From Thermodesulfobacteriota bacterium (lineage in GTDB: Bacteria; Desulfobacterota_D; UBA1144; Nemesobacterales; Nemesobacteraceae), in contig OZ244920.1 in the NCBI GenBank assembly GCA_965221875.1, positions 1,001,845 to 1,065,844 on the forward strand: a stretch of DNA of 64,000 bases, read 5' to 3'. The notes below the pieces were generated by a model, which searched no databases, had not been told where the DNA came from, and was given only the letters and a program-made list of their open reading frames with translations. Shown piece by piece: positions 1-64,000 of the stretch; position 1 is the stretch's first letter, and each line of letters opens with the position of its first letter. Made by a program: the position numbers and the translations under genes.

Positions 1-1
1 C

Positions 2-463
2 GGGTCGGACAGAAACAGGGAGCAGAAGGACGAGTATGCAAAGCAGTACGTAAGGGACCTTATAGCTCAGGCGGACAAAGAGATTGTCGAATACGGAGAG
101 AGCGGCCTGCTCAGAAGGGGCTATGCCGTAAGGGTGGAGGTTCCTTTGGAGGAGGAGAGTGAAACTGACCGTGTATATATCGTGGGTTCCGGATACCTTG
201 TGGAAGAGCCGCCGAGTGAGGGGCAGCCAAGTGACGGTGGCGGCGGAGGTGGAGGCTGCGCGGTCGGAGGAAGCACAAGCGGTGGCGGTGCGTTCGGCCT
301 GTTTATTATGGCGTTAGCGCTGCTTCTTGCGGTCTCGCTTAGAAATTGGGAAGGTTTTATCAAGAGTCGAAGGATATTGATGTCTGCTGTAAACTCCTCT
401 GGCTTGCCGAAACGGAACAAGCGATCTGGTGTTTGTGGTGGATATCTGCCGCGTAATGTATAG
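2..463 (+). CDS. Hypothetical protein, C-terminal part. The ORF is open from the window edge. It has a Gly-rich stretch, a hydrophobic helix and a basic tail.
   Basis: Frame 2 has no stop from nt 2. The tail reads ...[38 protein letters not shown]... then K/R-rich, resembling a GlyGly-CTERM-type sorting tail. Confidence 0.35.
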
Positions 464-498
464 TTCCACTCTTCAATTCAGTCTTAAAGGAATCAGCC

Positions 499-2448
499 AT
501 GACAAAACCCGAAATTTTTCCACCCCAAGAAGCCGTTACCAAAGGAGCCCTCATAGACAGGGACAAATATAACCTGATGTATAGCCAGTCAGTTAAGGAT
601 CCGGAGGGGTTCTGGGGCGCCCATGGCGAGCGGATTGACTGGATCAGGCCCTATACGAAGGTAAAGGACGTAAACTACGATCCCGGGGAAGTGTCGATCA
701 GGTGGTTTTACGACGGAACCCTTAACGTGTCGGCTAACTGCGTTGACCGCCACGCGGAGAGAATCCCTGACAAAATCGCAATAATATGGGAAGGGGATGA
801 TCCCGATGAAGACAGGAAGTTCACCTACAGGGAATTAAAAAGCGAAGTCTGCCGCATGGCTAACGTGCTCAAGTCTCTTGGCGTCCGAAAGGGCGACAGG
901 GTGACCATATACATGCCTATGATTCCCGAGGTTGCCTTTGCCATGCTTGCTTGCGCGCGCATAGGAGCCATTCATTCGGTAGTGTTCGGAGGTTTCTCGC
1001 CGCAGGCGCTTGCGGGAAGGATTTCCGACTGCTCTTCGGAGGTGCTCATTACGGCGGACGAGGGACTTCGCGGCGCCCGCAAGGTGCCTCTCAAGCTCAA
1101 CACCGACAAGGCGCTTGAGGATGGAGCGGTGGACTCGATCGTAAAAAAGGTATTGGTAGTGCGCCGTACTGGAGCGGACATTCCCTGGGATGGTGAGCGG
1201 GACGTCTGGTATCATGAGGCCGCGGTGGAGGTTTCAGATGACTGTGCGGCTGAGGAAATGGGTGCTGAGGACCCGCTTTTCATTCTCTATACCTCGGGTT
1301 CGACCGGAAAGCCCAAGGGGGTTCTGCACACAACCGGAGGCTACCTTGTCTATGTTTCGATGACCCACGAGTACGTGTTTGATTACCACGACGGACAAAT
1401 CTATTGGTGCACGGCGGATGTCGGCTGGGTCACGGGACACAGCTATATTGTCTATGGACCGCTTGCAAACGGAGCCACGACCGTGATGTTCGAGGGAGTG
1501 CCGGGTTATCCTGACATGTCTCGCTTCTGGAGGGTCTGCGACAAGCACAACATCAGTATTTTCTATACGGCTCCAACCGCTATTCGTGCGCTTATGCGGG
1601 AGGGCGACGGACCTGTAAGGGAAACCTCGCGCGCTTCGCTTCGGGTTCTCGGTACCGTCGGGGAGCCGATCAATCCTGAAGCCTGGATGTGGTACCACGA
1701 AGTGGTCGGCGAGGGACGCTGTCCCATAGTGGATACCTGGTGGCAGACAGAGACCGGGGGAGTCCTGATAACTCCGCTTCCGGGTGCTACGACTCTCAAG
1801 CCGGGTTCAGCCACCCTGCCGTTTTTCGGGGTTCGACCGGAACTGGTTTCGGATGACGGTAATGTTCTCGAAGGCGCGACCGAAGGGAATCTCTGCATAG
1901 CCGATTCATGGCCGGGACAGGCGCGCACGGTGTACGGCGACCATGATCGTTTCATTGAGACTTATTTCACTGCCTATCCGGGCAAATATTTTACCGGTGA
2001 CGGCTGTCGCCGCGACGAGGACGGTTATTACTGGATCACGGGACGCGTCGACGATGTTATAAACGTGTCGGGTCACCGAATGGGGACGGCCGAGGTGGAG
2101 AGCGCTCTGGTATCGCACGGAAGTGTTGCCGAAGCCGCGGTAGTTGGCTATCCGCACGAGATAAAGGGCCAGGGAATCTACGCCTATGTTACTCTTAACG
2201 CCGATTCCGAGCCCTCAGAAGAACTTCGAGGCGAACTGGTTAAGTGGGTGAGAAAGGAAATAGGCCCGATCGCCTCTCCCGATCTTATACAGTGGGCTCC
2301 GGGGCTTCCGAAAACCCGCTCCGGCAAGATCATGCGCCGGATCCTGCGCCGCATCGCCGCCAACGAGCACTCCGATCTTGGCGACACTTCAACCCTTGCC
2401 GACCCGTCGGTGGTTGACAACCTGATTCATAACCGGATGAACCGCTGA
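499..2448 (+). CDS. acs: Acetyl-CoA synthetase
   Basis: 649-aa ORF with AMP-binding motifs ([11 protein letters not shown]) and characteristic Acs N-terminal and C-terminal sequence. Confidence 0.95.
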
Positions 2449-2523
2449 GTTCTCTGAGGAAGGAAAACCTGCCCAAGCTCTGATCGCGTTTGGTGTGGTT
2501 GTCACGGCCGCTTTTCCAGCATC

Positions 2524-3111
2524 CTATTCTTCCTGTAAGGCACATTCCTCACCGGAGACTGAGACTGCAAATGTGTTTACTACCTGTCCGTACTGGATTT
2601 GCCTGACGGTTTCCTGATCTTCGCCGCTCAGCTGTTGACAGAAGATTGCGCCCGGGATCAGGTCAAGACGAAGACATAAGTCATAGTATTCCAGATCTCC
2701 GGTCGTAACATCAGTCACCACCCAATCACCGACGTAATCGGGCAGGCTTTCAGTGCTCAGATCGCATGCTTCCTCGGCTATCCGAAGGAGCGTGTAGAAC
2801 TCATCGCTGGTATCGCCTGTCCATGTACTGGATACAGTTCCGTCAGCATTGTATCTTACATCTTCATCTTCACAGCGAAGGAATGTTCCTTCTTCTGTTA
2901 TGAATTCATCTGGATGGGTTCCAAGGGGGAGTGGCTCAACGTGGTTAAAGTCGGGGTCGTTTACACAGTCAATGTCATCAGGCGTGAGTCCGTCTAAGTT
3001 TAGACTGTTGCCCCCCCCCCACAACTGACGATTAGAAAAAGCAAAGCAGAAATGAAAATTGAGATGTTTTTCATTATTACCTCCAAACTGCTTTAGATTT
3101 GCGGAATGCAA
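2524..3111 (-). CDS. Hypothetical protein (acidic, no recognisable domain). It contains a G10 homopolymer in its 5' coding region.
   Basis: 195-aa ORF. The C10 run at 3011-3020 on the + strand encodes the WGGG segment near the N-terminus. Confidence 0.4.
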   Translation of the reverse strand: MHSANLKQFGGNNEKHLNFHFCFAFSNRQLWGGGNSLNLDGLTPDDIDCVNDPDFNHVEPLPLGTHPDEFITEEGTFLRCEDEDVRYNADGTVSSTWTGDTSDEFYTLLRIAEEACDLSTESLPDYVGDWVVTDVTTGDLEYYDLCLRLDLIPGAIFCQQLSGEDQETVRQIQYGQVVNTFAVSVSGEECALQEE

Positions 3112-3346
3112 TTATAACACGAACTATGAGTGCTGTAAAAACTTGATTCCGACAATAAGAAAGTCGGTTCTGATATGGCGGGGGTGGGGAGTAAAGCGTT
3201 AAAGATGAGAACCGCCTGTTTTTTTTTTTTTTTTTTGACATCTGAAGTCGCTGGGTGAGATTAAGACATGCCGGACATTAAAGCGGACAAAACAAACACT
3301 GAAAAAAGACTGGAAACAAATCTAACTTCATGATAATATTTGTATT

Positions 3347-4591
3347 ATGTGTGATATAGAACCGGACAAAAAACCGGCCATTAAAGTGGCCATGGAACTC
3401 GCTCCGGAGGATCGGGGCGAGACGGTCAGACTGATGGAGCCGCTTCTGATAGGCGAAACTTCAAGACACCGCGGCGAACTGACGGACCTGGCTGTTGATC
3501 TGGTGCAGCGCGCAGCGGGTCTTCGCCGTGGTTTGCCGGAGGGCATAACTGAGTCCCTTTCCAGTCTCGTAAGAGCGATAAACTGCTATTACAGCAATCT
3601 TATAGAGGGACATGACACCCACCTGACCGATATCGAGAGGGCGCTTAGAGGTGACTACAATGCTGATACAGAGAAGCGCAAACTGCAGCTTGAGGCCAAG
3701 GCCCATATCTCTGTACAGGAATGGATCGATAAAGGAGGCCTTAAGTTTGGCCCGACGGCTGTTGCCAGCCTGCGGGAAATCCACCGCCGGTTCGGCGAAC
3801 TGCTTCCCGAGGAACTGCTTCGTGTGGAAAATCCGGATACTGGGGAGATTGTCAGCGTTGTTCCCGGCGAACTGCGCGGTCGCGGCGTCCGGGTGGGACG
3901 GCATGTTCCCGTCAGCCCTGGAGCGGTGCCCCGTTTTGTGGAGCGGTTTGAAAGTGTCTACAGAGGTCTCGGCAAAACCGACACTATTCTGGCTTCCGCG
4001 GCGGCTCATCAAAGACTGCTCTGGATACATCCTTTTCTTGACGGAAATGGACGCGTTGCCCGTCTCATGTCCGACGCCATGTTATCGGAAGCTCTGGGAG
4101 CGGTCAGAATATGGTCGATCTCAAGAGGGTTGGCACGCAACGAAGAGTCGTATAAGAACCATCTGATGGCGTGCGACATGGGACGTCGCAATGATCTTGA
4201 CGGCCGGGGTCCTCTGAGCGAGGAGGCCTTGGCGAAATTTACGCGTTTTTTCTTGACCACCTGCATTGACCAAGTGGATTTCATGGAGAGGCTTATGATG
4301 CCGGATCGTCTACTGAACAGGATTCTGCTCTGGACGGAAGAGGAAATCCTTGCCGGTGAACTTCCTCCCCAATCAAGAATTATCATGAGGGAAGTTCTTT
4401 ACCGCGGCGAGATTCCAAGAGGAGAAGTCACTCGCCTTCTCGGCTCAAGCCCTCGCCACGCCCGTCGTATCACCTCTGTTCTGCTGAAACGTGGAATTCT
4501 GGTTTCACGGAGCACCCGCGCTCCATTGCGACTTGCCTTTCTGGCCGAATTCGCCTCCCGTTGGCTACCGGGAATGTTTCCAGAAAAATAA
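3347..4591 (+). CDS. Fic/DOC family protein with a C-terminal winged-helix region
   Basis: Canonical Fic motif HPFLDGNGRVARL. The start may be the later Met at 3392. Confidence 0.85.
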   Translation: MCDIEPDKKPAIKVAMELAPEDRGETVRLMEPLLIGETSRHRGELTDLAVDLVQRAAGLRRGLPEGITESLSSLVRAINCYYSNLIEGHDTHLTDIERALRGDYNADTEKRKLQLEAKAHISVQEWIDKGGLKFGPTAVASLREIHRRFGELLPEELLRVENPDTGEIVSVVPGELRGRGVRVGRHVPVSPGAVPRFVERFESVYRGLGKTDTILASAAAHQRLLWIHPFLDGNGRVARLMSDAMLSEALGAVRIWSISRGLARNEESYKNHLMACDMGRRNDLDGRGPLSEEALAKFTRFFLTTCIDQVDFMERLMMPDRLLNRILLWTEEEILAGELPPQSRIIMREVLYRGEIPRGEVTRLLGSSPRHARRITSVLLKRGILVSRSTRAPLRLAFLAEFASRWLPGMFPEK

Positions 4592-4641
4592 CGGGGAAAA
4601 ACTTTACAAATCCGGAATTATATTCCATAATTGCAAAGAAC

Positions 4642-5772
4642 ATGATAAGCCGTACAATAGAAAGCAAGCTTCTAAGTCTGGCCCGTCAGTATCCCGTTAT
4701 AACGATTACTGGACCTCGCCAGTCGGGAAAAACGACCGTGTCGGTCAAATGTTTTCCAGAGTACCTTTATCTCAGCCTGGAAGACCCGGATGTGCGTGAG
4801 CATGCCCGGAAAGACCCGAGAGGATTCCTCGCCCAATCGGAAAGAATGATTATAGACGAAATTCAGCATGTTCCCGATCTGGTCTCTTATATTCAGGGCA
4901 TCGTGGACCGCAGCGGTCAGGCTGGACAGTTCATCCTGACCGGAAGTCATCAGTTCAGTCTGACGGGCATGGTTTCCCAGTCGCTTGCCGGAAGGACTGC
5001 GCTTGTAAACCTGCTTCCCTTCTCGCTTGAGGAACTGGGGGAAAAGTCTTCGTATGAATATCTGATCTATCGGGGATTCTATCCTGCAATAGTTGACAGG
5101 AGCCTTAACCCTACCGAGGCGCTTTCCTTCTATACCAATACCTATATACAGAGAGACCTGAGAGATATAAGGGAGATCAGGAATTTAAGGCAGTTCGAGA
5201 ACTTTTTGAGATTGTGCGCCTCGAATGTCGGCCAGATGCTCAACAAGACCCGTATGGCCAGCGATATAGGGATTGACGGCAAAACTGTAGACGCATGGAT
5301 ATCGGTTCTTGAGGCAAGCTATGTTATTTACCTTCTTCCTCCGCACCACAGAAATTTCAGGAAGCGGATCGTGAAAACACCAAAGCTTTACTTCTGCGAT
5401 GTGGGACTTGCTTCCTATCTGCTTGGAATCAGGACAGTTGAGCACGTGAAATCACATCCGCTCAAGGGAATGCTTTTTGAAAATCTGGTCGTAATGGAAA
5501 AGGTCAAAGGGAAACTTAACAACGCTGAGCCCCAGTCTCTTTATTTCTTCAGAGACAACACGGGCAATGAAGTCGATCTCCTGGAGCAGGATGGCGCTGA
5601 TCTTCTTTCCTATGAAATAAAAACGACCCAGACCCTTAGCTCAGGGCTTTTCAAGGGGCTTAATTTCTACAAGAAGCTGAATCCCGACAACAAAAAGTCG
5701 GTTCTGATATATACGGGTCGTGAAAAAACAAACCGGTACGGACACGAATGCCTGCCTTTCTGGAGCGTCTGA
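4642..5772 (+). CDS. AAA ATPase of the DUF4143 / COG1373 family
   Basis: Walker A ITGPRQSGKTT and overall COG1373 architecture. The start was moved to an internal Met to avoid overlap with fic. Confidence 0.8.
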   Translation: MISRTIESKLLSLARQYPVITITGPRQSGKTTVSVKCFPEYLYLSLEDPDVREHARKDPRGFLAQSERMIIDEIQHVPDLVSYIQGIVDRSGQAGQFILTGSHQFSLTGMVSQSLAGRTALVNLLPFSLEELGEKSSYEYLIYRGFYPAIVDRSLNPTEALSFYTNTYIQRDLRDIREIRNLRQFENFLRLCASNVGQMLNKTRMASDIGIDGKTVDAWISVLEASYVIYLLPPHHRNFRKRIVKTPKLYFCDVGLASYLLGIRTVEHVKSHPLKGMLFENLVVMEKVKGKLNNAEPQSLYFFRDNTGNEVDLLEQDGADLLSYEIKTTQTLSSGLFKGLNFYKKLNPDNKKSVLIYTGREKTNRYGHECLPFWSV

Positions 5773-5776
5773 TCAA

Positions 5777-6529
5777 ATGAGGCTTAACAGATTTCTCTCC
5801 GAGTGCGGGGTAACATCAAGAAGAAAGGCGGACAACCTTATAAAGGCTGGACGGATAACCGTAAACGGGGAGGTTGTCTCTACTCTCGGTTCCGTTGTGG
5901 ATGAGAATGCCGACACGGTGGCGCTTGACGGAAAGCCCGTGCGCAAGGAAAGAAAAAGATACGTGATGCTTAACAAGCCCCCCTTTTACCTCACTTCCCT
6001 TAGCTCCATGGAAGGAGGAAAGAAAACAATAACGTCCTTTCTTGGAGACATAGAGCAGAGGGTCTATCCGGTCGGGAGGCTCGACTATGACTCGGAGGGG
6101 CTTCTGATTCTCACAAACGACGGGGAAATGGCAAACAGGATACATCACCCGAGGTACAAGGTGGTGAAAACCTATCTGGCCGAAGTTTCAGGCAAGATGC
6201 CGGACAATCTCGAAGCAACGCTTGGGAACGGGGTGGAAATTGAGAAGCGGTTTGCAAAACCTGATTCGGTGAATGTTCTTGGAGTGTCTGGGATGCGGGC
6301 GCGGGCAAGCATTTCCTTTCACGAGGGAAGAAAACATCTCGTGAAAAAGTACTTTGAGGCTTTCGGGCTAAAGGTAATCAGGCTTAAGAGGATTTCATGC
6401 GGAAATGTGCGCCTCGGCGAGCTTGAGAAAGGACGATGGAGGGATCTTAACCCGGGAGAGATCAGGAACCTTCGCAGGATGACAGGGCTTTTGCCCCGCG
6501 ACCTGAAAGAAAAGCCGTCCGGGAACTGA
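5777..6529 (+). CDS. rRNA pseudouridine synthase of the RsuA/RluB family (S4 domain plus catalytic GRLD motif)
   Basis: MRLNRFLSECGVTSRRKADNLIKAGRITVNG (S4 domain) and VGRLDYDSEGLLILTNDG motif. Confidence 0.85.
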   Translation: MRLNRFLSECGVTSRRKADNLIKAGRITVNGEVVSTLGSVVDENADTVALDGKPVRKERKRYVMLNKPPFYLTSLSSMEGGKKTITSFLGDIEQRVYPVGRLDYDSEGLLILTNDGEMANRIHHPRYKVVKTYLAEVSGKMPDNLEATLGNGVEIEKRFAKPDSVNVLGVSGMRARASISFHEGRKHLVKKYFEAFGLKVIRLKRISCGNVRLGELEKGRWRDLNPGEIRNLRRMTGLLPRDLKEKPSGN

Positions 6530-6636
6530 TAGACAGTTGTTTGAAGTGAACTTTCCCGGTTTTTTCATGTAGCATAACTGCAGGTAATGTTCCCTATTGT
6601 CTATAGCGAAATGCTTTGGTTCTTGAAGATAAGAAT

Positions 6637-6978
6637 ATGAAACAGGTTGAGGTTACAGAAGCGCTCCTCCAGCAGATGGTCAAGGTGATAGTGGATGAGG
6701 CGGATCCCGAACAGATAATACTTTTCGGTTCGTATGCCCGAGGCGATGCGTCGGCTGATTCTGATGTGGATCTTGTTATAGTGGAATCCGACCCGTTCGA
6801 TGAAAACAGGGACCGCCGCGCCGAAATTGTGCGCCTTTCTTGGGCACTAGCGGGTTTCCCGGTTCCCAAGGACATTTTGGTCTACAGCAGGGACGAAGTT
6901 GAATACTGGCGCAATTCCATCAACAATGTTCTTGCTCGTGCGCTTCGCGAAGGGAAGGTTCTCTATGACAGACCTTGA
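6637..6978 (+). CDS. Nucleotidyltransferase domain protein (MNT-type antitoxin-like)
   Basis: The GSYARGDASADSDVDLVIV motif (GS...D.D) typical of the minimal nucleotidyltransferase fold. Confidence 0.8.
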   Translation: MKQVEVTEALLQQMVKVIVDEADPEQIILFGSYARGDASADSDVDLVIVESDPFDENRDRRAEIVRLSWALAGFPVPKDILVYSRDEVEYWRNSINNVLARALREGKVLYDRP

Positions 6979-7372
6979 GCAGGCCGCGACGATGCTGGAT
7001 GCAGCCGGGAGGGATCTTTCAGCCTTGCGGGCAATGGGCGACAATCCTGATTTCGCGGATGAAATCTTCGGTTTTCACGCTCAGCAGGCAGCCGAGAAAA
7101 GTTTCAAGGCATGGCTGTCTCTTCTGGGAGAGGAATACCCTCTAACTCATGACCTAGTTCTGTTGCTGAAGATGCTTGTACGGCGCGATAAAGACGCAAT
7201 GCGTTTTAAGGCTTTGGCTGATTACGGTCCCTACGCTGTTCAGATTCGTTACATGGCTGACCCCGACACAAGACCGCTTGACCGCGGGGTAGCCTTGGAG
7301 CATCTGGAGGCGTTGATGGAACATGTGCAAAGCATGTTCTCGCGGTTGCGGGAAGCAAACGATGACGAGTAG
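6965..7372 (+). CDS. HEPN domain protein (HepT-like toxin partner of the upstream nucleotidyltransferase)
   Basis: Overlaps the NTase stop by 14 nt. An Rx4-6H-like region sits in a ~135-aa helical protein, the classic MNT-HEPN pairing. Confidence 0.7.
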   Translation: MTDLEQAATMLDAAGRDLSALRAMGDNPDFADEIFGFHAQQAAEKSFKAWLSLLGEEYPLTHDLVLLLKMLVRRDKDAMRFKALADYGPYAVQIRYMADPDTRPLDRGVALEHLEALMEHVQSMFSRLREANDDE

Positions 7373-7458
7373 AACCTCATGTAGCAATGAGAGTTTCGGA
7401 GAGTTCGCGGAGGAACATCTCGCGGCAGAAATCCCGGAGAGATAAGGAGGATGGGAAG

Positions 7459-8094
7459 ATGAATCGATCCTCGTTGAACAGCGAAGTCAGCAGATTTATC
7501 ACGTTTGAGGGGATAGACGGAAGCGGAAAGTCGACCCAGGCGAAGCTGCTTGCGGATTACCTTTCCTCCAGGGGAATCAGGGTGTTTTTCACCAGGGAAC
7601 CAGGCGGGGGCAGTCTGGGCGAGGCGATAAGGGCCGACATTCTTGACCGGAGGGATATCGATATTGAGCCCTATGCGGAACTTTGTCTTTTCTGCGCCGA
7701 CAGGGCCCAGCATGTAAGGGAAATCATACTGCCCAAACTCAGAGACGGTTACACGGTCATCTGCGACAGGTACTACGATTCCACCCTGGCTTACCAGGGT
7801 TCAGGGAGAGAAGTCGACCCCGGTCTGGTCCATCGCATGGCTATGGCCTCAAGCCTGGGGGTTGAGCCGGATATCACCTTTTTTCTTTCCGTACCGGTTG
7901 AACAGGCGCTTTTGAGGCTCAAGAGCCGCGAGAAAGAGAAAAACAAGATGGACGAAGAACCGTTTGAGTTCCATAGCAGAGTGAATGAGGGTTACAGGCA
8001 ACTGATTGAAAAAGGAACCCCAAGGATAGAGGTAATAGAAGCGTCCGGTTCCCTAGAGGAGATCCAAATGGAGATACGACGCTTTTTTGAGTGA
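7459..8094 (+). CDS. tmk: Thymidylate kinase
   Basis: FITFEGIDGSGKSTQ P-loop. RBS AAGGAGG lies 8 nt upstream of the ATG at 7459. Confidence 0.9.
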   Translation: MNRSSLNSEVSRFITFEGIDGSGKSTQAKLLADYLSSRGIRVFFTREPGGGSLGEAIRADILDRRDIDIEPYAELCLFCADRAQHVREIILPKLRDGYTVICDRYYDSTLAYQGSGREVDPGLVHRMAMASSLGVEPDITFFLSVPVEQALLRLKSREKEKNKMDEEPFEFHSRVNEGYRQLIEKGTPRIEVIEASGSLEEIQMEIRRFFE

Positions 8095-8589
8095 TCACGC
8101 GTCTCCGACTGAACCTGTTGTCCTCTCGACAAGTTGCTCCACTCTCGGATACATGTAGATATGCAGAATGATTCCTATTACCGAGAAAGGAACTATGTCT
8201 TGGGGATTTTTGCTTAAAAACGCGAACACGAATCCGAGCAGCACAACGGTCTCGTTTATTCCCCAGGGAACCACGTGCGGGAGCAAGAGACGGTTTGAAA
8301 GCTCTTCAAGCCTTTTCCCCGACTCCTGGCCTTGGGTTGAGAGAAATTTCTTGCGAAGCGATTTCTCGGAAAGGGCAAACCTGTATATGAGAAGGGAAAT
8401 TATTCCGAGCACCACCCCTCCCAGAAAAAAAGCTGCCTTTACGTTTTCTCTGACATCCGGTGTCTCGGCCGATTTGAAAACAAAAACCACCGCGGTGTAG
8501 GCGAACATGGCAAGCAGCAAGGCGACCCAGACTATTTTCAGGGCGCTTTGGTTCTTTGCGACGGATGGGGTGCGATTTTTCCTGTCCAT
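8095..8589 (-). CDS. Hypothetical integral membrane protein
   Basis: 164-aa ORF with about 4 predicted TM helices, convergent with tmk. Confidence 0.45.
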   Translation of the reverse strand: MDRKNRTPSVAKNQSALKIVWVALLLAMFAYTAVVFVFKSAETPDVRENVKAAFFLGGVVLGIISLLIYRFALSEKSLRKKFLSTQGQESGKRLEELSNRLLLPHVVPWGINETVVLLGFVFAFLSKNPQDIVPFSVIGIILHIYMYPRVEQLVERTTGSVGDA

Positions 8590-8618
8590 GGCTCTGGGCG
8601 GGGGGAGAGATTGTGCGC

Positions 8619-8828
8619 TCAGGATGTGATCTTGGCGAAAATCACGCTCAGGATTATGAGCGCGACCAAGATCCCCATCATGTAAAAAGGCACGCTTGGG
8701 TTATATCCCTTTTCTATGTTAGGAACCCTTTTCTGGGACCAGATTATTGGAGCTGCTTCGCTTTCATCCGACGCCTCGGTTTCCTGCTCCGCCATTTCTT
8801 CTGTTTTCTGCTCTTCGGTTCCCGCCAT
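8619..8828 (-). CDS. Small hypothetical protein with an acidic N-terminus and a C-terminal TM helix
   Basis: 69-aa ORF. Weak evidence only. Confidence 0.25.
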   Translation of the reverse strand: MAGTEEQKTEEMAEQETEASDESEAAPIIWSQKRVPNIEKGYNPSVPFYMMGILVALIILSVIFAKITS

Positions 8829-9007
8829 TTTAAGGTTTCCTGAAACTGCGCGTACGAAGAATTATCACGCAACCCTACCCGAAAATCAAGTTTCCTAAAG
8901 ACTCCGGCGGCCCCTAGGCTTTCTTGAAAACCCGGTCCCGTGTATTTATACTTACCAAGATATTGCAGAAGGCCGCGAAGCTATGCGGTCAAACGGAGGT
9001 TTCAGAA

Positions 9008-9850
9008 ATGGCGGATTACGCGAACCCTGACGTTCTGGTGAGCACGGACTGGGTAGAGGAGCATATCGACGACCCCGATATCGTTATAGTGGAATCGGAT
9101 GAGGACATACTGCTTTATGAAATAGGACACATAAGAAATTCGGTGAAATTCGACTGGCAGACTGAGCTTCAGGATCAGCTTATAAGGGATTACGTGAGCA
9201 GGGAGGATTTCGAGGCACTGCTTTCGGAAAAAGGTATTTCAAACGACCATGCGGTGGTTTTCTACGGGGACAGGAGCAACTGGTGGGCCTGCTACGCGTT
9301 CTGGACCTTCAAGGTGCTCGGACATGAAAAATGCCTTATAATGGATGGCGGCAGGCAGAAATGGGTCGACGAGGGAAGAGAGCTTGTAAAAGAGGTCCCC
9401 GAAAGGCCAAAGACCGATTACAAGGTATCGGTGGTTGATGAGTCTATAAGGGCTTTTCGCGATGATGTTGTTGAACACACTAACTCGGGAAAGCCACTTG
9501 TCGATGTCCGTTCCCCGAAGGAATATTCCGGAGAGCTGCTTCACATGGAGGCTTACCCCCAGGAAGGCGCGCTTCGCGGAGGACATATTCCGGGTGCGGC
9601 AAACGTCCCTTGGGCTACAGCTGCGAACGAGGACGGAACTTTCCGCTCGGCCGATGAACTTGTAGAGATATACGAAAAGGGGCAGGGACTGAGCAAGGAT
9701 CAGGACGTGATTGCCTACTGCAGGATAGGGGAACGCTCTTCCCACACTTGGTTTGTCCTTACCTATCTTCTCGGGTTTGAGAACGTTAAAAATTACGACG
9801 GTTCGTGGACTGAGTGGGGGAACCTTGTAAGAGCTCCGATAGAGAAATAA
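9008..9850 (+). CDS. sseA: Rhodanese-domain sulfurtransferase (thiosulfate / 3-mercaptopyruvate sulfurtransferase, two rhodanese domains)
   Basis: Active-site loop CRIGERSS and tandem rhodanese architecture. RBS GGAGG upstream of the ATG at 9008. Confidence 0.85.
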
Positions 9851-9880
9851 TAGGGAGAAAGGTTTTTTGCGTGAATTAGA

Positions 9881-9917
9881 AAGGATGTGGTCTTAATAGT
9901 CTGCATCCTTTTTTTTT
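9881..9917 (+). terminator. Putative Rho-independent terminator downstream of the rhodanese gene
   Basis: Imperfect stem aggatgtgg...ctgcatcct followed by a T9 run. Confidence 0.4.
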
Positions 9918-9932
9918 TGAAATTGCGGGAAG

Positions 9933-10358
9933 ATGACCAGCGTAGAGGAAATAGTCAGAGAATTCCAGGAGGCGGACCGCCAGGGGATGATCGATCTGCT
10001 GAAGGACTACTCCGAGGACCTGCCGGAGGTTCCCGAGAGAGTTTTAAGCCTGATGGACAGGGACGTCAACAGGGTGCACGAGTGCGAAACCCCCGTTTTC
10101 ATCTGGATCGAGAGGGAAGATGGTGCCGTAACGATATTCGCCGACGTGCCGGGACCTTATCCGACCGTCAGGGGACTTGTTTCGATTCTCGTAAACGCGT
10201 TTTCCGGCCTGAGTCCCCAGGAGATAGAGTCAGCTCCCCCTGATTTCATTTCCCGCCTCGGACTTGCGCAGTTGCTTGGAACCAGGAGGATGTGGGGGAT
10301 TTCCGCCGTCTACTCAAGAATAAAGAGCGAGGTTGGGAAAACGGAGGAAGTGTCGTGA
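9933..10358 (+). CDS. sufE: SufE-family sulfur acceptor protein
   Basis: Aligns along its length to E. coli SufE (conserved Cys in VHECETPVFIW; C-terminal LGLAQLLGTRRMWGISAV matches HLTPSRSQGLEAM). Confidence 0.75.
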   Translation: MTSVEEIVREFQEADRQGMIDLLKDYSEDLPEVPERVLSLMDRDVNRVHECETPVFIWIEREDGAVTIFADVPGPYPTVRGLVSILVNAFSGLSPQEIESAPPDFISRLGLAQLLGTRRMWGISAVYSRIKSEVGKTEEVS

Positions 10359-10372
10359 TAGAAGAGCAGAGA

Positions 10373-10744
10373 ATGAAGATGATCATGGATCATTACGAGA
10401 ATCCGAGAAACTTCGGCCCGCTTGAGAGTCCCACGGTGACGCTTAGGGGCGGCAACCCGAATTGCGGAGACACGCTGAATATCTATATTCGTACAGCCGA
10501 GGGGGGCATCATAGAAGATATAAGTTTTGACGGAGAAGGTTGCACGATAAGTCAGGCCGCGGCTTCTCTTCTTACGGAATTTATAAAGGGAAAGACCGTG
10601 GAGCAGCTCAGAGAGCTCGACTCCGACTACCTCAGGGAACTTCTCGGCAAGGACATCATGGTAACCCGCCCGAAGTGCAGCCGCCTCGCCCTTGAAACCC
10701 TCAAATCATGGGCACGGAACTTCGAGAGGGGAAAAACCGCCTGA
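10373..10744 (+). CDS. sufU: SufU/IscU-type Fe-S cluster scaffold / sulfur transfer protein (NifU N-terminal domain)
   Basis: NPNCGDTLNIYI and GEGCTISQAAASLLTE motifs. The ISQA variant is typical of SufU. Confidence 0.8.
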   Translation: MKMIMDHYENPRNFGPLESPTVTLRGGNPNCGDTLNIYIRTAEGGIIEDISFDGEGCTISQAAASLLTEFIKGKTVEQLRELDSDYLRELLGKDIMVTRPKCSRLALETLKSWARNFERGKTA

Positions 10745-10796
10745 TTTTTGGTATACTTCTCTTTATTACTCAACCAGACTCAAGGAGATTCAAATA

Positions 10797-12131
10797 ATGA
10801 AAAACGGCAAACCCGACAAAACAGTTCTAAGCGAGAGGATTGAGGAAGCGCTTAAGTACCCTCTTTTCGATTCCATATTCAACAGGCGATCAAGGCGCTT
10901 CGGTCTTGGAATGGAGCTTAAGGACAGCACCCTTGAGTTCAAGTCGAAGTACGACCCCGTGCCTCTTACCGAGGAGGAGGAAGCGCTTCTGGTGTGGGCG
11001 GGAACAGGGCTTACGGGGCTCTGCCTTGCCGACCTGCCGCCCGAGAACGGGATAGATCTTCTTTGCCAGTGGACGGGGAGAACCTGGCCGTCTGCGTGCA
11101 ACAATCACGGGACGGAGCTTTTTTTCACAAACGATGAGGGTCTCTACCACGTGGACGTGAAGAACATGCTTCCAAAGGAGCACGAGATTGACATGTTTTT
11201 CCAGCTTTCAAGGGAGGAGAAAATCGCCAGGATTCTTGAACTCTACAGGGAGAGCCTTAACAAGCTTGAAGATGGAAGGGCTGACATGCCAGACAAGATG
11301 CCGGGACTCTTTGAGTTTAACCAGTGGAATACCAACAAGCCCGGCACCACGCTTTTTGTTCCGGTCACCGACGTTACCGAGGAGTACCTGAATCTTCTTA
11401 CCCTTTACTGCAGCCACAGTTACGGATTCACGATTATAGACGACCTTACGGGAAAGCCCGCGGGCGTTGAGAAATGGGTGGAGAAGGGCAGGCTCAAGGG
11501 TGAAGTCAAGCTTTCCCTGTTTGATCTTGAGGTAAGAATTCTTACCGGACTTAATGTTGAACAGGCGTTCGTTACGCAGAACATGGCGCTTGCTCTCCAG
11601 CCCCTTGGGCTTGCGGGATGGGCGTTTACGGGCTTCATACCGCGGTTCGCCATGGGAGCCGCTCCGAACCTGTTCAGGGGTCTCGGATTCCGGTTCATCC
11701 AGCCCAAAAAAGGTACGATTGATCCTCCCACCACCGTTCCCGTGGGAAAGGACGGGGTATTTGAAGCCTACTGCCCTCCCTACTATGAGAACATGGATGA
11801 CGCGATTGATCACTTCCTGGCCCACAAGTGGAAAGCTTGGGAATCCGACAAGCCTTTTCCTTACACAGAGCCTGACAAGCATCTCATGAAGGCCCCGAGG
11901 CCCACGGAGACCACAATACAGATTGTAAGGGACGTCGCTAACTACATTCATGATACTTACGGCAGATTCCCCGCGTTTGTGGATCCCATGTACATGAGGT
12001 TGGTCTTCCAGGCGATGCACATAGACCCGGATTTCTATGACCAGTACTATCCGAAAGGCTCTTACTCGGACAGGCATCTGGCGGCTTTTCTTGAGAACCA
12101 CCCGGATCAGAGAGAGCGGTTCGAGAAGTAA
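10797..12131 (+). CDS. Nitroreductase-superfamily protein (two-lobed, SagB-type dehydrogenase-like), function unknown
   Basis: N-terminal RRSRRFG motif and C-terminal ALALQPLGLAGWAFTGF (nitroreductase dimer-interface signature). A strong RBS AAGGAG lies 9 nt upstream. Confidence 0.5.
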   Translation: MKNGKPDKTVLSERIEEALKYPLFDSIFNRRSRRFGLGMELKDSTLEFKSKYDPVPLTEEEEALLVWAGTGLTGLCLADLPPENGIDLLCQWTGRTWPSACNNHGTELFFTNDEGLYHVDVKNMLPKEHEIDMFFQLSREEKIARILELYRESLNKLEDGRADMPDKMPGLFEFNQWNTNKPGTTLFVPVTDVTEEYLNLLTLYCSHSYGFTIIDDLTGKPAGVEKWVEKGRLKGEVKLSLFDLEVRILTGLNVEQAFVTQNMALALQPLGLAGWAFTGFIPRFAMGAAPNLFRGLGFRFIQPKKGTIDPPTTVPVGKDGVFEAYCPPYYENMDDAIDHFLAHKWKAWESDKPFPYTEPDKHLMKAPRPTETTIQIVRDVANYIHDTYGRFPAFVDPMYMRLVFQAMHIDPDFYDQYYPKGSYSDRHLAAFLENHPDQRERFEK

Positions 12132-12188
12132 TGTCTGCCGCGTACGGGAGATTTAAAACCCGGTTTGCGGCAAGGAAGGAGACCAGCC

Positions 12189-13463
12189 ATGCGCGTGGCT
12201 ATTATAGGAAATGGGGTAACCGGGGTCGCTGCCGCCCTTAGCGTGCGCAGGCTGCAGCCCGACTGGGAAATCGTCATGATTTCTGGGGAATCCTCCTTTC
12301 ACTACTCCCGTCCGGCGCTCATGTACATATTCATGGGCCACATGAGCTACAAGGACACCAAGCCCTACGAGGACAGTTTCTGGAGGAAAAACCGCATCGA
12401 TCTGGTACGTGGCTGGGTTAGCGGAATTGATGCCGCCGGAAAAAAACTCATCATGCACGAAAGGGATTCCATTTCTTTTGACAAGCTGCTTATCGCCACG
12501 GGATCAAAGTCAAACAGGTTCGGGTGGCCCGGCCAGGATCTCGGGGGAGTCCAGGGTCTCTACAGCCTTATGGACCTCAGGCTTCTTTACGAGAACGTAA
12601 AGGGAGCCCGAAGCGCCGTCATAGTCGGGGGAGGGCTGATCGGGATCGAACTTGCCGAGATGCTTCACTCACGCAATATCCACGTCACCTTTCTGGTGCG
12701 GGAGGAGTCCTACTGGACAAACGTTCTTCCTGCAGAGGAATCGCAGATGATAAACCGTGTCATCTTGGAGCAGGGAATTGATCTGAGGCTCACTACGGAG
12801 CTCAAGGAGATAGTCGGGAACGATTCGGGAAAAGTGCGGGGAGTTGTAACCAGCAAAGAGGAATTCATAGAATGCCAGATCGTCGGTCTCACCGCTGGGG
12901 TAAGTCCCAACATAGCCCTTGCCAAGGCAAGCGGGATAAAGACGGGGAGAGGGGTTCTGGTTGACTGGAGCTTCAGGACCGATACCCCGGATGTGTTCGC
13001 CGCCGGGGACTGCGCCGAGATAATCACCGAAGGGGAGGGAAGGAACCTTATTCAGCAGGTCTGGTACACGGGCAAGAACCAGGGAAAAGTGGCGGGAGAG
13101 GTGATAGCCGGCCGACAGAGCGTGTATGACCCTGGGATATGGTATAACTCGGCCAAGTTCTTTGATCTTGAGTACCAGACTTACGGTACCGTGAGTTCCG
13201 CTCCTGTTTCGGGAGAAAGCAGTTTTTACTGGGAGCACCCCGATCACAGCCGTTCGATAAGAATTGTTACGAAGGACGGAGCCGTCTGCGGCATAAACGT
13301 TATGGGCCTTCGCTACAGCCACAGGGTTTGCGAGAGCTGGGTGGCGGAGAAGAGATCTCTTGACTATGTGCTTGGTCATCTGGGGGATGCTAATTTCGAT
13401 CCTGAATTCTACGAAAAATGCGAAGCGGAAATAATAAAGGAGATAAGGAAACAGGCTGCCTGA
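12189..13463 (+). CDS. FAD/NAD(P)-dependent oxidoreductase (ferredoxin/rubredoxin reductase / NirB-like pyridine nucleotide-disulfide oxidoreductase family)
   Basis: MRVAIIGNGVTGVAAA and VIVGGGLIGIELAE dinucleotide-binding motifs, plus the YSRPAL motif. Confidence 0.8.
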   Translation: MRVAIIGNGVTGVAAALSVRRLQPDWEIVMISGESSFHYSRPALMYIFMGHMSYKDTKPYEDSFWRKNRIDLVRGWVSGIDAAGKKLIMHERDSISFDKLLIATGSKSNRFGWPGQDLGGVQGLYSLMDLRLLYENVKGARSAVIVGGGLIGIELAEMLHSRNIHVTFLVREESYWTNVLPAEESQMINRVILEQGIDLRLTTELKEIVGNDSGKVRGVVTSKEEFIECQIVGLTAGVSPNIALAKASGIKTGRGVLVDWSFRTDTPDVFAAGDCAEIITEGEGRNLIQQVWYTGKNQGKVAGEVIAGRQSVYDPGIWYNSAKFFDLEYQTYGTVSSAPVSGESSFYWEHPDHSRSIRIVTKDGAVCGINVMGLRYSHRVCESWVAEKRSLDYVLGHLGDANFDPEFYEKCEAEIIKEIRKQAA

Positions 13464-14857
13464 TGGAAGAGAACATTGTAGATTACGATTTTGACGAAGA
13501 AACCCTTGGTTTTGAGGAACCGGAGAAAGCTCCTGACAAGCCGCTTGGAACCGGAGAAAAGCTTTCTCTCGCCGTTCTGGGCTTCGGAATACTGATGTTT
13601 GCTCTTCAGTCCATGGGCATGCCTCCGGGCGGCACTTGGGCCGGGTTTCTCCTGGTATTCCTTCCCGTTTCGCTCGGCACGGCGCTCTACTTCTACCTTA
13701 ACTTCAAAGGCACCGTCCCGGGGATCAAGCATGACAACGTCTATTTCAGGGGAATCACCGCCAGGGGGTCTCTCGGCTGGCTTGTCGGCATTGTGTTTAC
13801 CGGTTTCTACATAGCTCTTTACTGGTTTCCCGAATACCTGGCAGGGGGAATAAGGATTGTAAACCCTCTTTCCTTGGCACTCTCAGGTTCTCCGGCCAAC
13901 AACTGGTTTTTCTACGGCTTTCTCTATACCGTGGCAGTTTTTGTCTTCGGCGTGAGAATGTTCATGAAATACAGGAATAACCGCTACCAGAAGATAAGAA
14001 CGGCTTCAGTGATGTTTTTCCAGCTCGGGTTCGCTTTTCTCATCCCCAACATACTTATGCTCTTTAACCAGCCCGAGTTCTACCTGAGCTACTTCTGGCC
14101 GCTTAAACCTGAATACCTGTTCCCGGGCACCCTGAGCTATTTTATGAATCATCCCGGCGGACTTGGAATGTTCCTTGTTTTCTGGGGGGCTGTGATGACC
14201 TTCATTGCCACCCCTGTTCTTACCTACTATTTTGGCAAGAGGTGGTACTGTTCCTGGGTGTGCGGCTGTGGAGGGCTCGCGGAAACCATGGGGGATCCGT
14301 GGAGGCAGCTCTCGGACAAGTCGAAAAAAGCGTGGCGCATAGAGCGATGGGTCGTGCATTCCGTATTGGTGTTTATCGTTGTTACTACGGTTCTTCTCTG
14401 GGTTAACTCCGCGAGTTCGGGAGCGGTGTTCGGAGATGCGTCAATGTCTCTTAAGAGATGGTATGGCTTCTACATAGGCGCCATCTTCTCGGGGGTTATA
14501 GGGGTGGGTTTTTACCCCATAATGGGAAGCAGGGTGTGGTGTCGGTTCGGTTGTCCCATGGCGGCTGTTCTCGGAATTTTCCAGAGGTATATTTCAAGAT
14601 TCAGGATCACCACAAACGGCGACCAGTGCATGTCGTGCGGGAACTGCTCCACCTACTGCGAGATGGGCATAGATGTCAGGGCTTACGCCCAGAAGGGCGA
14701 GAATATAGTGAGAGCGTCGTGCGTTGGATGCGGTGTGTGTTCGGCCGTGTGTCCCAGGGGAGTGCTTAAGCTTGAAAACGGGGGGACTTTCAAGGACAGG
14801 TTCTCGGGGTCCGACAAGCCGATCGGGGCGCTCATTGATTCGCTGAGACATGTTTAG
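13463..14857 (+). CDS. Integral membrane polyferredoxin of the NapH/MauN/CcoG-like family, with a C-terminal 2x[4Fe-4S] domain
   Basis: Multiple TM helices, CX3CP motif (CRFGCPMAA), and C-terminal CMSCGNCSTYC ... CVGCGVCSAVCP. The start overlaps the upstream stop (TGATG). Confidence 0.7.
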   Translation: MEENIVDYDFDEETLGFEEPEKAPDKPLGTGEKLSLAVLGFGILMFALQSMGMPPGGTWAGFLLVFLPVSLGTALYFYLNFKGTVPGIKHDNVYFRGITARGSLGWLVGIVFTGFYIALYWFPEYLAGGIRIVNPLSLALSGSPANNWFFYGFLYTVAVFVFGVRMFMKYRNNRYQKIRTASVMFFQLGFAFLIPNILMLFNQPEFYLSYFWPLKPEYLFPGTLSYFMNHPGGLGMFLVFWGAVMTFIATPVLTYYFGKRWYCSWVCGCGGLAETMGDPWRQLSDKSKKAWRIERWVVHSVLVFIVVTTVLLWVNSASSGAVFGDASMSLKRWYGFYIGAIFSGVIGVGFYPIMGSRVWCRFGCPMAAVLGIFQRYISRFRITTNGDQCMSCGNCSTYCEMGIDVRAYAQKGENIVRASCVGCGVCSAVCPRGVLKLENGGTFKDRFSGSDKPIGALIDSLRHV

Positions 14858-15087
14858 GTCGGGGGTGGACAGGTTCAAGAATCCTATTGTACCTCTGTTG
14901 GACCCTATTGTACCCCTCGTTTTTTCCAAACAAAGGAAGAGGGGAAAAGGTTCAATAGACCCCTCAACAGACCCCTGGAAAACATGGCAAGCCTTAAAAA
15001 ACTCTTAATTGACAGGTAGTTAAGTATCAATAGTTCCCCTTAACAGCCCTGTTAATAGAATTGAACCTTTGTATGTGCATAACAAGT

Positions 15088-16470
15088 CTATGAGTTTCTT
15101 GTGCGAATCCACCGTCCCCAGCGACCTGGTTTTGTAGATGCTATTAGACCACGCTCTTTCAAGACGGTTAAGTCTCTTTTTACTTGACGTTTACTTACAT
15201 ATGGAGGCATCTGTGCGTGAATGTCGCTTAGGGTAAGTCCATCGGCTTGGCGGTCGATCAAAAAGATAATTACTTCCTGCCGTTCAATCGAATCAATTAA
15301 GTTGCGTCGGAAACATACTGTTACATCTCTTCCATTATCCTCAATCTCGGGGCGCGGAAGACGCGCGGACTCCATTGTCTTCGCCATCTTGATAGTTCCT
15401 GTTCCCCACTTCTCGATAATTCCTCGACGGTAGAATGTACTGGCGATCAGAGGATTCCACGGCTTAGATTTGTGTGATGTGAACAGTTTCTCAGCAGTCA
15501 GTCCGAAATGTAGCGGACCTGGAGAGACCACCTCCATACGGTCATCATAGACTGCCAAATCCACGGAACTGCCGGCAATGATGTAGTCACGATGACATAA
15601 CGCGTTTATAATCGCTTCCCGTGTTGCTTCGTGTGGGTAGAGCGGTTCGTCAATCCGCGCGAAGCGGCCCGGTTCAAACCGTCCGGCGATGGGCAGAGTC
15701 TCGCGCAGGAATCGTTCCGCATCCTCGAGAAGCTTGAAAGCGTTGCCCTTGAACTGCCGATTGTCCAGAAACTCCATTTTATCAAAACCCCGAAAACGAG
15801 CAACGCACAGCAGGCACTGCGGCATTCTGCGGGCAATGAGTTCTTCCTTGCCGAACAGCACGACCGCCGCCTGAAGCAGTTCGTCGTTTTGTCCAAGAAG
15901 TTCCAGACCGCGCAGCAAATCAGTCAATTCCATGCTTACAGGGGCTTTCAGGCGTTTTTGCCTGAATGCCTCCTGCACCGTGATCCGAATCTCGTCCGCG
16001 TCAAGATCTTCAATCGACCACTCCTCTGCGGGCAGCTTTTCCCATCGATATTTTTCGTGCACTTCCTCGATAAGCATCTGCGTGACATCCCAGCGCGACA
16101 TCTCTACAGTGGTGTTTCCGACCCTGCGATACTCTTTGCGTTTGTAAGCATACGGCTTGGAATTGCCGGGTTTCACGCTTATTACCACCACTTCGCGGTC
16201 TCCTTTTACGCGTACCCGCTCAATTGAGGGAAAAACCTGAGATTCAATGTTTCGGATCTCGGAGCTTAATTGCTCAATAGTCCGGTCAGACACCTGCTGG
16301 CCTTCTATTCTTCCTTCTGGAGATACGCCGAACAGCACGTGCCCGCCGCGTTGATTGAGCATGGCGCACACGGTTTTCATCGCATCACTGCGCCTTCCTG
16401 TAGAGAGCTTGAACTCAAGCGTTTCGGATTCGCCTTTTGCTACCAGAGCTTTTATTTGTTCAGGAGTCAT
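15088..16470 (-). CDS. AlbA_2 / Schlafen-like DNA-binding domain plus HATPase_c_4-type ATP-binding domain plus C-terminal wHTH (putative regulator; often mis-annotated as RecG-like)
   Basis: N-terminal ESETLEFKLSTGRRSDAMKTVCAMLNQRGGHVLFGV (AlbA_2 signature). Domain order is typical of this family. Confidence 0.6.
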   Translation of the reverse strand: MTPEQIKALVAKGESETLEFKLSTGRRSDAMKTVCAMLNQRGGHVLFGVSPEGRIEGQQVSDRTIEQLSSEIRNIESQVFPSIERVRVKGDREVVVISVKPGNSKPYAYKRKEYRRVGNTTVEMSRWDVTQMLIEEVHEKYRWEKLPAEEWSIEDLDADEIRITVQEAFRQKRLKAPVSMELTDLLRGLELLGQNDELLQAAVVLFGKEELIARRMPQCLLCVARFRGFDKMEFLDNRQFKGNAFKLLEDAERFLRETLPIAGRFEPGRFARIDEPLYPHEATREAIINALCHRDYIIAGSSVDLAVYDDRMEVVSPGPLHFGLTAEKLFTSHKSKPWNPLIASTFYRRGIIEKWGTGTIKMAKTMESARLPRPEIEDNGRDVTVCFRRNLIDSIERQEVIIFLIDRQADGLTLSDIHAQMPPYVSKRQVKRDLTVLKERGLIASTKPGRWGRWIRTRNS

Positions 16471-16508
16471 GAAATTATCTCTATTGCGTGCATTCTCGGG
16501 TTCAGTAT

Positions 16509-16539
16509 GTTTGCAATCCTTCGTGGTTTTATTGCAAAC
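16509..16539. promoter_or_regulatory. Perfect 9-bp inverted repeat GTTTGCAAT-N13-ATTGCAAAC upstream of the 15088..16470 gene (candidate operator)
   Basis: Seen directly in the sequence. It lies 38-68 nt upstream of the start codon of a wHTH-containing protein. Confidence 0.3.
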
Positions 16540-16610
16540 ATAAAGGGAAAGACGATTTGTTCAGATGAAATATCGTTTTTATAGAGGTTGTTCGGTCTTT
16601 CTTGACGTTT

Positions 16611-17066
16611 TCAGATATTGAGAAACTCGACGGATTCCATGCTTTCCTTTTTCCCTCGGTCGAATCTTTCGATTATCTCGCCGTTTTCTATGTCAAAGAT
16701 GAAGCAGGATATACCAGAGAGTATTTCCATGTTGAACTCCAGGAAATTGTTGACGTATATCTTGGAATCTTCAATGATTTCCTTTTTGTCGGCCTTGTCC
16801 GGTTTTCTCACCAAAATGAAATACGCGCACAGAAAATCCGGGAGGTCAGAGTTATGGGCGAATACGGCTTTTGAATCGTATTTCAGTATTACGTTATTGT
16901 TAAAATAGCGCTGATATCCGGCGATTAGCGGCTGGTTCAGATGAGACAGGGCGTAAACGATCGCGCAGGCGATTCTGCTCTGGTTCTCAATCATGAAATC
17001 AAGCGCTTCCTTGTTGAAGCGTTCAAGTGTTTTTTCCGGTTTTTCCTTGTCTCGTGGTTCTCGCAT
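16611..17066 (-). CDS. Hypothetical protein
   Basis: 151-aa ORF with a strong RBS AGGAGG 6 nt upstream. Local GC is lower than the surroundings. Confidence 0.45.
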   Translation of the reverse strand: MREPRDKEKPEKTLERFNKEALDFMIENQSRIACAIVYALSHLNQPLIAGYQRYFNNNVILKYDSKAVFAHNSDLPDFLCAYFILVRKPDKADKKEIIEDSKIYVNNFLEFNMEILSGISCFIFDIENGEIIERFDRGKKESMESVEFLNI

Positions 17067-17168
17067 TTCTTCCTCCTTCAGTGGTTCCCGCTTACCGGTC
17101 TTTTTTTTTAAGTGCCGGTGTAATATACCATAAACCTTAAAGCGGGGGCAGAAGTGCCGTTATGTTCT

Positions 17169-18725
17169 CTATGAAGCATACGCCGTCGCCCTGCTTTCCC
17201 TGATGACCATAATTTTTATCTGTCCCGGATAAACGACCTCTTCTTCTATCTTCTTGGCTATCTCATGCGAAAGGATAGCTCCCTCCTCGTCGCTTACTTG
17301 GTCGCTTTCCACTATCACCCTTACCTCTCTTCCTGCCTGGATCGCGTAACATCTCTCAACGCCCGGGAAAGAACTCGCCACGCCTTCTATACTCTCGATT
17401 CTTTTCACGTAGTTTTCGTATGTTTCCCTCCGGGCTCCTGGACGGGCGGCGGAAATGGCGTCGGCTGCCTGTACGAGAAGCGGCAGGACTCCCTGGGGCT
17501 GGGGGTCATGGGTTTTTTCAAGCGCGTCGATGATTTCGGGGGGTTCGCCATATTTTTTGACGATGTTTGTCCCTATATCCACATGGGAGCCTTCAACCTC
17601 GTGATCAACCGCTTTTCCTATGTCGTGGAGCAGGCCGGCTCTTTTGGCAAGTTTCTCGTTGTATCCAATTTCGGAAGCGAGCATTCCGCAGATGAAGCCT
17701 ACTTCAATTGAGTGATTGAGTATGTTCTGCGAATAGCTCGTTCTGTATTTAAGCATCCCGAGTTTGTTTATCAGTTCCGGGTGCATACCGCTTATGCCGA
17801 GATCAAAAAGCGCCTGCTCCCCTTCTTTCTGTATTTCTCTTTCTATTTCCTTTTCAACCTCGGTCACCACTTCTTCGATTCTTGCGGGGTGAATTCTCCC
17901 GTCCGCTATCAGCCGCTCAAGCGAAATTTTCGCTACTTCCCGCCTGATGGGATTAAAGCACGAAATCACGACCGTCTCGGGCGTGTCGTCGATAATTATG
18001 TCTACCCCGGTACGAAGTTCTATGGAACGGATGTTCCGCCCTTCGCGCCCGATAATTCTTCCCTTCACATCGTCGCTCGGAAGATTGACGACCGACACAG
18101 TTTTCTCGCTCGTGTAGCTTCCGGAATATCTCTGGATGGCAAGGGATATTATGTCCTTCGCCTTCCGCTCGGCCGAGGAATTGCACTCTTCTTCTATCTG
18201 CTTGAGTCTTTTCGCTGCTTCGAGTCTTGCCTCGTCCTCAACCAGACTTACGAGTTCGGCCTTCGCTGTCTCGCGGGTAAAACCTGATACCTCTTCTATT
18301 TTTCCCTTTATCTCTTCGATGTTCTCATCAAGAATTCTCTGCTTTTCCTCGAGGGCTAGGTTCTTGCTCTCTAGTTCCGCCTGCACTTTCTCTAGTTCCG
18401 TCTTCTTTCTGTTAATTTCCTCGTATTCTTTGCCAAGTTTCTCTTCCCTTGTCTTTAACTTTTTTTCAGTAGCGGAAAACTCCTTGCGCTTTTCGCTTGA
18501 CATTCTCTGCATCTGAGAGTTTTTGTCCTTGACGAGTTTTTTTGCTCTGTTGTCCGCCCTGTTCTTTATCTCTTCCGCCTGTTTCTCCGCTCCTTCGATT
18601 ATGCTCTGTGCCTGCTCTTGGCTTTTGCTGATTCTGTTTTTCTCCATGATCATCTTGTAAATCAGATGGGCAGCGAACCCAAGTCCGAAGAGCAGCAAGA
18701 ACACTAATATTGATTGTGCTTGCAT
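17169..18725 (-). CDS. rny: Ribonuclease Y
   Basis: N-terminal TM helix, long coiled coil, KH domain and HD domain (LHDIGKA). Confidence 0.9.
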   Translation of the reverse strand: MQAQSILVFLLLFGLGFAAHLIYKMIMEKNRISKSQEQAQSIIEGAEKQAEEIKNRADNRAKKLVKDKNSQMQRMSSEKRKEFSATEKKLKTREEKLGKEYEEINRKKTELEKVQAELESKNLALEEKQRILDENIEEIKGKIEEVSGFTRETAKAELVSLVEDEARLEAAKRLKQIEEECNSSAERKAKDIISLAIQRYSGSYTSEKTVSVVNLPSDDVKGRIIGREGRNIRSIELRTGVDIIIDDTPETVVISCFNPIRREVAKISLERLIADGRIHPARIEEVVTEVEKEIEREIQKEGEQALFDLGISGMHPELINKLGMLKYRTSYSQNILNHSIEVGFICGMLASEIGYNEKLAKRAGLLHDIGKAVDHEVEGSHVDIGTNIVKKYGEPPEIIDALEKTHDPQPQGVLPLLVQAADAISAARPGARRETYENYVKRIESIEGVASSFPGVERCYAIQAGREVRVIVESDQVSDEEGAILSHEIAKKIEEEVVYPGQIKIMVIRESRATAYAS

Positions 18726-18726
18726 T

Positions 18727-19542
18727 TCAGTCTCCTTCTTTTTCCAGACAGTCGATGATTCCGTCTTCCGTGACTATGCGGCCCGTCCTGACATCGGTTT
18801 CATGCGAAGGGATGCTCTCAAGCACTTGGAACCGGTAGGCCAGTCCGAAGCGGGTCTGTCTGGGTATATCTTTTAAAAACCTGTCGTAAAAACCTTTTCC
18901 GTATCCGATTCTGTTTCCAGAGAGATCAAAAGCCACTCCCGGTACCAGTACGAGGTCAAGCTTGTCATCGCGGGCGCGTTCGGCGTCCGCTGGGGGTTCT
19001 GGGATGGAAAAGCCCCCGGGGGTGAGTTCCTCAATGTCTCTTGTTCTCAGGAAAACAAGATCGGAGCCTAGGGTTTTTGGAAAAAAAACCTTTTTTTCAA
19101 GATCAATGCATTTCTTGAATATTTCGCGGGTGTCGACTTCGCCGTTTGCGGGAAAATAAAGAGCTACACTGGATGCATCGGAAAAAACTTTCTCGGAAAG
19201 AAGAATCTTGAGAATCAGGGCGGATTTTTCCCGGCACAGAGATTGCGGAAGATTCCTTCTCTTCTCGAGAAGACTTCTTCTCAGTCTGTTTTTCTCCTCA
19301 ATAACGGGGTCTTGCGGTTTGGTTTCCCTGGAACCGTTTACACATGTGGAACCGGAGCGGGTCTCAGAAGCTGTTTCCTCTTGATTTGAAAGGGTCTTCG
19401 GGGCTTTCTTCAATAAGGACGGGTTCTTTTTGGCTTCCGGGTGATTCGAGCAGTCCGACCAATTCTTCTGTTTTTCTTTCCGCGTTTCTCTTGAACTCAT
19501 CAAATTCCCTCTGCAGTGCGAAGAACTCATCGACGATCTCAA
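18727..19542 (-). CDS. 5-formyltetrahydrofolate cyclo-ligase (MTHFS, YgfA-like). True start unresolved: the first ~80 codons overlap zapA and are probably not translated.
   Basis: C-terminal LVLVPGVAFDLSGNRIGYGKGFYDRFL motif. Similarity to YgfA/YqgN begins around residue 82 (about nt 19300). Confidence 0.65.
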   Translation of the reverse strand: MRSSMSSSHCRGNLMSSRETRKEKQKNWSDCSNHPEAKKNPSLLKKAPKTLSNQEETASETRSGSTCVNGSRETKPQDPVIEEKNRLRRSLLEKRRNLPQSLCREKSALILKILLSEKVFSDASSVALYFPANGEVDTREIFKKCIDLEKKVFFPKTLGSDLVFLRTRDIEELTPGGFSIPEPPADAERARDDKLDLVLVPGVAFDLSGNRIGYGKGFYDRFLKDIPRQTRFGLAYRFQVLESIPSHETDVRTGRIVTEDGIIDCLEKEGD

Positions 19543-19711
19543 GAGAAGCCAGAAAAACGGGAGTAGGGACAGTTATAGGTGTGTTGTCTTCATCTGCCCC
19601 GGTAATTTTTTGTTCAAGATAATTTACAATTTTCATAAGGTAACTTTTTTCAGCGTCCGTGAGGACTGAATATTCCTTGCCAAAGAAAACTACTTTTATC
19701 TTGTCTTTCAT
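19364..19711 (-). CDS. zapA: Cell division protein ZapA
   Basis: KVVFFGKEYSVLTDAEKSYLMKIVNYLEQKI matches the ZapA N-terminal domain, with a coiled-coil C-terminus. Confidence 0.7.
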   Translation of the reverse strand: MKDKIKVVFFGKEYSVLTDAEKSYLMKIVNYLEQKITGADEDNTPITVPTPVFLASLEIVDEFFALQREFDEFKRNAERKTEELVGLLESPGSQKEPVLIEESPEDPFKSRGNSF

Positions 19712-19917
19712 ACCGATTCTTCGCCAAGGTGCTGTTCAATTACCCTTATCATGTTGTCGACGCGTGTTCTTAGGTGCTCTTTTTCGGCTTCAAGCGAAGC
19801 GACATTCTCTCTGAGCACCTTAATTTCTTCAAGCAATCTGGTGTGTTCTTCAGCAGTCCTGGCGTTTTTATCTGCAAACTCTCTGATTTTTCTCTCAAGA
19901 ATCTCCAATGATTCCAT
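19708..19917 (-). CDS. ZapB-like coiled-coil protein
   Basis: 69-aa all-coiled-coil protein immediately upstream of zapA and overlapping it by 4 nt. The start was chosen at MESLEILERK. Confidence 0.45.
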   Translation of the reverse strand: MESLEILERKIREFADKNARTAEEHTRLLEEIKVLRENVASLEAEKEHLRTRVDNMIRVIEQHLGEESV

Positions 19918-19966
19918 AATGAAAATAAATTGTATCACTATGGTGACATTATTACAAGAATCGCGC

Positions 19967-22074
19967 CCCAAGTGGCCAAGGCTCTCTCACGCTAAGGAGA
20001 GGGGTTGGCATTATTGAAGGATGGCGGGGGTTTAAAGATATTGCTGGCTTTTTTCCATAAATGCTGTTATAAACAGTGTTTATGAGCAAGGGGTCATCAT
20101 CGGTTCCAACTCCGAAGTTCGTTCTCAAGGACGTTGCCGTGAGAGTTGCGCGTTGTGACGAAGTTCCCAGATGGAACGAACTTATGAACGAGAATCACTA
20201 TCTTGGGTTCAAGCAGTTTGCGGGTCGGGGTCTTCGGTACGTGGCGGAGTACGAGGGGCGATGGATAGCGATCGCCGGATGGCAGGCGGGAGCTTTCAAG
20301 TGCGCTCCGCGGGACCGCTGGGTGGGGTGGAAGCCGGAGTGTCAGTTCCGCAATCTTCATCTCATAGGTAACAACACCCGGTTTCTGGTTCTGGGCGAGG
20401 CGGGAGAGTTTCCCAATCTGGCCTCGTACTTCATGGGGTCCATGACGAAGCGGCTGAGCGGGGACTGGGAGGAGCGTTACGGGCACGGTCTGCTTCTGGC
20501 GGAGAGTTTCGTGGACCCCAGGCATTTTTCGGGAGCTATGTACAAGGCGTCTAACTGGAAGTACGTGGGTTTAAGCAGGGGATATCCCCGGTCAAACGGA
20601 GCTTACAGGAAACCCCACGGCAACAGGAAGGAGCTGTACGTATATCCTCTGAGGCGAGGGGCCCGCGGGATGCTTCGCCGCGGCAACGCTTTGGGAGAGC
20701 GGTGGAGAGCGAAGAGGGCGGGCACCCGCAGGTCGGACGAGGCGCTGCGTTCGCTTTACGATGAATTGCGGGAGGTGGAGGATTTCCGCAGGGCCCAGGG
20801 CAGAAAGCACAGCGTGGCGTGCGTTGTGGCTATATACATTCTCTCGTTTCTCTCGGGGATGAGGGGTGGTGACGCGGCGGCGCAGTACGCAAAGAGTCTC
20901 TCCCAGAATGAGCTTAAGGCTCTTGGGGGATGGTACAACAGGAAGACGGGCCGCTACGACGCAGTTTCAAGGGCCACTATGCACAGGGTAATAAGCCGCC
21001 TGGACCCCAGGGAGCTTGAGGAAACGCTCGCGCGTTATTCCTCCGCGCGGGTACGTTTCGGGGAGGCTGTGGCAGCAGACGGCAAACGGATACGGGGGGC
21101 CAACAGAAACGGGGATGAGCATTATGAGGTTGTAACTCTGGTGGAACATGGGAGCGGGGCGCCTCTGGGGAGTCTTAACTTCAGGGAAGAAGGCGGGGAG
21201 AGAGCAGCGGTCGCAGCTTTGCTCGAAGAAGTCTCCATAGAGGGGAGGATCATAACGCTTGACGCCCTGCATACCACGAGAAACACCGCCCGCTCCATCG
21301 TGGAGACCCATGGCGCGGACTACCTGTTCACGGTTAAGGGCAACAGTCCGCGCACTTACGAGGTGCTGAGTTCGGTGAACTGGGAGCGGGACGCCGAGAG
21401 ACGTTTCGCCGAGGCGCTGAACAAGGAGCATGGGCGTATGGAGCGGCGTTCCATAGAGGTTATGGACGCCTACAGGAGAATGATCAATTACCCTTGCGTG
21501 AAACAGGTGTTTCGGGTGAGGCGATGGCGCAAGGATATGAAGACACGGAAACAGACTGTTGAATACGCTTTCGGGATTACGTCGGTTGACAAGCGCAGGG
21601 GCACTCCCGAACAACTGCTTGCCTGGAACAGGGGACACTGGTCAGTGGAGACCAGAAATCACCTCATACGCGACACAACCTTCGGAGAAGACAGATGTCT
21701 CTCTCGCGTGGGCGGCGCTCCCGCCAACAACGCCGCGTGCGCCAACATAGCGCTCGCGGTTATTTTCCACAACAAGTTCAAAAGCGCGGCCGAGGCCACC
21801 AGACACTTCGCGCTGAACAGGGAAGCGGCTTTTGAAGCCCTGTTCTCACCGGGTTAGCCTGGCAGAATATTCCCCGCCATCTTTATTTCCATAAAAATCC
21901 GGAATCTCAAGGCGACACTTCGCCGGCAAACGTCAAAAAGTACCGGTACGCGTGCCGGCAATGTCCGGGAGGGCGGCTTTCCGGCACAAACCCCTGTTCT
22001 GCGCCGACAAATTGTTTGCTCCCCGGTATCAGCTCCGCAATTCGCTTCAAGAATAAGAGAGCCTTGCCCAAGTG
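19967..22074 (+). mobile_element. ISAs1-family insertion sequence (about 2.1 kb) with imperfect terminal inverted repeats (core GGCCAAGGCTCTCT / AGAGAGCCTTGCCC)
   Basis: IRs found at 19967-19990 and 22050-22074 flank the transposase ORF. Confidence 0.55.
20076..21857 (+). CDS. ISAs1-family transposase (H-repeat-associated, DDE) with an N-terminal DUF4338-like domain
   Basis: C-terminal NRGHWSVETRNHLIRDTTFGED matches the ISAs1 RGHWxIEN..HW.lDv.F.ED signature. DALHTTRNTARSIVETHGADYLFTVKGN is DDE-core-like. Confidence 0.8.
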   Translation: MFMSKGSSSVPTPKFVLKDVAVRVARCDEVPRWNELMNENHYLGFKQFAGRGLRYVAEYEGRWIAIAGWQAGAFKCAPRDRWVGWKPECQFRNLHLIGNNTRFLVLGEAGEFPNLASYFMGSMTKRLSGDWEERYGHGLLLAESFVDPRHFSGAMYKASNWKYVGLSRGYPRSNGAYRKPHGNRKELYVYPLRRGARGMLRRGNALGERWRAKRAGTRRSDEALRSLYDELREVEDFRRAQGRKHSVACVVAIYILSFLSGMRGGDAAAQYAKSLSQNELKALGGWYNRKTGRYDAVSRATMHRVISRLDPRELEETLARYSSARVRFGEAVAADGKRIRGANRNGDEHYEVVTLVEHGSGAPLGSLNFREEGGERAAVAALLEEVSIEGRIITLDALHTTRNTARSIVETHGADYLFTVKGNSPRTYEVLSSVNWERDAERRFAEALNKEHGRMERRSIEVMDAYRRMINYPCVKQVFRVRRWRKDMKTRKQTVEYAFGITSVDKRRGTPEQLLAWNRGHWSVETRNHLIRDTTFGEDRCLSRVGGAPANNAACANIALAVIFHNKFKSAAEATRHFALNREAAFEALFSPG

Positions 22075-22283
22075 GCATTTGCGCTGTAACGATTTTCAGG
22101 GTTCAGGTTTCTGGAACGAGAGCGGCGGCGAGACGTATTCCGGCACTCAGATGGCCATACTGCCCGATTCAGACGTAATCCGCCTCCGATTCACCTCTCC
22201 CGATCAGCCGCGGACGCAGCTTTCCCTTCTGGGTTAACTACTGTTTAAATTGTTTTACTGAATCACCGGGATGTTATCCAGCC

Positions 22284-24254
22284 CTAGCGGTAGTTTACTG
22301 TGAGGGGTTTGGGCAATCAGCAGCAGTGTTGTAACTATTTGAATTGATTGAACTACAAGAAGAAGAGGCGTATTACCTACCAGAAGTCAGAATTTCATCC
22401 AACCGCAGCTTCTCAGCCAGAACTTCCTGTGTTCTGGTTCTCTTCGGAGTCACAACAGCTGTCCTCTGAGGGCCCCTTACTCCCTGGGATGGATAGAGTA
22501 TCTCAAACTGCATTATTCCACTTAACTCCTCAAGCAGCTTCTCCATAGAAAGATCCTTCCAGAACTTTGCCGACTCTGTGTACAGATGCTGCAATATCGA
22601 AACCCCCAGCATACAGTAAAAAGCATGAACCCTTATCTTGCTGTCAGTCCAGTGGTACATGGGATTCCAGCTGACCCACTGCCCACTCTTAAGACCTCGA
22701 AACACCCTCTCTATTTTCTGCTGACCGTCATAAGCCTCTATCACCTGCTCCCCACTCCACCCAACACGATTGCTCATAAGCACAGTGCGACCGAAACGCT
22801 TGTCCATAAGCCCCGAGAGTTGTTCACAGTCCATAGAGAAGTTAAGCCTCCAAACACCGTTGCTACGCTCAAGCTCCCAGTTCACAATATCCGATACAAA
22901 CTGTGCCTGAAGATAACGAGATACACGATTACGTATCCCTTCCTCCGTATATCTTGCCCCCGGCCTGCCCAACTCCCTGTTAAGCCTTCTCATGGATTCC
23001 ATGGCCTTTGTAGCGGAATTAACAACACTCTGCATCTGCTCCGCCGCAAAACAAGACGAATACTTCAAAACCAGCAGATACTCCCTGCCATGACATAACT
23101 CCATGCAAGACCCCACACTCACCCCCGGATGAGCAAACCCCAAGGGCTTAAGTTCCTCTATGGACATCTCCCGCAATTCCTTCGGAGCCTGTTTCCACGG
23201 CAAAGCGCTTATCCACCCCAACCCCCTCTCCTCGAGCATTGAAGTATTCACTGTGGAAGCCGACCCCTTGTCCATTACCAGAGTTACGCTGTCGCGCTCA
23301 ATACTATGGCTGTCCAGCATCCCCACAAGCCTGTCTACAAGCCCCGGCAGCACACTGCTGTCGTTCAGGTTGCCAGGATACACCTTATGACACAGACTCA
23401 ACCCCGCCTCCCCGTCCATCACGTAACTTAATCCCACCTGGCGAAGATCATGACGCTTCTGCTTGTTACGCCCCCGCTTTGCAAGCTCACTGCGCTCATT
23501 GAATGTTGATATCCACGTGTGGAAGTTAGAAGTGTCATAGGCAAGCACGTAACGGCTTAGCAGATTCCTCTCCCTCCACGCCCCGAGCAAAGCAGCTTGA
23601 GCATGCTCAAGCTCATCGTTTCCCTCTTGTTGTTCAATACGGTCAAAAGCGTCCCAGAATGCCTGGGAAGTGAAGCGCTTGGAATCAAACCCCAGGTGTC
23701 TGCTGAGGATGCTGCCTGTGTACCATTGCTCAACCTGGGTTTTAGGCCCCGGATCACAGATTCTGTGTATTGCGGCAAGCAGCAGATAATGGGCTATGGA
23801 GGGACCTGATCTGGGTTGTGGCCAGATGGATTGCAGAGCTTCTACGACACCGCAGCGTTGCGCGCAGAGCCATAGTGCGGCTGGAAGACCGAATTCAACG
23901 GTTCTTGCTTGTTGTGGAAGGGGTGCGCCTTTTTCAAGGATCATGGATTCAACAGCTTCTGCAGTGCCGAGGTAGGTTTGTTTGGTAATGCGGGGTTTTC
24001 CGTTTACGCGAGAGGAGTGTACGACGTAGTAGTATCGTCTATTTCCTTTCTTTTTGTGGATGATGGATGCCATAGTAGGTAATACCATAATAACCAGTAT
24101 TCTATGCAAGTCAATAGTAGAAGATAAATAAAATATAGAAGAACAATACCCAACAGGGTAATACGCAATAAGAACGCAAAAAACCATTACATATCAAGGG
24201 GTTGTATCACTCTCTAAGTGGGATTAATTCGCTTCACAGTAAACTACCGCTAGC
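22284..24254 (-). mobile_element. IS1634-family insertion sequence (about 1.97 kb) with 20-bp perfect terminal inverted repeats CTAGCGGTAGTTTACTGTGA
   Basis: IR at 22285-22304 and its reverse complement at 24235-24254. It is inserted into the 3' end of the neighbouring IS1182-like transposase gene. Confidence 0.7.
22373..24073 (-). CDS. IS1634-family (IS4 superfamily) transposase
   Basis: N-terminal MASIIHKKKGNRRYYYVVHSSRVNGKPRITKQTYLG is the hallmark IS1634 transposase N-terminus. Confidence 0.85.
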   Translation of the reverse strand: MASIIHKKKGNRRYYYVVHSSRVNGKPRITKQTYLGTAEAVESMILEKGAPLPQQARTVEFGLPAALWLCAQRCGVVEALQSIWPQPRSGPSIAHYLLLAAIHRICDPGPKTQVEQWYTGSILSRHLGFDSKRFTSQAFWDAFDRIEQQEGNDELEHAQAALLGAWRERNLLSRYVLAYDTSNFHTWISTFNERSELAKRGRNKQKRHDLRQVGLSYVMDGEAGLSLCHKVYPGNLNDSSVLPGLVDRLVGMLDSHSIERDSVTLVMDKGSASTVNTSMLEERGLGWISALPWKQAPKELREMSIEELKPLGFAHPGVSVGSCMELCHGREYLLVLKYSSCFAAEQMQSVVNSATKAMESMRRLNRELGRPGARYTEEGIRNRVSRYLQAQFVSDIVNWELERSNGVWRLNFSMDCEQLSGLMDKRFGRTVLMSNRVGWSGEQVIEAYDGQQKIERVFRGLKSGQWVSWNPMYHWTDSKIRVHAFYCMLGVSILQHLYTESAKFWKDLSMEKLLEELSGIMQFEILYPSQGVRGPQRTAVVTPKRTRTQEVLAEKLRLDEILTSGR

Positions 24255-25706
24255 CCAACCCCCACCCACAAGAGACCTCATACACTCAGGCCTCCCAGCT
24301 TTTATGTGACCAACTGCAAGGGCCATCATCACCGCCAAAGCCAGCCCCACCCGGGTGGTCATCTTCGCCTTGCCCCTGATAAAGTGTTTTTCGAACCCGA
24401 AACTGTTATCGATTCTGGAGTTGATACGCTCTATGGCGCTTCTGCGCCTGTAAGCCCGTTTCCATGATGTACTGCACCGCGGCGTTGGAGTAAATATACG
24501 ACGGTCCTTCTCAAGAGGCACGCGTACGACCCTGCCGTAACCGTTTGTCTCGCATTGCGCATCCCTGTGACACTTCTCCCACCCTTTGCAGTGAAGACCA
24601 AGCACTGCCGCCGGACAGCGGAACTTCAAACTGCATCTACCGGGTTCAAACCCACTGAATACCATCTTGCGCTCTTCTCCGCTTACAGGACACCGACACC
24701 ATATCTGTCCCTTCTCCGTATAGAAGATATTGTCGTGAACACTCCCAAGAGGTCTCATGATCTTCTGTCCGCAAACATAGCTCTGTCCCTGCTTCTCCTC
24801 TCTCCAAAGTTCTCTTATGTCTATAATGGGACGAGTTTCATAATCATCCCAGAATTTCTTCTTCAAAGCACCGCTGTCAAGCCCCTTGTCAGCGCTGAAG
24901 TATCTGCATCTGTTTTTTAACTCCGGGGCTTTTCCAAACAACAGATCTGTCATGCGGTCAAGTTCCTTCACTTCCGAAACAGACGCCTTGGTCAAACTGA
25001 AGGCAACCGGTATCTCGTACCTGGTGTCGGCTATGATATGCAATCCGTAACCAAACCATGTTTTTATCTTCTTCCACGCCTTGCCGTTTGAATCAACGCC
25101 TTTGGTTTCGTGTTTTCCCCAGTCAGCCCCAGGGTCTGAAGTCTCCCCTGTCCTGCGATTCTCCTTTCCCGTGGAGTGGCTTTCTACGGCCTTGCCGTCA
25201 TAACCCAGGTTCTCACCGAAGTCAGGCAGCAGTTCCATCAGCTCTTCCCTCATTGTGTCAATCATCTTTGAGATAAGCCCCCGCTGTTGTTCAAGCTTTA
25301 CTATGTTTGAGAGGAACCGGGAGAAGGCAGAGCTTTTGGGAGCGGGAGTGCGGGGAGGGGAATCTATGGCTATCACCCCGGCTATGCCTTCACTCGGTTC
25401 AATTTCGTACCTGGTACGGCTTTGCAGGGGTACGGGGCAAAACCCGCACATCTCAAGCAGTGATGAGTTACGGTCAAGTTCCCGTATGAGTGATTCTATG
25501 GAGGCGTGCTGGAAGACTATGCCAGCAATAAGCGCCCTCCACATCGCCGCCACCGGGTATTCGTTACGGCCGTTTCCGCGCATTGCCAAAAGAGCGTGAA
25601 TGATTTCATCATCAGGCAATGCATCTAGAACAAGTTCGAGACGTCTGAGGTCGGAGAGTTTGTCGACTTGGTTCCAGCAAAAAGGTAGATTAGATTGTGT
25701 CGCCAT
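24234..25706 (-). CDS. IS1182/IS5-superfamily DDE transposase (DUF772 / InsH_N-like N-terminus). The last 6 codons and the stop are supplied by the inserted IS1634 end.
   Basis: N-terminal GRNEYPVAAMWRALIAGIVFQHASIESLIRELDRNSSLLEMCGF (DUF772 pattern) and C-terminal RSAIERINSRIDNSFGFEKHFIRG. Confidence 0.75.
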   Translation of the reverse strand: MATQSNLPFCWNQVDKLSDLRRLELVLDALPDDEIIHALLAMRGNGRNEYPVAAMWRALIAGIVFQHASIESLIRELDRNSSLLEMCGFCPVPLQSRTRYEIEPSEGIAGVIAIDSPPRTPAPKSSAFSRFLSNIVKLEQQRGLISKMIDTMREELMELLPDFGENLGYDGKAVESHSTGKENRRTGETSDPGADWGKHETKGVDSNGKAWKKIKTWFGYGLHIIADTRYEIPVAFSLTKASVSEVKELDRMTDLLFGKAPELKNRCRYFSADKGLDSGALKKKFWDDYETRPIIDIRELWREEKQGQSYVCGQKIMRPLGSVHDNIFYTEKGQIWCRCPVSGEERKMVFSGFEPGRCSLKFRCPAAVLGLHCKGWEKCHRDAQCETNGYGRVVRVPLEKDRRIFTPTPRCSTSWKRAYRRRSAIERINSRIDNSFGFEKHFIRGKAKMTTRVGLALAVMMALAVGHIKAGRPECMRSLVGGGWASGSLL

Positions 25707-25933
25707 GGGTTTTTTCCTCCGGGAAAGTGAATTTGGCTGTCACCATTAATTCTAACCCATGGCGACATTAAATCAAGTAATATCAGTAAGTTACTTGCCC
25801 CCGCATTAGTTTCAATCTGTTTGGTCTTGGGGTGAAATTTGTGGTTTCTGGAGAGAATCAGGCGGTTTTCGAGGGTTTTGGTAGAAATTCTGGGGTAAGA
25901 AATATTTTTGCCCATCCCAAACCCCTTGCCCTG
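24234..25933 (-). mobile_element. IS1182/IS5-like element, copy A, 3' end disrupted by the IS1634 insertion. Its 5' end was defined by comparison with copy B at 62988.
   Basis: About 230 bp upstream of the transposase start is conserved (roughly 85-90% identical) with the region upstream of the second transposase copy at 62988-63227. Confidence 0.5.
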
Positions 25934-26035
25934 CAGGCATATCCTTTACTACGCAAATGCCTCCCCAAGCGTGTTTATCAGGCCCGCAGAGAGAATTTTT
26001 TACGTTTTTGGGACTTTTTGTCTATAATTTCTGCC

Positions 26036-27124
26036 ATGCAGACAAGTCCTGTTGAAAATAAGAATCTGTTTGAGAAACTTGAGGAACTTGAGCGGAGGTT
26101 TGTTGAGCTTGAGGGGGCGCTCGGTGATCCTGACATTTCCGCTCAGCAGAGAATCAAGTGTTCAAAGGAGCGTGCGGAGCTTGAGGACGTGGTATCTGTC
26201 TACGCGCGGCTAAAGGAAGTTCTGGAGACTGCCGAGGAGAACCGCAAGTTGCTCGATGACAGTGAGCTTGCGCCTCTTGCACGCGAAGAACTCGAAGAAC
26301 TCTCAGAGGAGAAAAGCGAGCTTGAAGAGAGGCTAAAAAAGCTTCTTTTGCCTAAAGATCCGAATCTCGGGAAAAACGTGTTCCTTGAGATAAGGGCCGG
26401 GGCTGGAGGGGATGAGGCCGCGCTCTTTGCGGCTGACCTTCTCAGGATGTATTCGAGGTACTGCGAGAACCACCGCTGGAAAGTTGAAACCATAACGCTT
26501 AACGAAACCGGGATCGGGGGGATAAAGGAACTTGTGGTAAAGATCGAAGGGTGGGATGTTTACGGTAAGCTCAGGTATGAAAGCGGGGTCCACAGGGTGC
26601 AGAGGATACCTTCGACGGAGGCCGGTGGCAGAATACACACATCAACGGCGACCGTCGCCGTGCTTCCAGAGGCCGACGAGGTTGACGTGGATGTGGACGA
26701 GAAGGAACTCAAGGTAGATACTTTCAGGTCTTCGGGGCCGGGGGGTCAGCACGTTAACAAGACGGATTCCGCAATAAGGATAACCCATCTCCCGACGGGA
26801 ATCGTTGTGCAGTGCCAGGACGATCGCTCGCAGCAGAAAAACAGGGTTCATGCCATGAGCATGCTGCGCGCGAAGCTTTACGAGATGGAAGAGCGTAAAC
26901 GCGCAAGCGAGATCTCGCGCACAAGAAAAACCCAGGTCGGAAGCGGGGACAGAAGTGAGAAGATAAGGACCTACAACTTTCCTCAAGGGAGAATAACCGA
27001 CCACAGGATAGGTTTCACTCTCCATAAGATGGAATCGGTGCTTGGAGGAGATCTTGATCCTCTCCTGGAACCTCTCGCGGCTCATTTTCAGGCTGAAAGT
27101 CTCAAGAATCTGTCAGAGGTTTGA
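26036..27124 (+). CDS. prfA: Peptide chain release factor 1
   Basis: GGQ motif (SSGPGGQHVNKTDSAIRITHLPTG) and RF1 domain order. The start was chosen at MQTSPVENK. Confidence 0.95.
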   Translation: MQTSPVENKNLFEKLEELERRFVELEGALGDPDISAQQRIKCSKERAELEDVVSVYARLKEVLETAEENRKLLDDSELAPLAREELEELSEEKSELEERLKKLLLPKDPNLGKNVFLEIRAGAGGDEAALFAADLLRMYSRYCENHRWKVETITLNETGIGGIKELVVKIEGWDVYGKLRYESGVHRVQRIPSTEAGGRIHTSTATVAVLPEADEVDVDVDEKELKVDTFRSSGPGGQHVNKTDSAIRITHLPTGIVVQCQDDRSQQKNRVHAMSMLRAKLYEMEERKRASEISRTRKTQVGSGDRSEKIRTYNFPQGRITDHRIGFTLHKMESVLGGDLDPLLEPLAAHFQAESLKNLSEV

Positions 27125-27174
27125 CACTTTTCCCGATTTGTATTTGCCGGGCTAGGCAATAGAATATAGCTTCA

Positions 27175-27978
27175 ATGAATGTCATATACTTAATTTCCGC
27201 CCTTTACTTAATTTCTTCTCTTCTTTACGGTACTTACCTCTGGTCGCAGAAAAGAAAAATCTCCCGGGCGGGTGTTTATTTCGCCGTTGCGGGAGTGCTT
27301 ACTCATACCGCGCTACTCGTTGTTTTCCTCATGCGTGGCGACGTACTGGCCGGAAGCACTTCAAGGCCCCTTTTTATTTTCTCGTGGCTTATAACGCTCG
27401 TCTTTTTAGTTTCGCAACTGAGGTTCAAGACCCCTGTGCTCGGTGCGTTTGTGCTCCCCGTGGCTTTTCTCGGAACCTTGCCCTACGTGATCATTCCGGA
27501 CGGGATGATTACTCAGGACCCGACGCTTGGAAACCCATGGGTGCTGGTGCACATACTGTCCATTTTCCTTGGAGAGGCATTCTTCGCGATATCGTTTCTA
27601 GCGGGTGCAATCTACATATTCCAGGAAAATCAGCTGAAATCGAAAAAAATCGGAAGCAACCTAAAAAAACTTCCTTCCCTGATAACGCTTGACAAGATAA
27701 ACCACTTGAGTCTCCTGCTTGGATTCCCGCTTCTCACCGTTAGTCTCGTGATCGGTTTCATACTGGCAAGAGAGATATGGAGCGAGGGATGGATCTGGGG
27801 AACCAAGGAAACGTGGTCTACCGTTACGTGGCTTCTCTACGCTTTTTTGATAAACGGACGTCTTTCCCTTGGATGGAGAGGCAGGAGGGCGGCGCTGGGA
27901 GCCGTGATTGGGTTCTGCATTGTGGTGGCGACGTTCGTTGTGGGATATATATTCCCGGGGCAGCACAGATTTGAGTGA
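27175..27978 (+). CDS. ccsA: Cytochrome c biogenesis protein of the CcsA/CcmC family (heme handling, tryptophan-rich WWD motif)
   Basis: WSEGWIWGTKETWSTVTWLLYA W-rich motif in a polytopic membrane protein. Confidence 0.7.
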   Translation: MNVIYLISALYLISSLLYGTYLWSQKRKISRAGVYFAVAGVLTHTALLVVFLMRGDVLAGSTSRPLFIFSWLITLVFLVSQLRFKTPVLGAFVLPVAFLGTLPYVIIPDGMITQDPTLGNPWVLVHILSIFLGEAFFAISFLAGAIYIFQENQLKSKKIGSNLKKLPSLITLDKINHLSLLLGFPLLTVSLVIGFILAREIWSEGWIWGTKETWSTVTWLLYAFLINGRLSLGWRGRRAALGAVIGFCIVVATFVVGYIFPGQHRFE

Positions 27979-28082
27979 TGTTGCCTGCTGTTTATCGTGG
28001 CGCCGGTTTACAAAAATTCGGGAATATACGTTATAATATAGGTCCCAAATTACGGCAAAAAACTGTTTTAAGGAGGATTGCG

Positions 28083-28286
28083 ATGGCTGTAGCTAGAGTA
28101 ACAGAAGTGATAGGATCATCCGAGAAGTCATGGGATGATGCTGTGCAGGAGGCTCTTGACAGGGCGAACAAGACGATAAGGGGTCTTACCGGAATCGAGG
28201 TAACGAAAATGAACGCCCACATAGAGGACGGACAGATTACCGAGTATCGATCCCATGTCAGGATCACCTTCATTCTGGAGGATTAG
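28083..28286 (+). CDS. Dodecin-family flavin-binding protein
   Basis: 67-aa protein aligning to dodecin (VTEVIGSSEKSWDDAVQEALDRANKTIRGLTGIEV...ITFILED). RBS AAGGAGG upstream. Confidence 0.65.
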   Translation: MAVARVTEVIGSSEKSWDDAVQEALDRANKTIRGLTGIEVTKMNAHIEDGQITEYRSHVRITFILED

Positions 28287-28325
28287 GATCTCCTTACGGA
28301 ATATTTTCCCAAGACTGAAAACGAC

Positions 28326-29204
28326 GTGATGAACTGTTTTGTAAAATCACACGGGTTGGGAAATGACTATATTGTCTTAGACAGCGCCGAAATAGATTTT
28401 GATCTCGGCAAACCTGCCATAGAACTTATATGCCACAGGAACTACGGCATAGGTTCAGACGGCATACTGCTTCTGGTCCCGCCTGCAAGGGGGGACTTCG
28501 GTCTCAGGATTCTTAATCCTGACGGAAGCGAGGCGGAAAAAAGCGGGAACGGTCTGAGAATTTTCGCCAAGTACCTCTATGAAAGAAAGAACGCATCGAG
28601 CAAGACTTTTTCCATAGATACTCCCGGCGGTCTTGTTACTGCCGAAATTGAGGAAAAAGACGGGAAAGTCCACCACGTCACGGTGGAAATGGGCACGGCG
28701 ACTTTCAGGTCGGATAAGATACCGGTAGATATAGAAAATGAAGAAGCGGTGGCGCAGCGTCTGGTTCTCGGTGCATCGGAATTTGATTTTACTGCCGTTT
28801 CGGTGGGGAATCCCCACTGTGTTATTTTCTCCGAAGAGCTAAGAGAAGATCTCATAAGAGAACTCGGACCCGAGATAGAAAACCACCCCGTCTTCCCGAA
28901 CAGAACTAATGTTCAGTTCGCCCAGGTGATCTCTCGCGCGAGCGTTCGTATTTTGATCTGGGAGAGAGGGGCCGGCTACACTCTTGCCTCGGGCAGCAGT
29001 TCCTGCGCGGTCGCCGCCGCGTGTGTGAAGTCCGGTTTTACGGACCGGAAGCTCAGGGTACTGATGCCTGGAGGTCATCTCGACATAAATGTCGGGGAGG
29101 ACTGGGCGATTACTATGCGCGGCGAGGTGGAAGAAGTCTTTTCGGGAATATTAAGCGACGGTCTTCTTCACAAACTAAGAAATCCTTCCACTATAAGCTT
29201 ATAG
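28326..29204 (+). CDS. dapF: Diaminopimelate epimerase
   Basis: GLGNDYIVLD, GNPHCVIF and GSSSCAVAAA catalytic-cysteine motifs. Confidence 0.85.
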   Translation: MMNCFVKSHGLGNDYIVLDSAEIDFDLGKPAIELICHRNYGIGSDGILLLVPPARGDFGLRILNPDGSEAEKSGNGLRIFAKYLYERKNASSKTFSIDTPGGLVTAEIEEKDGKVHHVTVEMGTATFRSDKIPVDIENEEAVAQRLVLGASEFDFTAVSVGNPHCVIFSEELREDLIRELGPEIENHPVFPNRTNVQFAQVISRASVRILIWERGAGYTLASGSSSCAVAAACVKSGFTDRKLRVLMPGGHLDINVGEDWAITMRGEVEEVFSGILSDGLLHKLRNPSTISL

Positions 29205-29224
29205 AGCGACCGATTCGTTTTTTC

Positions 29225-30481
29225 ATGGAAAGACTGATTTTAAAGGCGGATGCGGTGATTCCGGTAAGTTCTGAGCCGATTCACGATGGAGCCGTCGTGG
29301 TGGACGGCGGACGTATCGTTGACATCGGAACATCAGATAGAATCGAGAACAACTATCCAAGCTTACAGAAAGTAAGAAAGCCCAACTCGATAATACTACC
29401 CGGGTTCATAAACGCCCACACTCATCTTGAGCTCAGTTGGACAAAAGGGAAGATTAGGGGTTTCGAAGACTTTACCGGATGGCTTGAAGGGCTGATCACT
29501 CTTAAGGCCGGCGGGGTTGATCAAGATATTGTGGAGGATTCAATGAGGATGGGGATTCGCAACGTCATCGAAAGCGGAGTCACTACAGTCGGGGAGATAT
29601 CCTCCTTGGATTTCGGCGGGGGGGAGACGCTTAGAAGCTCGGGGATGAGAATTGTCGCGTTTCTCGAACTTTTTGACCGCATTTCACCAAGACTTTCCTC
29701 GCTTGAATTTCAAAGCGAAGATCTCTACGAGGAAAGACCCTTCCCCCACGCGCCTTATTCCTGCGGTCCGGATCTTCTGGAGGCGGTTTTTACTTGCGCG
29801 CACGAAAACGCGATTCCTACGGGAATCCATCTGGGCGAGAGCCCTGATGAAGTCAGGTTTCTTAAGAACCTGCCCAATGAATTTGAACGGAAAATTTTCC
29901 CGCTCATAAAAAAGGAAATCTTCAAGAGGCCGCGGGCCGAGACTCCTACGCGCTACATAACCGGATTTCTTCGCGGAAAAGACGTAAAACTCTCCGCAGT
30001 TCACATGGTCCAGGTGGTGGATGAAGACATGGAGATAATCCGAAGCGCCGATATCGGTATTGTTCTCTGCCCCAGAAGCAATGTTTTTCTGAAGGTGGGC
30101 AAGCCGAACCTGCGCCGGATGCTTGATCATGAAAGAGTAGGGCTCGGAACCGACGGACTTTCGAGCAACCCGGACCTTGATTTCTTCCGGGAAATAAGAT
30201 TCCTGCATGACATTATGGTTGAGCAGGGAATACGGCAAAGCGCCCGTCTGGCGGTCCATTTCGCGACTCTGGGAGGAGCAAGAGCTCTTTTTATCGAGGA
30301 GAGGACGGGGAGTCTTGAGGTCGGAAAAAGCGCCGACATCATATGCATTTGCTGCAAAGGGGGGATTACCCCCGATCCCTATTCCTGCATAGTGTCTTCA
30401 AAACCGGAGGATCTCCAGTTTTCAATGGTAGGAGGGAATTTTATCTACCGAAAAGATTCTTGTGCTCCTTGTGAGCATTAG
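29225..30481 (+). CDS. Amidohydrolase-superfamily deaminase (chlorohydrolase / MtaD / aminodeoxyfutalosine-deaminase-like)
   Basis: GFINAHTHLE metal-binding motif and the overall about 420-aa amidohydrolase_1 architecture. Confidence 0.75.
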   Translation: MERLILKADAVIPVSSEPIHDGAVVVDGGRIVDIGTSDRIENNYPSLQKVRKPNSIILPGFINAHTHLELSWTKGKIRGFEDFTGWLEGLITLKAGGVDQDIVEDSMRMGIRNVIESGVTTVGEISSLDFGGGETLRSSGMRIVAFLELFDRISPRLSSLEFQSEDLYEERPFPHAPYSCGPDLLEAVFTCAHENAIPTGIHLGESPDEVRFLKNLPNEFERKIFPLIKKEIFKRPRAETPTRYITGFLRGKDVKLSAVHMVQVVDEDMEIIRSADIGIVLCPRSNVFLKVGKPNLRRMLDHERVGLGTDGLSSNPDLDFFREIRFLHDIMVEQGIRQSARLAVHFATLGGARALFIEERTGSLEVGKSADIICICCKGGITPDPYSCIVSSKPEDLQFSMVGGNFIYRKDSCAPCEH

Positions 30482-30498
30482 TTTCCTCAGTATCCGCG

Positions 30499-31551
30499 AT
30501 GACCGAACCGAAGCCCGAAAAGCTTTTTGTCTATGGAACCCTGCGAAAGGGCGGAACAAGAAGCAGGCACCTTGAGGGATGCAAGCTGCTTCGGATGATG
30601 AAAGTTCCCGGAACTCTTTACCGTACGCCTTTCGGCTACCCGGCGGCTGTGTTTGATGAGACTTCCTCACTTGCTGTCCAGGGAGAACTTTATGAACTCC
30701 CCCCGGATTCCGAAGTTTTTATCGGAAACGTGGACCGCCTTGAAGGCGTGGATGAAAAACTCTTTTTAAGATCGGTTATCCGCCGGGAGGAAGAGTCTTT
30801 TTATGTCTATGAACCCTGCCCGGAGCTTAGAAGTCAGATCAGCGATGCGGACATAATAAAAAGTGGCAACTGGTTCTCCCGTTCTGCCTTGTGCGGCGAA
30901 GACCCTTTTTCTTTTGCCGTCAGTTTTGAGAATATTCAGAAAGGGTATTACAGGATGCGTCCCGACGGTTACTCGGAAGAGAACATTTTTCTTGAAGGCA
31001 CAGTTCCGGTTCTGGTTACCTGTCCGCACTCAACTGCTCACACGAGGATGGGAAAACTGAAACGTCATGAATTCTACACCGCCGCTCTCGGTGCCGTGGC
31101 GCACTTGGTTCTCGGCTGCCACTGTCTTTACGCGAACAGGGAACAGGAAACGGACCCGAATTACTATGATGACTGCGATTTTAAGACTGTGCTCGGGGAA
31201 ATTCTGTCCAAGAGGAAGATAGATCTCGTCGTGGACATACACGGTACCGGGAACGAGAGACCAGAGGACCTGTTTCCGGGCGTGGGGGTGGAGAGGGAAT
31301 TTCTTCTTTCCGCACCTGATGTTCTTGACAAGTTTTATCTTGTTGCTGAGCAACATGGAATCGTGACCGGAAGCGCCGATATATTCCCCGCGGCAAGACA
31401 GATGACCGTGGCCAAATTTGCTGCGAACCGATTTTTGGTTCCCGCGATCCAGGTTGAGATAAGCGACAGGCTAAGGATGCCGTGGCGGCGGGAAGATGAG
31501 TTTCGCCGTCTGATCGGATTTTTTCTCGGGTTTCTTGAAAAAACGATCTAA
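30499..31551 (+). CDS. Fusion protein: N-terminal gamma-glutamyl cyclotransferase (AIG2/GGCT-like) domain plus C-terminal N-formylglutamate amidohydrolase-like domain
   Basis: LFVYGTLRKGG (GGCT signature). The C-terminus has VLVTCPHS...H...LVVDIHG resembling FGase (PF05013). Confidence 0.5.
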   Translation: MTEPKPEKLFVYGTLRKGGTRSRHLEGCKLLRMMKVPGTLYRTPFGYPAAVFDETSSLAVQGELYELPPDSEVFIGNVDRLEGVDEKLFLRSVIRREEESFYVYEPCPELRSQISDADIIKSGNWFSRSALCGEDPFSFAVSFENIQKGYYRMRPDGYSEENIFLEGTVPVLVTCPHSTAHTRMGKLKRHEFYTAALGAVAHLVLGCHCLYANREQETDPNYYDDCDFKTVLGEILSKRKIDLVVDIHGTGNERPEDLFPGVGVEREFLLSAPDVLDKFYLVAEQHGIVTGSADIFPAARQMTVAKFAANRFLVPAIQVEISDRLRMPWRREDEFRRLIGFFLGFLEKTI

Positions 31552-31649
31552 GAGGGAATGGATCAAGGCAGATAAAAGAGGTCTCTCCGCGAGTTAAGAC
31601 AAAAACGGAATATCAGGTTTAGCCCTCAAAGTGAACACTCCGAATATAA

Positions 31650-32483
31650 TTACTCGCACAGAATATCAAGCATTGGGTTCTCGGCTATGATTCCCTTTGC
31701 GTGGGCTTTCTCAAAAAGATACTCAAGCGCCCCGGTTCCGCTTTCACCAAGATTCCTGGTCCATTCATTCACGTACATTAAAACGAACTTCTCCCCCGTG
31801 TCCTCGCTCATTCCCCTTCCAAAGCGCATCGCGTAATCAAGGGCCTCTTTTTTGTTTGAAAGGGCGTACTCTATGCTTTCTCTGTGTACCCTGAGAACTT
31901 CTGTGTCAAGTCCCTGGGGTATGTCCCTTCGAAGCACGTTAAGTCCAAGCGGCATCGGAAGATCGGTTTCCTCAGCCCACATCACGCCGAGATCAAGCAG
32001 AAGCCGAAGCCCGGTCTCTTCGTAGGTGAGCTGCCCTTCATGTATAAGCAGTCCCGCGTCCACATTTTCCTCAAGCACCTCATCCATGATTCCGTCAAAA
32101 GGCACTTCAACTGGTATAAAATCATCGGCGTAGAGACTCAGAAGAAGATATGCGGTAGTAAGCTTTCCGGGTACCGCGACGGTTTTTCCCCTGAGGTCAG
32201 GAATTTTCTCCCTGGCGACCACTATGGGGCCGTAGCCTTTCCCCATGCTGGCCCCGCAGGATAGAATCCGGTAGCGGTCCTGCACGCTCAGGTATCCGTG
32301 GGCGGAGATTGCCGTCACCTCAAGTTCCGCCCCCATGGCTCTTCTGTTAAGCGACTGTATGTCCTCGATCACGTGTTCAAAGTCGATTTCCCCGGAAGTC
32401 ACTTTTCCGCTTGCTATGGCGTAGAACATAAACGCGTCGTCCGCGTCGGGACTGTGGCCCAGTTTCATGATTCGTTTTTCCAT
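31650..32483 (-). CDS. Menaquinone biosynthesis (futalosine pathway) MqnA/MqnD-family protein, paralog 1
   Basis: Periplasmic-binding-protein-like fold family PF02621, with MKLGHSPDADDAFMFYAIA near the N-terminus. Confidence 0.7.
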   Translation of the reverse strand: MEKRIMKLGHSPDADDAFMFYAIASGKVTSGEIDFEHVIEDIQSLNRRAMGAELEVTAISAHGYLSVQDRYRILSCGASMGKGYGPIVVAREKIPDLRGKTVAVPGKLTTAYLLLSLYADDFIPVEVPFDGIMDEVLEENVDAGLLIHEGQLTYEETGLRLLLDLGVMWAEETDLPMPLGLNVLRRDIPQGLDTEVLRVHRESIEYALSNKKEALDYAMRFGRGMSEDTGEKFVLMYVNEWTRNLGESGTGALEYLFEKAHAKGIIAENPMLDILCE

Positions 32484-32506
32484 TCTCGTCTCCTTTTGAA
32501 TTTCGT

Positions 32507-33316
32507 CTACGACAGGTCTGCGTGAAAGTCGATTTCGTTTTTCTTCCCTATCTCTCCGAGCTCGAAAAGAAGGTCGCGATACCTGATGAGCCCCTGCATC
32601 TTGGCATCATCAAGGTCGTACTTGATTCTTTTCTGAAGGTAGGTCGTGCACTGCTCCCTGCTGAGTCCCAGTTTCCGGGATTCGATATCCGCTATTTCCG
32701 GGATGAGTTCCACTCCTTTTTCTCTTGTCGAAACAAGGCCCCTGCAGCCTTCTGCCGTAGCGCCGTCCCCCTTTCTTGTAGCCATCACCGCGTATACGAA
32801 GGGAAGAGACATCTCCTTTGTCCACAATTCCCCTAAATCGTACGTAAAAAGAGAGTTGTCTGTACAGAGATGACGGGCCCCGAGGCCCGCGTTGCCGATT
32901 AGCATTCCCGCATCGACTTCCTCAAGGAACCCGTTTCCCGGGCTTCTTTTTACGTATTGCGGTTTAAGACCCAGAAACAGTTCGAGAACTATCCTCAGCA
33001 GGGCGGTTGAACTCCTTGACCTGCTGTCAACTGACACGCTTGTTATTTCCGTTATTTTCCTGCGCGACTTGAGCACTACGCTGTCCACCTTGCCGAAAGA
33101 GGATATGGAGATGCCGGGCAGAGCCGAGTAGGAGTCGGTTCTCAGGAATTCGGCCGAGGGAATGGGAGCGACATCCACCACTCCTTCCGACAGGTTCTCC
33201 GAAAGCAGAGATGGGTCAAAATACATTATTTTGAATCTGTGTTCCACAAGGCCTTTTTCCAAGGGATATATAAGCGGCTTCATATTGAGAAAAGGCGCGG
33301 CGCCTAGATTTATCAA
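32507..33316 (-). CDS. Menaquinone biosynthesis (futalosine pathway) MqnA/MqnD-family protein, paralog 2. Probable TTG start.
   Basis: LINLGAAPFLNMKPLIYPLEKG matches the MqnA-type N-terminus. The ORF is open to 33412 but overlaps the upstream gene. A TTG start with an AAGGA-rich RBS at about 33316 was chosen. Confidence 0.6.
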   Translation of the reverse strand: MINLGAAPFLNMKPLIYPLEKGLVEHRFKIMYFDPSLLSENLSEGVVDVAPIPSAEFLRTDSYSALPGISISSFGKVDSVVLKSRRKITEITSVSVDSRSRSSTALLRIVLELFLGLKPQYVKRSPGNGFLEEVDAGMLIGNAGLGARHLCTDNSLFTYDLGELWTKEMSLPFVYAVMATRKGDGATAEGCRGLVSTREKGVELIPEIADIESRKLGLSREQCTTYLQKRIKYDLDDAKMQGLIRYRDLLFELGEIGKKNEIDFHADLS

Positions 33317-33338
33317 TGAGTGTTCCCCCTTTTTTCCT

Positions 33339-34409
33339 TCACAGATCCATCCCCCGGACTTCCTCGCCTTTTGTCCACCTGCTCGGAAGAAATATCTTCT
33401 GATAAAGCGCAAGCGCGTAGAGATCCGACATTCCCGCTATGAAGTCGCACACGGTTCTCTCAAGGGTCTCCCTTTCCCGCACGGGCGTTTTGCAGAAATT
33501 CTCCCGGAACACTTTTTCGTTCTCGCAGAAGTAGAGATACAACTCCTTTACCACCTTCTTGGACTTTTCGTGAAGAGAAAGCAGTCGCTTGTTTGTGTAG
33601 ACATTCTCATAGAGATAGGTTCTGAGCCCCATAAGCGCCTCCAGCACCTCCTCGCTCATAAGCACTCTCTTGAGTCCTCCCTCCATGGTCTGCTCCACGA
33701 TATCTACCACCATGGTGTTTATCCGTCGCGAGGCGGTCTCTCCGAGGATCGAAATGTATTTTTCGGGTATGTCGCCGGGCGATATGATGCCGGAGCGGAT
33801 AGCGTCATCAAGATCGTGATTGGCGTAGGCCACGAGATCCGAGATCTTGGTTACCTGGCCTTCAAGGGTAAGCGGTCTGTTCTCTTCCGTGTCTATTCCC
33901 TCCTTGCCCCATCCCTTGGAATGTTTCGCTATTCCGTCCCTGACTTCATGCGTCAGGTTAAGTCCCTCTCCGTCGCGCTCAAGTACGTCAATGATTCTCA
34001 TGCTCTGGCGCACGTGTTTGAATCCGCCGGGAAACACTTCGTTCAGTCCCGCTTCCCCGGAGTGGCCGAATGGGGTGTGACCGAGGTCGTGGCCGAGTGC
34101 TATGGCTTCGGTCAGGTCTTCATTGAGCACAAGCGCTCTGGATATGGTCCTCGCTATCTGGGAGACTTCTATTACGTGTGTGAGCCTAGTGCGGTAGTGA
34201 TCGTTTGTGGGGGAGATGAACACCTGGGTTTTATGCTTGAGTCTTCGAAACGCCTTGGAGTGGATTACCCTGTCACGGTCCCTCTGAAAGCATGTCCTTA
34301 TGTCGCATTCGTGCTCGGGCCTCGCCCTGCCTTTTGACTCGCAGCTCAAAGCCGCCATCGGGTTCAGCAGCCTTTTCTCGTTTTCCTCGGTCTGTTTTCG
34401 TATAAGCAA
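33339..34409 (-). CDS. dgt: dGTP triphosphohydrolase-like HD-domain protein
   Basis: HD motif region THVIEVSQIAR...LGHDLGHTPFGH and the Dgt-family N-terminus. Confidence 0.85.
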   Translation of the reverse strand: MLIRKQTEENEKRLLNPMAALSCESKGRARPEHECDIRTCFQRDRDRVIHSKAFRRLKHKTQVFISPTNDHYRTRLTHVIEVSQIARTISRALVLNEDLTEAIALGHDLGHTPFGHSGEAGLNEVFPGGFKHVRQSMRIIDVLERDGEGLNLTHEVRDGIAKHSKGWGKEGIDTEENRPLTLEGQVTKISDLVAYANHDLDDAIRSGIISPGDIPEKYISILGETASRRINTMVVDIVEQTMEGGLKRVLMSEEVLEALMGLRTYLYENVYTNKRLLSLHEKSKKVVKELYLYFCENEKVFRENFCKTPVRERETLERTVCDFIAGMSDLYALALYQKIFLPSRWTKGEEVRGMDL

Positions 34410-34427
34410 GATTTCTCTTCCCTCTTT

Positions 34428-35189
34428 TTACGGAACTCTTACAACCACTCCTCTCTCCGCCAAAAACTCCTTCGCCTCGCTTATCGAGTACTTGCCGTAG
34501 TGAAAGATCGACGCGCAGAGAACCGCATCCGCACATCCCCTCTCCAAGGCTTCAAGCAGGTGCTCAAGCTCCCCCGCTCCCCCGGAGGCTATTACCGGGA
34601 TGCCTACAGTTTCCGAGATGGCTGCCGTGAGTGAAAGGTCGTACCCGTCCTCGGTTCCGTCCCTGTCCATGCTCGTTAGAAGTATCTCTCCTGCTCCGAA
34701 GCTCTCCATCTTCGCAGCCCACCCGCCGGCGTCTATTCCGGTTGGATTACGTCCCCCGTGGGTAAACACCTCCCATCCCCCGCCCTCCTTTCTTCTCGCG
34801 TCTATGGCGACGACTATGCACTGGCTTCCAAACCTCGCCGAAGCGCGCCTTACGAATTCCGGCTCCGCTATTGCCGCCGTGTTGATCGCGACTTTGTCCG
34901 CCCCCGCCAGCAGAAGTTCCCTTACGTCCTGCACCGTTCTCAGGCCCCCTCCCACTGTGAGGGGAACGAAGACTTCGCTTGCGGTCCGCTTGACCACGTC
35001 TATCATTGTTTTTCTTTTTTCATGGGACGCCGTGATGTCGAGAAACGTTATTTCGTCCGCTCCCTGTTCGCTGTACTTTTTGGCCACCTCGACGGGATCC
35101 CCGGCATCCCTGAGGTTAACGAACTGAACCCCCTTCACCACTCTTCCGTCCTTTACGTCAAGACACGGAATTATCCGTTTTGAAACCAT
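34428..35189 (-). CDS. hisF: Imidazole glycerol phosphate synthase cyclase subunit
   Basis: [16 protein letters not shown] ... TIM-barrel HisF signature. Confidence 0.95.
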
Positions 35190-35190
35190 C

Positions 35191-35913
35191 TCACTGAAAC
35201 CTTCTTATGGCGTCTTCGAGGTCAACAGAACCCGAGTAAAGCGATTTTCCGAGTATAGCTCCGACAAGGTTTGCATCTCCGACTGACTGTATTTTTTCAA
35301 GATCGTCAAGCGACGCGATGCCGCCTGAAACGATTACCGGAAGGGGGCACACGGAAAGAAAGTCCTTTACCGAAGCCGTGTCGGTTCCTTCCATGGTTCC
35401 GTCCCTGTCAACATTCGTGTGAATCACAAGCGATACGCCCATGTCGCGGAACTCAAGCATCGTCTGCTCAACGGATGTGTCTATTGTTTCCTTCCATCCC
35501 CGAAGGGCTATCTTCCCGCCCTTGGTGTCGACCCCGACGGCTATTCTGCCTGGAAACCTCCCGCATATATTCTCAAGAAACTTCCTGTCGGTAAAGGCCG
35601 AAGTGCCTATTATCACTCTTTTGATCCCGATTTCGAGATATCTTTCCACCGTGGCCGTGTTCCTTATCCCTCCTCCCACCTGGATGTTTGAGGAAACGGA
35701 GCGGACTACCTGCCGCACGGCTTCGAAATTTCCGGGGTCTCCCCTGAAGGCCCCGTCAAGGTCCACTACGTGAATCCATTCGGCTCCGCCGCTCTCCCAC
35801 TTTTTCGCGGTATTCGGAGGGCTGTCTGAAAACACGGTCTCCGTGCCTTCTTCTCCTCTGAGGAGCCGCACGCAGTTTCCGTTTTTCAAGTCTATTGCGG
35901 GAATTATGAGCAA
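35191..35913 (-). CDS. hisA: ProFAR isomerase
   Basis: [17 protein letters not shown] ... HisA signature. 1-nt gap to hisF. Confidence 0.95.
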
Positions 35914-36073
35914 TTCAGAACCTCATTTAACTGAAAACCACGGGAAATAGTACACAAGCGGGAAGGGGATTATAAGGATTTTTCGAAAAAATATCGATTC
36001 AACCTGCTTCAGTCCGGAGAATTACGCGATGTTTTCCCCGATTTCCCTGAGCGTAAACCTGTGTGATTTAAGT

Positions 36074-36533
36074 TCATTTATTAACCTTATCCTTATCAAC
36101 CATTATGCCGCGAGTAGAACTGGTACACGGCGTCTGTAATCTCAGCGACTTCAAGCAGATCCTCCTCGGTCCGGTGGCGTATGGTGAATTTCTCCGGTCG
36201 ACCAGCTTTGCAAGCTCGCCGATTTTGAGCAGAGGGCCTTTTCCCTCACCTGTATCCGTTTTGCCTTCAACTGCCTTGAGATATACATCAAGCGAACGGT
36301 TAACTGCTTTCAATCACAAGGGTGATCTCACGCCGGCCTAACTTATTTCCTTCAATTGCGTTACTTGTGTAGGTCAGTTCAACCCGAAACCATCCGTCTA
36401 TATTTTCTGTAAGCGCGTCGGGAAGCAGCCAGTATTTATCCAGCAGCCTTTTTTTCGCAGTCAGTTTTTCGTAGTTCATGGGATAAACCATAACGTTATG
36501 GTTTTCAATCAAACAAGAATCCCCCGCAGACAT
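36074..36533 (-). pseudogene. Remnant of a Fic-family gene (Fic_N region only, frameshifted, no Fic catalytic core)
   Basis: ORF 36300..36533 encodes ELTYTSNAIEGNKLGRREI (Fic_N SxxIEGN motif). The continuation lies in another frame (36074..36313) and there is no HPFx[DE]GNGR motif. Confidence 0.4.
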
Positions 36534-36638
36534 CTTTAACTTTTTGCGGATTTGTTTTATCCTTAATCCTGTAGCAATATTCTAACTATTATTACTTACC
36601 GTTCCGGGGATGTTTAAGATCTTAAGTCTGGGGGAGTT

Positions 36639-38264
36639 ATGATTACGATGGACAATCCATACCGCATCGGGCCGTGGAGTTTCGCCTTAGGAGTTTTTCT
36701 GGTTTTTCTGGTCGCGGGCTGCGGGGGTGGCGGCGGCAGTGGCGGCGGCGAAGAGCCTCCTCCTGTTATGCCTCCTCCTGTTATGTCTCAACCGGCTGAG
36801 AAACTTGTTCTCAGGATTGCTGACACCGAGGAGCTTGAGGAGGGGACCTATTTCGGTGAAGTATATTCGGGAACCTACACCGCTTCTGACGGCGTATCCA
36901 TAGACGTATGGGTTTCCCTCCGCGAACCTAGCGCGCAAATCGGAACGGTCAGCCGCCTCGGCGTTACGATTCAGGGTGGAACGGGTGCTCCTGTCGACAC
37001 TCTTCTTGGCGACGATGGAGGAGTGCATACTTTGTGGGTTGCCATAAATTACCGCGGGTCGAACCTTACTGATATTAATAACCCTGAATGGGAGTGTGCA
37101 CCGGGCGCAGAATTCATTTCCTGTCTCAAAAAACACGCTACTTTCAGCAAAATCAACCCTAAACTCAACGCGCAGGATGCTAATTCCGTAATACGTTTAT
37201 TTGCTGACGACGGAGAAATTACCGTTGATGGAGCTACGATGAAGGCATCCGATTTTGTGCCTGGCGGAACTATACGTTCACCGGTGAATCTGTATACCAG
37301 TTCATTCGGGGGTGTCGTCGTAAGCTATATGCTTGCCGAAGAAAACAGGCCCGAACTGCACAACGTCTTTTTTGAGCAGGTGACGGCCCCGGGAGAGCAT
37401 CCGATATCAGCTGGCCTAGACAATGCTGCGCGCATGATGGACATTCTTTTCGAAGCGTGCGAACGCGATGATTCATGTGTGAGAGACTATCCGGACATAC
37501 GGGTAAATTTCCGCAATTTTATGAACGACCATCACTCAGATCCGATTCAGATTGACGGGGAGATGGTTTACGCGGGAGGGGTTTTTGACAGGATTGTTCA
37601 TCTTGTTGAGGAAGAAGGAGAGGTAGGGCGGGCGATAAGATATATTGGAGAGATCGCAAACGCGCATGCCCAAGGCGGTTTCGTGATTGCTACCGGATAC
37701 GGATCGCGTGACTACCGAGGTATGTCCGGCGAACACCCGAGGGAGACATATGGTCTTCCAAACCTTGACGGGGACGAAGCCAGATGGGCTGACCTCCTTA
37801 GAGGAATGGGCGGATTCTTTTCGGGAATAACAAACCGTACGGGCATGATCTGCTCTTTCGGGATGAACAGGGCGGAGAACCCTGACAGCCTTTCCCTTTA
37901 TGATAGGGTGAAAGATGAAGAACTTCCCGGGGACAGCGGCGGAAGCAAGGAGGCCTTCGGATACGGTTTTCTGGTCAGCTACAAGACTTATCTCAGCGTC
38001 TGTCCGCAGTTGGTTCAGGAGACCGGAATGCTTGAGCTGCCCGAAGTTTCAGCTGTTGAGGCTGAGAACGTGATTGTCTACAGGGGAGGCCTTGATATAA
38101 AACACTACTTCAATCAGGATCCTGATCGGGATGAAATCATGGCTTATTTTTCAGACTCACCCGGCCATCGTCGCGTTATCACTCACAGATTTCTCGGTCA
38201 GGAGGTTGGGGAAGACGCTGAGTGTCTGCAGACAGTCCTGAGAAAATTTCTGGAGAGCCGATGA
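36639..38264 (+). CDS. Hypothetical lipoprotein
   Basis: Signal peptide with lipobox LVAGC followed by a Gly/Pro-rich linker. The 541-aa protein has no recognisable catalytic motif. Confidence 0.5.
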   Translation: MITMDNPYRIGPWSFALGVFLVFLVAGCGGGGGSGGGEEPPPVMPPPVMSQPAEKLVLRIADTEELEEGTYFGEVYSGTYTASDGVSIDVWVSLREPSAQIGTVSRLGVTIQGGTGAPVDTLLGDDGGVHTLWVAINYRGSNLTDINNPEWECAPGAEFISCLKKHATFSKINPKLNAQDANSVIRLFADDGEITVDGATMKASDFVPGGTIRSPVNLYTSSFGGVVVSYMLAEENRPELHNVFFEQVTAPGEHPISAGLDNAARMMDILFEACERDDSCVRDYPDIRVNFRNFMNDHHSDPIQIDGEMVYAGGVFDRIVHLVEEEGEVGRAIRYIGEIANAHAQGGFVIATGYGSRDYRGMSGEHPRETYGLPNLDGDEARWADLLRGMGGFFSGITNRTGMICSFGMNRAENPDSLSLYDRVKDEELPGDSGGSKEAFGYGFLVSYKTYLSVCPQLVQETGMLELPEVSAVEAENVIVYRGGLDIKHYFNQDPDRDEIMAYFSDSPGHRRVITHRFLGQEVGEDAECLQTVLRKFLESR

Positions 38265-38404
38265 TACTACGGAACAAAGCCTCGGCGATAATTGCGAAGA
38301 AAGCAACGATTTCACCGCGAGCGAACTCTCCGGGTGGTGATTCTTGCCGCGGGTCAGGACTGATATGGTAACGCCCAGTTCAGGTCCGCCCATAATTTGG
38401 AACG

Positions 38405-38818
38405 ATGAACTACTGGCTTGTTAAATCAGAACCGTTTAAGTATTCGTGGGAGGACTTTCTTCAGGACGGATGGACATACTGGGACGGAGTAAGAAACTAT
38501 CAGGCTAGGAATAACCTGAAGAATATGAAAAAGGGTGATCAGGTTCTTTTCTACCACAGCAACAAGGGCCTTGAAGTGGTAGGCATATCCGAGGTCATAA
38601 GGGAATATTACCAGGACCCCACGACGGAAGACGAGAGATGGGTCGTGGTTGACCTGAAGCCCGTGGAAACGCTGGAGAATCCTGTATCTCTCAAACAGAT
38701 AAAGAACGAAGAAAGACTTGAGGGCATCTCCCTTGTGAGGCAGAGCAGACTTTCGGTCATGCAGATTGAAAAGAAGCATTTTGATGTAATCGTCAAGCTT
38801 GGAAGAAAAAGCTCCTGA
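38405..38818 (+). CDS. EVE (PUA-like) domain protein
   Basis: MNYWLVKSEPFKYSWEDF...VLFYHSN...VVGISEV pattern typical of the EVE domain. Confidence 0.7.
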   Translation: MNYWLVKSEPFKYSWEDFLQDGWTYWDGVRNYQARNNLKNMKKGDQVLFYHSNKGLEVVGISEVIREYYQDPTTEDERWVVVDLKPVETLENPVSLKQIKNEERLEGISLVRQSRLSVMQIEKKHFDVIVKLGRKSS

Positions 38819-38988
38819 TTTCCGCGAGAATTCGTAAAAACCGTCTCCTCCCGCATACAGTTCGCCGGAGAGATCCGTTTCGGTGGGACGCTGAACGGAA
38901 GTTCCATGCGGCTGGCGAACCTGATTTTTTCACATCGGTCTCTTGCGGTTATATTAATCTGGATAACTGATTTATATTTCAACATCCT

Positions 38989-40482
38989 ATGAATACTCAA
39001 CTTATCATCAACTCGCTTTTTAATGAAACGAGGATAGCGGTCTTGGAGAAAAGCAGACTGATTGAGCTTTTCATCGAAAGAAAATCCAACTCTTCAATGG
39101 TGGGCAACATTTACAAGGGGAAAGTTGAAAAAATAGTCCCCGGAGTGCAGGCGGCATTCGTTGGCATGGGAGACGGCAGGTCCGGGTTTCTCTCTGCCGA
39201 GGATGTGTATGAGGAATCGCTTAGCGAACTTTTTCTTGAAGAGGAAATGACAAAAAAGACATCCAGAAAAAACCACCAGCCGATACAGAATGTCCTGCGT
39301 CAGGGTCAGGAAGTCATGGTTCAGGTTACAAAGGAACCCACCGGAAACAAAGGTCCCAAGCTTACTTCTCACGTAGGCATACCGGGCAAGTATCTTGTTC
39401 TGCTTCCCGGGTCAGACTCGGTGAACCTGTCCCGCAAAATAACGGACAGAAAAAGCAGGAAGAGATTTTCCGAGATCATGCGGAATAAACCCGAAGACAT
39501 GGGATTTATAGTAAGAACGGCGTGTGTGGAAGCGGAGGAGAAAAATATAAAGACCGAGATGAAAGCGCTTGTGAGGAAGTGGAGAAGGATAAAGAAAAAA
39601 TATGAAGAATCGAAAAACCCAGGCGCGATATATGAAGAAGCCGATACATGTATTAGGGTCATCAGGGACCTGATGGGAAACGGCCTTAAGAAAATTGTCG
39701 TTGACTCCCCCAAAGCCCACGGTCGGATCACCAAGTACTTTTCTGACAAGATTAAGAAAGATGGTTTCAGAGTCGATATATACGATAAAGAAGAACCCAT
39801 ATTCGACAGATACGGAATCGAGAGCCAGATCGAAAAAATGTACAGAAAAAAGGTCTGGATGAAGTCGGGAGGGTACCTGATCATAGACGAGGCTGAAGGG
39901 CTCACTGTGATAGATGTTAACTCTGGCAAACTCGTAGGAGAGGAATTTCACAAGAAAACAATAATGAAAACGAACGAAGAAGCCGCAGTTGAAGCCGCAA
40001 GGCAGATAAGGCTTCGCAATCTGGTCGGAATTATAGTTATCGATTTCATAGACATGCAGTCTGTTAGATCCAGAAAGAAGGTGGAGTCTCTTTTCACAGA
40101 TGAAATGAAAAAAGATAAAGCGAGGACCACGATCCAGGAAATATCGTCTTTCAGCGTAATCCAGCTTACCAGGCGCAGAGTCAGGGAAAGCATACTTTCC
40201 GACTTGACCGAACCCTGCGACATCTGTGAGGGAAGAGGGCGGATAAAGTCAATATACACCACCTGTTACGAGATACTGAGGGATATTGATCAATGGACAA
40301 GGCAGAGCGCTGAAGGACCTCTTGTTGTGCAGGCCAACAAGAAGGTCATAGCAAAACTCAGAGAAATAGAAGGAAGAGCCATAAGAAGAATCCAGCGGGA
40401 GAGGGGTGTAAAGATAAAATTCAAATCGACTGAAGATATTTTCGAGAGGTTCGCAATTTCCAGGGAAGGAAATTCCGGTTAG
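38989..40482 (+). CDS. rng: Ribonuclease G/E family endoribonuclease
   Basis: N-terminal S1 domain (VGNIYKGKVEKIVPGVQAAFVGMGDGRSGFL), DNase-I-like and Zn-link regions, about 500 aa as in RNase G. Confidence 0.85.
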   Translation: MNTQLIINSLFNETRIAVLEKSRLIELFIERKSNSSMVGNIYKGKVEKIVPGVQAAFVGMGDGRSGFLSAEDVYEESLSELFLEEEMTKKTSRKNHQPIQNVLRQGQEVMVQVTKEPTGNKGPKLTSHVGIPGKYLVLLPGSDSVNLSRKITDRKSRKRFSEIMRNKPEDMGFIVRTACVEAEEKNIKTEMKALVRKWRRIKKKYEESKNPGAIYEEADTCIRVIRDLMGNGLKKIVVDSPKAHGRITKYFSDKIKKDGFRVDIYDKEEPIFDRYGIESQIEKMYRKKVWMKSGGYLIIDEAEGLTVIDVNSGKLVGEEFHKKTIMKTNEEAAVEAARQIRLRNLVGIIVIDFIDMQSVRSRKKVESLFTDEMKKDKARTTIQEISSFSVIQLTRRRVRESILSDLTEPCDICEGRGRIKSIYTTCYEILRDIDQWTRQSAEGPLVVQANKKVIAKLREIEGRAIRRIQRERGVKIKFKSTEDIFERFAISREGNSG

Positions 40483-40501
40483 TTGAAAGGAGCATTCTAA
40501 G

Positions 40502-40924
40502 TTGAGTAAAAACGGATTTCTTTATCATGTGGCGATCGCCGTGAAAGATATCGAGAAGGCTGAAGATATCTACTCCAAACTACTCGGGCTTCGGGTTGTC
40601 CACAGAGAGGACGTGGTCAACTATGGGGTCAAGACATCGATGCTCTGCTCCGAATCGGAAGAGGGTACTGCTGTAGAACTTATCGAACCTTTGGACGAGA
40701 ATTCCCCGATTTCGCAGTTCCTTGAGAAAAGAGGGGAGGGCGTTCATCACATCTGCTTTCTTGTGGACGATGTTGAGGCTTCTCTGCGGGCCCTTGAAAA
40801 AGAAGGAGTCAGGCTTATTGATAAACATCCGCGGCCCGGATCTTACAACTGCAAAGTCGCCTTCATACATCCAAAGTCGATGAACGGAGTGCTGGTGGAG
40901 CTTGCCGAGAAGATAAGGGAGTGA
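40502..40924 (+). CDS. Methylmalonyl-CoA epimerase / VOC-family (glyoxalase-fold) protein. TTG start.
   Basis: LYHVAIAVKDIEKA...GEGVHHICFLVDDVEASL VOC signature. Confidence 0.8.
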   Translation: MSKNGFLYHVAIAVKDIEKAEDIYSKLLGLRVVHREDVVNYGVKTSMLCSESEEGTAVELIEPLDENSPISQFLEKRGEGVHHICFLVDDVEASLRALEKEGVRLIDKHPRPGSYNCKVAFIHPKSMNGVLVELAEKIRE

Positions 40925-40941
40925 GAAGAGCGCGTCCCCGG

Positions 40942-41121
40942 TTACGTGCCGCTCTGTTTTTCTTCCCTGTTCTCCGGATCGTCCTCTTTTAGAGATTTTC
41001 TGAACCCGCTTATCCCCTTGCCGAGAGAAGACCCGAGGTCCCCGAGTCTGCTTGGACCGAAGATTATGAGGAGAATTGCCAGTATCAGTACTAGCTCCCA
41101 TATGCCGAATTGTCCGAACAT
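40942..41121 (-). CDS. tatA: Twin-arginine translocase subunit TatA/E. Absent from the ORF track because it is under 60 aa.
   Basis: Own translation: MFGQFGIWELVLILAILLIIFGPSRLGDLGSSLGKGISGFRKSLKEDDPENREEKQSGT matches the TatA consensus (FGxxGxxELxxI...FGPxKLPxLGxxLGKxIxxFK). Confidence 0.75.
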   Translation of the reverse strand: MFGQFGIWELVLILAILLIIFGPSRLGDLGSSLGKGISGFRKSLKEDDPENREEKQSGT

Positions 41122-41216
41122 AACAGCGAAATAATACCTGAGTACTGCAGCTTCTCAAATGTCTTCAAATGATTCACGGCTGAAATTGAAAAACAAGACG
41201 CTTTCCTGTAAAATGG

Positions 41217-41846
41217 GTGCGTCGCGAGCAAAAAAAGACGGAGAGTTTTAACCGGCTTCTGGAGATTCGTCTCCGGCGACTTGCCTTACCTGATTCCATG
41301 TGCCGTAAACGATGCCTGTATATATTCCTGATGATTGTTGCCGTCGCGCTCGTAGTGGTCCAGGGGTCGGATGGACTTGCCCGGGGCGTCGGCGACGCCC
41401 GTGTTGAGACGGTGGAGGGACGCTGGCTTCTAATCCTGCCAGCAAGCGGGCTGCCCCGAACGCAGTCGGCCTCAGACGGCATCGTCGCGCAGTCATCCGA
41501 GTCAGCTTCGCATCGGACACACGTGGTTTACATTGAGGGTGCGACGTACAGCGCGGCAACACCTCTGCAGGGCCCGGGCGCCTGGATAGCATTTGACTTG
41601 GACCGGCGTCGCTTCGAATCGTTGCTGCCGAGTATCCGAGTCGAACTGGACGCGGGCGAGCGACTGGACACGGCTGTCGGCGCTGTCGGCGCTACTGGTG
41701 TGGAAGTATTTGACTCGCTTGGCTTTGCCATACTCTATCTGCCGTCAGACCTGTACCCCGCCGACGCGGCTGCACTGGTCCGCGGACTGTCCGGCCAGCC
41801 CGACGCTTCTGTTCGTCTGCGCGGGCCCCGGATTGAGTGGCGTTAA
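41217..41846 (+). CDS. Hypothetical secreted protein (start probably at the internal Met at 41298, preceding a signal-peptide-like helix). First gene of the high-GC island.
   Basis: ORF with a hydrophobic N-terminal segment (MCRKRCLYIFLMIVAVALVVVQG). GC is clearly higher than the flanks. Confidence 0.35.
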   Translation: MRREQKKTESFNRLLEIRLRRLALPDSMCRKRCLYIFLMIVAVALVVVQGSDGLARGVGDARVETVEGRWLLILPASGLPRTQSASDGIVAQSSESASHRTHVVYIEGATYSAATPLQGPGAWIAFDLDRRRFESLLPSIRVELDAGERLDTAVGAVGATGVEVFDSLGFAILYLPSDLYPADAAALVRGLSGQPDASVRLRGPRIEWR

Positions 41847-41872
41847 CTTTCTGCTTAGGAGGTAGGAACCGC

Positions 41873-44458
41873 ATGCGTACACTGGCACTTATTGCGGCGG
41901 GGCTGTTGAGTCTGGCCGGTTGCGACTCGCAACAACTGCTGTCTTCCCCTCTGGCAAGCGTTACCTTGGAGCTCTCCGGCGACTCTGAGGTTGAGGAGGC
42001 CGACAATCCGAAGGTACGGTTTACCCTCGGGCTTGACGCGCCCGTTTCCAGACCTGTCTTGGTGGCCTTGAGTCTGGACGGAACCGCCACCCGGGGTTAC
42101 GATTACGCGGTCAGCGACGCCCAGGTTCAGTTTCCGGCGGGCGCCACTTCCGCAAGTGTGGAAATCGATGTTTACCGCGACTTCGAGAAGGAAGGCGATG
42201 AAATGATCAAGGTCGGTCTTGGCTCGATTACGGGTAACGCGCGGGCCGGCGACCCATCCTCGATCACCCTGAGAGTGATCGACGGCCCTGCGGTCGGCGT
42301 GGACAAGTTCCCGCCTGATGACACAGACGGCGGGCAGGAGTCTGCGTCGGGACTTGCTGCCCTGAGTTTCGATGTCGCGGAAGATGCTGTCGTAGCCGTA
42401 GTGGTCGCGGAGGTCTTCCCGGATGCCTCCCCCGTGCCATTGGTAGCTGAGTGGTCCACGGACCCGACTTTCGCTTCGGACGTGAGGATCATCCGCAAGT
42501 GCTATGCTCCTTCGGAGGATTCTTCGGCCGACGGATCTGGACCGCCCATGAGCCCTTGCGAGGTCGCCGTCTCTGATGATCCGCTTGACCTTTTCTTATT
42601 TGCCAATCTGCGCCTGTTCAGGCTGCCCTCCGAGTCACTGGCACCCGACCGCCGCTATTTTTTTCGCATATGGATGGACGCCCCGCCGCCATCGTTCACC
42701 TTTGGCGAGGAATACCCGAATGTGGTTGCGATCAGTTTCGCCACCGATTCTGAGGGAGCAGTTCTCGTGCGATGCGAGACACCGGCACGAACACCCGCAC
42801 CAGAGGGCGGCGATCCCCTGTTCCACCAGCAGTGGCACCTGAAAAACACCGGTCAGAGGGCTTTCTCGAACCGCGGAGGAACTCCCGGCGCCGACCTGAA
42901 TATGACCACAGCCATCGACACGGGCCGAGACGGCGCGGGAGTGAAGCTCGCTGTGGTCGATACCGGGCTTGAGATCTGCCATCCGGATCTGGCAGCCAAT
43001 ACGTCTGCGGGCGGTTCGTTTAACTTCGGCGCAAGCGCCCGACCCGGCACTTCTTCCGATGATCCCTACAACTTTGCCTCAGCAGGGGACCACGGCACCA
43101 GCGTAGCCGGGGTTGCCGCGGCAGCCGCCAATAACGGTTTCGGCGGACGCGGCGTGGCGCCGGCGGTTACTCTTGTCGGGTTCAATCCGGCTCAAGCGGC
43201 GCCCGGCGAGTCCGGGGATCGGGACACGGCATTCAAGACCGCGCTCTTAAAGAGCCTTGGCGCTAGCACGAGCGAACCGGATTCGGCAAGCGTGGATATC
43301 TTCAACATGAGTTTCGGTGAACTCGTCGGCATAGGGAACCCGGATGAAGAACTCACACGCGTGCTCAGGATGGGAGTTGAGCAGCTTCGTTCGGGCCGCG
43401 GCGCGCTATACGTAAGGGCAGCCGGCAACGATTTTCTTGAGTCTTGCGAGCAACCTCATCCGCTCCAGAACGAGATAGGCTGCGTCGGCGCCAACTCCGA
43501 CCCCGACCAAAACATGCCGTGGATGGTCGTCGTGGGAGGCTTTAACGCCGACGACAGAAAGTCAACCCATTCAAGCACCGGCGCCAACCTGTGGGTAACA
43601 GGTCCTTCCGGCGAGGACGGCGTCGAAGCCCCGGCAATAATCACCACGGACCAGGCTGGTCCGTTCACCGGCTTCAACATCCTGAAGGAAAATCGTCTGA
43701 CCATGGATCATCCTTTGAATCGCGACGGCGACTACATCAGCGCCTTCGGCGGTACATCTTCGGCAGCTCCCGCGGTCTCCGGCGCCATCGCGATCCTCCT
43801 CGGGATCAGACCGGAGCTGACCTGGCGGGACGTGAAGCACATACTGGCAAGTACGGCGCGCAGGATTGACCCGGATATCGCCGAAGTCCGCGCCGCGTTC
43901 AACGGTACTCCCTACATCCTCCAGCACGCCTGGCAGAAAAACGGCGCCGGTTTCTATTTCCATAACTGGTACGGTTTCGGCGCGGTCGATGTCGACGCCG
44001 CGGTCGCGATGGCGGAAAGCCACACTGCTGACAGTCTGGGAGATCTGGTTGAATCGCAATGGTTTGGGTCCGCTCAAAAAGAAGGGCTCTCAGTGGACAT
44101 TCCCGATGCGGACGGGGCCGGGACCAGCGCCGCTTTGGAGGTCTCCGGCATCCCCGAGGATGCGGACATCGAGGCGGTGGTGCTTGAGGTCGATGTCAAT
44201 GGCGGCGATGCGTTCGACCTTGGCATTACCCTCCGCTCACCCGCAGGCACGCAGAGCGTGCTCAGCACACCCCTAAACAGCATGCTCAAGGGCTTGCCTG
44301 GAATATCCAGTTGGCGCCTGCTCAGCAACGCCTTCTACGGCGAGAATCCAAACGGCGCATGGACCCTGCATGTGGCTGACATCGCCGCCCACGACACAGC
44401 CACGCTGACTGGCTGGAAACTGCGGTTCTACTACGGCGGCACCCACGGCGTGAATTAA
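41873..44458 (+). CDS. Subtilisin-like serine protease (peptidase S8) lipoprotein with an N-terminal Calx-beta domain and a C-terminal proprotein-convertase P-domain
   Basis: Lipobox LSLAGC. Calx-beta motif (DYAVSDAQVQFPAGATSASVEIDV). Catalytic triad motifs VVDTGLEICHPDL, DHGTSVAGVAAA and GTSSAAPAVSGAIAILL. Confidence 0.85.
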   Translation: MRTLALIAAGLLSLAGCDSQQLLSSPLASVTLELSGDSEVEEADNPKVRFTLGLDAPVSRPVLVALSLDGTATRGYDYAVSDAQVQFPAGATSASVEIDVYRDFEKEGDEMIKVGLGSITGNARAGDPSSITLRVIDGPAVGVDKFPPDDTDGGQESASGLAALSFDVAEDAVVAVVVAEVFPDASPVPLVAEWSTDPTFASDVRIIRKCYAPSEDSSADGSGPPMSPCEVAVSDDPLDLFLFANLRLFRLPSESLAPDRRYFFRIWMDAPPPSFTFGEEYPNVVAISFATDSEGAVLVRCETPARTPAPEGGDPLFHQQWHLKNTGQRAFSNRGGTPGADLNMTTAIDTGRDGAGVKLAVVDTGLEICHPDLAANTSAGGSFNFGASARPGTSSDDPYNFASAGDHGTSVAGVAAAAANNGFGGRGVAPAVTLVGFNPAQAAPGESGDRDTAFKTALLKSLGASTSEPDSASVDIFNMSFGELVGIGNPDEELTRVLRMGVEQLRSGRGALYVRAAGNDFLESCEQPHPLQNEIGCVGANSDPDQNMPWMVVVGGFNADDRKSTHSSTGANLWVTGPSGEDGVEAPAIITTDQAGPFTGFNILKENRLTMDHPLNRDGDYISAFGGTSSAAPAVSGAIAILLGIRPELTWRDVKHILASTARRIDPDIAEVRAAFNGTPYILQHAWQKNGAGFYFHNWYGFGAVDVDAAVAMAESHTADSLGDLVESQWFGSAQKEGLSVDIPDADGAGTSAALEVSGIPEDADIEAVVLEVDVNGGDAFDLGITLRSPAGTQSVLSTPLNSMLKGLPGISSWRLLSNAFYGENPNGAWTLHVADIAAHDTATLTGWKLRFYYGGTHGVN

Positions 44459-44478
44459 CCCGCGACTGTCAAGCCATA

Positions 44479-44670
44479 ATGGAAACTGCCGTGCTCTCTG
44501 AGACTGCAAAGACGCTCGCTGGTCGCGGGGAAGCTCCCAGAGTCTTTTTCCTGAGAACCATATCGGGCGATAAGGTGGATTTCGTGGTTGAGACGGAAGG
44601 GAAGCCTGCGCTTGTAGAGGTAGAACTGTCGGCTACGCCGCATTGCGGTTTTATCAGTCAGAACTTTTGA
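44479..44670 (+). pseudogene. C-terminal fragment of a DUF4143 / COG1373 AAA-ATPase gene
   Basis: RVFFLRTISGDKVDFVVETEGKPALVEVELSAT resembles the C-terminus of the 4642..5772 ATPase (LYFFRDNTGNEVDLLEQDGADLLSYEIKTTQT). There is no N-terminal ATPase part. Confidence 0.45.
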
Positions 44671-44866
44671 TGTTTTCAACGCTGAATTTTACTGGCTTGT
44701 CATCGTAGAGCGCCGCTATCCATCTTATAGGTCTTGCGAAGGTCAGTTTTCCGTCGCCCCATCTCATTGATTTCCGGAAGGGGATTGATGAGATTACTCC
44801 CGGAAGAATTTCTTTTAGAACGGATGAAGTTTTTTTTCTTTTTACCGTTTTCCTTACACAAATATT
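44656..44866 (-). repeat. About 205-bp near-identical (1 mismatch) duplicated copy of an internal glyS segment (other copy at about 49063-49270)
   Basis: Direct comparison of the two stretches. The encoded peptide of ORF 44654..44968 is identical to glyS residues ...[20 protein letters not shown]...SVENIKSSD. Confidence 0.85.
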
Positions 44867-45140
44867 TTCAGATGATGCTGTGAATTTACCGATATTATGT
44901 CTGAGGGGATGGAGGAATTGAGGTTGACATTCTATATTCTGAATGCATGATTCCCACTGGGAAAGCACGCAATGAACCTTCCGTATGTAAAAAGATCGCT
45001 TGAGACCGTGTTCATAAAGGCCGTTTCGCGGTTTATGGCCGTATTTCGCTTGTCGCCGCCTTCCGGGCGTGAATCAGAGGTGGCATTCGCGAAGGAGAGC
45101 CTTGCCGTGTACGGGCAGGACAGCCTAGTGTGGTAATGTC

Positions 45141-46136
45141 ATGCGGGTGATCACGGGAGCGAGCGGCCATATCGGCGGCGTGCTTGCGCGGGACTTGGCG
45201 GGGCGGTACGACGCCTGCCCGGTTCGCGCGATATTCCGCAAGAGGCGGGGCACCGCCGCGGATCTTGACGTCGAGTGGGTCAACGGCGACATTCTAGACA
45301 AGGAATCACTGCTCACCGCTTTCACGGGCGCGGAAGTTGTCTTCCATCTGGCCGCCCTAGTCTCGATTGATCCCGGCAGGGGGGGAAAAGTCCATACAAC
45401 GAATGTCTCAGGCACACGTAACGTTGTCGAGGCCGCCCTTGAATGTGGAGTGAGGCGGCTCGTTTACTTTTCCTCGATTCACGCCTACAACCAGTACCCA
45501 CTTGACGAAGTTCTCGATGAGGGCCGCGATTCCGCCGACGGCCCGCGGCACGATGCCTATGCCCGGTCGAAAGCCGCCGGCGAGGCGGAAGTTCGCCGCG
45601 GCATAGATCGCGGTCTGGATGCCGTAATTCTTAATCCGACCGGCGTAATCGGCCCTTTCGACGGCGGGCCTTCGCATATGGGACAGTTCTTCCTCGACCT
45701 GCACCGGAGGAGAATTCCCGCGCAGATCGCGGGCGGTTTTGATTGTGTCGATGTGCGCGATGTCGTAGATGCTGCAGTGGCCGCCGAGACGCAAGCGAGG
45801 TGCGGCGAAAACTACATCCTGTCAGGCGGTTGGCATTCCATGCGCGATTTGGCGCTACTGTCCCAACAGGCGACCGGGGTGGCAGTGCCCCGTTTCGTGT
45901 TCCCCATGTTTCTGGCCCGGTTTTGGGCGCCTTTCCAGGTCATTTTGGACCGTAGTCGCGGGCGCCGGCCCCTCTATACGCCTGCTGCGCTACGCTTCGT
46001 GAGCGGTGGCAACCAGCAGGTATCCAGTGCCAAGGCGCAGGCGGAACTCGGGTTCAGGTCGCGTCCCTTGGCGGATTCGGTGAGGGACACCTATCGATGG
46101 TTTGACGAGCAGGGCATGCTCGGCGAGGGTGGTTGA
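45141..46136 (+). CDS. NAD-dependent epimerase/dehydratase family protein (extended SDR)
   Basis: MRVITGASGHIGGVLARDL Rossmann motif and the Yx3K region. High GC. Confidence 0.8.
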   Translation: MRVITGASGHIGGVLARDLAGRYDACPVRAIFRKRRGTAADLDVEWVNGDILDKESLLTAFTGAEVVFHLAALVSIDPGRGGKVHTTNVSGTRNVVEAALECGVRRLVYFSSIHAYNQYPLDEVLDEGRDSADGPRHDAYARSKAAGEAEVRRGIDRGLDAVILNPTGVIGPFDGGPSHMGQFFLDLHRRRIPAQIAGGFDCVDVRDVVDAAVAAETQARCGENYILSGGWHSMRDLALLSQQATGVAVPRFVFPMFLARFWAPFQVILDRSRGRRPLYTPAALRFVSGGNQQVSSAKAQAELGFRSRPLADSVRDTYRWFDEQGMLGEGG

Positions 46137-46137
46137 G

Positions 46138-46899
46138 ATGGCAGAAGAACAACTTCACCGCGTGATGATATGGGCAGTTATTGCTGTGGCTCTTCCGACG
46201 TTCCTGTACCTGTTCCGTAAAACCGCGCCCTATGGCCGTCATTACGCAGGCACGGGCTGGGGGCCGCACATTTCCAGCAGGCTCGGCTGGATCATCATGG
46301 AACTGCCGGCGGTCGTAGTCTTCCTCGCCGTCTATCTTAACGGGAAGGCCGCGTTCCACATCGTGCCGCTGCTCTTTGTGGTCATGTGGCAGGGGCATTA
46401 TCTGAACCGGGCGCTCATTTACCCGTTTCGGATCCGGGCGAGCGGACGAAAGACGCCGTTGCTGGTCATCGGGTCAGGTTTTTTCTTCAATGTGATTAAC
46501 GCCTACATAAATGCCCGGTTCATTTCGGAATTCGGTGGGTATGCCGTTGAATGGCTCGTCGACCCTCGTTTCCTGATCGGCGTCGGGATTTTCCTGGGCG
46601 GGATTGCTCTCAACATCCACGCCGACAGTACCCTCATTCGTCTGCGCAGGCCGGGCGAGACCGGTTATGTGATTCCACAGGGTGGCGGGTTTCGCTTTGT
46701 CTCGTGCCCGAATTACATGGGTGAAATCCTCGAATGGGTAGGCTGGGCGCTAGCAACGTGGTCGTTGAGTGGCCTCGCCTTCTTGTTGTTCACCTCCGCC
46801 AATCTCGTTCCCAGGGCGCGCAGCAACCATCAATGGTATGTGGAAACTTTCAAGGATTATCCACCGCACCGCAAGGCCCTGATACCGGGCATTTATTGA
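46138..46899 (+). CDS. Polytopic membrane protein of the 3-oxo-5-alpha-steroid 4-dehydrogenase / DUF1295 family
   Basis: C-terminal NYMGEILEWVGWAL...YVETFKDYPPHRKALIPGIY signature of the steroid 5-alpha-reductase family. ATG sits 2 nt after the upstream stop. Confidence 0.65.
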   Translation: MAEEQLHRVMIWAVIAVALPTFLYLFRKTAPYGRHYAGTGWGPHISSRLGWIIMELPAVVVFLAVYLNGKAAFHIVPLLFVVMWQGHYLNRALIYPFRIRASGRKTPLLVIGSGFFFNVINAYINARFISEFGGYAVEWLVDPRFLIGVGIFLGGIALNIHADSTLIRLRRPGETGYVIPQGGGFRFVSCPNYMGEILEWVGWALATWSLSGLAFLLFTSANLVPRARSNHQWYVETFKDYPPHRKALIPGIY

Positions 46900-47074
46900 T
46901 TGACATGCTTATGGTTGCGTATAAATTCTGGCAAGACTCGACCGTATCAGAGGTCCGTGGACGAGTTTCGAATAATCAACTGATGCCCTTGGGGCGAGCG
47001 GTCCGGATGATCCGTAAATCCGTTAACGGATCCAACTTGCTTTCAATTGTGCTCTCGAACTCGAAGGAGTACCA

Positions 47075-47334
47075 ATGATTGAAATGACCGATCGGGCTTT
47101 TGGGCCGCCCGGTCCCGTCCTCATCACCGGGGGAACGGATACATTGAGTCATGGCTGGTCAAGAGACTCCTTGAACTTGATTACGACGTACACACGATGG
47201 TTCGCAATCTGACGGACCCGAAAAAGAATTTGCATCTCGAGGCCATAGCCATAAATTCGCCGGGCTCCTTGTCGCTCTATGGAGCCGAGTTGCTGGTTGC
47301 CAGCTTTGTGGAGCCGGTCACAATCTCACCATAG
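47075..47334 (+). pseudogene. Frameshifted N-terminal fragment of a cinnamoyl-CoA-reductase-like NAD-dependent epimerase/dehydratase
   Basis: RBS AAGGAG then MIEMTDRAFGPPGPVLITGGTDTL, frame switch, then ...WLVKRLLELDYDVHTMVRNLTDPKKNLHLEAI... followed by stops. Only about 85 aa of an expected ~330 aa. Confidence 0.5.
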
Positions 47335-47441
47335 TCCCCGGTTTCGTGAAGAAAACCCCTCTCAAAAGCGAAGGCCTTCTCATAGAATTCAAGAGTTCCT
47401 ACAACATCGTCCACATAGAGTATGGTATATCGAAACAGCAT
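47277..47441 (-). pseudogene. N-terminal fragment (54 codons) of a VOC / glyoxalase-family gene
   Basis: MLFRYTILYVDDVVGTLEFYEKAFAFERGFLHETGDYGEIVTGSTKLA then stop. A VOC domain needs about 120 aa. Confidence 0.4.
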
Positions 47442-47523
47442 TTACGCCTCCTGTAAATTTCTCATGCTGGGTACCTCGAATAAACCCTGACCAAGCTGGC
47501 GCCTTGCTAAAGTTGATTGCGGG

Positions 47524-49614
47524 TCAGATTTTCGAGAAATCGGCGATCATGAAAAACAGATCTTTTATTTCATTGAGCAGAGCCAGACGATTGTCTCTGA
47601 TTTTCTTGTTTTTATCCATGACCATTACTGCGTCAAAGAAACGATCTATTGGTGCGGAGAGTGTTTTTATGGATTCAAGCGCTTTGAGGTAATCGCTTTG
47701 CCTGGCAGTTTTTTCAGAATCGGCCAATTTCTTTAAAACCGCTGTCTGTGTCTTGGTAAAAGCTCTATGGAGGTCCTTTTCCTCTTTCTGCTTGAACAGC
47801 TTCTTGTCAAGCGGTGAAGACGGTCTGGTTTTTGCTATGTTGAAAACCCTCTTAAAGCCTGTAGCTAGGGCCTCAAAATCCTTTCGTTTTGCGAATTTCT
47901 CAAGCGCGTTTATTCTGCGGTAGGCGTCAAGAGGATTGTCAAAACCTGCCGAGATTACGGATTCGACGACATTTCTTTCGTAACCTGACTCTGTCATTAG
48001 GTTGCGGAATCTCTCGGAGAAAAACGCGAGAATGTTCACTTTAAGTTCTTCTTCGGACAGTTTGCCATTACGAGCTTTTTGCGCACCCATGGAATCGAGC
48101 ACCAGCCTTATGCCGCGTTCAAGGAGTGTGGAGAGGGAAATATCAAGCTTCTTCTCTATGGCGATTCTGATTATCCCCAGGGTCTGTCTTCTCAGCGCGT
48201 AGGGATCAGAAGACCCCGTAGGGGCCAGCCCGGCGATAAAACAGGAGCAGATATTGTCCGTTTTGTCCACTATGCTTAGAAGTGCTCCGGTTTTCGTTCG
48301 CGGGAGTTCACCGGTTCTCGTAAGCGGCATGTATTGTTCCTCGACCGCGTTCGCGACGGTTTTTTTCTCCTTGGAAGTAAGTGAGTAATACTTGCCCATG
48401 ACACCTTGGAGTTCGGCGAATTCAAAGACCATTTGGGTCGCGAGGTCGGACTTTGAGAGTTCCGCGGCCCTTTCAAGATCGGGACTGGCAAAAATGTCGG
48501 CGGCAAGCATCCTCATACGCTCGACTTTTTCGCTGTAAGTTCCTATATCAGATAGAAACACCATGCTCTCAAGATCTTCTGTGTAGGCGCTTAGGCTTTT
48601 CTTCGTATCTTCGGAGAAAAAGAATTCGGCGTCGTTAAGTCTTGCCCTTATTACCCGCTCGTTTCCCCTTATAATTACCTGTTTATCCTTAACCGGGGTT
48701 CCGCAGACAAAGATGAAACAGGGAAGAAGCTTGCCGGTCTTCTCAGAATAAACAGGGAAATATTTCTGGTGATTCTTCATCACGCTTATAAGAACTTCCT
48801 CGGGCAATCGCAGGTATTTTTCCTCGAATTCTCCCACCAGAACCGTTGGATGCTCCACCAGGTTCACCACGGTTTCAAGCAGTTCAGGATCTTCCTTTAT
48901 GGTTCCGCCTATCTTTTTGGCCGCCGCCTCTGTGTCCCTTCTTATGATTTCCTTTCTTTTCTCCGGGTCCGCTACTACGTTGTTTTTCTCAAGTGTTTTC
49001 AGATAGTTTCTCCAGGATGTCACTCGGAACGGTTTTGGGGAAGAGAACCTGTGACCGAAGCTTCGGTCAGAACTTTTGATGTTTTCAACGCTGAATTTTA
49101 CTGGCTTGTCATCGTAGAGCGCCGCTATCCATCTTATAGGTCTTGCGAAGGTCAGTTTTCCGTCGCCCCATCTCATTGATTTCCGGAAGGGGATTGATGA
49201 GATTACTCCCGGAAGAATTTCTTTTAGAACGGATGAAGTTTTTTTTCCTTTTACCGTTTTCCTTACACAAAGGAATTCCCCGTTATCCCTTTTTGCGATG
49301 ACGAGTTCCTCAACATTGACCCTCTGGGATCTGGCGAAACCCACGGCGGCCTTGGTGGGCTTTCCGTCTTCATCAAACGCTATGCGCTTGGGCGGTCCGA
49401 AGTTCTCGGTCGTGCGGTCTCCCTGCTTTCTCTGAAGTCCGCTTACCCTTGCCGAAAGCCTTCTCGGAGTATAGAAGATTTCCATTTCCTCGAATTCAAC
49501 ACCTTTGTCACGGAGTTCTCCGCTTAGGATGTTGCCCAGATCCTCCCGGGCTTTTTCAAGGAATAGAGCAGGTATTTCCTCCGTTCCGATTTCGAGTATT
49601 AGTTCTTTTTCCAT
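47524..49614 (-). CDS. glyS: Glycine--tRNA ligase beta subunit
   Basis: [17 protein letters not shown]-terminus and overall GlyS architecture. The ORF is open to 49677, but the start was chosen at the conserved Met. Confidence 0.9.
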
Positions 49615-50486
49615 GGGTTGTTTTTCAGGAGGGGGAATCCTAGGTTTTCTCTGGTCTGCAGATATGAAGTCGCGCACAGATTCGCAAGCGCCCTTACCCT
49701 CGCTATGTATGAGGCCCGCTCGGCTACCCCTATCGCCCCTCTCGCGTCAAGCAGGTTGAAGGTGTGCGAACTTTTAAGACAGTATTCGTAAGCGGGGAGG
49801 GGAAGCTGCTTTTCGATAAGAGATCTGCATTCCTGTTCGTACATATTAAACAGGTCGCTTAGCATCGCGGGGTCGGATTCCTCGAAGTTGTACTTTGAGA
49901 ACTGGACTTCGCTCTGATGATGAATCTCCCCGTACGTTATCCCCTTTGTCCATTCAAGATCGTAAACGCTTTCAACTTCCTGCAGGTACATTGCTATTCT
50001 CTCGGTTCCGTACGTTATCTCGGCCGATATCGGATCAAGATCTATGCCGCCCGCCTGCTGAAAATAGGTGAACTGCGTTATTTCCATGCCGTCAAGCCAT
50101 ACTTCCCACCCAAGTCCCCACGCTCCGAGCGTCGGGGATTCCCAGTCATCCTCGACGAACCTTATGTCGTGCTCAAGCGGGTTTATGCCGAATGACTTGA
50201 GGCTGTCGAGGAAAAGTTCCTGAATGTCGTCAGGGGAGGGCTTTATTATCACCTGGAACTGATAGTAGTGCTGGAGCCTGTTGGGATTGTCGCCGTAACG
50301 TCCGTCGGTCGGTCTCCTCGAAGGCTCTACATAGGCCACGTGCCAGGGCTCAGGGCCCAAACATCGCAGGAAAGTGGCTGGATGAAAGGTTCCGGCGCCT
50401 TTCTCTATGTCGTACGGCTGGACCACCAAACATCCCTTGGATGACCAGTAGTCTTGGAGAGCCAGAATAAGTTCCTGATATGTCAT
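49599..50486 (-). CDS. glyQ: Glycine--tRNA ligase alpha subunit
   Basis: [19 protein letters not shown]...[14 protein letters not shown], highly conserved GlyQ. Confidence 0.95.
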
Positions 50487-50598
50487 GACCGGAAAATACT
50501 ACCACTAAAATAGAAGAATCAAATACGCCGCTTTGTTCGTTGAGGCTTTAACCGCAAGTACGTTCAGTAATCTACAAGCATGATTGCTATGAGGTTGT

Positions 50599-51738
50599 TT
50601 ATTGACCGTTTGTTTCCTGCCGGTTCGGTTCCTCAAACGGAGGCAGGTTGAGCCAGTAGCGCGTGTGGCGTCGCTGGCCTGTTCTGCGAAGCGCGCCCAT
50701 GTCTACCAGATTGGAGAGATCTCGCGTCGCCGTTGAAGCCGTTGCCCCGGTTATCCTGTGATAGTTCTGTGCGCTGAGCCCACCCTCAAAGCCTTCTGGT
50801 TCGGCGTCGAAGAGTCGTAGCAAAATTTTCTCTTGGCGTGGGTTCAGCGAGCCGCGGAGCTGATTGAACAAGTGTGTCTGCTGGGTTGACCGGGTCAGAC
50901 GGCGTTCGCTCCAGATCTGAGCGTCTAATACGGTATTCGCAAACCACCTAAGCCAGTCGGTGATATCAAGCGATCTGGAACTCTCATCCAAAATGTCGTA
51001 GTAGGCTTTGTGTCGTCGAGCGATGGTGCGGGAAAGCGCAACTAGGCTCGGTTCGCCGAGTGACTGAGCGAGAGCTTTTTCCGCCAAGGCGCGGGCTATG
51101 CGCCCATTTCCATCCTCGAAGGGATGAATACGCACAAAGTACAAGTGTGCGGTTCCCGCCCAGGTCAAAGAAGATAGCCTATCCCCGATGGATGCGGTCT
51201 GGCCGTACCATGCTACGAAACGTTCCATCTCCTCTGTCATCCGCTCCGAAGGGGGTGCTTCATAGTGAACCTTTGGTTTGTAGTCGGGCCCGGAAACCAC
51301 CTGCATAGGTTTGGGGTGGCGACGATAGCCGCCGACAACTTCTAGGTAAGTGCGGTCTCGCATGAGCATCCGGTGCCAGCGCCACAGCGTTTCGTGGTTC
51401 AGCGGGCGGTCATACTCATGGTAGAGCGCTACCATCATTTCAGCTACCCCTTCTTCTTCAGGTGAAGCAGTCTCCTTGCCGGTAGTTAACCCGAATCGTC
51501 GGCGGATAGAGGCTTGCACTGATTCCCGGTCGAGAATTTCACCTTCAATTGCGGATGTCTCAACGGCTTCGCCGCTTAACCACTTGACCCGCAGTTCGGA
51601 CTGATCTTCATTGGTGAGCTGACGCCAGGCGCCGATTCTGCGCCCCGACTCGTGCAGGAATCGCTTCTCCAGAGGTATCAGAGCAGACCGGTCCCATGTA
51701 AAGTTTGGCCAGTCAGAATGTTGCCATACCCATTTCAT
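50599..51738 (-). CDS. Fic family protein (DUF4172-type N-terminus plus Fic core)
   Basis: Fic motif HPFEDGNGRIARAL. N-terminal WVWQHSDWPNFTWD pattern. Confidence 0.85.
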   Translation of the reverse strand: MKWVWQHSDWPNFTWDRSALIPLEKRFLHESGRRIGAWRQLTNEDQSELRVKWLSGEAVETSAIEGEILDRESVQASIRRRFGLTTGKETASPEEEGVAEMMVALYHEYDRPLNHETLWRWHRMLMRDRTYLEVVGGYRRHPKPMQVVSGPDYKPKVHYEAPPSERMTEEMERFVAWYGQTASIGDRLSSLTWAGTAHLYFVRIHPFEDGNGRIARALAEKALAQSLGEPSLVALSRTIARRHKAYYDILDESSRSLDITDWLRWFANTVLDAQIWSERRLTRSTQQTHLFNQLRGSLNPRQEKILLRLFDAEPEGFEGGLSAQNYHRITGATASTATRDLSNLVDMGALRRTGQRRHTRYWLNLPPFEEPNRQETNGQ

Positions 51739-51829
51739 GAGCGATAAGAATGCCCCCTATAGCCCACATTTTTACCTATTTCTGGGCTATAGGGCAAATG
51801 CTATGGTTTCAGCAAAAGGCGGATACACG

Positions 51830-53149
51830 CTAAAAAGGTTCGTACGCGCGTATGCTCTCGATGGCTCTTTGAGCGATGATTCCACGCTTCTTTTCCTTTC
51901 CCATCCTGCCTTCCACCTTGGGAAAAAGCCCGAAGTTTATGTTCATCGGCTGAAACCCGGTTTTTCCGGGAACCGAGATGTACTCAAGCAAAGAGCCTAT
52001 GGACGTCTCCCTCGGGGCCGGGGCGGGCACAAGCCCGAGTGCTTTTCTCGAGGCGTTTATTCCGCAGACAATCCCGGTTGCCGCGGACTCGACGTACCCT
52101 TCGACTCCCGTGATCTGTCCGGCGAAGAAAACGCTCGGGCGGGATTTCAGGGAAAGGTCTTTCTCAAGCAGCCTCGGGGAATCTATGTATGTGTTTCTGT
52201 GCACGCTTCCATATCTTAGAAATTCCACCCTCTCAAGCCCCGGAACCTTTCTGAAAACAGCCCTTTGCTGAGGGTATTTGAGCTTTGTCTGAAAACCCAC
52301 CATGTTGTACATGGTTTCCTCGGTGTTCTCCGTTCTCAGCTGCAGGACGGCAAAGGGAATTTTGCCGGTTCTCGGATCGACAAGGCCAACCGGTTTTAAT
52401 GGGCCGAACCGAAGCGTCTCCCTTCCTCTCTCGCACATGACCTCAACCGGCATGCAGCTTTGAAAATAAATCGCCTTCTCAAACTCCTTGGTTTCCACTT
52501 TTTCTCCGTGAATGAGGTCATCCACAAGCTCGTAGTACTGGTCTTGGGAGAGCGGACAGTTGAGATAGTCTCCATCTCCCGAGTCTTCGCGGTCGTACCT
52601 TGATCCTCTGAAGGTTTTCGAGCGGTCGATTGTATCCGCGTCGATTATCGGCGAGATGGCGTCGTAGAAGTAAAGATATTCGGACTCGGTGAGCGAGGAA
52701 ATCTCGGCGCAAAGCGCATCGGATGTAAGCGGGCCGGTGGCCACGATCACGATTCCGTCTTCTGGTATTTTGGTTACCTCTTCCCTTCTTAAGTCTATAA
52801 GTCCGTTGCCCTGGATTTTTTGCGTTATGTAATCAGAGAATATCTCCCTGTCGACCGCAAGTGCCTTCCCGGCCGGAACCCTTGACGCTTCGGCCGCTTC
52901 GATAACAAGCGAGCCAAGGCATCTCATCTCCTCTTTCAGTATTCCGGAGGCGTTCTCCATGGATGCCGATTTCAGGGAATTGCTGCACACAAGCTCCGCG
53001 AGTCCGGAGGTCTTGTGCGCGGCGGTTTTTCTGCGGGGCCTCATTTCGTAGAGAACCGCCCTTATTCCGAACTTTGTTATCTGGTTCGCGGCTTCGACTC
53101 CGGCGAGTCCCGCGCCGATTATGATTATTGGTGACTGTTTTTCGTCCAT
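51830..53149 (-). CDS. trmFO: Methylenetetrahydrofolate--tRNA-(uracil54-C5)-methyltransferase
   Basis: IIIIGAGLAGVEAANQ FAD-binding motif and TrmFO/Gid-specific sequence throughout. Confidence 0.9.
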   Translation of the reverse strand: MDEKQSPIIIIGAGLAGVEAANQITKFGIRAVLYEMRPRRKTAAHKTSGLAELVCSNSLKSASMENASGILKEEMRCLGSLVIEAAEASRVPAGKALAVDREIFSDYITQKIQGNGLIDLRREEVTKIPEDGIVIVATGPLTSDALCAEISSLTESEYLYFYDAISPIIDADTIDRSKTFRGSRYDREDSGDGDYLNCPLSQDQYYELVDDLIHGEKVETKEFEKAIYFQSCMPVEVMCERGRETLRFGPLKPVGLVDPRTGKIPFAVLQLRTENTEETMYNMVGFQTKLKYPQQRAVFRKVPGLERVEFLRYGSVHRNTYIDSPRLLEKDLSLKSRPSVFFAGQITGVEGYVESAATGIVCGINASRKALGLVPAPAPRETSIGSLLEYISVPGKTGFQPMNINFGLFPKVEGRMGKEKKRGIIAQRAIESIRAYEPF

Positions 53150-53376
53150 GAAAAAAATCCCGAGACAGTTAGCTTCTGTTCCGGATACCGGCTGTCCGGT
53201 CTGGAACAGTCTCCTGATTCTGAGAAATTATACTATCATTTCGAAGTGACGGGGAATCAAAAATGCGACTGTTCGGGGCCGTGGTTTCTGACCGCGGAAT
53301 CTGGATTGGTAGTGGGAAAACAAATCGTTTTCTTTGGGTATATTATATTCCCATTATCTGACTTAAGTGCGAAACT

Positions 53377-54036
53377 ATGAGCTACGGAGCAGTTGTATTT
53401 GACCTTGACGGAACCCTGATTGACTCTCTTGAGGATCTCGCTGACGCCGTGAATCAGGCGCTTGCCATAAGCGGGTTTCCAGCGCGCGCGACCGGATGCT
53501 ACAAGTACTTTATAGGAAAAGGTCCAAAGGTCATGGTGTCCAGAGCCCTTCCCGAGGACAAAAGAAACGATGATGCTGTCGTTGAAAAGTGCCTTGACGA
53601 TTTCAACAGAATCTACAGCTGCTCTTTCAACGTGAAAACCACGCTTTATGACGGCATACCGGATCTTCTGAACGAGATTTCAGATAGAGGTCTGAAAAAG
53701 GCGATTCTTACCAACAAGCCGCACGTGTTTACCGAAAAATACGTTGAGGATCTGCTTGCTGACTGGAATTTCGAGGTGGTTATAGGTCAGAGGGATGAAA
53801 TTCCGAGAAAGCCTGATCCTTCGGGAGCGCTTCGGATATCAAGGGAGCTCGGGATTGAGTCATCGCGGATGGTTTACCTGGGAGACTCCGGGGTGGACAT
53901 GCTTACCGCCGTCGGGGCAGGTATGCTTCCGGTAGGAGTTCTCTGGGGCTTTCGAACAGGGGATGAGCTTCGTGAAAACGGAGCCGAACATCTTATAGAA
54001 ACTCCGATGGATCTGCTCTCGATTATTGACTTGTAG
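53377..54036 (+). CDS. HAD-superfamily hydrolase (phosphoglycolate phosphatase-like)
   Basis: VVFDLDGTLIDS motif I, LTNK motif III region and GDSGVDM motif IV. Confidence 0.8.
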   Translation: MSYGAVVFDLDGTLIDSLEDLADAVNQALAISGFPARATGCYKYFIGKGPKVMVSRALPEDKRNDDAVVEKCLDDFNRIYSCSFNVKTTLYDGIPDLLNEISDRGLKKAILTNKPHVFTEKYVEDLLADWNFEVVIGQRDEIPRKPDPSGALRISRELGIESSRMVYLGDSGVDMLTAVGAGMLPVGVLWGFRTGDELRENGAEHLIETPMDLLSIIDL

Positions 54037-54046
54037 TTTCCGGTGT

Positions 54047-55201
54047 ATGATGACCATGGATTTTGAACAGGTAAAACTGGGGATTCTCGGGGGCGGGCAG
54101 CTGGGGAAGATGCTTTGCCTCGTGGCAAGCAACTGGAACCTGAGCACCTACGTGCTCAATCCTTCCCTCGATTGTCCGACGGCGTCTGTGTGTACCGAGT
54201 TCTCCCACGGCGATTTCAGGAATTACGAGGATGTCTACGAGTTTGGCAGGAATGTCGACATCCTGACAATAGAGATTGAGCACGTGAACCTGCAGGCGCT
54301 TTTCCGGCTGCGGGAGGAAGGAGTCGTCATAAGGCCTGAACCCCACGCGCTTGAACTCATACAGGACAAGGCGAAACAGAAGAAGTTCTACGTTTCAAAG
54401 GGGCTCCCCACAGCCGATTTTTTGGTCTTTCCGGGGAAAGAGGCTATAGTTGCGGCCGTCAGGTCCGGTGAGATAAAAATTCCTTTCGTCCAGAAACTTT
54501 CAAGGACGGGTTATGACGGAAGAGGAGTTTATGTCGTCAGAGAAAAGGAACAGCTCGACGATCTTTTAGAAGGAGAATCCGTCATTGAAGACCTCGTTGA
54601 TGTGGAAAAGGAGATTTCCGTTATAGTCTCGCGTAATTCAACCGGAGAAACTAAATGTTTTCCTCCGGTTGAAATGCTGTTTAACAGCAATGCAAACATA
54701 GTTGAATTCCTGATAAGTCCCTGCGAGCTTGACGATGCAATGTCCGCTCAGGCATGTGAACTTGCCGAGCGCACGATAAGGTCTTTTGACATGTGCGGGA
54801 TACTTGCGGTTGAGATGTTCGTTTCCAAAAAAGGCGGTATCCTCATAAACGAATCCGCTCCGAGACCGCATAACAGCGGGCATCACACGATTGACGCGGC
54901 CCGCACCTCGCAGTATGAGCAGTGCCTGAGATCGATTCTTGATCTTCCCCCGGGAGATACTGAAATAAAAACTCCTTCTGTTATGATTAACATTCTCGGG
55001 CAACCGGGTTTCGAGGGCGAGGTAAGGTACGAGGGACTTCGTGGATGTATGGGCGTTGAAGGAGCCAAGTTCCACATATACGGTAAGACCCTTACCAAGC
55101 CTTACAGAAAGATGGGGCATGTCACCGTGCTTGACGATGACCTTTCAGGCGCGATTGAGAAAGCGAGATTCATAATGAACAATCTGAGGGCAATAGCATG
55201 A
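54047..55201 (+). CDS. purK: N5-carboxyaminoimidazole ribonucleotide synthase
   Basis: [14 protein letters not shown] and the ATP-grasp fold. Overlaps purE by 4 nt. Confidence 0.9.
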
Positions 55202-55722
55202 AGCCTGCTTTGGTAAGCGTTATTATGGGTTCTGACTCGGATCTTCCGGTTATGGCAGAAGCGGTTGAGGTTCTGGAACAATTCGGCGTAGAGCATGAAG
55301 TTACCATAGTCTCGGCGCACAGGACTCCAGAGCGGCTTGTGGACTTTTCAAAAAAAGCTCATAAAAGAGGGATTAAAGTTATAATAGCCGGGGCGGGAGG
55401 TGCAGCGCATCTTCCAGGAATGGTGGCTTCCGTTTCTCCCCTTCCGGTCATAGGGGTTCCGATAAAATCCTCAAATTCGATTGATGGATGGGACTCTGTG
55501 CTTTCTATTCTGCAGATGCCTTCAGGCGTCCCAGTTGCCACGGTTGCCCTCGGCGGGGCGAAAAACGCCGGCATACTTGCCGTTGAAATTCTTTCGATTG
55601 CTGATCCTGAGCTTGGGCGTGCGGTAGCTGAGTATAAAAAAAAGCTTTCATCCGAGATAAAGAAAAAGGCCTCGAAGCTTGAGAAACTGGGTGCTTCGGT
55701 CTATCTTGAGCGGATGGACTGA
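55198..55722 (+). CDS. purE: N5-carboxyaminoimidazole ribonucleotide mutase
   Basis: [14 protein letters not shown] and [14 protein letters not shown] motifs. Confidence 0.95.
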
Positions 55723-55781
55723 AAGACGGAGACCTCTTCACGCTTATTTTTCGCTGCAGACCCTCATGATAACTCAGAAAG

Positions 55782-57581
55782 CTAAAAAAAAGAGTCGAGT
55801 GGGCGGGGGATAATCTGAGAATTACCAGAAAACATTGTTTTCTGTTCGTCTAGGTCTTCAAGAAATTTCTCACGCGTACGAAAGAGAAAAGACCAGTAGG
55901 AAAAATCAACATTAACAACCTTGAGTTTGGCTTTTTCAAGGATTTTTTCCGCTTCATCTGATTTTCCCGTAGCCCAACTGGCGAGGCTTATTTGTTGCAG
56001 ATAACTTGCCGAATAATTGCTTTTATCCATTCCCGAGTCAAGTACGGATTGAAAGATATCTACCGGTACTTTAGCAGTTTTTCCCCAAGTCGCCATAGCT
56101 AGATTAAACAGAGTATTCTGATCAGAAGCATTTTCTTTAAGTTGTTTTTTACATATTTTGATGGCTTCAGCGAGTTCGCTTTGACCTATAAGATTCAGGA
56201 CAAGATCATTCTTAAGCTCGGAATTTTTATCTGATTTTGCTATGGCGGAGCGAATCAGCAACTCAGCCGAAGAAAGCAGATGCCAGTCGAAGCTGAGCAA
56301 TTGCGCCAAAAATAGCAAATGGTGTTCATTCAGTTCTTTAACCGCAGGCCAAGAATCAATCTTATCGAGTTTTTCAGGCTCGTTACCCGACAGTACCCGG
56401 ATGATTTGACTCAGTTCAAGTATCCCTAGGTTTTTCTGCTGAATGGCAATCAAAGCGGTTTCGACTTTTCTTTCCACTTGTAATGACCCATACGCAAATT
56501 CATTGAATGATATTTCCGACGAAATTTTGTCTTCAAGGTATTCTGATAAAAGACTTGATGAAAATTTTTCTTCTCCTTCCTTTTCAAACCGTTTCACCAG
56601 AGACAAGATATTTTTGTCTTTTCCGTGATTCTCGATAATTTTTTTAATTTGTTCTTCCCGAGCACTTTTAAATGATGTTTCATCTTGTCGCACAAGCTCA
56701 TCCCTTAAAAACATCAAAACACCTTCTCGGTCTTTGGGGTTGTTTTTTCGGATTGCTGTTACAAGTTGATTGTATTCGTCGGCAAGACGGCTTTTGGGCC
56801 TGTCACGCGTGAAAATGTCCTGATTTAGCAAAGCGAGACTAGGGTAATGATGAATTGTTGCGGCAAGCTCACTGTATTGCAGCTCGGTTCCGAAACCTGA
56901 CAGAGTCTCTTCCAGAACACTGTTTTCATCATCTAGGTCAGGGACATTTGAAGTTACAAAATGCAGAGTTATAGAGTCTTTGCCAGGGAATTTCTCTTTT
57001 CTTATATCATTTTCTTTCCTTACCCGATTGACGATGCGAGTTAACCCGATAAGGTTCTGGCGGTTAGGAAAAAACAGACACACTACAGCATTAGGAAGCT
57101 GTCGGGTGCAAACACCTCCTTCATCAGTGTGTCCAGTTCTTGAGTCAATCAATACATAGTCAGGTTTCAGGTAGCTTTTCCACTGAGCTTTGAGGTCCTC
57201 AAGCAACAGGTAACCGTCTCTTTTGTCGTAAAGTTCCCTCCAGTTAATGGAGTTCATGAGATCAGCGTACTTTTCATCTCTCCTTCCAGCGGACATAAGC
57301 CACAGTTCACCCCCAGAAGAATCATCGGTGGAACTCCTGAAGACGTATTCATCAATTTCGGGAACTATTCCAGTCTTTATGTAATCATATACGAAGTCAA
57401 CGACACCCGGATTCTGGTTTGCCGAATTGGGAAGAGCAAAGGTGTCCAGCCCTGGTGCTTCCAGATCAAAATCCACCACCAGAACTTTTTTCCCTTTAGC
57501 GATCAAGGCAAATGCGGTATTCATCATCGCCATGGATCTTCCCACTCCGCCTTTGAACGAATAAAACGTTACTGTGTACAT
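55782..57581 (-). CDS. ParA/MinD-like P-loop NTPase (deviant Walker A KGGVGRS) fused to a about 300-aa alpha-helical (TPR-like) C-terminal domain. Function unknown.
   Basis: N-terminal FYSFKGGVGRSMAMMNTAFALIAKGKKVLVVDFDLEAPGL and VLIDSRTG (Walker-B-like). C-terminus is helical and repetitive. Local GC is about 40%. Confidence 0.5.
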   Translation of the reverse strand: MYTVTFYSFKGGVGRSMAMMNTAFALIAKGKKVLVVDFDLEAPGLDTFALPNSANQNPGVVDFVYDYIKTGIVPEIDEYVFRSSTDDSSGGELWLMSAGRRDEKYADLMNSINWRELYDKRDGYLLLEDLKAQWKSYLKPDYVLIDSRTGHTDEGGVCTRQLPNAVVCLFFPNRQNLIGLTRIVNRVRKENDIRKEKFPGKDSITLHFVTSNVPDLDDENSVLEETLSGFGTELQYSELAATIHHYPSLALLNQDIFTRDRPKSRLADEYNQLVTAIRKNNPKDREGVLMFLRDELVRQDETSFKSAREEQIKKIIENHGKDKNILSLVKRFEKEGEEKFSSSLLSEYLEDKISSEISFNEFAYGSLQVERKVETALIAIQQKNLGILELSQIIRVLSGNEPEKLDKIDSWPAVKELNEHHLLFLAQLLSFDWHLLSSAELLIRSAIAKSDKNSELKNDLVLNLIGQSELAEAIKICKKQLKENASDQNTLFNLAMATWGKTAKVPVDIFQSVLDSGMDKSNYSASYLQQISLASWATGKSDEAEKILEKAKLKVVNVDFSYWSFLFRTREKFLEDLDEQKTMFSGNSQIIPRPLDSFF

Positions 57582-57604
57582 ATGTTAAATTGTGTTTGAG
57601 GGTC

Positions 57605-58138
57605 TCAGTGCCACAGACTGAATGCATCCTGCCGATTTTTTGCTTCTTCCATGTTGGGAATATTCCTGAAAATGGGTTCCAAGTCCTCAGCAGAATCGCT
57701 CCGCCTTTTCCGCAGAATTTCAAGATTCTCTGGTCGGCTTAACAGGTAGAGGAAATTATCCATAGCTTCATTTTGAATCAGATAACCCCGTTCCCACCTG
57801 CTTAGGGATGCTTCGCCAATTCCCGTTTCATGGGAAAATTCTTTCTGAGACATATTCATAGACTCTCGAATATGAAGTATCTCTTTAGGTGTCAGCACCC
57901 CTAGGTAATTACATACGGCTTCATGTCTCAAATCATCCGCCTTGCTGTCTGTATATTCAGTGGAACACTCATTACACCTGTAGACATCTACAATTGCGCT
58001 CAGAAAAATGCTTGGTTCAGCATTTCCATACTCAAACCTGTCTTCTTCTTTTCTTATGTGCACATCAGAAGACCCGCACATGTGGCAGATAATATTCTCT
58101 TCTGAAGAAGACGGATTAATTTTGCTATTCCTGTCCAT
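57605..58138 (-). CDS. MqsA-like antitoxin (N-terminal zinc ribbon plus C-terminal XRE-type HTH)
   Basis: CHMCG...CNEC zinc-ribbon cysteines. HTH region LTPKEILHIRESMNMSQKEFSHETGIGEASLSRWERG and LLYLLSRPENLEIL parallel E. coli MqsA (FSRYEKG, LLRVLDKHPELLNEI). Confidence 0.6.
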   Translation of the reverse strand: MDRNSKINPSSSEENIICHMCGSSDVHIRKEEDRFEYGNAEPSIFLSAIVDVYRCNECSTEYTDSKADDLRHEAVCNYLGVLTPKEILHIRESMNMSQKEFSHETGIGEASLSRWERGYLIQNEAMDNFLYLLSRPENLEILRKRRSDSAEDLEPIFRNIPNMEEAKNRQDAFSLWH

Positions 58139-58153
58139 TTTGATACTCCTTTT

Positions 58154-58537
58154 TTAACTGCGATTATTTCTCTCCCGGTCACTGTAATGAAAACTTCGTC
58201 CAAACAGCCATTTTTGGCCCTTTCCGAATTGCAACTTGATGTATATATCCTGTCCTGTCTCCTGTTTAAACAACATCACATACCCTTTTTCTCCCGGGGG
58301 TTTTTCAAGGGTGATAACCTCAATACGATGCCTATCGCGCAACAGTTTTTCGATAAAATACCAGCATCCTGTAGAGGTGAACGGCATTCCTACAGTAGGG
58401 TCGGGATTGGTAACCCTGGTTGGTTCCCAGTGCACTGGTCGCTCTTTTGAAAACGTAGCACTTCTTTTCCCTGCTTCAATCAACTCTAACATCTTCTCCC
58501 TAACTTCATCCAGATTTTCTTTTTCCGACATGATCAT
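58154..58537 (-). CDS. MqsR-like toxin (RelE/ParE superfamily), putative
   Basis: Placed immediately upstream of the MqsA-like gene, as in mqsRA. Weak similarity to MqsR (…AGKRSATFS… and …GQDIYIKLQF…). Confidence 0.45.
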   Translation of the reverse strand: MIMSEKENLDEVREKMLELIEAGKRSATFSKERPVHWEPTRVTNPDPTVGMPFTSTGCWYFIEKLLRDRHRIEVITLEKPPGEKGYVMLFKQETGQDIYIKLQFGKGQKWLFGRSFHYSDRERNNRS

Positions 58538-58554
58538 ATGGTTTGATCATATGA
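58531..58554. promoter_or_regulatory. Tandem copies of the palindrome-containing 10-mer TGATCATATG overlapping the start codon of the MqsR-like gene; a related ATCATATGAT motif lies 45 nt upstream (candidate operator)
   Basis: Seen directly: 58531-58540 and 58545-58554, plus 58596-58607. Confidence 0.3.
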
Positions 58555-58678
58555 CTATTTAGCTTTATTGAAAAAGAAGTCTATGTCAACAAATTAATCA
58601 TATGATAAGCTTGTTCAAGCTTTTTGGGATTTTACTGCTTTTCATCGGTCCGTACGAACTGATCCGTCTTTCCGATAT

Positions 58679-59107
58679 CTACTGTATGGTCTTTTTATCC
58701 GGTTCGTAACCCCGTACGGGGATTGGCGAAGCATGATGAAAGATCATAAGCCACCTGTCGTCTTGCTTCTCGAATATGTTGGTTGACTGAGAGAGATTGA
58801 ACATTACCGGGTCCCTTTTTATGTATACCATCTCCTGCAGGCAGGTAACCCAGGCGATGTTGTCGTTTATATCCACGGTCACGTTTGAAATGCTGATGTC
58901 AACCTGATCCTCAGGGTCAAAAACGCTTTCCCAGCTCTGCCTTATGGCTTCCCAGTTGCGAAGAGCTGTCCATCCCGGATGGACGCAGCCGGACCTTGAG
59001 TCCTTTACCCAGACCTCTCCCATTAGCTCCAGATTCCTGGTTCCAAGGGCCTCGTAAAAAAGGCTGTTGATCCTAAGTATTTCTTCGCTGTCTTCTTTCA
59101 TGGCCAT
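58679..59107 (-). CDS. NTF2-like / SnoaL-like domain protein
   Basis: 142-aa protein. Pattern IAWVTCLQEM...DDRWLMIFHHAS is typical of the ketosteroid-isomerase/NTF2 fold. Confidence 0.45.
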   Translation of the reverse strand: MAMKEDSEEILRINSLFYEALGTRNLELMGEVWVKDSRSGCVHPGWTALRNWEAIRQSWESVFDPEDQVDISISNVTVDINDNIAWVTCLQEMVYIKRDPVMFNLSQSTNIFEKQDDRWLMIFHHASPIPVRGYEPDKKTIQ

Positions 59108-59126
59108 CGGCTTATCCTAGGTAATT

Positions 59127-60713
59127 TTACCGGAAAAGGTCTAAAATTCTGCCGAACTGCGAGAATATGTCTTCGCGCATCCTGAGAATGTCGTTATACA
59201 GGGCTGCCGCCATGATGAAGATTAGAAAGGAAAATCCGATTCGCTGGGTTATCTCGAGGGTCTTTATGCTAAGCGGCTTTCTCTTTATTTTCTCAATGGC
59301 CAGATAAAGCAGGTGTCCTCCGTCGAGCATCGGTATGGGGAGGAGGTTTATAAGCGCGAGATTTATGCTTATAAGCGAGGTGAACTGGAGGAGATTTGAT
59401 ATGCCGCTTTGAGCGACATCACCTGATACCTTGGCGATGAGAAGCGGCCCTGCGACCGTCTTTCCGGCTGTTGCGAGCGCTATTTTTCCTGTTACGAGTT
59501 TGAACAGGAAACCGAAGAAAAGAATGGTGATCTCAACTGTCATGCGCGCTGCTTCTGCTATTCCCCTGCTAATCGATTCAAAGAAACCGTATTTCTTAAG
59601 CACTCTGTCTGTGCTTGGAGTGATGCCGATTATGTAGCGTCCGAGGTCTTCTTGCATTTGTGCCGCCAAGCGGAAATGCATCTTTTCTTCCCCGCGCTCA
59701 ATCGTGAAATCAAGTTCCTTGCCATTGCTTTCAGCTATTATGTCCGACATATGGTTCCAGTCCGTAACCTCTACGCCGTCTATCGCCTTGATCCTGTCTC
59801 CCGGACGTATCCCCGCTCTCCAGGCGGGGCGGTCTTCGGCTACTTCCGCTATGGTTGCGTCTATTGGCCTTGCGAATCCAGTCTCCACTCTGCCATCGGG
59901 ACCGGCTTCGGCGAAAAGGGTGAGAGTCCTGGTTTCGTTTCCGGTTTTTACCCTGAATTCAAGCAGCGAATCAGGATTTGAGTGAACAGCAATGTTCACG
60001 TCTTTCCAGTTTTTGACTTCTTTTCCGTTTATGCTGAGTATCCTGTCACCCGCGGCGAATCCCGAGAGATGGGCGGGAGAGTCTTTCGTTACGTAAGTTA
60101 TGTCAGGAATATCTTCCAGATAACCTGAGACACTTATGCCGAACATGAACACAAGGGGCATGAAGAAAAAGGGAATTATGAAATTCATAGCGGGCCCCGC
60201 TATGACCACCAGGAATCTGTCTGTAAGAGACTTGCCGGAAAATCCCCTTTGGTAGTCCTTTTCATAGTAAGCCTCTATGTCGTAAAAGGCCAAGCTGCTG
60301 ACGCTGAAAGAGTGGATTTTCCCATCTCTTTCGACTTCAACTTCTTTTTCCTGGTGCGGCTCTGATTTTAGGGCGTAGAGAAGCTGTTCCCAGCCTGCGT
60401 ATTCCTTAAGACTGAATCCTTTTATCCCAACAATTCTGTCCCCTGAGGCAAGTGGCGATCCGGTGTCCGAAACGCTTTCGACAATTACGTTATCTTCCTT
60501 GCCCTCACCGTACATCTTCACGTATCCACCGAGGGGAAGGGCCGAAATTAGGTACTCCGTTTCGCCTCTTACAAAAGAAACGAGTTTCGGGCCGAAACCC
60601 AGAGAAAACTTCTCAACTCTGATATTGCTTCTTTTTGCGAGCAGAAAATGTCCTAACTCGTGAAAAAAGACCAGAATTCCTATTACGAAGATAAAAGCCA
60701 GGATAGTAGTCAT
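59127..60713 (-). CDS. rseP: RIP zinc metalloprotease (site-2 protease) with PDZ domains
   Basis: HELGHFLLAKR (HExxH) in TM1, two PDZ regions and the LxNLLPxxxLDGG C-terminal motif. The start was chosen 3 nt after the dxr stop. Confidence 0.85.
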   Translation of the reverse strand: MTTILAFIFVIGILVFFHELGHFLLAKRSNIRVEKFSLGFGPKLVSFVRGETEYLISALPLGGYVKMYGEGKEDNVIVESVSDTGSPLASGDRIVGIKGFSLKEYAGWEQLLYALKSEPHQEKEVEVERDGKIHSFSVSSLAFYDIEAYYEKDYQRGFSGKSLTDRFLVVIAGPAMNFIIPFFFMPLVFMFGISVSGYLEDIPDITYVTKDSPAHLSGFAAGDRILSINGKEVKNWKDVNIAVHSNPDSLLEFRVKTGNETRTLTLFAEAGPDGRVETGFARPIDATIAEVAEDRPAWRAGIRPGDRIKAIDGVEVTDWNHMSDIIAESNGKELDFTIERGEEKMHFRLAAQMQEDLGRYIIGITPSTDRVLKKYGFFESISRGIAEAARMTVEITILFFGFLFKLVTGKIALATAGKTVAGPLLIAKVSGDVAQSGISNLLQFTSLISINLALINLLPIPMLDGGHLLYLAIEKIKRKPLSIKTLEITQRIGFSFLIFIMAAALYNDILRMREDIFSQFGRILDLFR

Positions 60714-60715
60714 CA

Positions 60716-61873
60716 CTAAGAAAGAAGGTTCTCCATTACAGAACTGGCGGTGTTCCTCGACCACCTGTCCGCCTCTAATATATTGTCAAGACACCCCGAG
60801 TCAAGTTTGTCGTGACGCTCGAGAGTTTCCCTGACTATCGGAATTATATCGGTGAATCTGATCCTCTCATCAAGAAACGCGGTTACTGCCACTTCGTTCG
60901 CGGCGTTTAGCACAGTTGGATAAGTGCCGCCCATTCTGAGACATTCAATTGCCATCGCGGGGGCCTCGAATTTATCTGTGTCGAGTTTCTCGAACATGAT
61001 ACCCGAAAGGTCTTCCGGCGAGGCCTTGGGGTGTCCGAGGTCGAGTCTCTCGGGGTAGGAGAGTGCTTGGGCTATCGGTATTTTCATGTCAGAAGCGGAA
61101 AGGTGGGTTATGAACGAGCCGTCAACATATTCAAGGATTGAATGCACGATGCTCTGGGGATGTACCCAGATTGATATTTTTTCGGCAGGCATGTCAAAAA
61201 ACCACCTTGCCTCTATTATTTCAAATCCCTTGTTCATCAGCGTCGCCGAATCTATGGTTATTTTCTCTCCCATCTTCCATGTGGGATGGCAGAGTGCGTC
61301 GGCGACAGTAACCTTCTCCAGGTCTTTTTTCGGGGTTTTTCGAAACGGTCCGCCCGATGCCGTTATAATGATTCGTTTGAGAAATTCGCGGTCCTTTTCA
61401 AGAAGCGTCTGGAAAACGGCGCTATGCTCGCTGTCCACGGGAAGTAGGATAACGTCCTGGTTTTTTGCCTCGGAAATAAGGAGTCCTCCGGCAACCACAA
61501 GAGATTCTTTGTTTGCTATCGCAATGTTTCTTCCGGCCTGTATTGCGGACAGCGTAGGCAGAAGCCCCGGGAAACCCACCATGGATGATATAACCAGATC
61601 GCACTCACCTTCCGTAGCAACTGCGATATTTCCCTTGTCTCCATAATGTATCTGTGTTTTCGGACCGGCAATTCTCCTGAGTCGTTCTGAGTCCTCTTTT
61701 CGGGTAACCGATACGATCTTCGGAGCGAATTCCGCTACCTGTTCCGCAAGAAGATCAATGTTTTTCCCCGCACATAGACCTGTCACCTCGAATCTCTCGG
61801 GAAATCTTCGTACTATCTCAAGCGTCTGCGACCCGATCGAGCCGGTTGATCCGAGTATGGAGATTTTCTTCAA
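60716..61873 (-). CDS. dxr: 1-deoxy-D-xylulose 5-phosphate reductoisomerase
   Basis: ILGSTGSIGSQTLEIV NADPH-binding motif and Dxr-specific sequence throughout. Confidence 0.95.
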   Translation of the reverse strand: MKKISILGSTGSIGSQTLEIVRRFPERFEVTGLCAGKNIDLLAEQVAEFAPKIVSVTRKEDSERLRRIAGPKTQIHYGDKGNIAVATEGECDLVISSMVGFPGLLPTLSAIQAGRNIAIANKESLVVAGGLLISEAKNQDVILLPVDSEHSAVFQTLLEKDREFLKRIIITASGGPFRKTPKKDLEKVTVADALCHPTWKMGEKITIDSATLMNKGFEIIEARWFFDMPAEKISIWVHPQSIVHSILEYVDGSFITHLSASDMKIPIAQALSYPERLDLGHPKASPEDLSGIMFEKLDTDKFEAPAMAIECLRMGGTYPTVLNAANEVAVTAFLDERIRFTDIIPIVRETLERHDKLDSGCLDNILEADRWSRNTASSVMENLLS

Positions 61874-61874
61874 T

Positions 61875-62615
61875 CTAGCGTCCTTTCTCCCGTATCTGCT
61901 CTCCTGTCAGTCCGAATCTTCTTTCCCTGTTGCGGTAATTGGCTATGGCTTTTAGCAGATGCCTTTTTCTGAAATTCGGCCACAGTGTCTTTGTGACGTA
62001 TATTTCGGCATAGGCCAGTTGCCACAGCAGAAAGTTCGAAAGTCTCATTTCTCCCCCGGTTCTTATGAGCAGATCCGGTTCCGGCAGGCCGGAGGTATAA
62101 AGATATTTCTGAAAATCCTCCTCGGAAACCGGCTTTTTCTTTCCCTCCGCGATTATGCTGTTCACGGCGTTAATTATCTCCTCTCTGCCCCCATAGCTAA
62201 GAGCCAGGGTTATCGTCAGGGAATTGCATTGCTCGGTCATTTTCATCACGCGTCCCAGAAGTTCACGTATGTCCTGGGGGAGGTTCGAGAGATCCCCGAT
62301 CGCGTTTAGTCTGGTGTTCTGTGCAAGCAGCTTCTCGCCTTCATCTGAGAGGTATTGCCTTAAAAGATCCATAAGTGCGAGAACTTCTTTTCCCGGTCTC
62401 TTCCAGTTCTGGGCGGAGAACGCGTAAAGAGTTACATATTCTATCCCGATCTCCCGCGCGGCACGGACCACAGACCTTGCCGATTTTATTCCTTCCCTGT
62501 GACCGATCAGCCTGTCGAGGTTCTTTCGCCGCGCCCATCTTCCGTTGCCGTCCATTATTATGACAACATGCCTGGGGATAGGACCCGGTGAGGGGATGTT
62601 ATGGTTTTTCTGCAT
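61875..62615 (-). CDS. uppS: Undecaprenyl diphosphate synthase (cis-prenyltransferase)
   Basis: PRHVVIIMDGNGRWA and the RTGGE...RLSNFLLWQ motifs. Confidence 0.9.
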   Translation of the reverse strand: MQKNHNIPSPGPIPRHVVIIMDGNGRWARRKNLDRLIGHREGIKSARSVVRAAREIGIEYVTLYAFSAQNWKRPGKEVLALMDLLRQYLSDEGEKLLAQNTRLNAIGDLSNLPQDIRELLGRVMKMTEQCNSLTITLALSYGGREEIINAVNSIIAEGKKKPVSEEDFQKYLYTSGLPEPDLLIRTGGEMRLSNFLLWQLAYAEIYVTKTLWPNFRKRHLLKAIANYRNRERRFGLTGEQIREKGR

Positions 62616-62655
62616 TGTGAGGCACTGTTTGAGAGCTTTGCTGACAACCGTCGTT

Positions 62656-62874
62656 TCAGTTCGCTGCCCGATAAATGTAAGAAATGGGATATGCGATCAG
62701 AACGACCGTAGCAATTACCACCATTGCCACGATCAGGGCAACCGGGTAGATGAGAAGTGCCCCCAGGTAAAAAAGGGCTCTTTTCAGCGGAACCCACTCC
62801 CGGGATGCTTCGGGAAGGTCGGAAACGCAGCTTTTGACAAATCCTGATATTATTCCAGTAAAAAGTGTGGACAT
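62656..62874 (-). CDS. Small hypothetical membrane protein
   Basis: 72-aa ORF with two predicted TM helices upstream of uppS. Weak evidence. Confidence 0.3.
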   Translation of the reverse strand: MSTLFTGIISGFVKSCVSDLPEASREWVPLKRALFYLGALLIYPVALIVAMVVIATVVLIAYPISYIYRAAN

Positions 62875-62987
62875 ATATGTGAACCGATCTAACGTAAACC
62901 TATCTTATTTCCCCTTTTTCATCAAGGGCGAAAATTCTACTTTAAAATTCTACTTTGAGGCATTTGCGTAGTTAAAGATACCCATAT

Positions 62988-64000
62988 AGGGCAAGGGGTT
63001 TGTGAAGGGCAAAAATATTTCTTACCCCGGAATTCCCGCCAGAACCCTTGAAAGCGGCCTGATTCTCTCCAGAAACCACAAATTCCACCCCAAGACCGAA
63101 TCCGTCGCAGTGCGCTGAAGGGGGGGGGCAGAGAAGCAAGTAACTTGCTGATATCACTTGATTTAATGTCGCCACGGGTTAGAATTAAAGGTATCTGCAA
63201 AATACATTCTCCCGGAGGAGCCAACCCGTGACGACACAAATTAACTTACCTTTTTCCTGGGACAGAGTCGACAGCCTCTCAGACCTCAACCGTCTTGGTC
63301 TCGTACTTGACGCCCTGCCCGACGCAGACATTATCAACGCTCTTTTGGAGACGCGGGCTAACGGGCGCAACGAATACCCCGTGGCAGCGATGTGGAGAGC
63401 CTTGATAGCGGGAATAGTCTTCGGGCACGAATCCATCGAGTCACTCATACGGGAGCTTAACCGCAATTCCTCGCTGCTCGCGCTGTGCGGATTCAGTTCC
63501 GTGCCCCTGCAAAGACGTACCAGCTACAGGATTACCGACGGAACCGGGGTCACGGCTATAGATTCTCCTCTCCGCAGTCCTGCTCCCGGAAGTCACAACT
63601 TCTCCCGCTTTCTCTCAAACGTAGTCAGGATTGAAGAGGAGAAGGGGCTTATCTCAAAGATGATTGACGCACTGAGGGAGGAGCTTATGGAACTGCTGCC
63701 TGACTTCGGGGAGAGTCTGGGTTATGACGGCAAGGCGGTAAGGAGCAACTCCACGGGACGGAAGAACGGCAACAGAGGGGAGACGTCAGACCCCGAAGCC
63801 GACTGGGGTAAGCATGAATACTCCGGGGTTGACTCCTCTACGGGGAAAACATGGACGAAGATAAAGAGATGGTTCGGCTACGGGCTGCATATCATGGCGG
63901 ACACCAAGTACGAGCTGCCGGTTGCCGTGAGCGTGACCAGGGCTTCTGTTTCCGAGGTAAGGGAACTTGACCGGATGACGGACGTGCTGTTCGGCAAAGA
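62988..64000 (+). mobile_element. IS1182/IS5-like element, copy B (5' part; continues beyond the window)
   Basis: 62988-63227 is about 85-90% identical to the reverse complement of 25707-25933. The transposase paralog follows. Confidence 0.55.
63228..64000 (+). CDS. IS1182/IS5-superfamily transposase, second (diverged) copy. GTG start. 3' end lies outside the window.
   Basis: Own translation from GTG 63228: (M)TTQINLPFSWDRVDSLSDLNRLGLVLDALPDADIINALLETRANGRNEYPVAAMWRALIAGIVFGHESIESLIRELNRNSSLLALCGF..., about 75% identical to the 24234..25706 product. RBS GGAGGAG upstream. Confidence 0.7.
   Translation, partial: MTTQINLPFSWDRVDSLSDLNRLGLVLDALPDADIINALLETRANGRNEYPVAAMWRALIAGIVFGHESIESLIRELNRNSSLLALCGFSSVPLQRRTSYRITDGTGVTAIDSPLRSPAPGSHNFSRFLSNVVRIEEEKGLISKMIDALREELMELLPDFGESLGYDGKAVRSNSTGRKNGNRGETSDPEADWGKHEYSGVDSSTGKTWTKIKRWFGYGLHIMADTKYELPVAVSVTRASVSEVRELDRMTDVLFGK

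Follow-up and report, generated by a model that had tools for sequence, protein, structure and literature searches.

A segment of glyS, the gene for the beta subunit of glycyl-tRNA synthetase (GlyRS), occurs twice in the 64,000-nt stretch of DNA analyzed here (the window), once inside the gene and once about 4.4 kb away at the edge of an insertion. The locus raises the question of whether the second copy is genuine, how it came to lie there, and whether it does anything. It is almost certainly a real, inherited, and non-functional recombination scar. The best explanation for its origin is a non-functional glyS relic of a spacer-to-glyS duplication whose upstream copy was largely deleted, to which we assign a probability of roughly 0.6.

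Repeat edges were defined with a repeat search over the 64-kb window and by direct reading of both copies. The search returned a direct repeat of 209 nt (44654-44862 and 49063-49271) whose copies start 4409 nt apart. The copies differ at two positions, A/G at 44656/49065, which is the repeat edge, and T/C at 44841/49250, adjoining a T-run. Trimmed to its clean extent (44657-44862 = 49066-49271), the repeat spans 206 nt in direct orientation and has one mismatch; judged from the sequences, such identity over 206 nt cannot have a chance origin. The near-identical copy of a glyS segment about 4.4 kb away, described in the initial annotation, is thereby confirmed with coordinates that were off by 2-4 nt at most, and so is the single C/T difference placed at the T-run, the second difference being the repeat edge itself. 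Other long repeats in the window are limited to one diverged inverted pair (25090-25963 and 62957-63835) with three arms of 144-392 nt that are 78%-87% complementary and 37 kb apart, probably a paralogous gene pair in opposite orientation. The two copies and the genes around the second are as follows.

44657..44862, minus strand: copy 1, a glyS-derived pseudogene fragment of 206 nt, in the same orientation as glyS, at the right edge of a 3.7-kb insertion
47524..49614, minus strand: glyS, glycyl-tRNA synthetase beta subunit, intact (Pfam tRNA_synt_2f, E=2.8e-202)
49066..49271, minus strand: copy 2, the parental segment within functional glyS, codons ~116-183 of the 696-aa protein
49599-50486: glyQ, next after glyS

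The translation of copy 1 also matches Pfam tRNA_synt_2f, and its glyS content amounts to 68 of 696 codons. Its flanks have no relation to glyS, as had been said of its surroundings, and GC content around it drops from 61% to 43% and goes back up. The gene itself is called as a 696-aa gene with unchanged synteny in all relatives.

Relatives were gathered via GlyQ and cluster members; GlyS (in its 717-aa and 696-aa forms) and the S8 peptidase encoded in the insertion gave no match when looked up as exact proteins. Those that encode an identical GlyQ (L001-L010) have a common gene order of glyQ, glyS, a steroid-reductase-family gene, an epimerase gene, tatA, glyoxalase, and RNase G. L003, with 96-98% identity to the window, is the closest relative with an "empty" site. 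L011 (JAJDTG010000010.1, a Candidatus Dadabacteria MAG) matched a 36-nt string across the left junction and is ~0.7% different from the window, plus small indels. Further assemblies are L012 (Logan SRR16351682), L018 (SAMN22237332, a 237-kb scaffold), L019 (SAMN22237333), L021 (GCA_022822345.1), three Logan contigs assembled at k=31 (L020, L022, and L023), and L024 (KELL22-1 SAMN22237346 scaffold_1596). Sample names of the relatives (KELL22-1, NGUY21-1, PANK22-1, and ENGE20-1), together with the literature, suggest that the lineage is one of sponge-associated Dadabacteria.

The window is colinear with L018 and L021 throughout 36.5-50.7 kb. Identity between the window and L018 is ~99.3% at 38.5-49 kb and merely ~85% in the trmFO region (51639-53130). 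A DUF4172/Fic gene (50599-51738) is present in the window, L001, L003, L005, and L008 and absent from L018 and L021. Presence or absence of the Fic gene and the divergence of trmFO point to strongly mosaic genomes that would have been shaped by inter-strain recombination.

Copy 1 occurs with both of its junctions, base for base, in five further assemblies (L011, L012, L018, L019, and L021), giving six carriers including the window. Some of these five were probably re-assembled from the same read sets, and recurrence is judged at the assembly level. A chimeric join, or a repeat collapsed or expanded during metagenome assembly, might be suspected from the metagenome-derived nature of the window, from the GC jump around copy 1, and from the fact that the repeat does break k=31 assemblies. 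All three k=31 contigs stop at the window equivalent of 44686, after 30 nt (k-1) of the repeat, the behavior expected of a de Bruijn assembler that runs into a true repeat. The repeat had been proposed as a source of assembly ambiguity, and for short k it is one. The junctions on both sides of copy 1 are identical in the five other assemblies, which derive from different pipelines and several samples, so that a mis-join or chimera at the 44.6-kb copy is effectively excluded. In addition, the copy carries allele-specific mutations that are absent from the resident glyS on the same contig, and the high-GC neighbors (epimerase and steroid reductase) are native to the lineage. An assembly artefact has a negligible probability on this evidence. 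The idea that the stretch of ~61% GC at 41.2-47 kb is a single foreign island or chimera was rejected, because equally GC-rich epimerase and steroid-reductase genes are native beside glyS in many relatives.

Alignment with L003 defines the context of the copy. L003 aligns to window positions 38901-41173 and then to 44859-46917, which leaves a 3.7-kb insertion in the tatA-epimerase spacer. The insertion has three parts: an S8-peptidase cassette, 55 codons of an AAA_14/DUF4143 ATPase gene (AAA below), and the 206-nt glyS piece. Features from tatA to the start of glyS, other than copy 1, are listed from left to right.

40942..41121, minus strand: tatA, the conserved left neighbor of an insertion hot spot (ORF; Pfam TatA_B_E on homologous genes)
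41156..41176, no strand: left copy of the spacer hot spot, cassette-linked haplotype, CAAATGTCTTCAAATGATTC
41177..44464, plus strand: two-gene cassette, GC ~61% (Pfam), absent from L003
41217-41846, plus strand: cassette gene 1, a ~190-aa ORF without clear family
41873-44458, plus strand: cassette gene 2, an S8/P-domain/Calx-beta lipoprotein-like peptidase (Pfam)
44473..44646, plus strand: 3' fragment of an AAA_14/DUF4143 ATPase gene (Pfam DUF4143), equal to aa 332-386 of the 431-aa protein of L024
44859..44876, no strand: right copy of the spacer hot spot, equal to the "empty" haplotype of L003, CAAATATTTTCAGATGAT
44924..45042, plus strand (decayed spacer to 45136): 5' remnant of an AAA_14/DUF4143 gene (aa ~25-53) in the native spacer, also present in strains without the insertion
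45141-46136, plus strand: NAD-dependent epimerase gene, native (Pfam), between the repeat copies
46102-46899, plus strand: steroid 5-alpha-reductase-family gene, native (Pfam), between the repeat copies
46918..47511, no strand: second patch of gene debris, between the steroid-reductase gene and glyS

Three junctions bound these parts. At J1 the cassette meets the spacer between 41176 and 41177. At J2, ~10 nt (44647-44656) separate the AAA fragment from the glyS piece and lie outside both assigned blocks. At J3, glyS position 49271 is joined to spacer position 44859 inside a shared CAAA (44859-44862; junction sequence CCTTACACAAATATTTTCAGATG). The observation that the copy adjoins an AAA-ATPase fragment at a recombination junction is thus borne out, a truncated DUF4143 gene being found there. 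This fragment (44473-44646) has 84.6% nucleotide identity to L024 11902-12070, and 76% identity to L024 at the amino acid level. The 5' remnant in the native spacer (44924-45042) is 75.6% identical to L024 10937-11057 at the nucleotide level, with 59% over 29 aa by BLASTP, and 44859-44920 is 100% identical to L003. The insertion is flanked by two copies of a spacer motif, CAAAT.T.TTCA.ATGAT, one at 41156-41173 and one at 44859-44876, which differ at 3/18 positions.

The genes to the right of the insertion are those of the lineage, with the epimerase and steroid-reductase genes found at this position in L003, L004, L006, L009, and L010. The second debris patch is itself composite. Its first ~380 nt (46918-47296) are what remains of the 5' part of a second epimerase gene, of which L009 and L007 have an intact version, and the following 215 nt (47297-47511) had no match in the relatives fetched and contain a 54-aa VOC/glyoxalase-like N-terminal ORF (weak Pfam, E=0.15).

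The cassette (window 41217-44458) also occurs in L013 (9409-12604), L014 (9413-12586), and L025 (4042-6836), and is found in at least three unrelated chromosomal contexts among Dadabacteria, for example between aspS and sucA. No recombinase was found near it at its Dadabacteria sites.

Unrelated mobile elements lie within ~15 bp of the same spacer point (window ~41150-41176 / 44859-44880) in L005, L007, and L008. L005 (~13.9-17.0 kb) has an IS1595-type transposase element with an 8-bp target duplication, TTTCAGGA. L007 (~15.1-17.3 kb) has an IS4-like element with ends CACGGTGATTCCGT and target duplication GGATGGTAC. The element in L008 (14256-18840, within ~13.9-19.3 kb) has inverted ends equal to the IS1595-type ends of L005 (core ACAATGCTAGCC); its cargo is a type III restriction-modification pair (ResIII helicase/endonuclease and N6_N4 methylase), no transposase was called, and it may be a non-autonomous cargo element.

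The order of segments in L024 differs from that in the window. Glyoxalase, tatA, and the spacer are followed by the cassette, by ~22 nt of the AAA gene (nt ~985-1007), and by 48 nt from the 3' end of glyS in native orientation (= window 47524-47571). The glyoxalase 3' end, tatA, and the spacer then recur as a diverged second copy of 582 bp, after which come a full-length 431-aa AAA_14/DUF4143 gene and the epimerase gene; the rearranged stretch covers 10243-10902 in locus coordinates. The junction between the S8 and AAA sequences is common to L024 and the window and is older than the remaining structure. Both haplotypes have AAA and then glyS pieces in chromosomal order, followed by a leftward jump, to the spacer in the window and to glyoxalase in L024. 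By its arrangement, L024 would be an independent instance of the same pattern with other break points.

Mutations in copy 1 provide a relative age. The copy allele in the five other carriers has CC>TT, has lost 1 nt of the T-run, and lacks the C>T of the window. In L018 and L021, where the copy and the gene are on one contig, three more sites distinguish the copy from the resident glyS, and at those sites the copy retains the window/L003 state. Different mutations in each sublineage and divergence from the resident glyS indicate that the copy is inherited, is older than the split of the sublineages, and mutates independently. The initial annotation had called the duplication very recent. The copy is evolutionarily recent, but "very recent" is an overstatement: it predates the split of sublineages that are ~0.7% apart at the locus, each with its own mutations, and in L018 and L021 it no longer equals the resident glyS. 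Gene conversion that keeps the copies identical was rejected on the same divergence in these two assemblies. The sole ORF through copy 1 (44654-44968, minus strand, 104 aa) is frameshifted by the 1-nt deletion in five of the six carriers, and a reading frame conserved across carriers was not found. This frameshift and the content of 68/696 codons speak against a functional glyS paralogue or domain gene. Copy 1 is an inherited pseudogene fragment without coding constraint.

The duplication and deletion that we favor as the origin of the fragment would have proceeded in two steps. First, a segment that begins in the spacer and extends rightwards into glyS would have been duplicated. Unequal or illegitimate exchange could have done this, as could the insertion of a second haplotype or circularized fragment, and the join point would lie between glyS 49271 and spacer 44859, where both share the 4-nt microhomology CAAA. 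A deletion between AAA codon ~386 and glyS 49066 would then have trimmed the redundant copy upstream. Lost with it would have been the epimerase and steroid-reductase genes, the 3' end of AAA, and the 3' half of glyS, and the residue would be colinear debris consisting of the AAA fragment, the glyS fragment, and the spacer. The locus has what looks like the join point of a tandem duplication, with glyS 49271 abutting spacer 44859 in direct orientation at the shared CAAA. It is also colinear, with the AAA piece (aa 332-386) before the glyS piece (49066-49271) in native orientation, and L024 is alike. We infer the two steps from this anatomy of the locus. The ~10 nt at J2 that belong to neither block count against them, and the duplicated copies are of different haplotype (cassette versus AAA remnant), so that inter-strain recombination or an extra event would be needed. 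No less-trimmed duplication was found in relatives, all six carriers in this limited sample sharing the same J1-J3, and scans of JGI metagenomes with the J3 pattern and with a conserved AAA pattern returned zero matches. Roth and colleagues have reportedly described join points of bacterial duplications and amplifications, and tandem duplications remodeled by deletion. As in such remnants, the right end of the segment (glyS 49271) runs straight into its left end (spacer 44859) over a microhomology of a few bases, and the redundant copy would have been trimmed to pieces that are colinear and in native orientation. Unlike in those remnants, the copies here are of different haplotypes, and the untrimmed duplication is reconstructed rather than observed.

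The same structure could have arisen in one step, by serial template switching (MMBIR/FoSTeS-like) or patchwork break repair during joining of the cassette, without any larger duplication. Synthesis would have moved from an AAA template to glyS 4.4 kb off, copied 206 nt, and continued in the spacer 18-21 nt upstream of its point of departure. Templated insertions of the MMBIR/FoSTeS kind consist of short stretches from templates a few kilobases away, stitched together at microhomologies of 2-5 nt into patchwork junctions. The short blocks from nearby templates (~170 and 206 nt), the 4-nt microhomology at J3 with the small spacer duplication of 18-21 nt, the second patch of ~200-400-nt gene pieces at 46918-47511, and the lack of intermediates among the sequences found all fit this description. 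At least three switches would be needed, however, and an independent repeat event that again involved glyS would be required for L024. Colinearity and native orientation in both haplotypes, which duplication and deletion require, would be mere coincidence, and spacer copies of different haplotypes (3/18) are unexpected from a single intramolecular event. Template switching therefore equals duplication and deletion in accounting for short blocks and microhomology, and explains colinearity, the recurrence in L024, and the spacer haplotypes less well; the strict colinearity and the differently broken analogue in L024 better fit deletion of a longer duplicate. We regard a one-step origin as possible, though unlikely. 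Homology-facilitated illegitimate recombination (HFIR) in natural transformation, reportedly described by de Vries and Wackernagel, is said classically to delete or replace recipient DNA. The locus resembles HFIR in that a foreign cassette with its own left-flank haplotype was apparently integrated with one side homologous and the other at microhomology, and differs from it in that classical HFIR duplicates no distant segment of a recipient gene.

A mobile element that captured or moved the glyS piece, through IS-mediated transduction or as an island with a gene-end duplicate as attachment site, would be in keeping with the IS1595-type and IS4-like elements that the spacer hosts in other strains and with the differing loci of the cassette in other Dadabacteria. 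The insert itself is without transposase, integrase, or inverted ends. None of its ORFs encodes a transposase or integrase, Pfam gave an S8 peptidase and DUF4143 alone, and its left end has no inverted match anywhere in the 64-kb window. Moreover, the repeat copies do not bound an element, and glyS is intact, the copy being gene-internal and not a replaced gene end. As in the att-site gene-end duplications of integrative islands, part of a housekeeping gene is directly repeated a few kilobases from the intact gene; unlike in those islands, the repeated part is internal (codons 116-183) rather than the 3' end, no integrase or tRNA is found, and the DNA between the repeats is native in relatives. 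Transposition of a coding fragment, which had been offered as an alternative to duplication, has no support, as no transposase, integrase, or inverted ends are associated with the copy, and we consider capture by a mobile element very unlikely. The spacer duplication that flanks the insert is 18-21 nt long, well above the 8-9-bp target-site duplications of true IS insertions at the site. That this flanking repeat of 18 bp is a target-site duplication or an att core was judged improbable, because it is imperfect and represents two haplotypes of one spacer, and also because the insert is without inverted ends or a recombinase. Campbell-type integration through the 206-nt homology was rejected as well, since it would split glyS, yet glyS is intact.

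A direct repeat of this kind could also be a substrate for deletion. Copy-to-copy recombination would delete 44863-49271, including glyS codons 184-696 (74% of glyS), and leave a stump of 183 codons. Bacteria with the alpha2-beta2 enzyme cannot do without the GlyRS beta subunit, so deletants should be inviable. No deletion product was seen among the strains compared, and those without the copy (L003) have an intact empty spacer. The initial annotation was right that a repeat-mediated deletion of 4.4 kb would remove the epimerase and steroid-reductase genes, but the same event would take most of glyS as well. The reciprocal product, a 4.4-kb tandem duplication, would be tolerated. Persistence of the fragment is thus attributed to its neutrality and to the destruction of an essential gene that recombination with glyS would cause.

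A function for the fragment could take two forms, an RNA read through from the S8 gene that is antisense to glyS mRNA and tunes GlyRS, or a peptide from the 104-aa ORF. Plus-strand transcripts through the copy would complement glyS mRNA, there is no terminator-like site from the S8 stop codon (44458) to the fragment, the first on the plus strand being at 45028, and the fragment is kept in all six carriers. A young neutral segment would be expected to be retained in any case. Five of the carriers have a frameshift in the ORF, and the copy drifts from the resident glyS in L018 and L021. Rfam covariance models had no match at the gathering threshold in 40000-51000, a tRNA scan found none, and the Rfam, tRNA, and terminator scans together suggest no RNA element. 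A functional fragment is accordingly highly improbable. A specific form of exaptation, in which transcription of the cassette would yield a 206-nt glyS antisense RNA and so couple the peptidase cassette to down-tuning of GlyRS, is a conjecture to which we give even less credence. If it were true, the lethality of the repeat-mediated deletion would also "lock" the epimerase and steroid-reductase genes in place.

Copy 1 is an ordinary scar, the neutral remnant of a gene where an indel was joined, and opens no larger question. The result is mainly a clean negative, in which a suspicious near-identical repeat in a metagenome-derived genome is genuine biology and not a chimera. The copy accounts for the breaks that short-k assemblies of this species show here. 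J2 and J3, together with the private mutations of the copy, are a lineage marker for one Dadabacteria sublineage across samples, and the locus documents a tatA-adjacent spacer that has repeatedly gained insertions and gene debris.

Follow-up and report, generated by a model that had tools for sequence, protein, structure and literature searches.

The 64,000-nucleotide stretch of Thermodesulfobacteriota DNA analysed here (the window) contains three co-oriented, tightly spaced genes on its minus strand, here called A, B and C, together with repeated palindromes at the start of gene A. The features of this cassette are the following:

58597 to 58606, no strand: distal operator, an exact copy of ATCATATGAT just upstream of TTGACA and the sole exact copy in the 64-kb window
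58584 to 58589, minus strand: TTGACA, a −35-like hexamer between the distal and proximal operators, read from the sequence
58546 to 58555, no strand: proximal operator 2, reading GTCATATGAT on the minus strand, with one mismatch, 51 bp from the distal operator
58533 to 58542, no strand: operator 3, reading ACCATATGAT on the minus strand, with one mismatch, overlapping the first ATG of gene A
58154 to 58537, minus strand: gene A, 127 aa from the first ATG
57605 to 58138, minus strand: gene B, 177 aa, an MqsA-family zinc-ribbon and XRE-HTH protein, putative antitoxin and autorepressor
57608 to 57709, minus strand: C-terminal tail of B, residues 144-177, reaching past the end of E. coli MqsA and carrying a conserved F155-R and a terminal F-x-L
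55782 to 57581, minus strand: gene C, 599 aa, stop codon included
56727 to 57581, minus strand: N-terminal MinD/ParA-fold domain of C, residues 1-285, with KGGVGRS at 10-16
55782 to 56726, minus strand: C-terminal all-helical TPR-like domain of C, residues 286-599, with a short beta hairpin at 558-569

Gene callers place the start of gene A at the ATG at 58531, which gives a protein of 125 aa. The gap between B and C is 23 nt, as an earlier note on this DNA had stated, but the one between A and B is 15 nt and not 16; an AAGGAG was read in the sequence 7 nt 5' of the gene B ATG. The low GC content ascribed to the patch was also found (41.5% over 55782-58608 against 51.4% in the remaining window). 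On one flank lie purK/purE (54026-55722, plus strand) and on the other a SnoaL-like gene (58679-59107) followed by rseP and dxr; of the neighbours named in the earlier note, purE, rseP and dxr are therefore present, but uppS was seen only in syntenic relatives. The cassette, described earlier as an acquired island, is syntenic in the close relatives of the window, so the acquisition is not recent, and in the window's own clade the cassette has apparently been inherited vertically.

A genome scan for relatives of gene C gave at least 575 confirmed ones, and the best 80 of these, those most similar to C (identity 34-71%; ten phyla or more), were used as genome loci for comparison. The host groups among these best 80 of at least 575 include Proteobacteria, Acidobacteriota, Planctomycetota, Myxococcota and Spirochaetia, and further Binatia, Latescibacterota, Gemmatimonadota, Bacteroidota and a Dadabacteria-like lineage. 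Gene B was found immediately 5' of C in all 80 loci and gene A 5' of B in 76, so that the three genes are indeed conserved together, a point on which the earlier proposal had been made to depend. Gene A was detected by phmmer in 75 of the 76 and by HMM in one divergent copy (L028), and in another of them (L080) it is in two fragments. In L050 an insertion sequence has cut gene A to a C-terminal remnant, and in three of the 80 loci the A slot is filled by an unrelated small protein. The variant small protein of the Planctomycete loci showed no similarity to family A by hhalign and no Pfam match, and it may or may not share the fold of family A. Between the B stop and the C start there are typically few nucleotides (median 5 nt; 25 nt or fewer in 91% of loci). 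Additionally, A, B and both C domains give correlated identity matrices (r 0.74-0.87, Mantel p 0.001); for the three proteins, which co-evolve, r is 0.74-0.83. These data refute the idea that an ordinary mqsRA-like pair lies by chance next to an unrelated ParA-like gene, for which it can be said that toxin-antitoxin pairs insert in many places, and nothing else; with B and C adjacent in every locus across phyla, separated by so short a gap and co-evolving, we give this idea practically no credence. The C homologues of L066, L082 and L084 are shorter, with approximately 310-450 residues.

The description of the first two genes as a diverged mqsRA pair was supported by profile matches for gene B and by fold for gene A, but not by the sequence of gene A. 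When the predicted model of gene A was used in a fold comparison, its best structural match was MqsR, whose three-dimensional fold it shares. At the sequence level, gene A had no Pfam or NCBIfam match at E ≤ 1, MqsR (PF15723) included, its family profile retrieved no MqsR from the PDB sequences at E ≤ 10, and hhalign gave a probability of 0.4% against E. coli MqsR, with only the Y81 strand aligned (YIKLQ vs YLKIT). PADLOC gave no match for gene A either. The residues invariant in the family are W37, P39, W59, P80, Y99, K101 and G113-R-S-F-H117; the polar ones among them (Y99, K101, R114, S115 and H117) are on the last two strands and are plausible equivalents of K56, Q68, Y81 and K96 of MqsR. 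Furthermore, the C-terminal R-x-F-H-Y of A resembles both the S-F-K end of MqsR and the R-Y-H-Y end of YoeB. Since gene A has no sequence homology to MqsR, its assignment as a toxin rests on the predicted fold and on these motifs, according to which A is a small MqsR/RelE-fold protein and most likely an endoribonuclease toxin, with RNase activity and toxicity as its predicted properties.

Gene B matched TIGR03830 with 71 bits (cut-off 61.8; profile positions 1-126 of 127) and PF15731 with 35.3 bits (cut-off 30; positions 3-130 of 131), and by these profile matches it is a member of the MqsA family. The zinc ribbon cysteines form CxxC motifs at 18-21 and 55-58 (C18, C21, C55 and C58), an HTH_3 domain covers residues 90-119 (E 2.6e-7), and the alignment of the B family shows that the cysteines are conserved, as is the 'GEA.L.RWE.G' helix; in PADLOC, gene B had weak RmrA and HTH matches only. 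In the C-terminal tail, the two aromatic positions are shared by 90% or more of the loci, across phyla. The tail is kept where toxin and operator have been swapped but C is retained, and it is lost in the one lineage that has A-B without C (L089), where the pair is followed by a 547-aa gene with no Pfam match and no similarity to C. These conservation patterns, together with the single lineage lacking C, hint that the tail of B may contact C.

The earlier note had also reported repeated TGATCATATG motifs over the start of gene A. The repeats are real in the sequence and the palindrome is conserved across phyla, although the conserved operator unit is better given as the 10-bp palindrome ATCATATGAT than as TGATCATATG. 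Allowing at most one mismatch, ATCATATGAT occurs at only the three sites listed above in the whole 64-kb window. The TATGAT inside proximal operator 2 is also a −10-like hexamer. The promoter assignment for gene A is tentative, because no good −10 was found at 16-18 nt from TTGACA and a consensus scan proposed different hexamers instead (TTTTCA-17-TATGAT, ending inside the proximal operator). When the loci were compared, 72 of 81 had ATCATATGAT upstream of gene A (at least one match with at most one mismatch), and matches of this quality numbered 113 in the 23 kb 5' of A vs 16 in 876 kb elsewhere in the loci, which makes the palindrome about 270-fold denser 5' of A than in the rest. The sites are mostly paired, 41 or 51-52 bp apart. 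Variant B proteins with a changed recognition helix belong to loci without ATCATATGAT, which have other palindromes at the same 41-bp spacing; the promoter palindromes thus co-vary with the recognition helix of B. Given where the ATCATATGAT palindromes lie, next to or across the promoter and the start codon, we propose that B represses the operon. ATCATATGAT and the HTH of B would be a DNA-protein recognition pair that has not changed across phyla, apparently an unusual trait among toxin-antitoxin operators.

Gene C had been described as a ParA/MinD-type ATPase joined to a helical, TPR-like domain of about 300 aa, and our analysis agreed with this, the N-terminal part having the MinD/ParA fold and the helical part spanning residues 286-599. 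The motif KGGVGRS is present as well, but it is not the signature lysine that has been replaced by Arg, since this residue (K10) is invariant; the substitution is in the P-loop lysine. The P-loop has accordingly changed from GK[ST] to GRS, with R15 invariant in 87 of 87 sequences, and C has KGGVGRS in place of the deviant Walker A motif KGGxGK[ST] with its two lysines. The invariant residues are K10, G11, G12, G14, R15, D37, D39, D146, S147, R148 and G150, with the Asp residues in the motifs VDFDLEAPG (D37, D39) and LIDSRTG (D146). By analogy to MinD, we take D37/D39 to be the switch I Asp and D146 to be the Walker B Asp. Residues 2-187 of C matched NCBIfam NF047398 (positions 3-189 of 190) with 174.9 bits against a cut-off of 90, and no other part of the cassette is as well conserved as the ATPase domain (mean pairwise identity 59%). 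The invariance of K10, D37, D39 and D146 argues for a working nucleotide pocket in C and against a decaying domain. Since all the pocket residues are kept except for the P-loop Lys, now Arg, C would be expected to bind nucleotide and dimerise, with slow or no hydrolysis. The Lys-to-Arg change could also leave C inactive, as a pure scaffold, and related MinD/ParA-like domains have been predicted to be inactive (Kaur et al. 2020, PMC7159879).

An inactive domain would suit a reading in which C is the output of the system, namely a catalytically dead MinD/ParA mimic that acts as an effector (for example by disrupting cell division or DNA segregation), with A-B as a regulatory or addiction pair. 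In this regard, Kaur et al. (2020; PMC7159879) list conflict systems in which 'inactive' MinD/ParA-like domains take the effector position; furthermore, C is the largest component and, in its ATPase domain, the best conserved one, and A, replaced in three loci, is less constant than the B-C pair. Against C as effector, A displays invariant Tyr, Lys, Arg and His on an MqsR/RelE fold, as is typical of an active RNase toxin, and the nucleotide pocket of C is complete but for the Lys to Arg change. In addition, A-B pairs with the same operator occur without C, which fits a complete toxin-antitoxin pair modulated by C. We consider it unlikely that C is the effector.

The fold of C and the repeats upstream of A could also be those of a partition or DNA positioning module with an addiction toxin, where B would be a centromere-binding adaptor on ATCATATGAT and C a ParA-type motor, as in type Ib par loci, which have the upstream repeats and the autoregulation that are assigned here to the cassette. 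The ParA/MinD fold of C, the translational coupling of a gene for a DNA-binding protein to C, the repeated palindromes upstream and the location of some copies on Rhizobium and Polymorphobacter megaplasmids agree with such a function. Partition needs ATP hydrolysis, as is established for ParA and SopA Lys-to-Arg mutants, but the P-loop Lys of C is invariably Arg. Moreover, there are only two or three sites, all of them at the promoter, and most copies are single insertions in the chromosome that adjoin unrelated housekeeping genes and have no genes for replication or integration around them. The 300-aa TPR-like domain of C is absent from partition ParAs, and B is by family an MqsA antitoxin paired with an MqsR-fold protein. 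A role in partition is thus highly improbable in our opinion.

Among known systems, the cassette resembles E. coli MqsR-MqsA (ygiU-ygiT; PDB 3HI2) in its gene order, with the toxin before the antitoxin, in the build of the antitoxin, where an N-terminal CxxC...CxxC zinc ribbon is followed by a C-terminal XRE HTH, and in having palindromic operators in the promoter. It differs in that A is approximately 27 residues longer than MqsR and without detectable sequence similarity to it, B carries a conserved C-terminal tail of 35 residues, and there is an obligatorily linked third gene of 600 aa. The operators also differ, since the one reported for MqsA is ACCT-N(2-4)-AGGT and that of the cassette is ATCATATGAT. 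Toxin-antitoxin-chaperone (TAC) systems, which include mqsRAC and higBAC with a SecB-like chaperone (cited in PMC11980606), likewise have the order toxin, antitoxin and third protein as well as an antitoxin with a C-terminal extension. By analogy with TAC, we infer that the third protein of the cassette acts on the antitoxin and not on the toxin. In contrast to TAC, this third protein is a MinD/ParA-fold KGGVGR NTPase with a TPR-like domain and not SecB, to which C had no match.

The N-terminal 187 residues of C match NF047398, the KGGVGR-motif variant AAA ATPase, from end to end, with the same Lys to Arg change in the P-loop, and it is probably NF047398 that Kaur et al. 2020 (PMC7159879) refer to as the 'inactive MinD/ParA-like domain' of conflict systems. 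These authors describe the domain inside multidomain vWA-MoxR/VMAP and AP-ATPase proteins and do not mention MqsA, whereas in C it forms the N-terminal part of a separate protein that has its own helical domain and is encoded in a fixed operon together with an MqsRA-like pair. PADLOC, which had been expected to be silent, was not, as residues 3-220 of C matched the PDC-M28B profile at 2e-32. PDC-M28 is an untested 'guilt-by-embedding' PADLOC candidate whose components are three other protein families (Payne et al. 2024, bioRxiv), and the supplement of that work gives only anonymous family numbers for it. Only the ATPase domain of C matches M28B (profile positions 130-346 of 438), and neither A nor B had a match among the PDC-M28 components, so that the full set of components was not found. 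C also differs from STAND/NLR-like NTPase-TPR sensors (Avs, MalT) because its NTPase is of the SIMIBI MinD/ParA class and not STAND (the nSTAND match had only E 0.16), and because it has no fused effector domain. Although MqsRA-type modules and three-part toxin-antitoxin systems are already known, our literature search (KGGVGR; PDC-M28; MqsA with ParA-like, TPR or P-loop proteins; three-component and conflict systems) found no description of the triad, in agreement with the earlier note, nor of any system whose fixed third partner is a ParA/MinD-fold NTPase with the Lys-to-Arg change and a fused TPR-like domain.

The reading that we favour, and hold to be reasonably probable, is that the cassette is a self-contained, horizontally mobile three-gene module of the toxin-antitoxin type in which C acts via B. 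The GC content of the cassette is below that of its flanks in 97% of 76 loci (p 4e-14). In the mechanism that we propose, the zinc-ribbon domain of B would neutralise A, and a dimer of its XRE helix-turn-helix would bind the ATCATATGAT palindromes and repress the operon. C would be a MinD/ParA-fold nucleotide-binding switch fused to a TPR-like peptide-binding solenoid and would act through B, probably by holding its conserved C-terminal tail, as SecB holds the antitoxin extension in toxin-antitoxin-chaperone systems. A signal to C, conceivably a protein of a phage or foreign element or else some physiological cue, would then alter the stability or availability of B, with release of A and growth arrest as the outcome. 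Characterising the cassette would reveal a new mode of antitoxin control and a role for the large KGGVGR ATPase family, so far called 'inactive'.

A more specific possibility, about which we are rather doubtful, is that C is the first SIMIBI-class pattern-recognition switch, in which the TPR-like domain would sense a phage or mobile-element protein and nucleotide-dependent dimerisation would capture or release the tail of B, so that the MqsR-fold RNase causes abortive infection. C would then be a functional analogue of STAND/NLR sensors and, if this were true, the cassette would stand for a new family of tripartite immune modules with a wide distribution. An anti-phage defence role of the cassette, drawn by analogy, is plausible but unproven. 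Some copies have defence-related surroundings; one cassette sits between DrmMI and DrmA of a DISARM system, the one in L088 adjoins HsdR and two toxin-antitoxin pairs, and about 13 of 147 immediate neighbours (~9%, a raw share not calibrated against a background rate) are strong PADLOC matches. Most neighbours are ordinary; next to the cassettes lies a mixed set in which housekeeping or metabolic genes predominate, so a consistent defence-island signal is missing, and both a consistent defence island and a conserved fourth gene were rejected on this basis. A tblastn search against 50,697 phage records gave no match to C. Lastly, the hosts of the cassette include culturable organisms, among them Colwellia marinimaniae, Pandoraea pneumonica, Pyxidicoccus fallax and Rhizobium gallicum, which makes experiments feasible.

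The cassette comprises three ORFs in one orientation; one flank holds purK-purE, the other a SnoaL-like gene and then rseP and dxr.

Genes of the cassette
58154-58537, minus strand, gene A (MqsR-like putative toxin), ORF of 127 aa
57605-58138, minus strand, gene B (MqsA-family putative antitoxin), ORF of 177 aa
55782-57581, minus strand, gene C (ParA/MinD-like NTPase with a TPR-like domain), ORF of 599 aa

The low-GC block described in the earlier note was confirmed (41.5% GC versus 51.4% in the rest of the window), as was the 23-nt gap between B and C, while the gap between A and B is 15 nt rather than 16. Gene callers start A at an ATG two codons further in, giving 125 aa, and an AAGGAG motif lies 5' of gene B. 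The SnoaL_3/DUF4440-like gene between rseP and the cassette (58679-59107, minus strand, 142 aa) lies outside the low-GC block and keeps its position in syntenic relatives.

When genomes were scanned with an alignment of C, at least 575 relatives were confirmed, and in the best 80 loci, where C identity ranges from 34 to 71%, neighbours were found by searching six-frame ORFs with the window's proteins. Besides the window's own Dadabacteria-like clade, the hosts of these loci include Gamma-, Beta- and Alphaproteobacteria, Myxococcota, Acidobacteriota, Planctomycetota, Spirochaetia, Binatia, Latescibacterota, Gemmatimonas and Bacteroidetes. All 80 loci have a B homologue immediately upstream of C, with a median of 5 nt from B stop to C start, and phmmer placed an A homologue upstream of B in 75, one of which (L080) has A split into two fragments. 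A divergent A was found by HMM only in locus L028, and A is cut by an insertion sequence in locus L050. There, an rve-type transposase gene (L050:3131-4300) has left only the C-terminal part of A, in frame with B. In three Planctomycete loci (L058, L059 and L076) the position of A is occupied instead by an unrelated protein of 115-130 aa with the motif 'GGEIDQ...YHYDFRF...IY.ETV.D'; it had no Pfam match, and hhalign showed no resemblance to family A. A search begun from A instead of C also yielded A-B-C (locus L088), and one distant lineage (L089-L092) carries A-B without C; there A shares 29% identity with that of the window, and about 700 nt beyond the pair comes a 547-aa protein for which Pfam gave no match.

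A-slot proteins and the C-less lineage
L058:443-805, A-slot protein
L059:1188-1583, A-slot protein
L076:4051-4398, A-slot protein
L089-L092:5001-8197, A-B pair without C

The pairwise-identity matrices of A, B and both C domains are correlated (r 0.74-0.87, Mantel p 0.001). No family recurred in more than three loci among the 147 immediate flanking ORFs, so the module has no fourth component. Since C never stood alone among the sampled 80 loci and the genes are conserved together, these data speak against the possibilities raised in the earlier note, that C occurs by itself or that the trio is not co-conserved. The trio is a genuine, widespread and uncharacterised tripartite module of the toxin-antitoxin kind.

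Gene B matched the MqsA models TIGR03830 (71 bits, curated threshold 61.8) and PF15731 (35.3 bits, curated threshold 30) nearly end to end and has two CxxC pairs and an XRE-type HTH; by sequence, it is a member of the antitoxin family of mqsRA. Gene A had no match in Pfam, NCBIfam or PADLOC, its family profile retrieved nothing relevant from PDB sequences, and its hhalign comparison with E. coli MqsR (a query checked to be identical to 3HI2 chain B) was not significant. The proposed likeness to mqsRA stood for B, whereas A is a structural relative only. Residues W37, P39, W59, P80, Y99, K101 and G113-R-S-F-H117 are invariant in the A family, and the polar residues among them fall on the final two strands, which would be where RelE-superfamily RNases have their catalytic residues. 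By analogy, the A-B core would function like mqsRA.

Residues 2-187 of C matched NCBIfam NF047398, 'KGGVGR-motif variant AAA ATPase' (175 bits, cut-off 90), and the predicted full-length model has two domains (pLDDT 88.6). K10, G11, G12, G14, R15, D37, D39, D146, S147, R148 and G150 are invariant in 87 C homologues. C does carry KGGVGRS, but the arginine replaces the canonical P-loop lysine and not, as first read, the 'signature' lysine, K10, which is kept; the residues expected in a MinD-type nucleotide pocket are all retained except the P-loop lysine. Kaur et al. (PMC7159879) described an 'inactive MinD/ParA-like' domain from other conflict systems, of which the ATPase domain of C is probably an example. 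PADLOC, expected to be silent, was so for A, but the ATPase domain of C matches its candidate PDC-M28B; the remaining PDC-M28 components are absent from the cassette. C homologues of only 308-456 aa occur in three MAGs, two of Binatia and one of Gammaproteobacteria (L066, L082 and L084); they break off behind the ATPase domain or within the helical one, and may be pseudogenes or natural variants without the sensor domain. Public gene calls for C in several close relatives (L002-L005) begin 16-18 codons downstream (586-588 aa), which cuts off KGGVGR and leaves those proteins without ParA/CbiA Pfam annotation; the longer ORF is nonetheless intact.

The palindromic repeats reported over the start of A were borne out as three sites of a 10-bp putative operator, ATCATATGAT, and the whole 64-kb window has no other match with up to one mismatch.

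Operator features upstream of gene A, read on the minus strand
58606-58597, distal operator, exact ATCATATGAT
following the distal operator, TTGACA hexamer
58555-58546, one-mismatch copy
58542-58533, one-mismatch copy, overlapping the ATG of gene A

Allowing one mismatch, the 23 kb upstream of A contain 113 sites and the other 876 kb of these loci 16, making the motif about 270-fold enriched upstream of A; exact copies number 45 versus 1. At least one site is present in 72 of 81 loci and two or more in 39, typically spaced by 41 or 51-52 bp and located near -80 and -39 relative to the A start. The half-site TATGAT is -10-like, which suggests repression by promoter occlusion. The three Planctomycete variant B proteins have RWI or RWL in the recognition helix instead of the usual RWE, and their loci lack the motif and have other palindromes (in L076, two of the TGAC-N4-GTCA type, 41 bp apart), which ties the operator to B. 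It is retained by the C-less pair and so belongs to the A-B core.

Gene B is about 35 residues longer than what we take to be the E. coli MqsA sequence. This tail has a mean identity of 23%, yet two aromatic motifs in it, F155-R and an F-x-L at its end, are highly conserved. They are kept in the variants with toxin and operator replaced but C retained and are missing from the one C-less lineage. From this pattern and the constancy of the B-C pair, we infer that C may act through the tail of B, for which the concave face of the TPR-like domain would be the obvious candidate surface. On balance we favour a joint mechanism in which B would repress the operon and neutralise the putative RNase encoded by gene A, and C, acting as a nucleotide-bound dimerisation switch whose sensor domain binds peptides, would control B by way of the B tail. 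Toxin-antitoxin-chaperone systems such as mqsRAC (cited in PMC11980606) come closest in tripartite logic; their third protein is a SecB-like chaperone, which C is not. No description of the three-gene combination was found in the literature searched, whose coverage is incomplete, so that this is absence of evidence only.

Outside the window's clade the neighbours of the cassette differ, and in 97% of 76 loci its GC is below that of the flanks (mean difference -6.4 points, p 4e-14), the signature of a module in horizontal movement. Four megaplasmids carry it, with adjoining genes annotated 'MqsA family', and it was not found in 50,697 phage records. About 13 of the 147 immediate neighbours are strong PADLOC matches (type I methyltransferase, MADS, CBASS cyclase, SngC, PDC candidates and DISARM). 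In a Pirellula sp. MAG (L076:4-10642) the variant cassette lies between DISARM DrmMI and DrmA (PADLOC E = 0 each) on the same strand, and the L088 cassette adjoins HsdR and two toxin-antitoxin pairs. Most neighbours are metabolic genes, and the association with defence is suggestive only. Close relatives of the window have the cassette at this same position, with rseP-SnoaL and purE on either side, indicating that it is old in this clade. In one of these (ENA contig Y6bKjzPw) the SnoaL gene is separated from A by IS genes (HTH_Tnp_1 and rve), and in another an insertion of about 1.6 kb separates the operators from A (L009:2397-4051); in both, mobile DNA arrived on the 5' side of the cassette.
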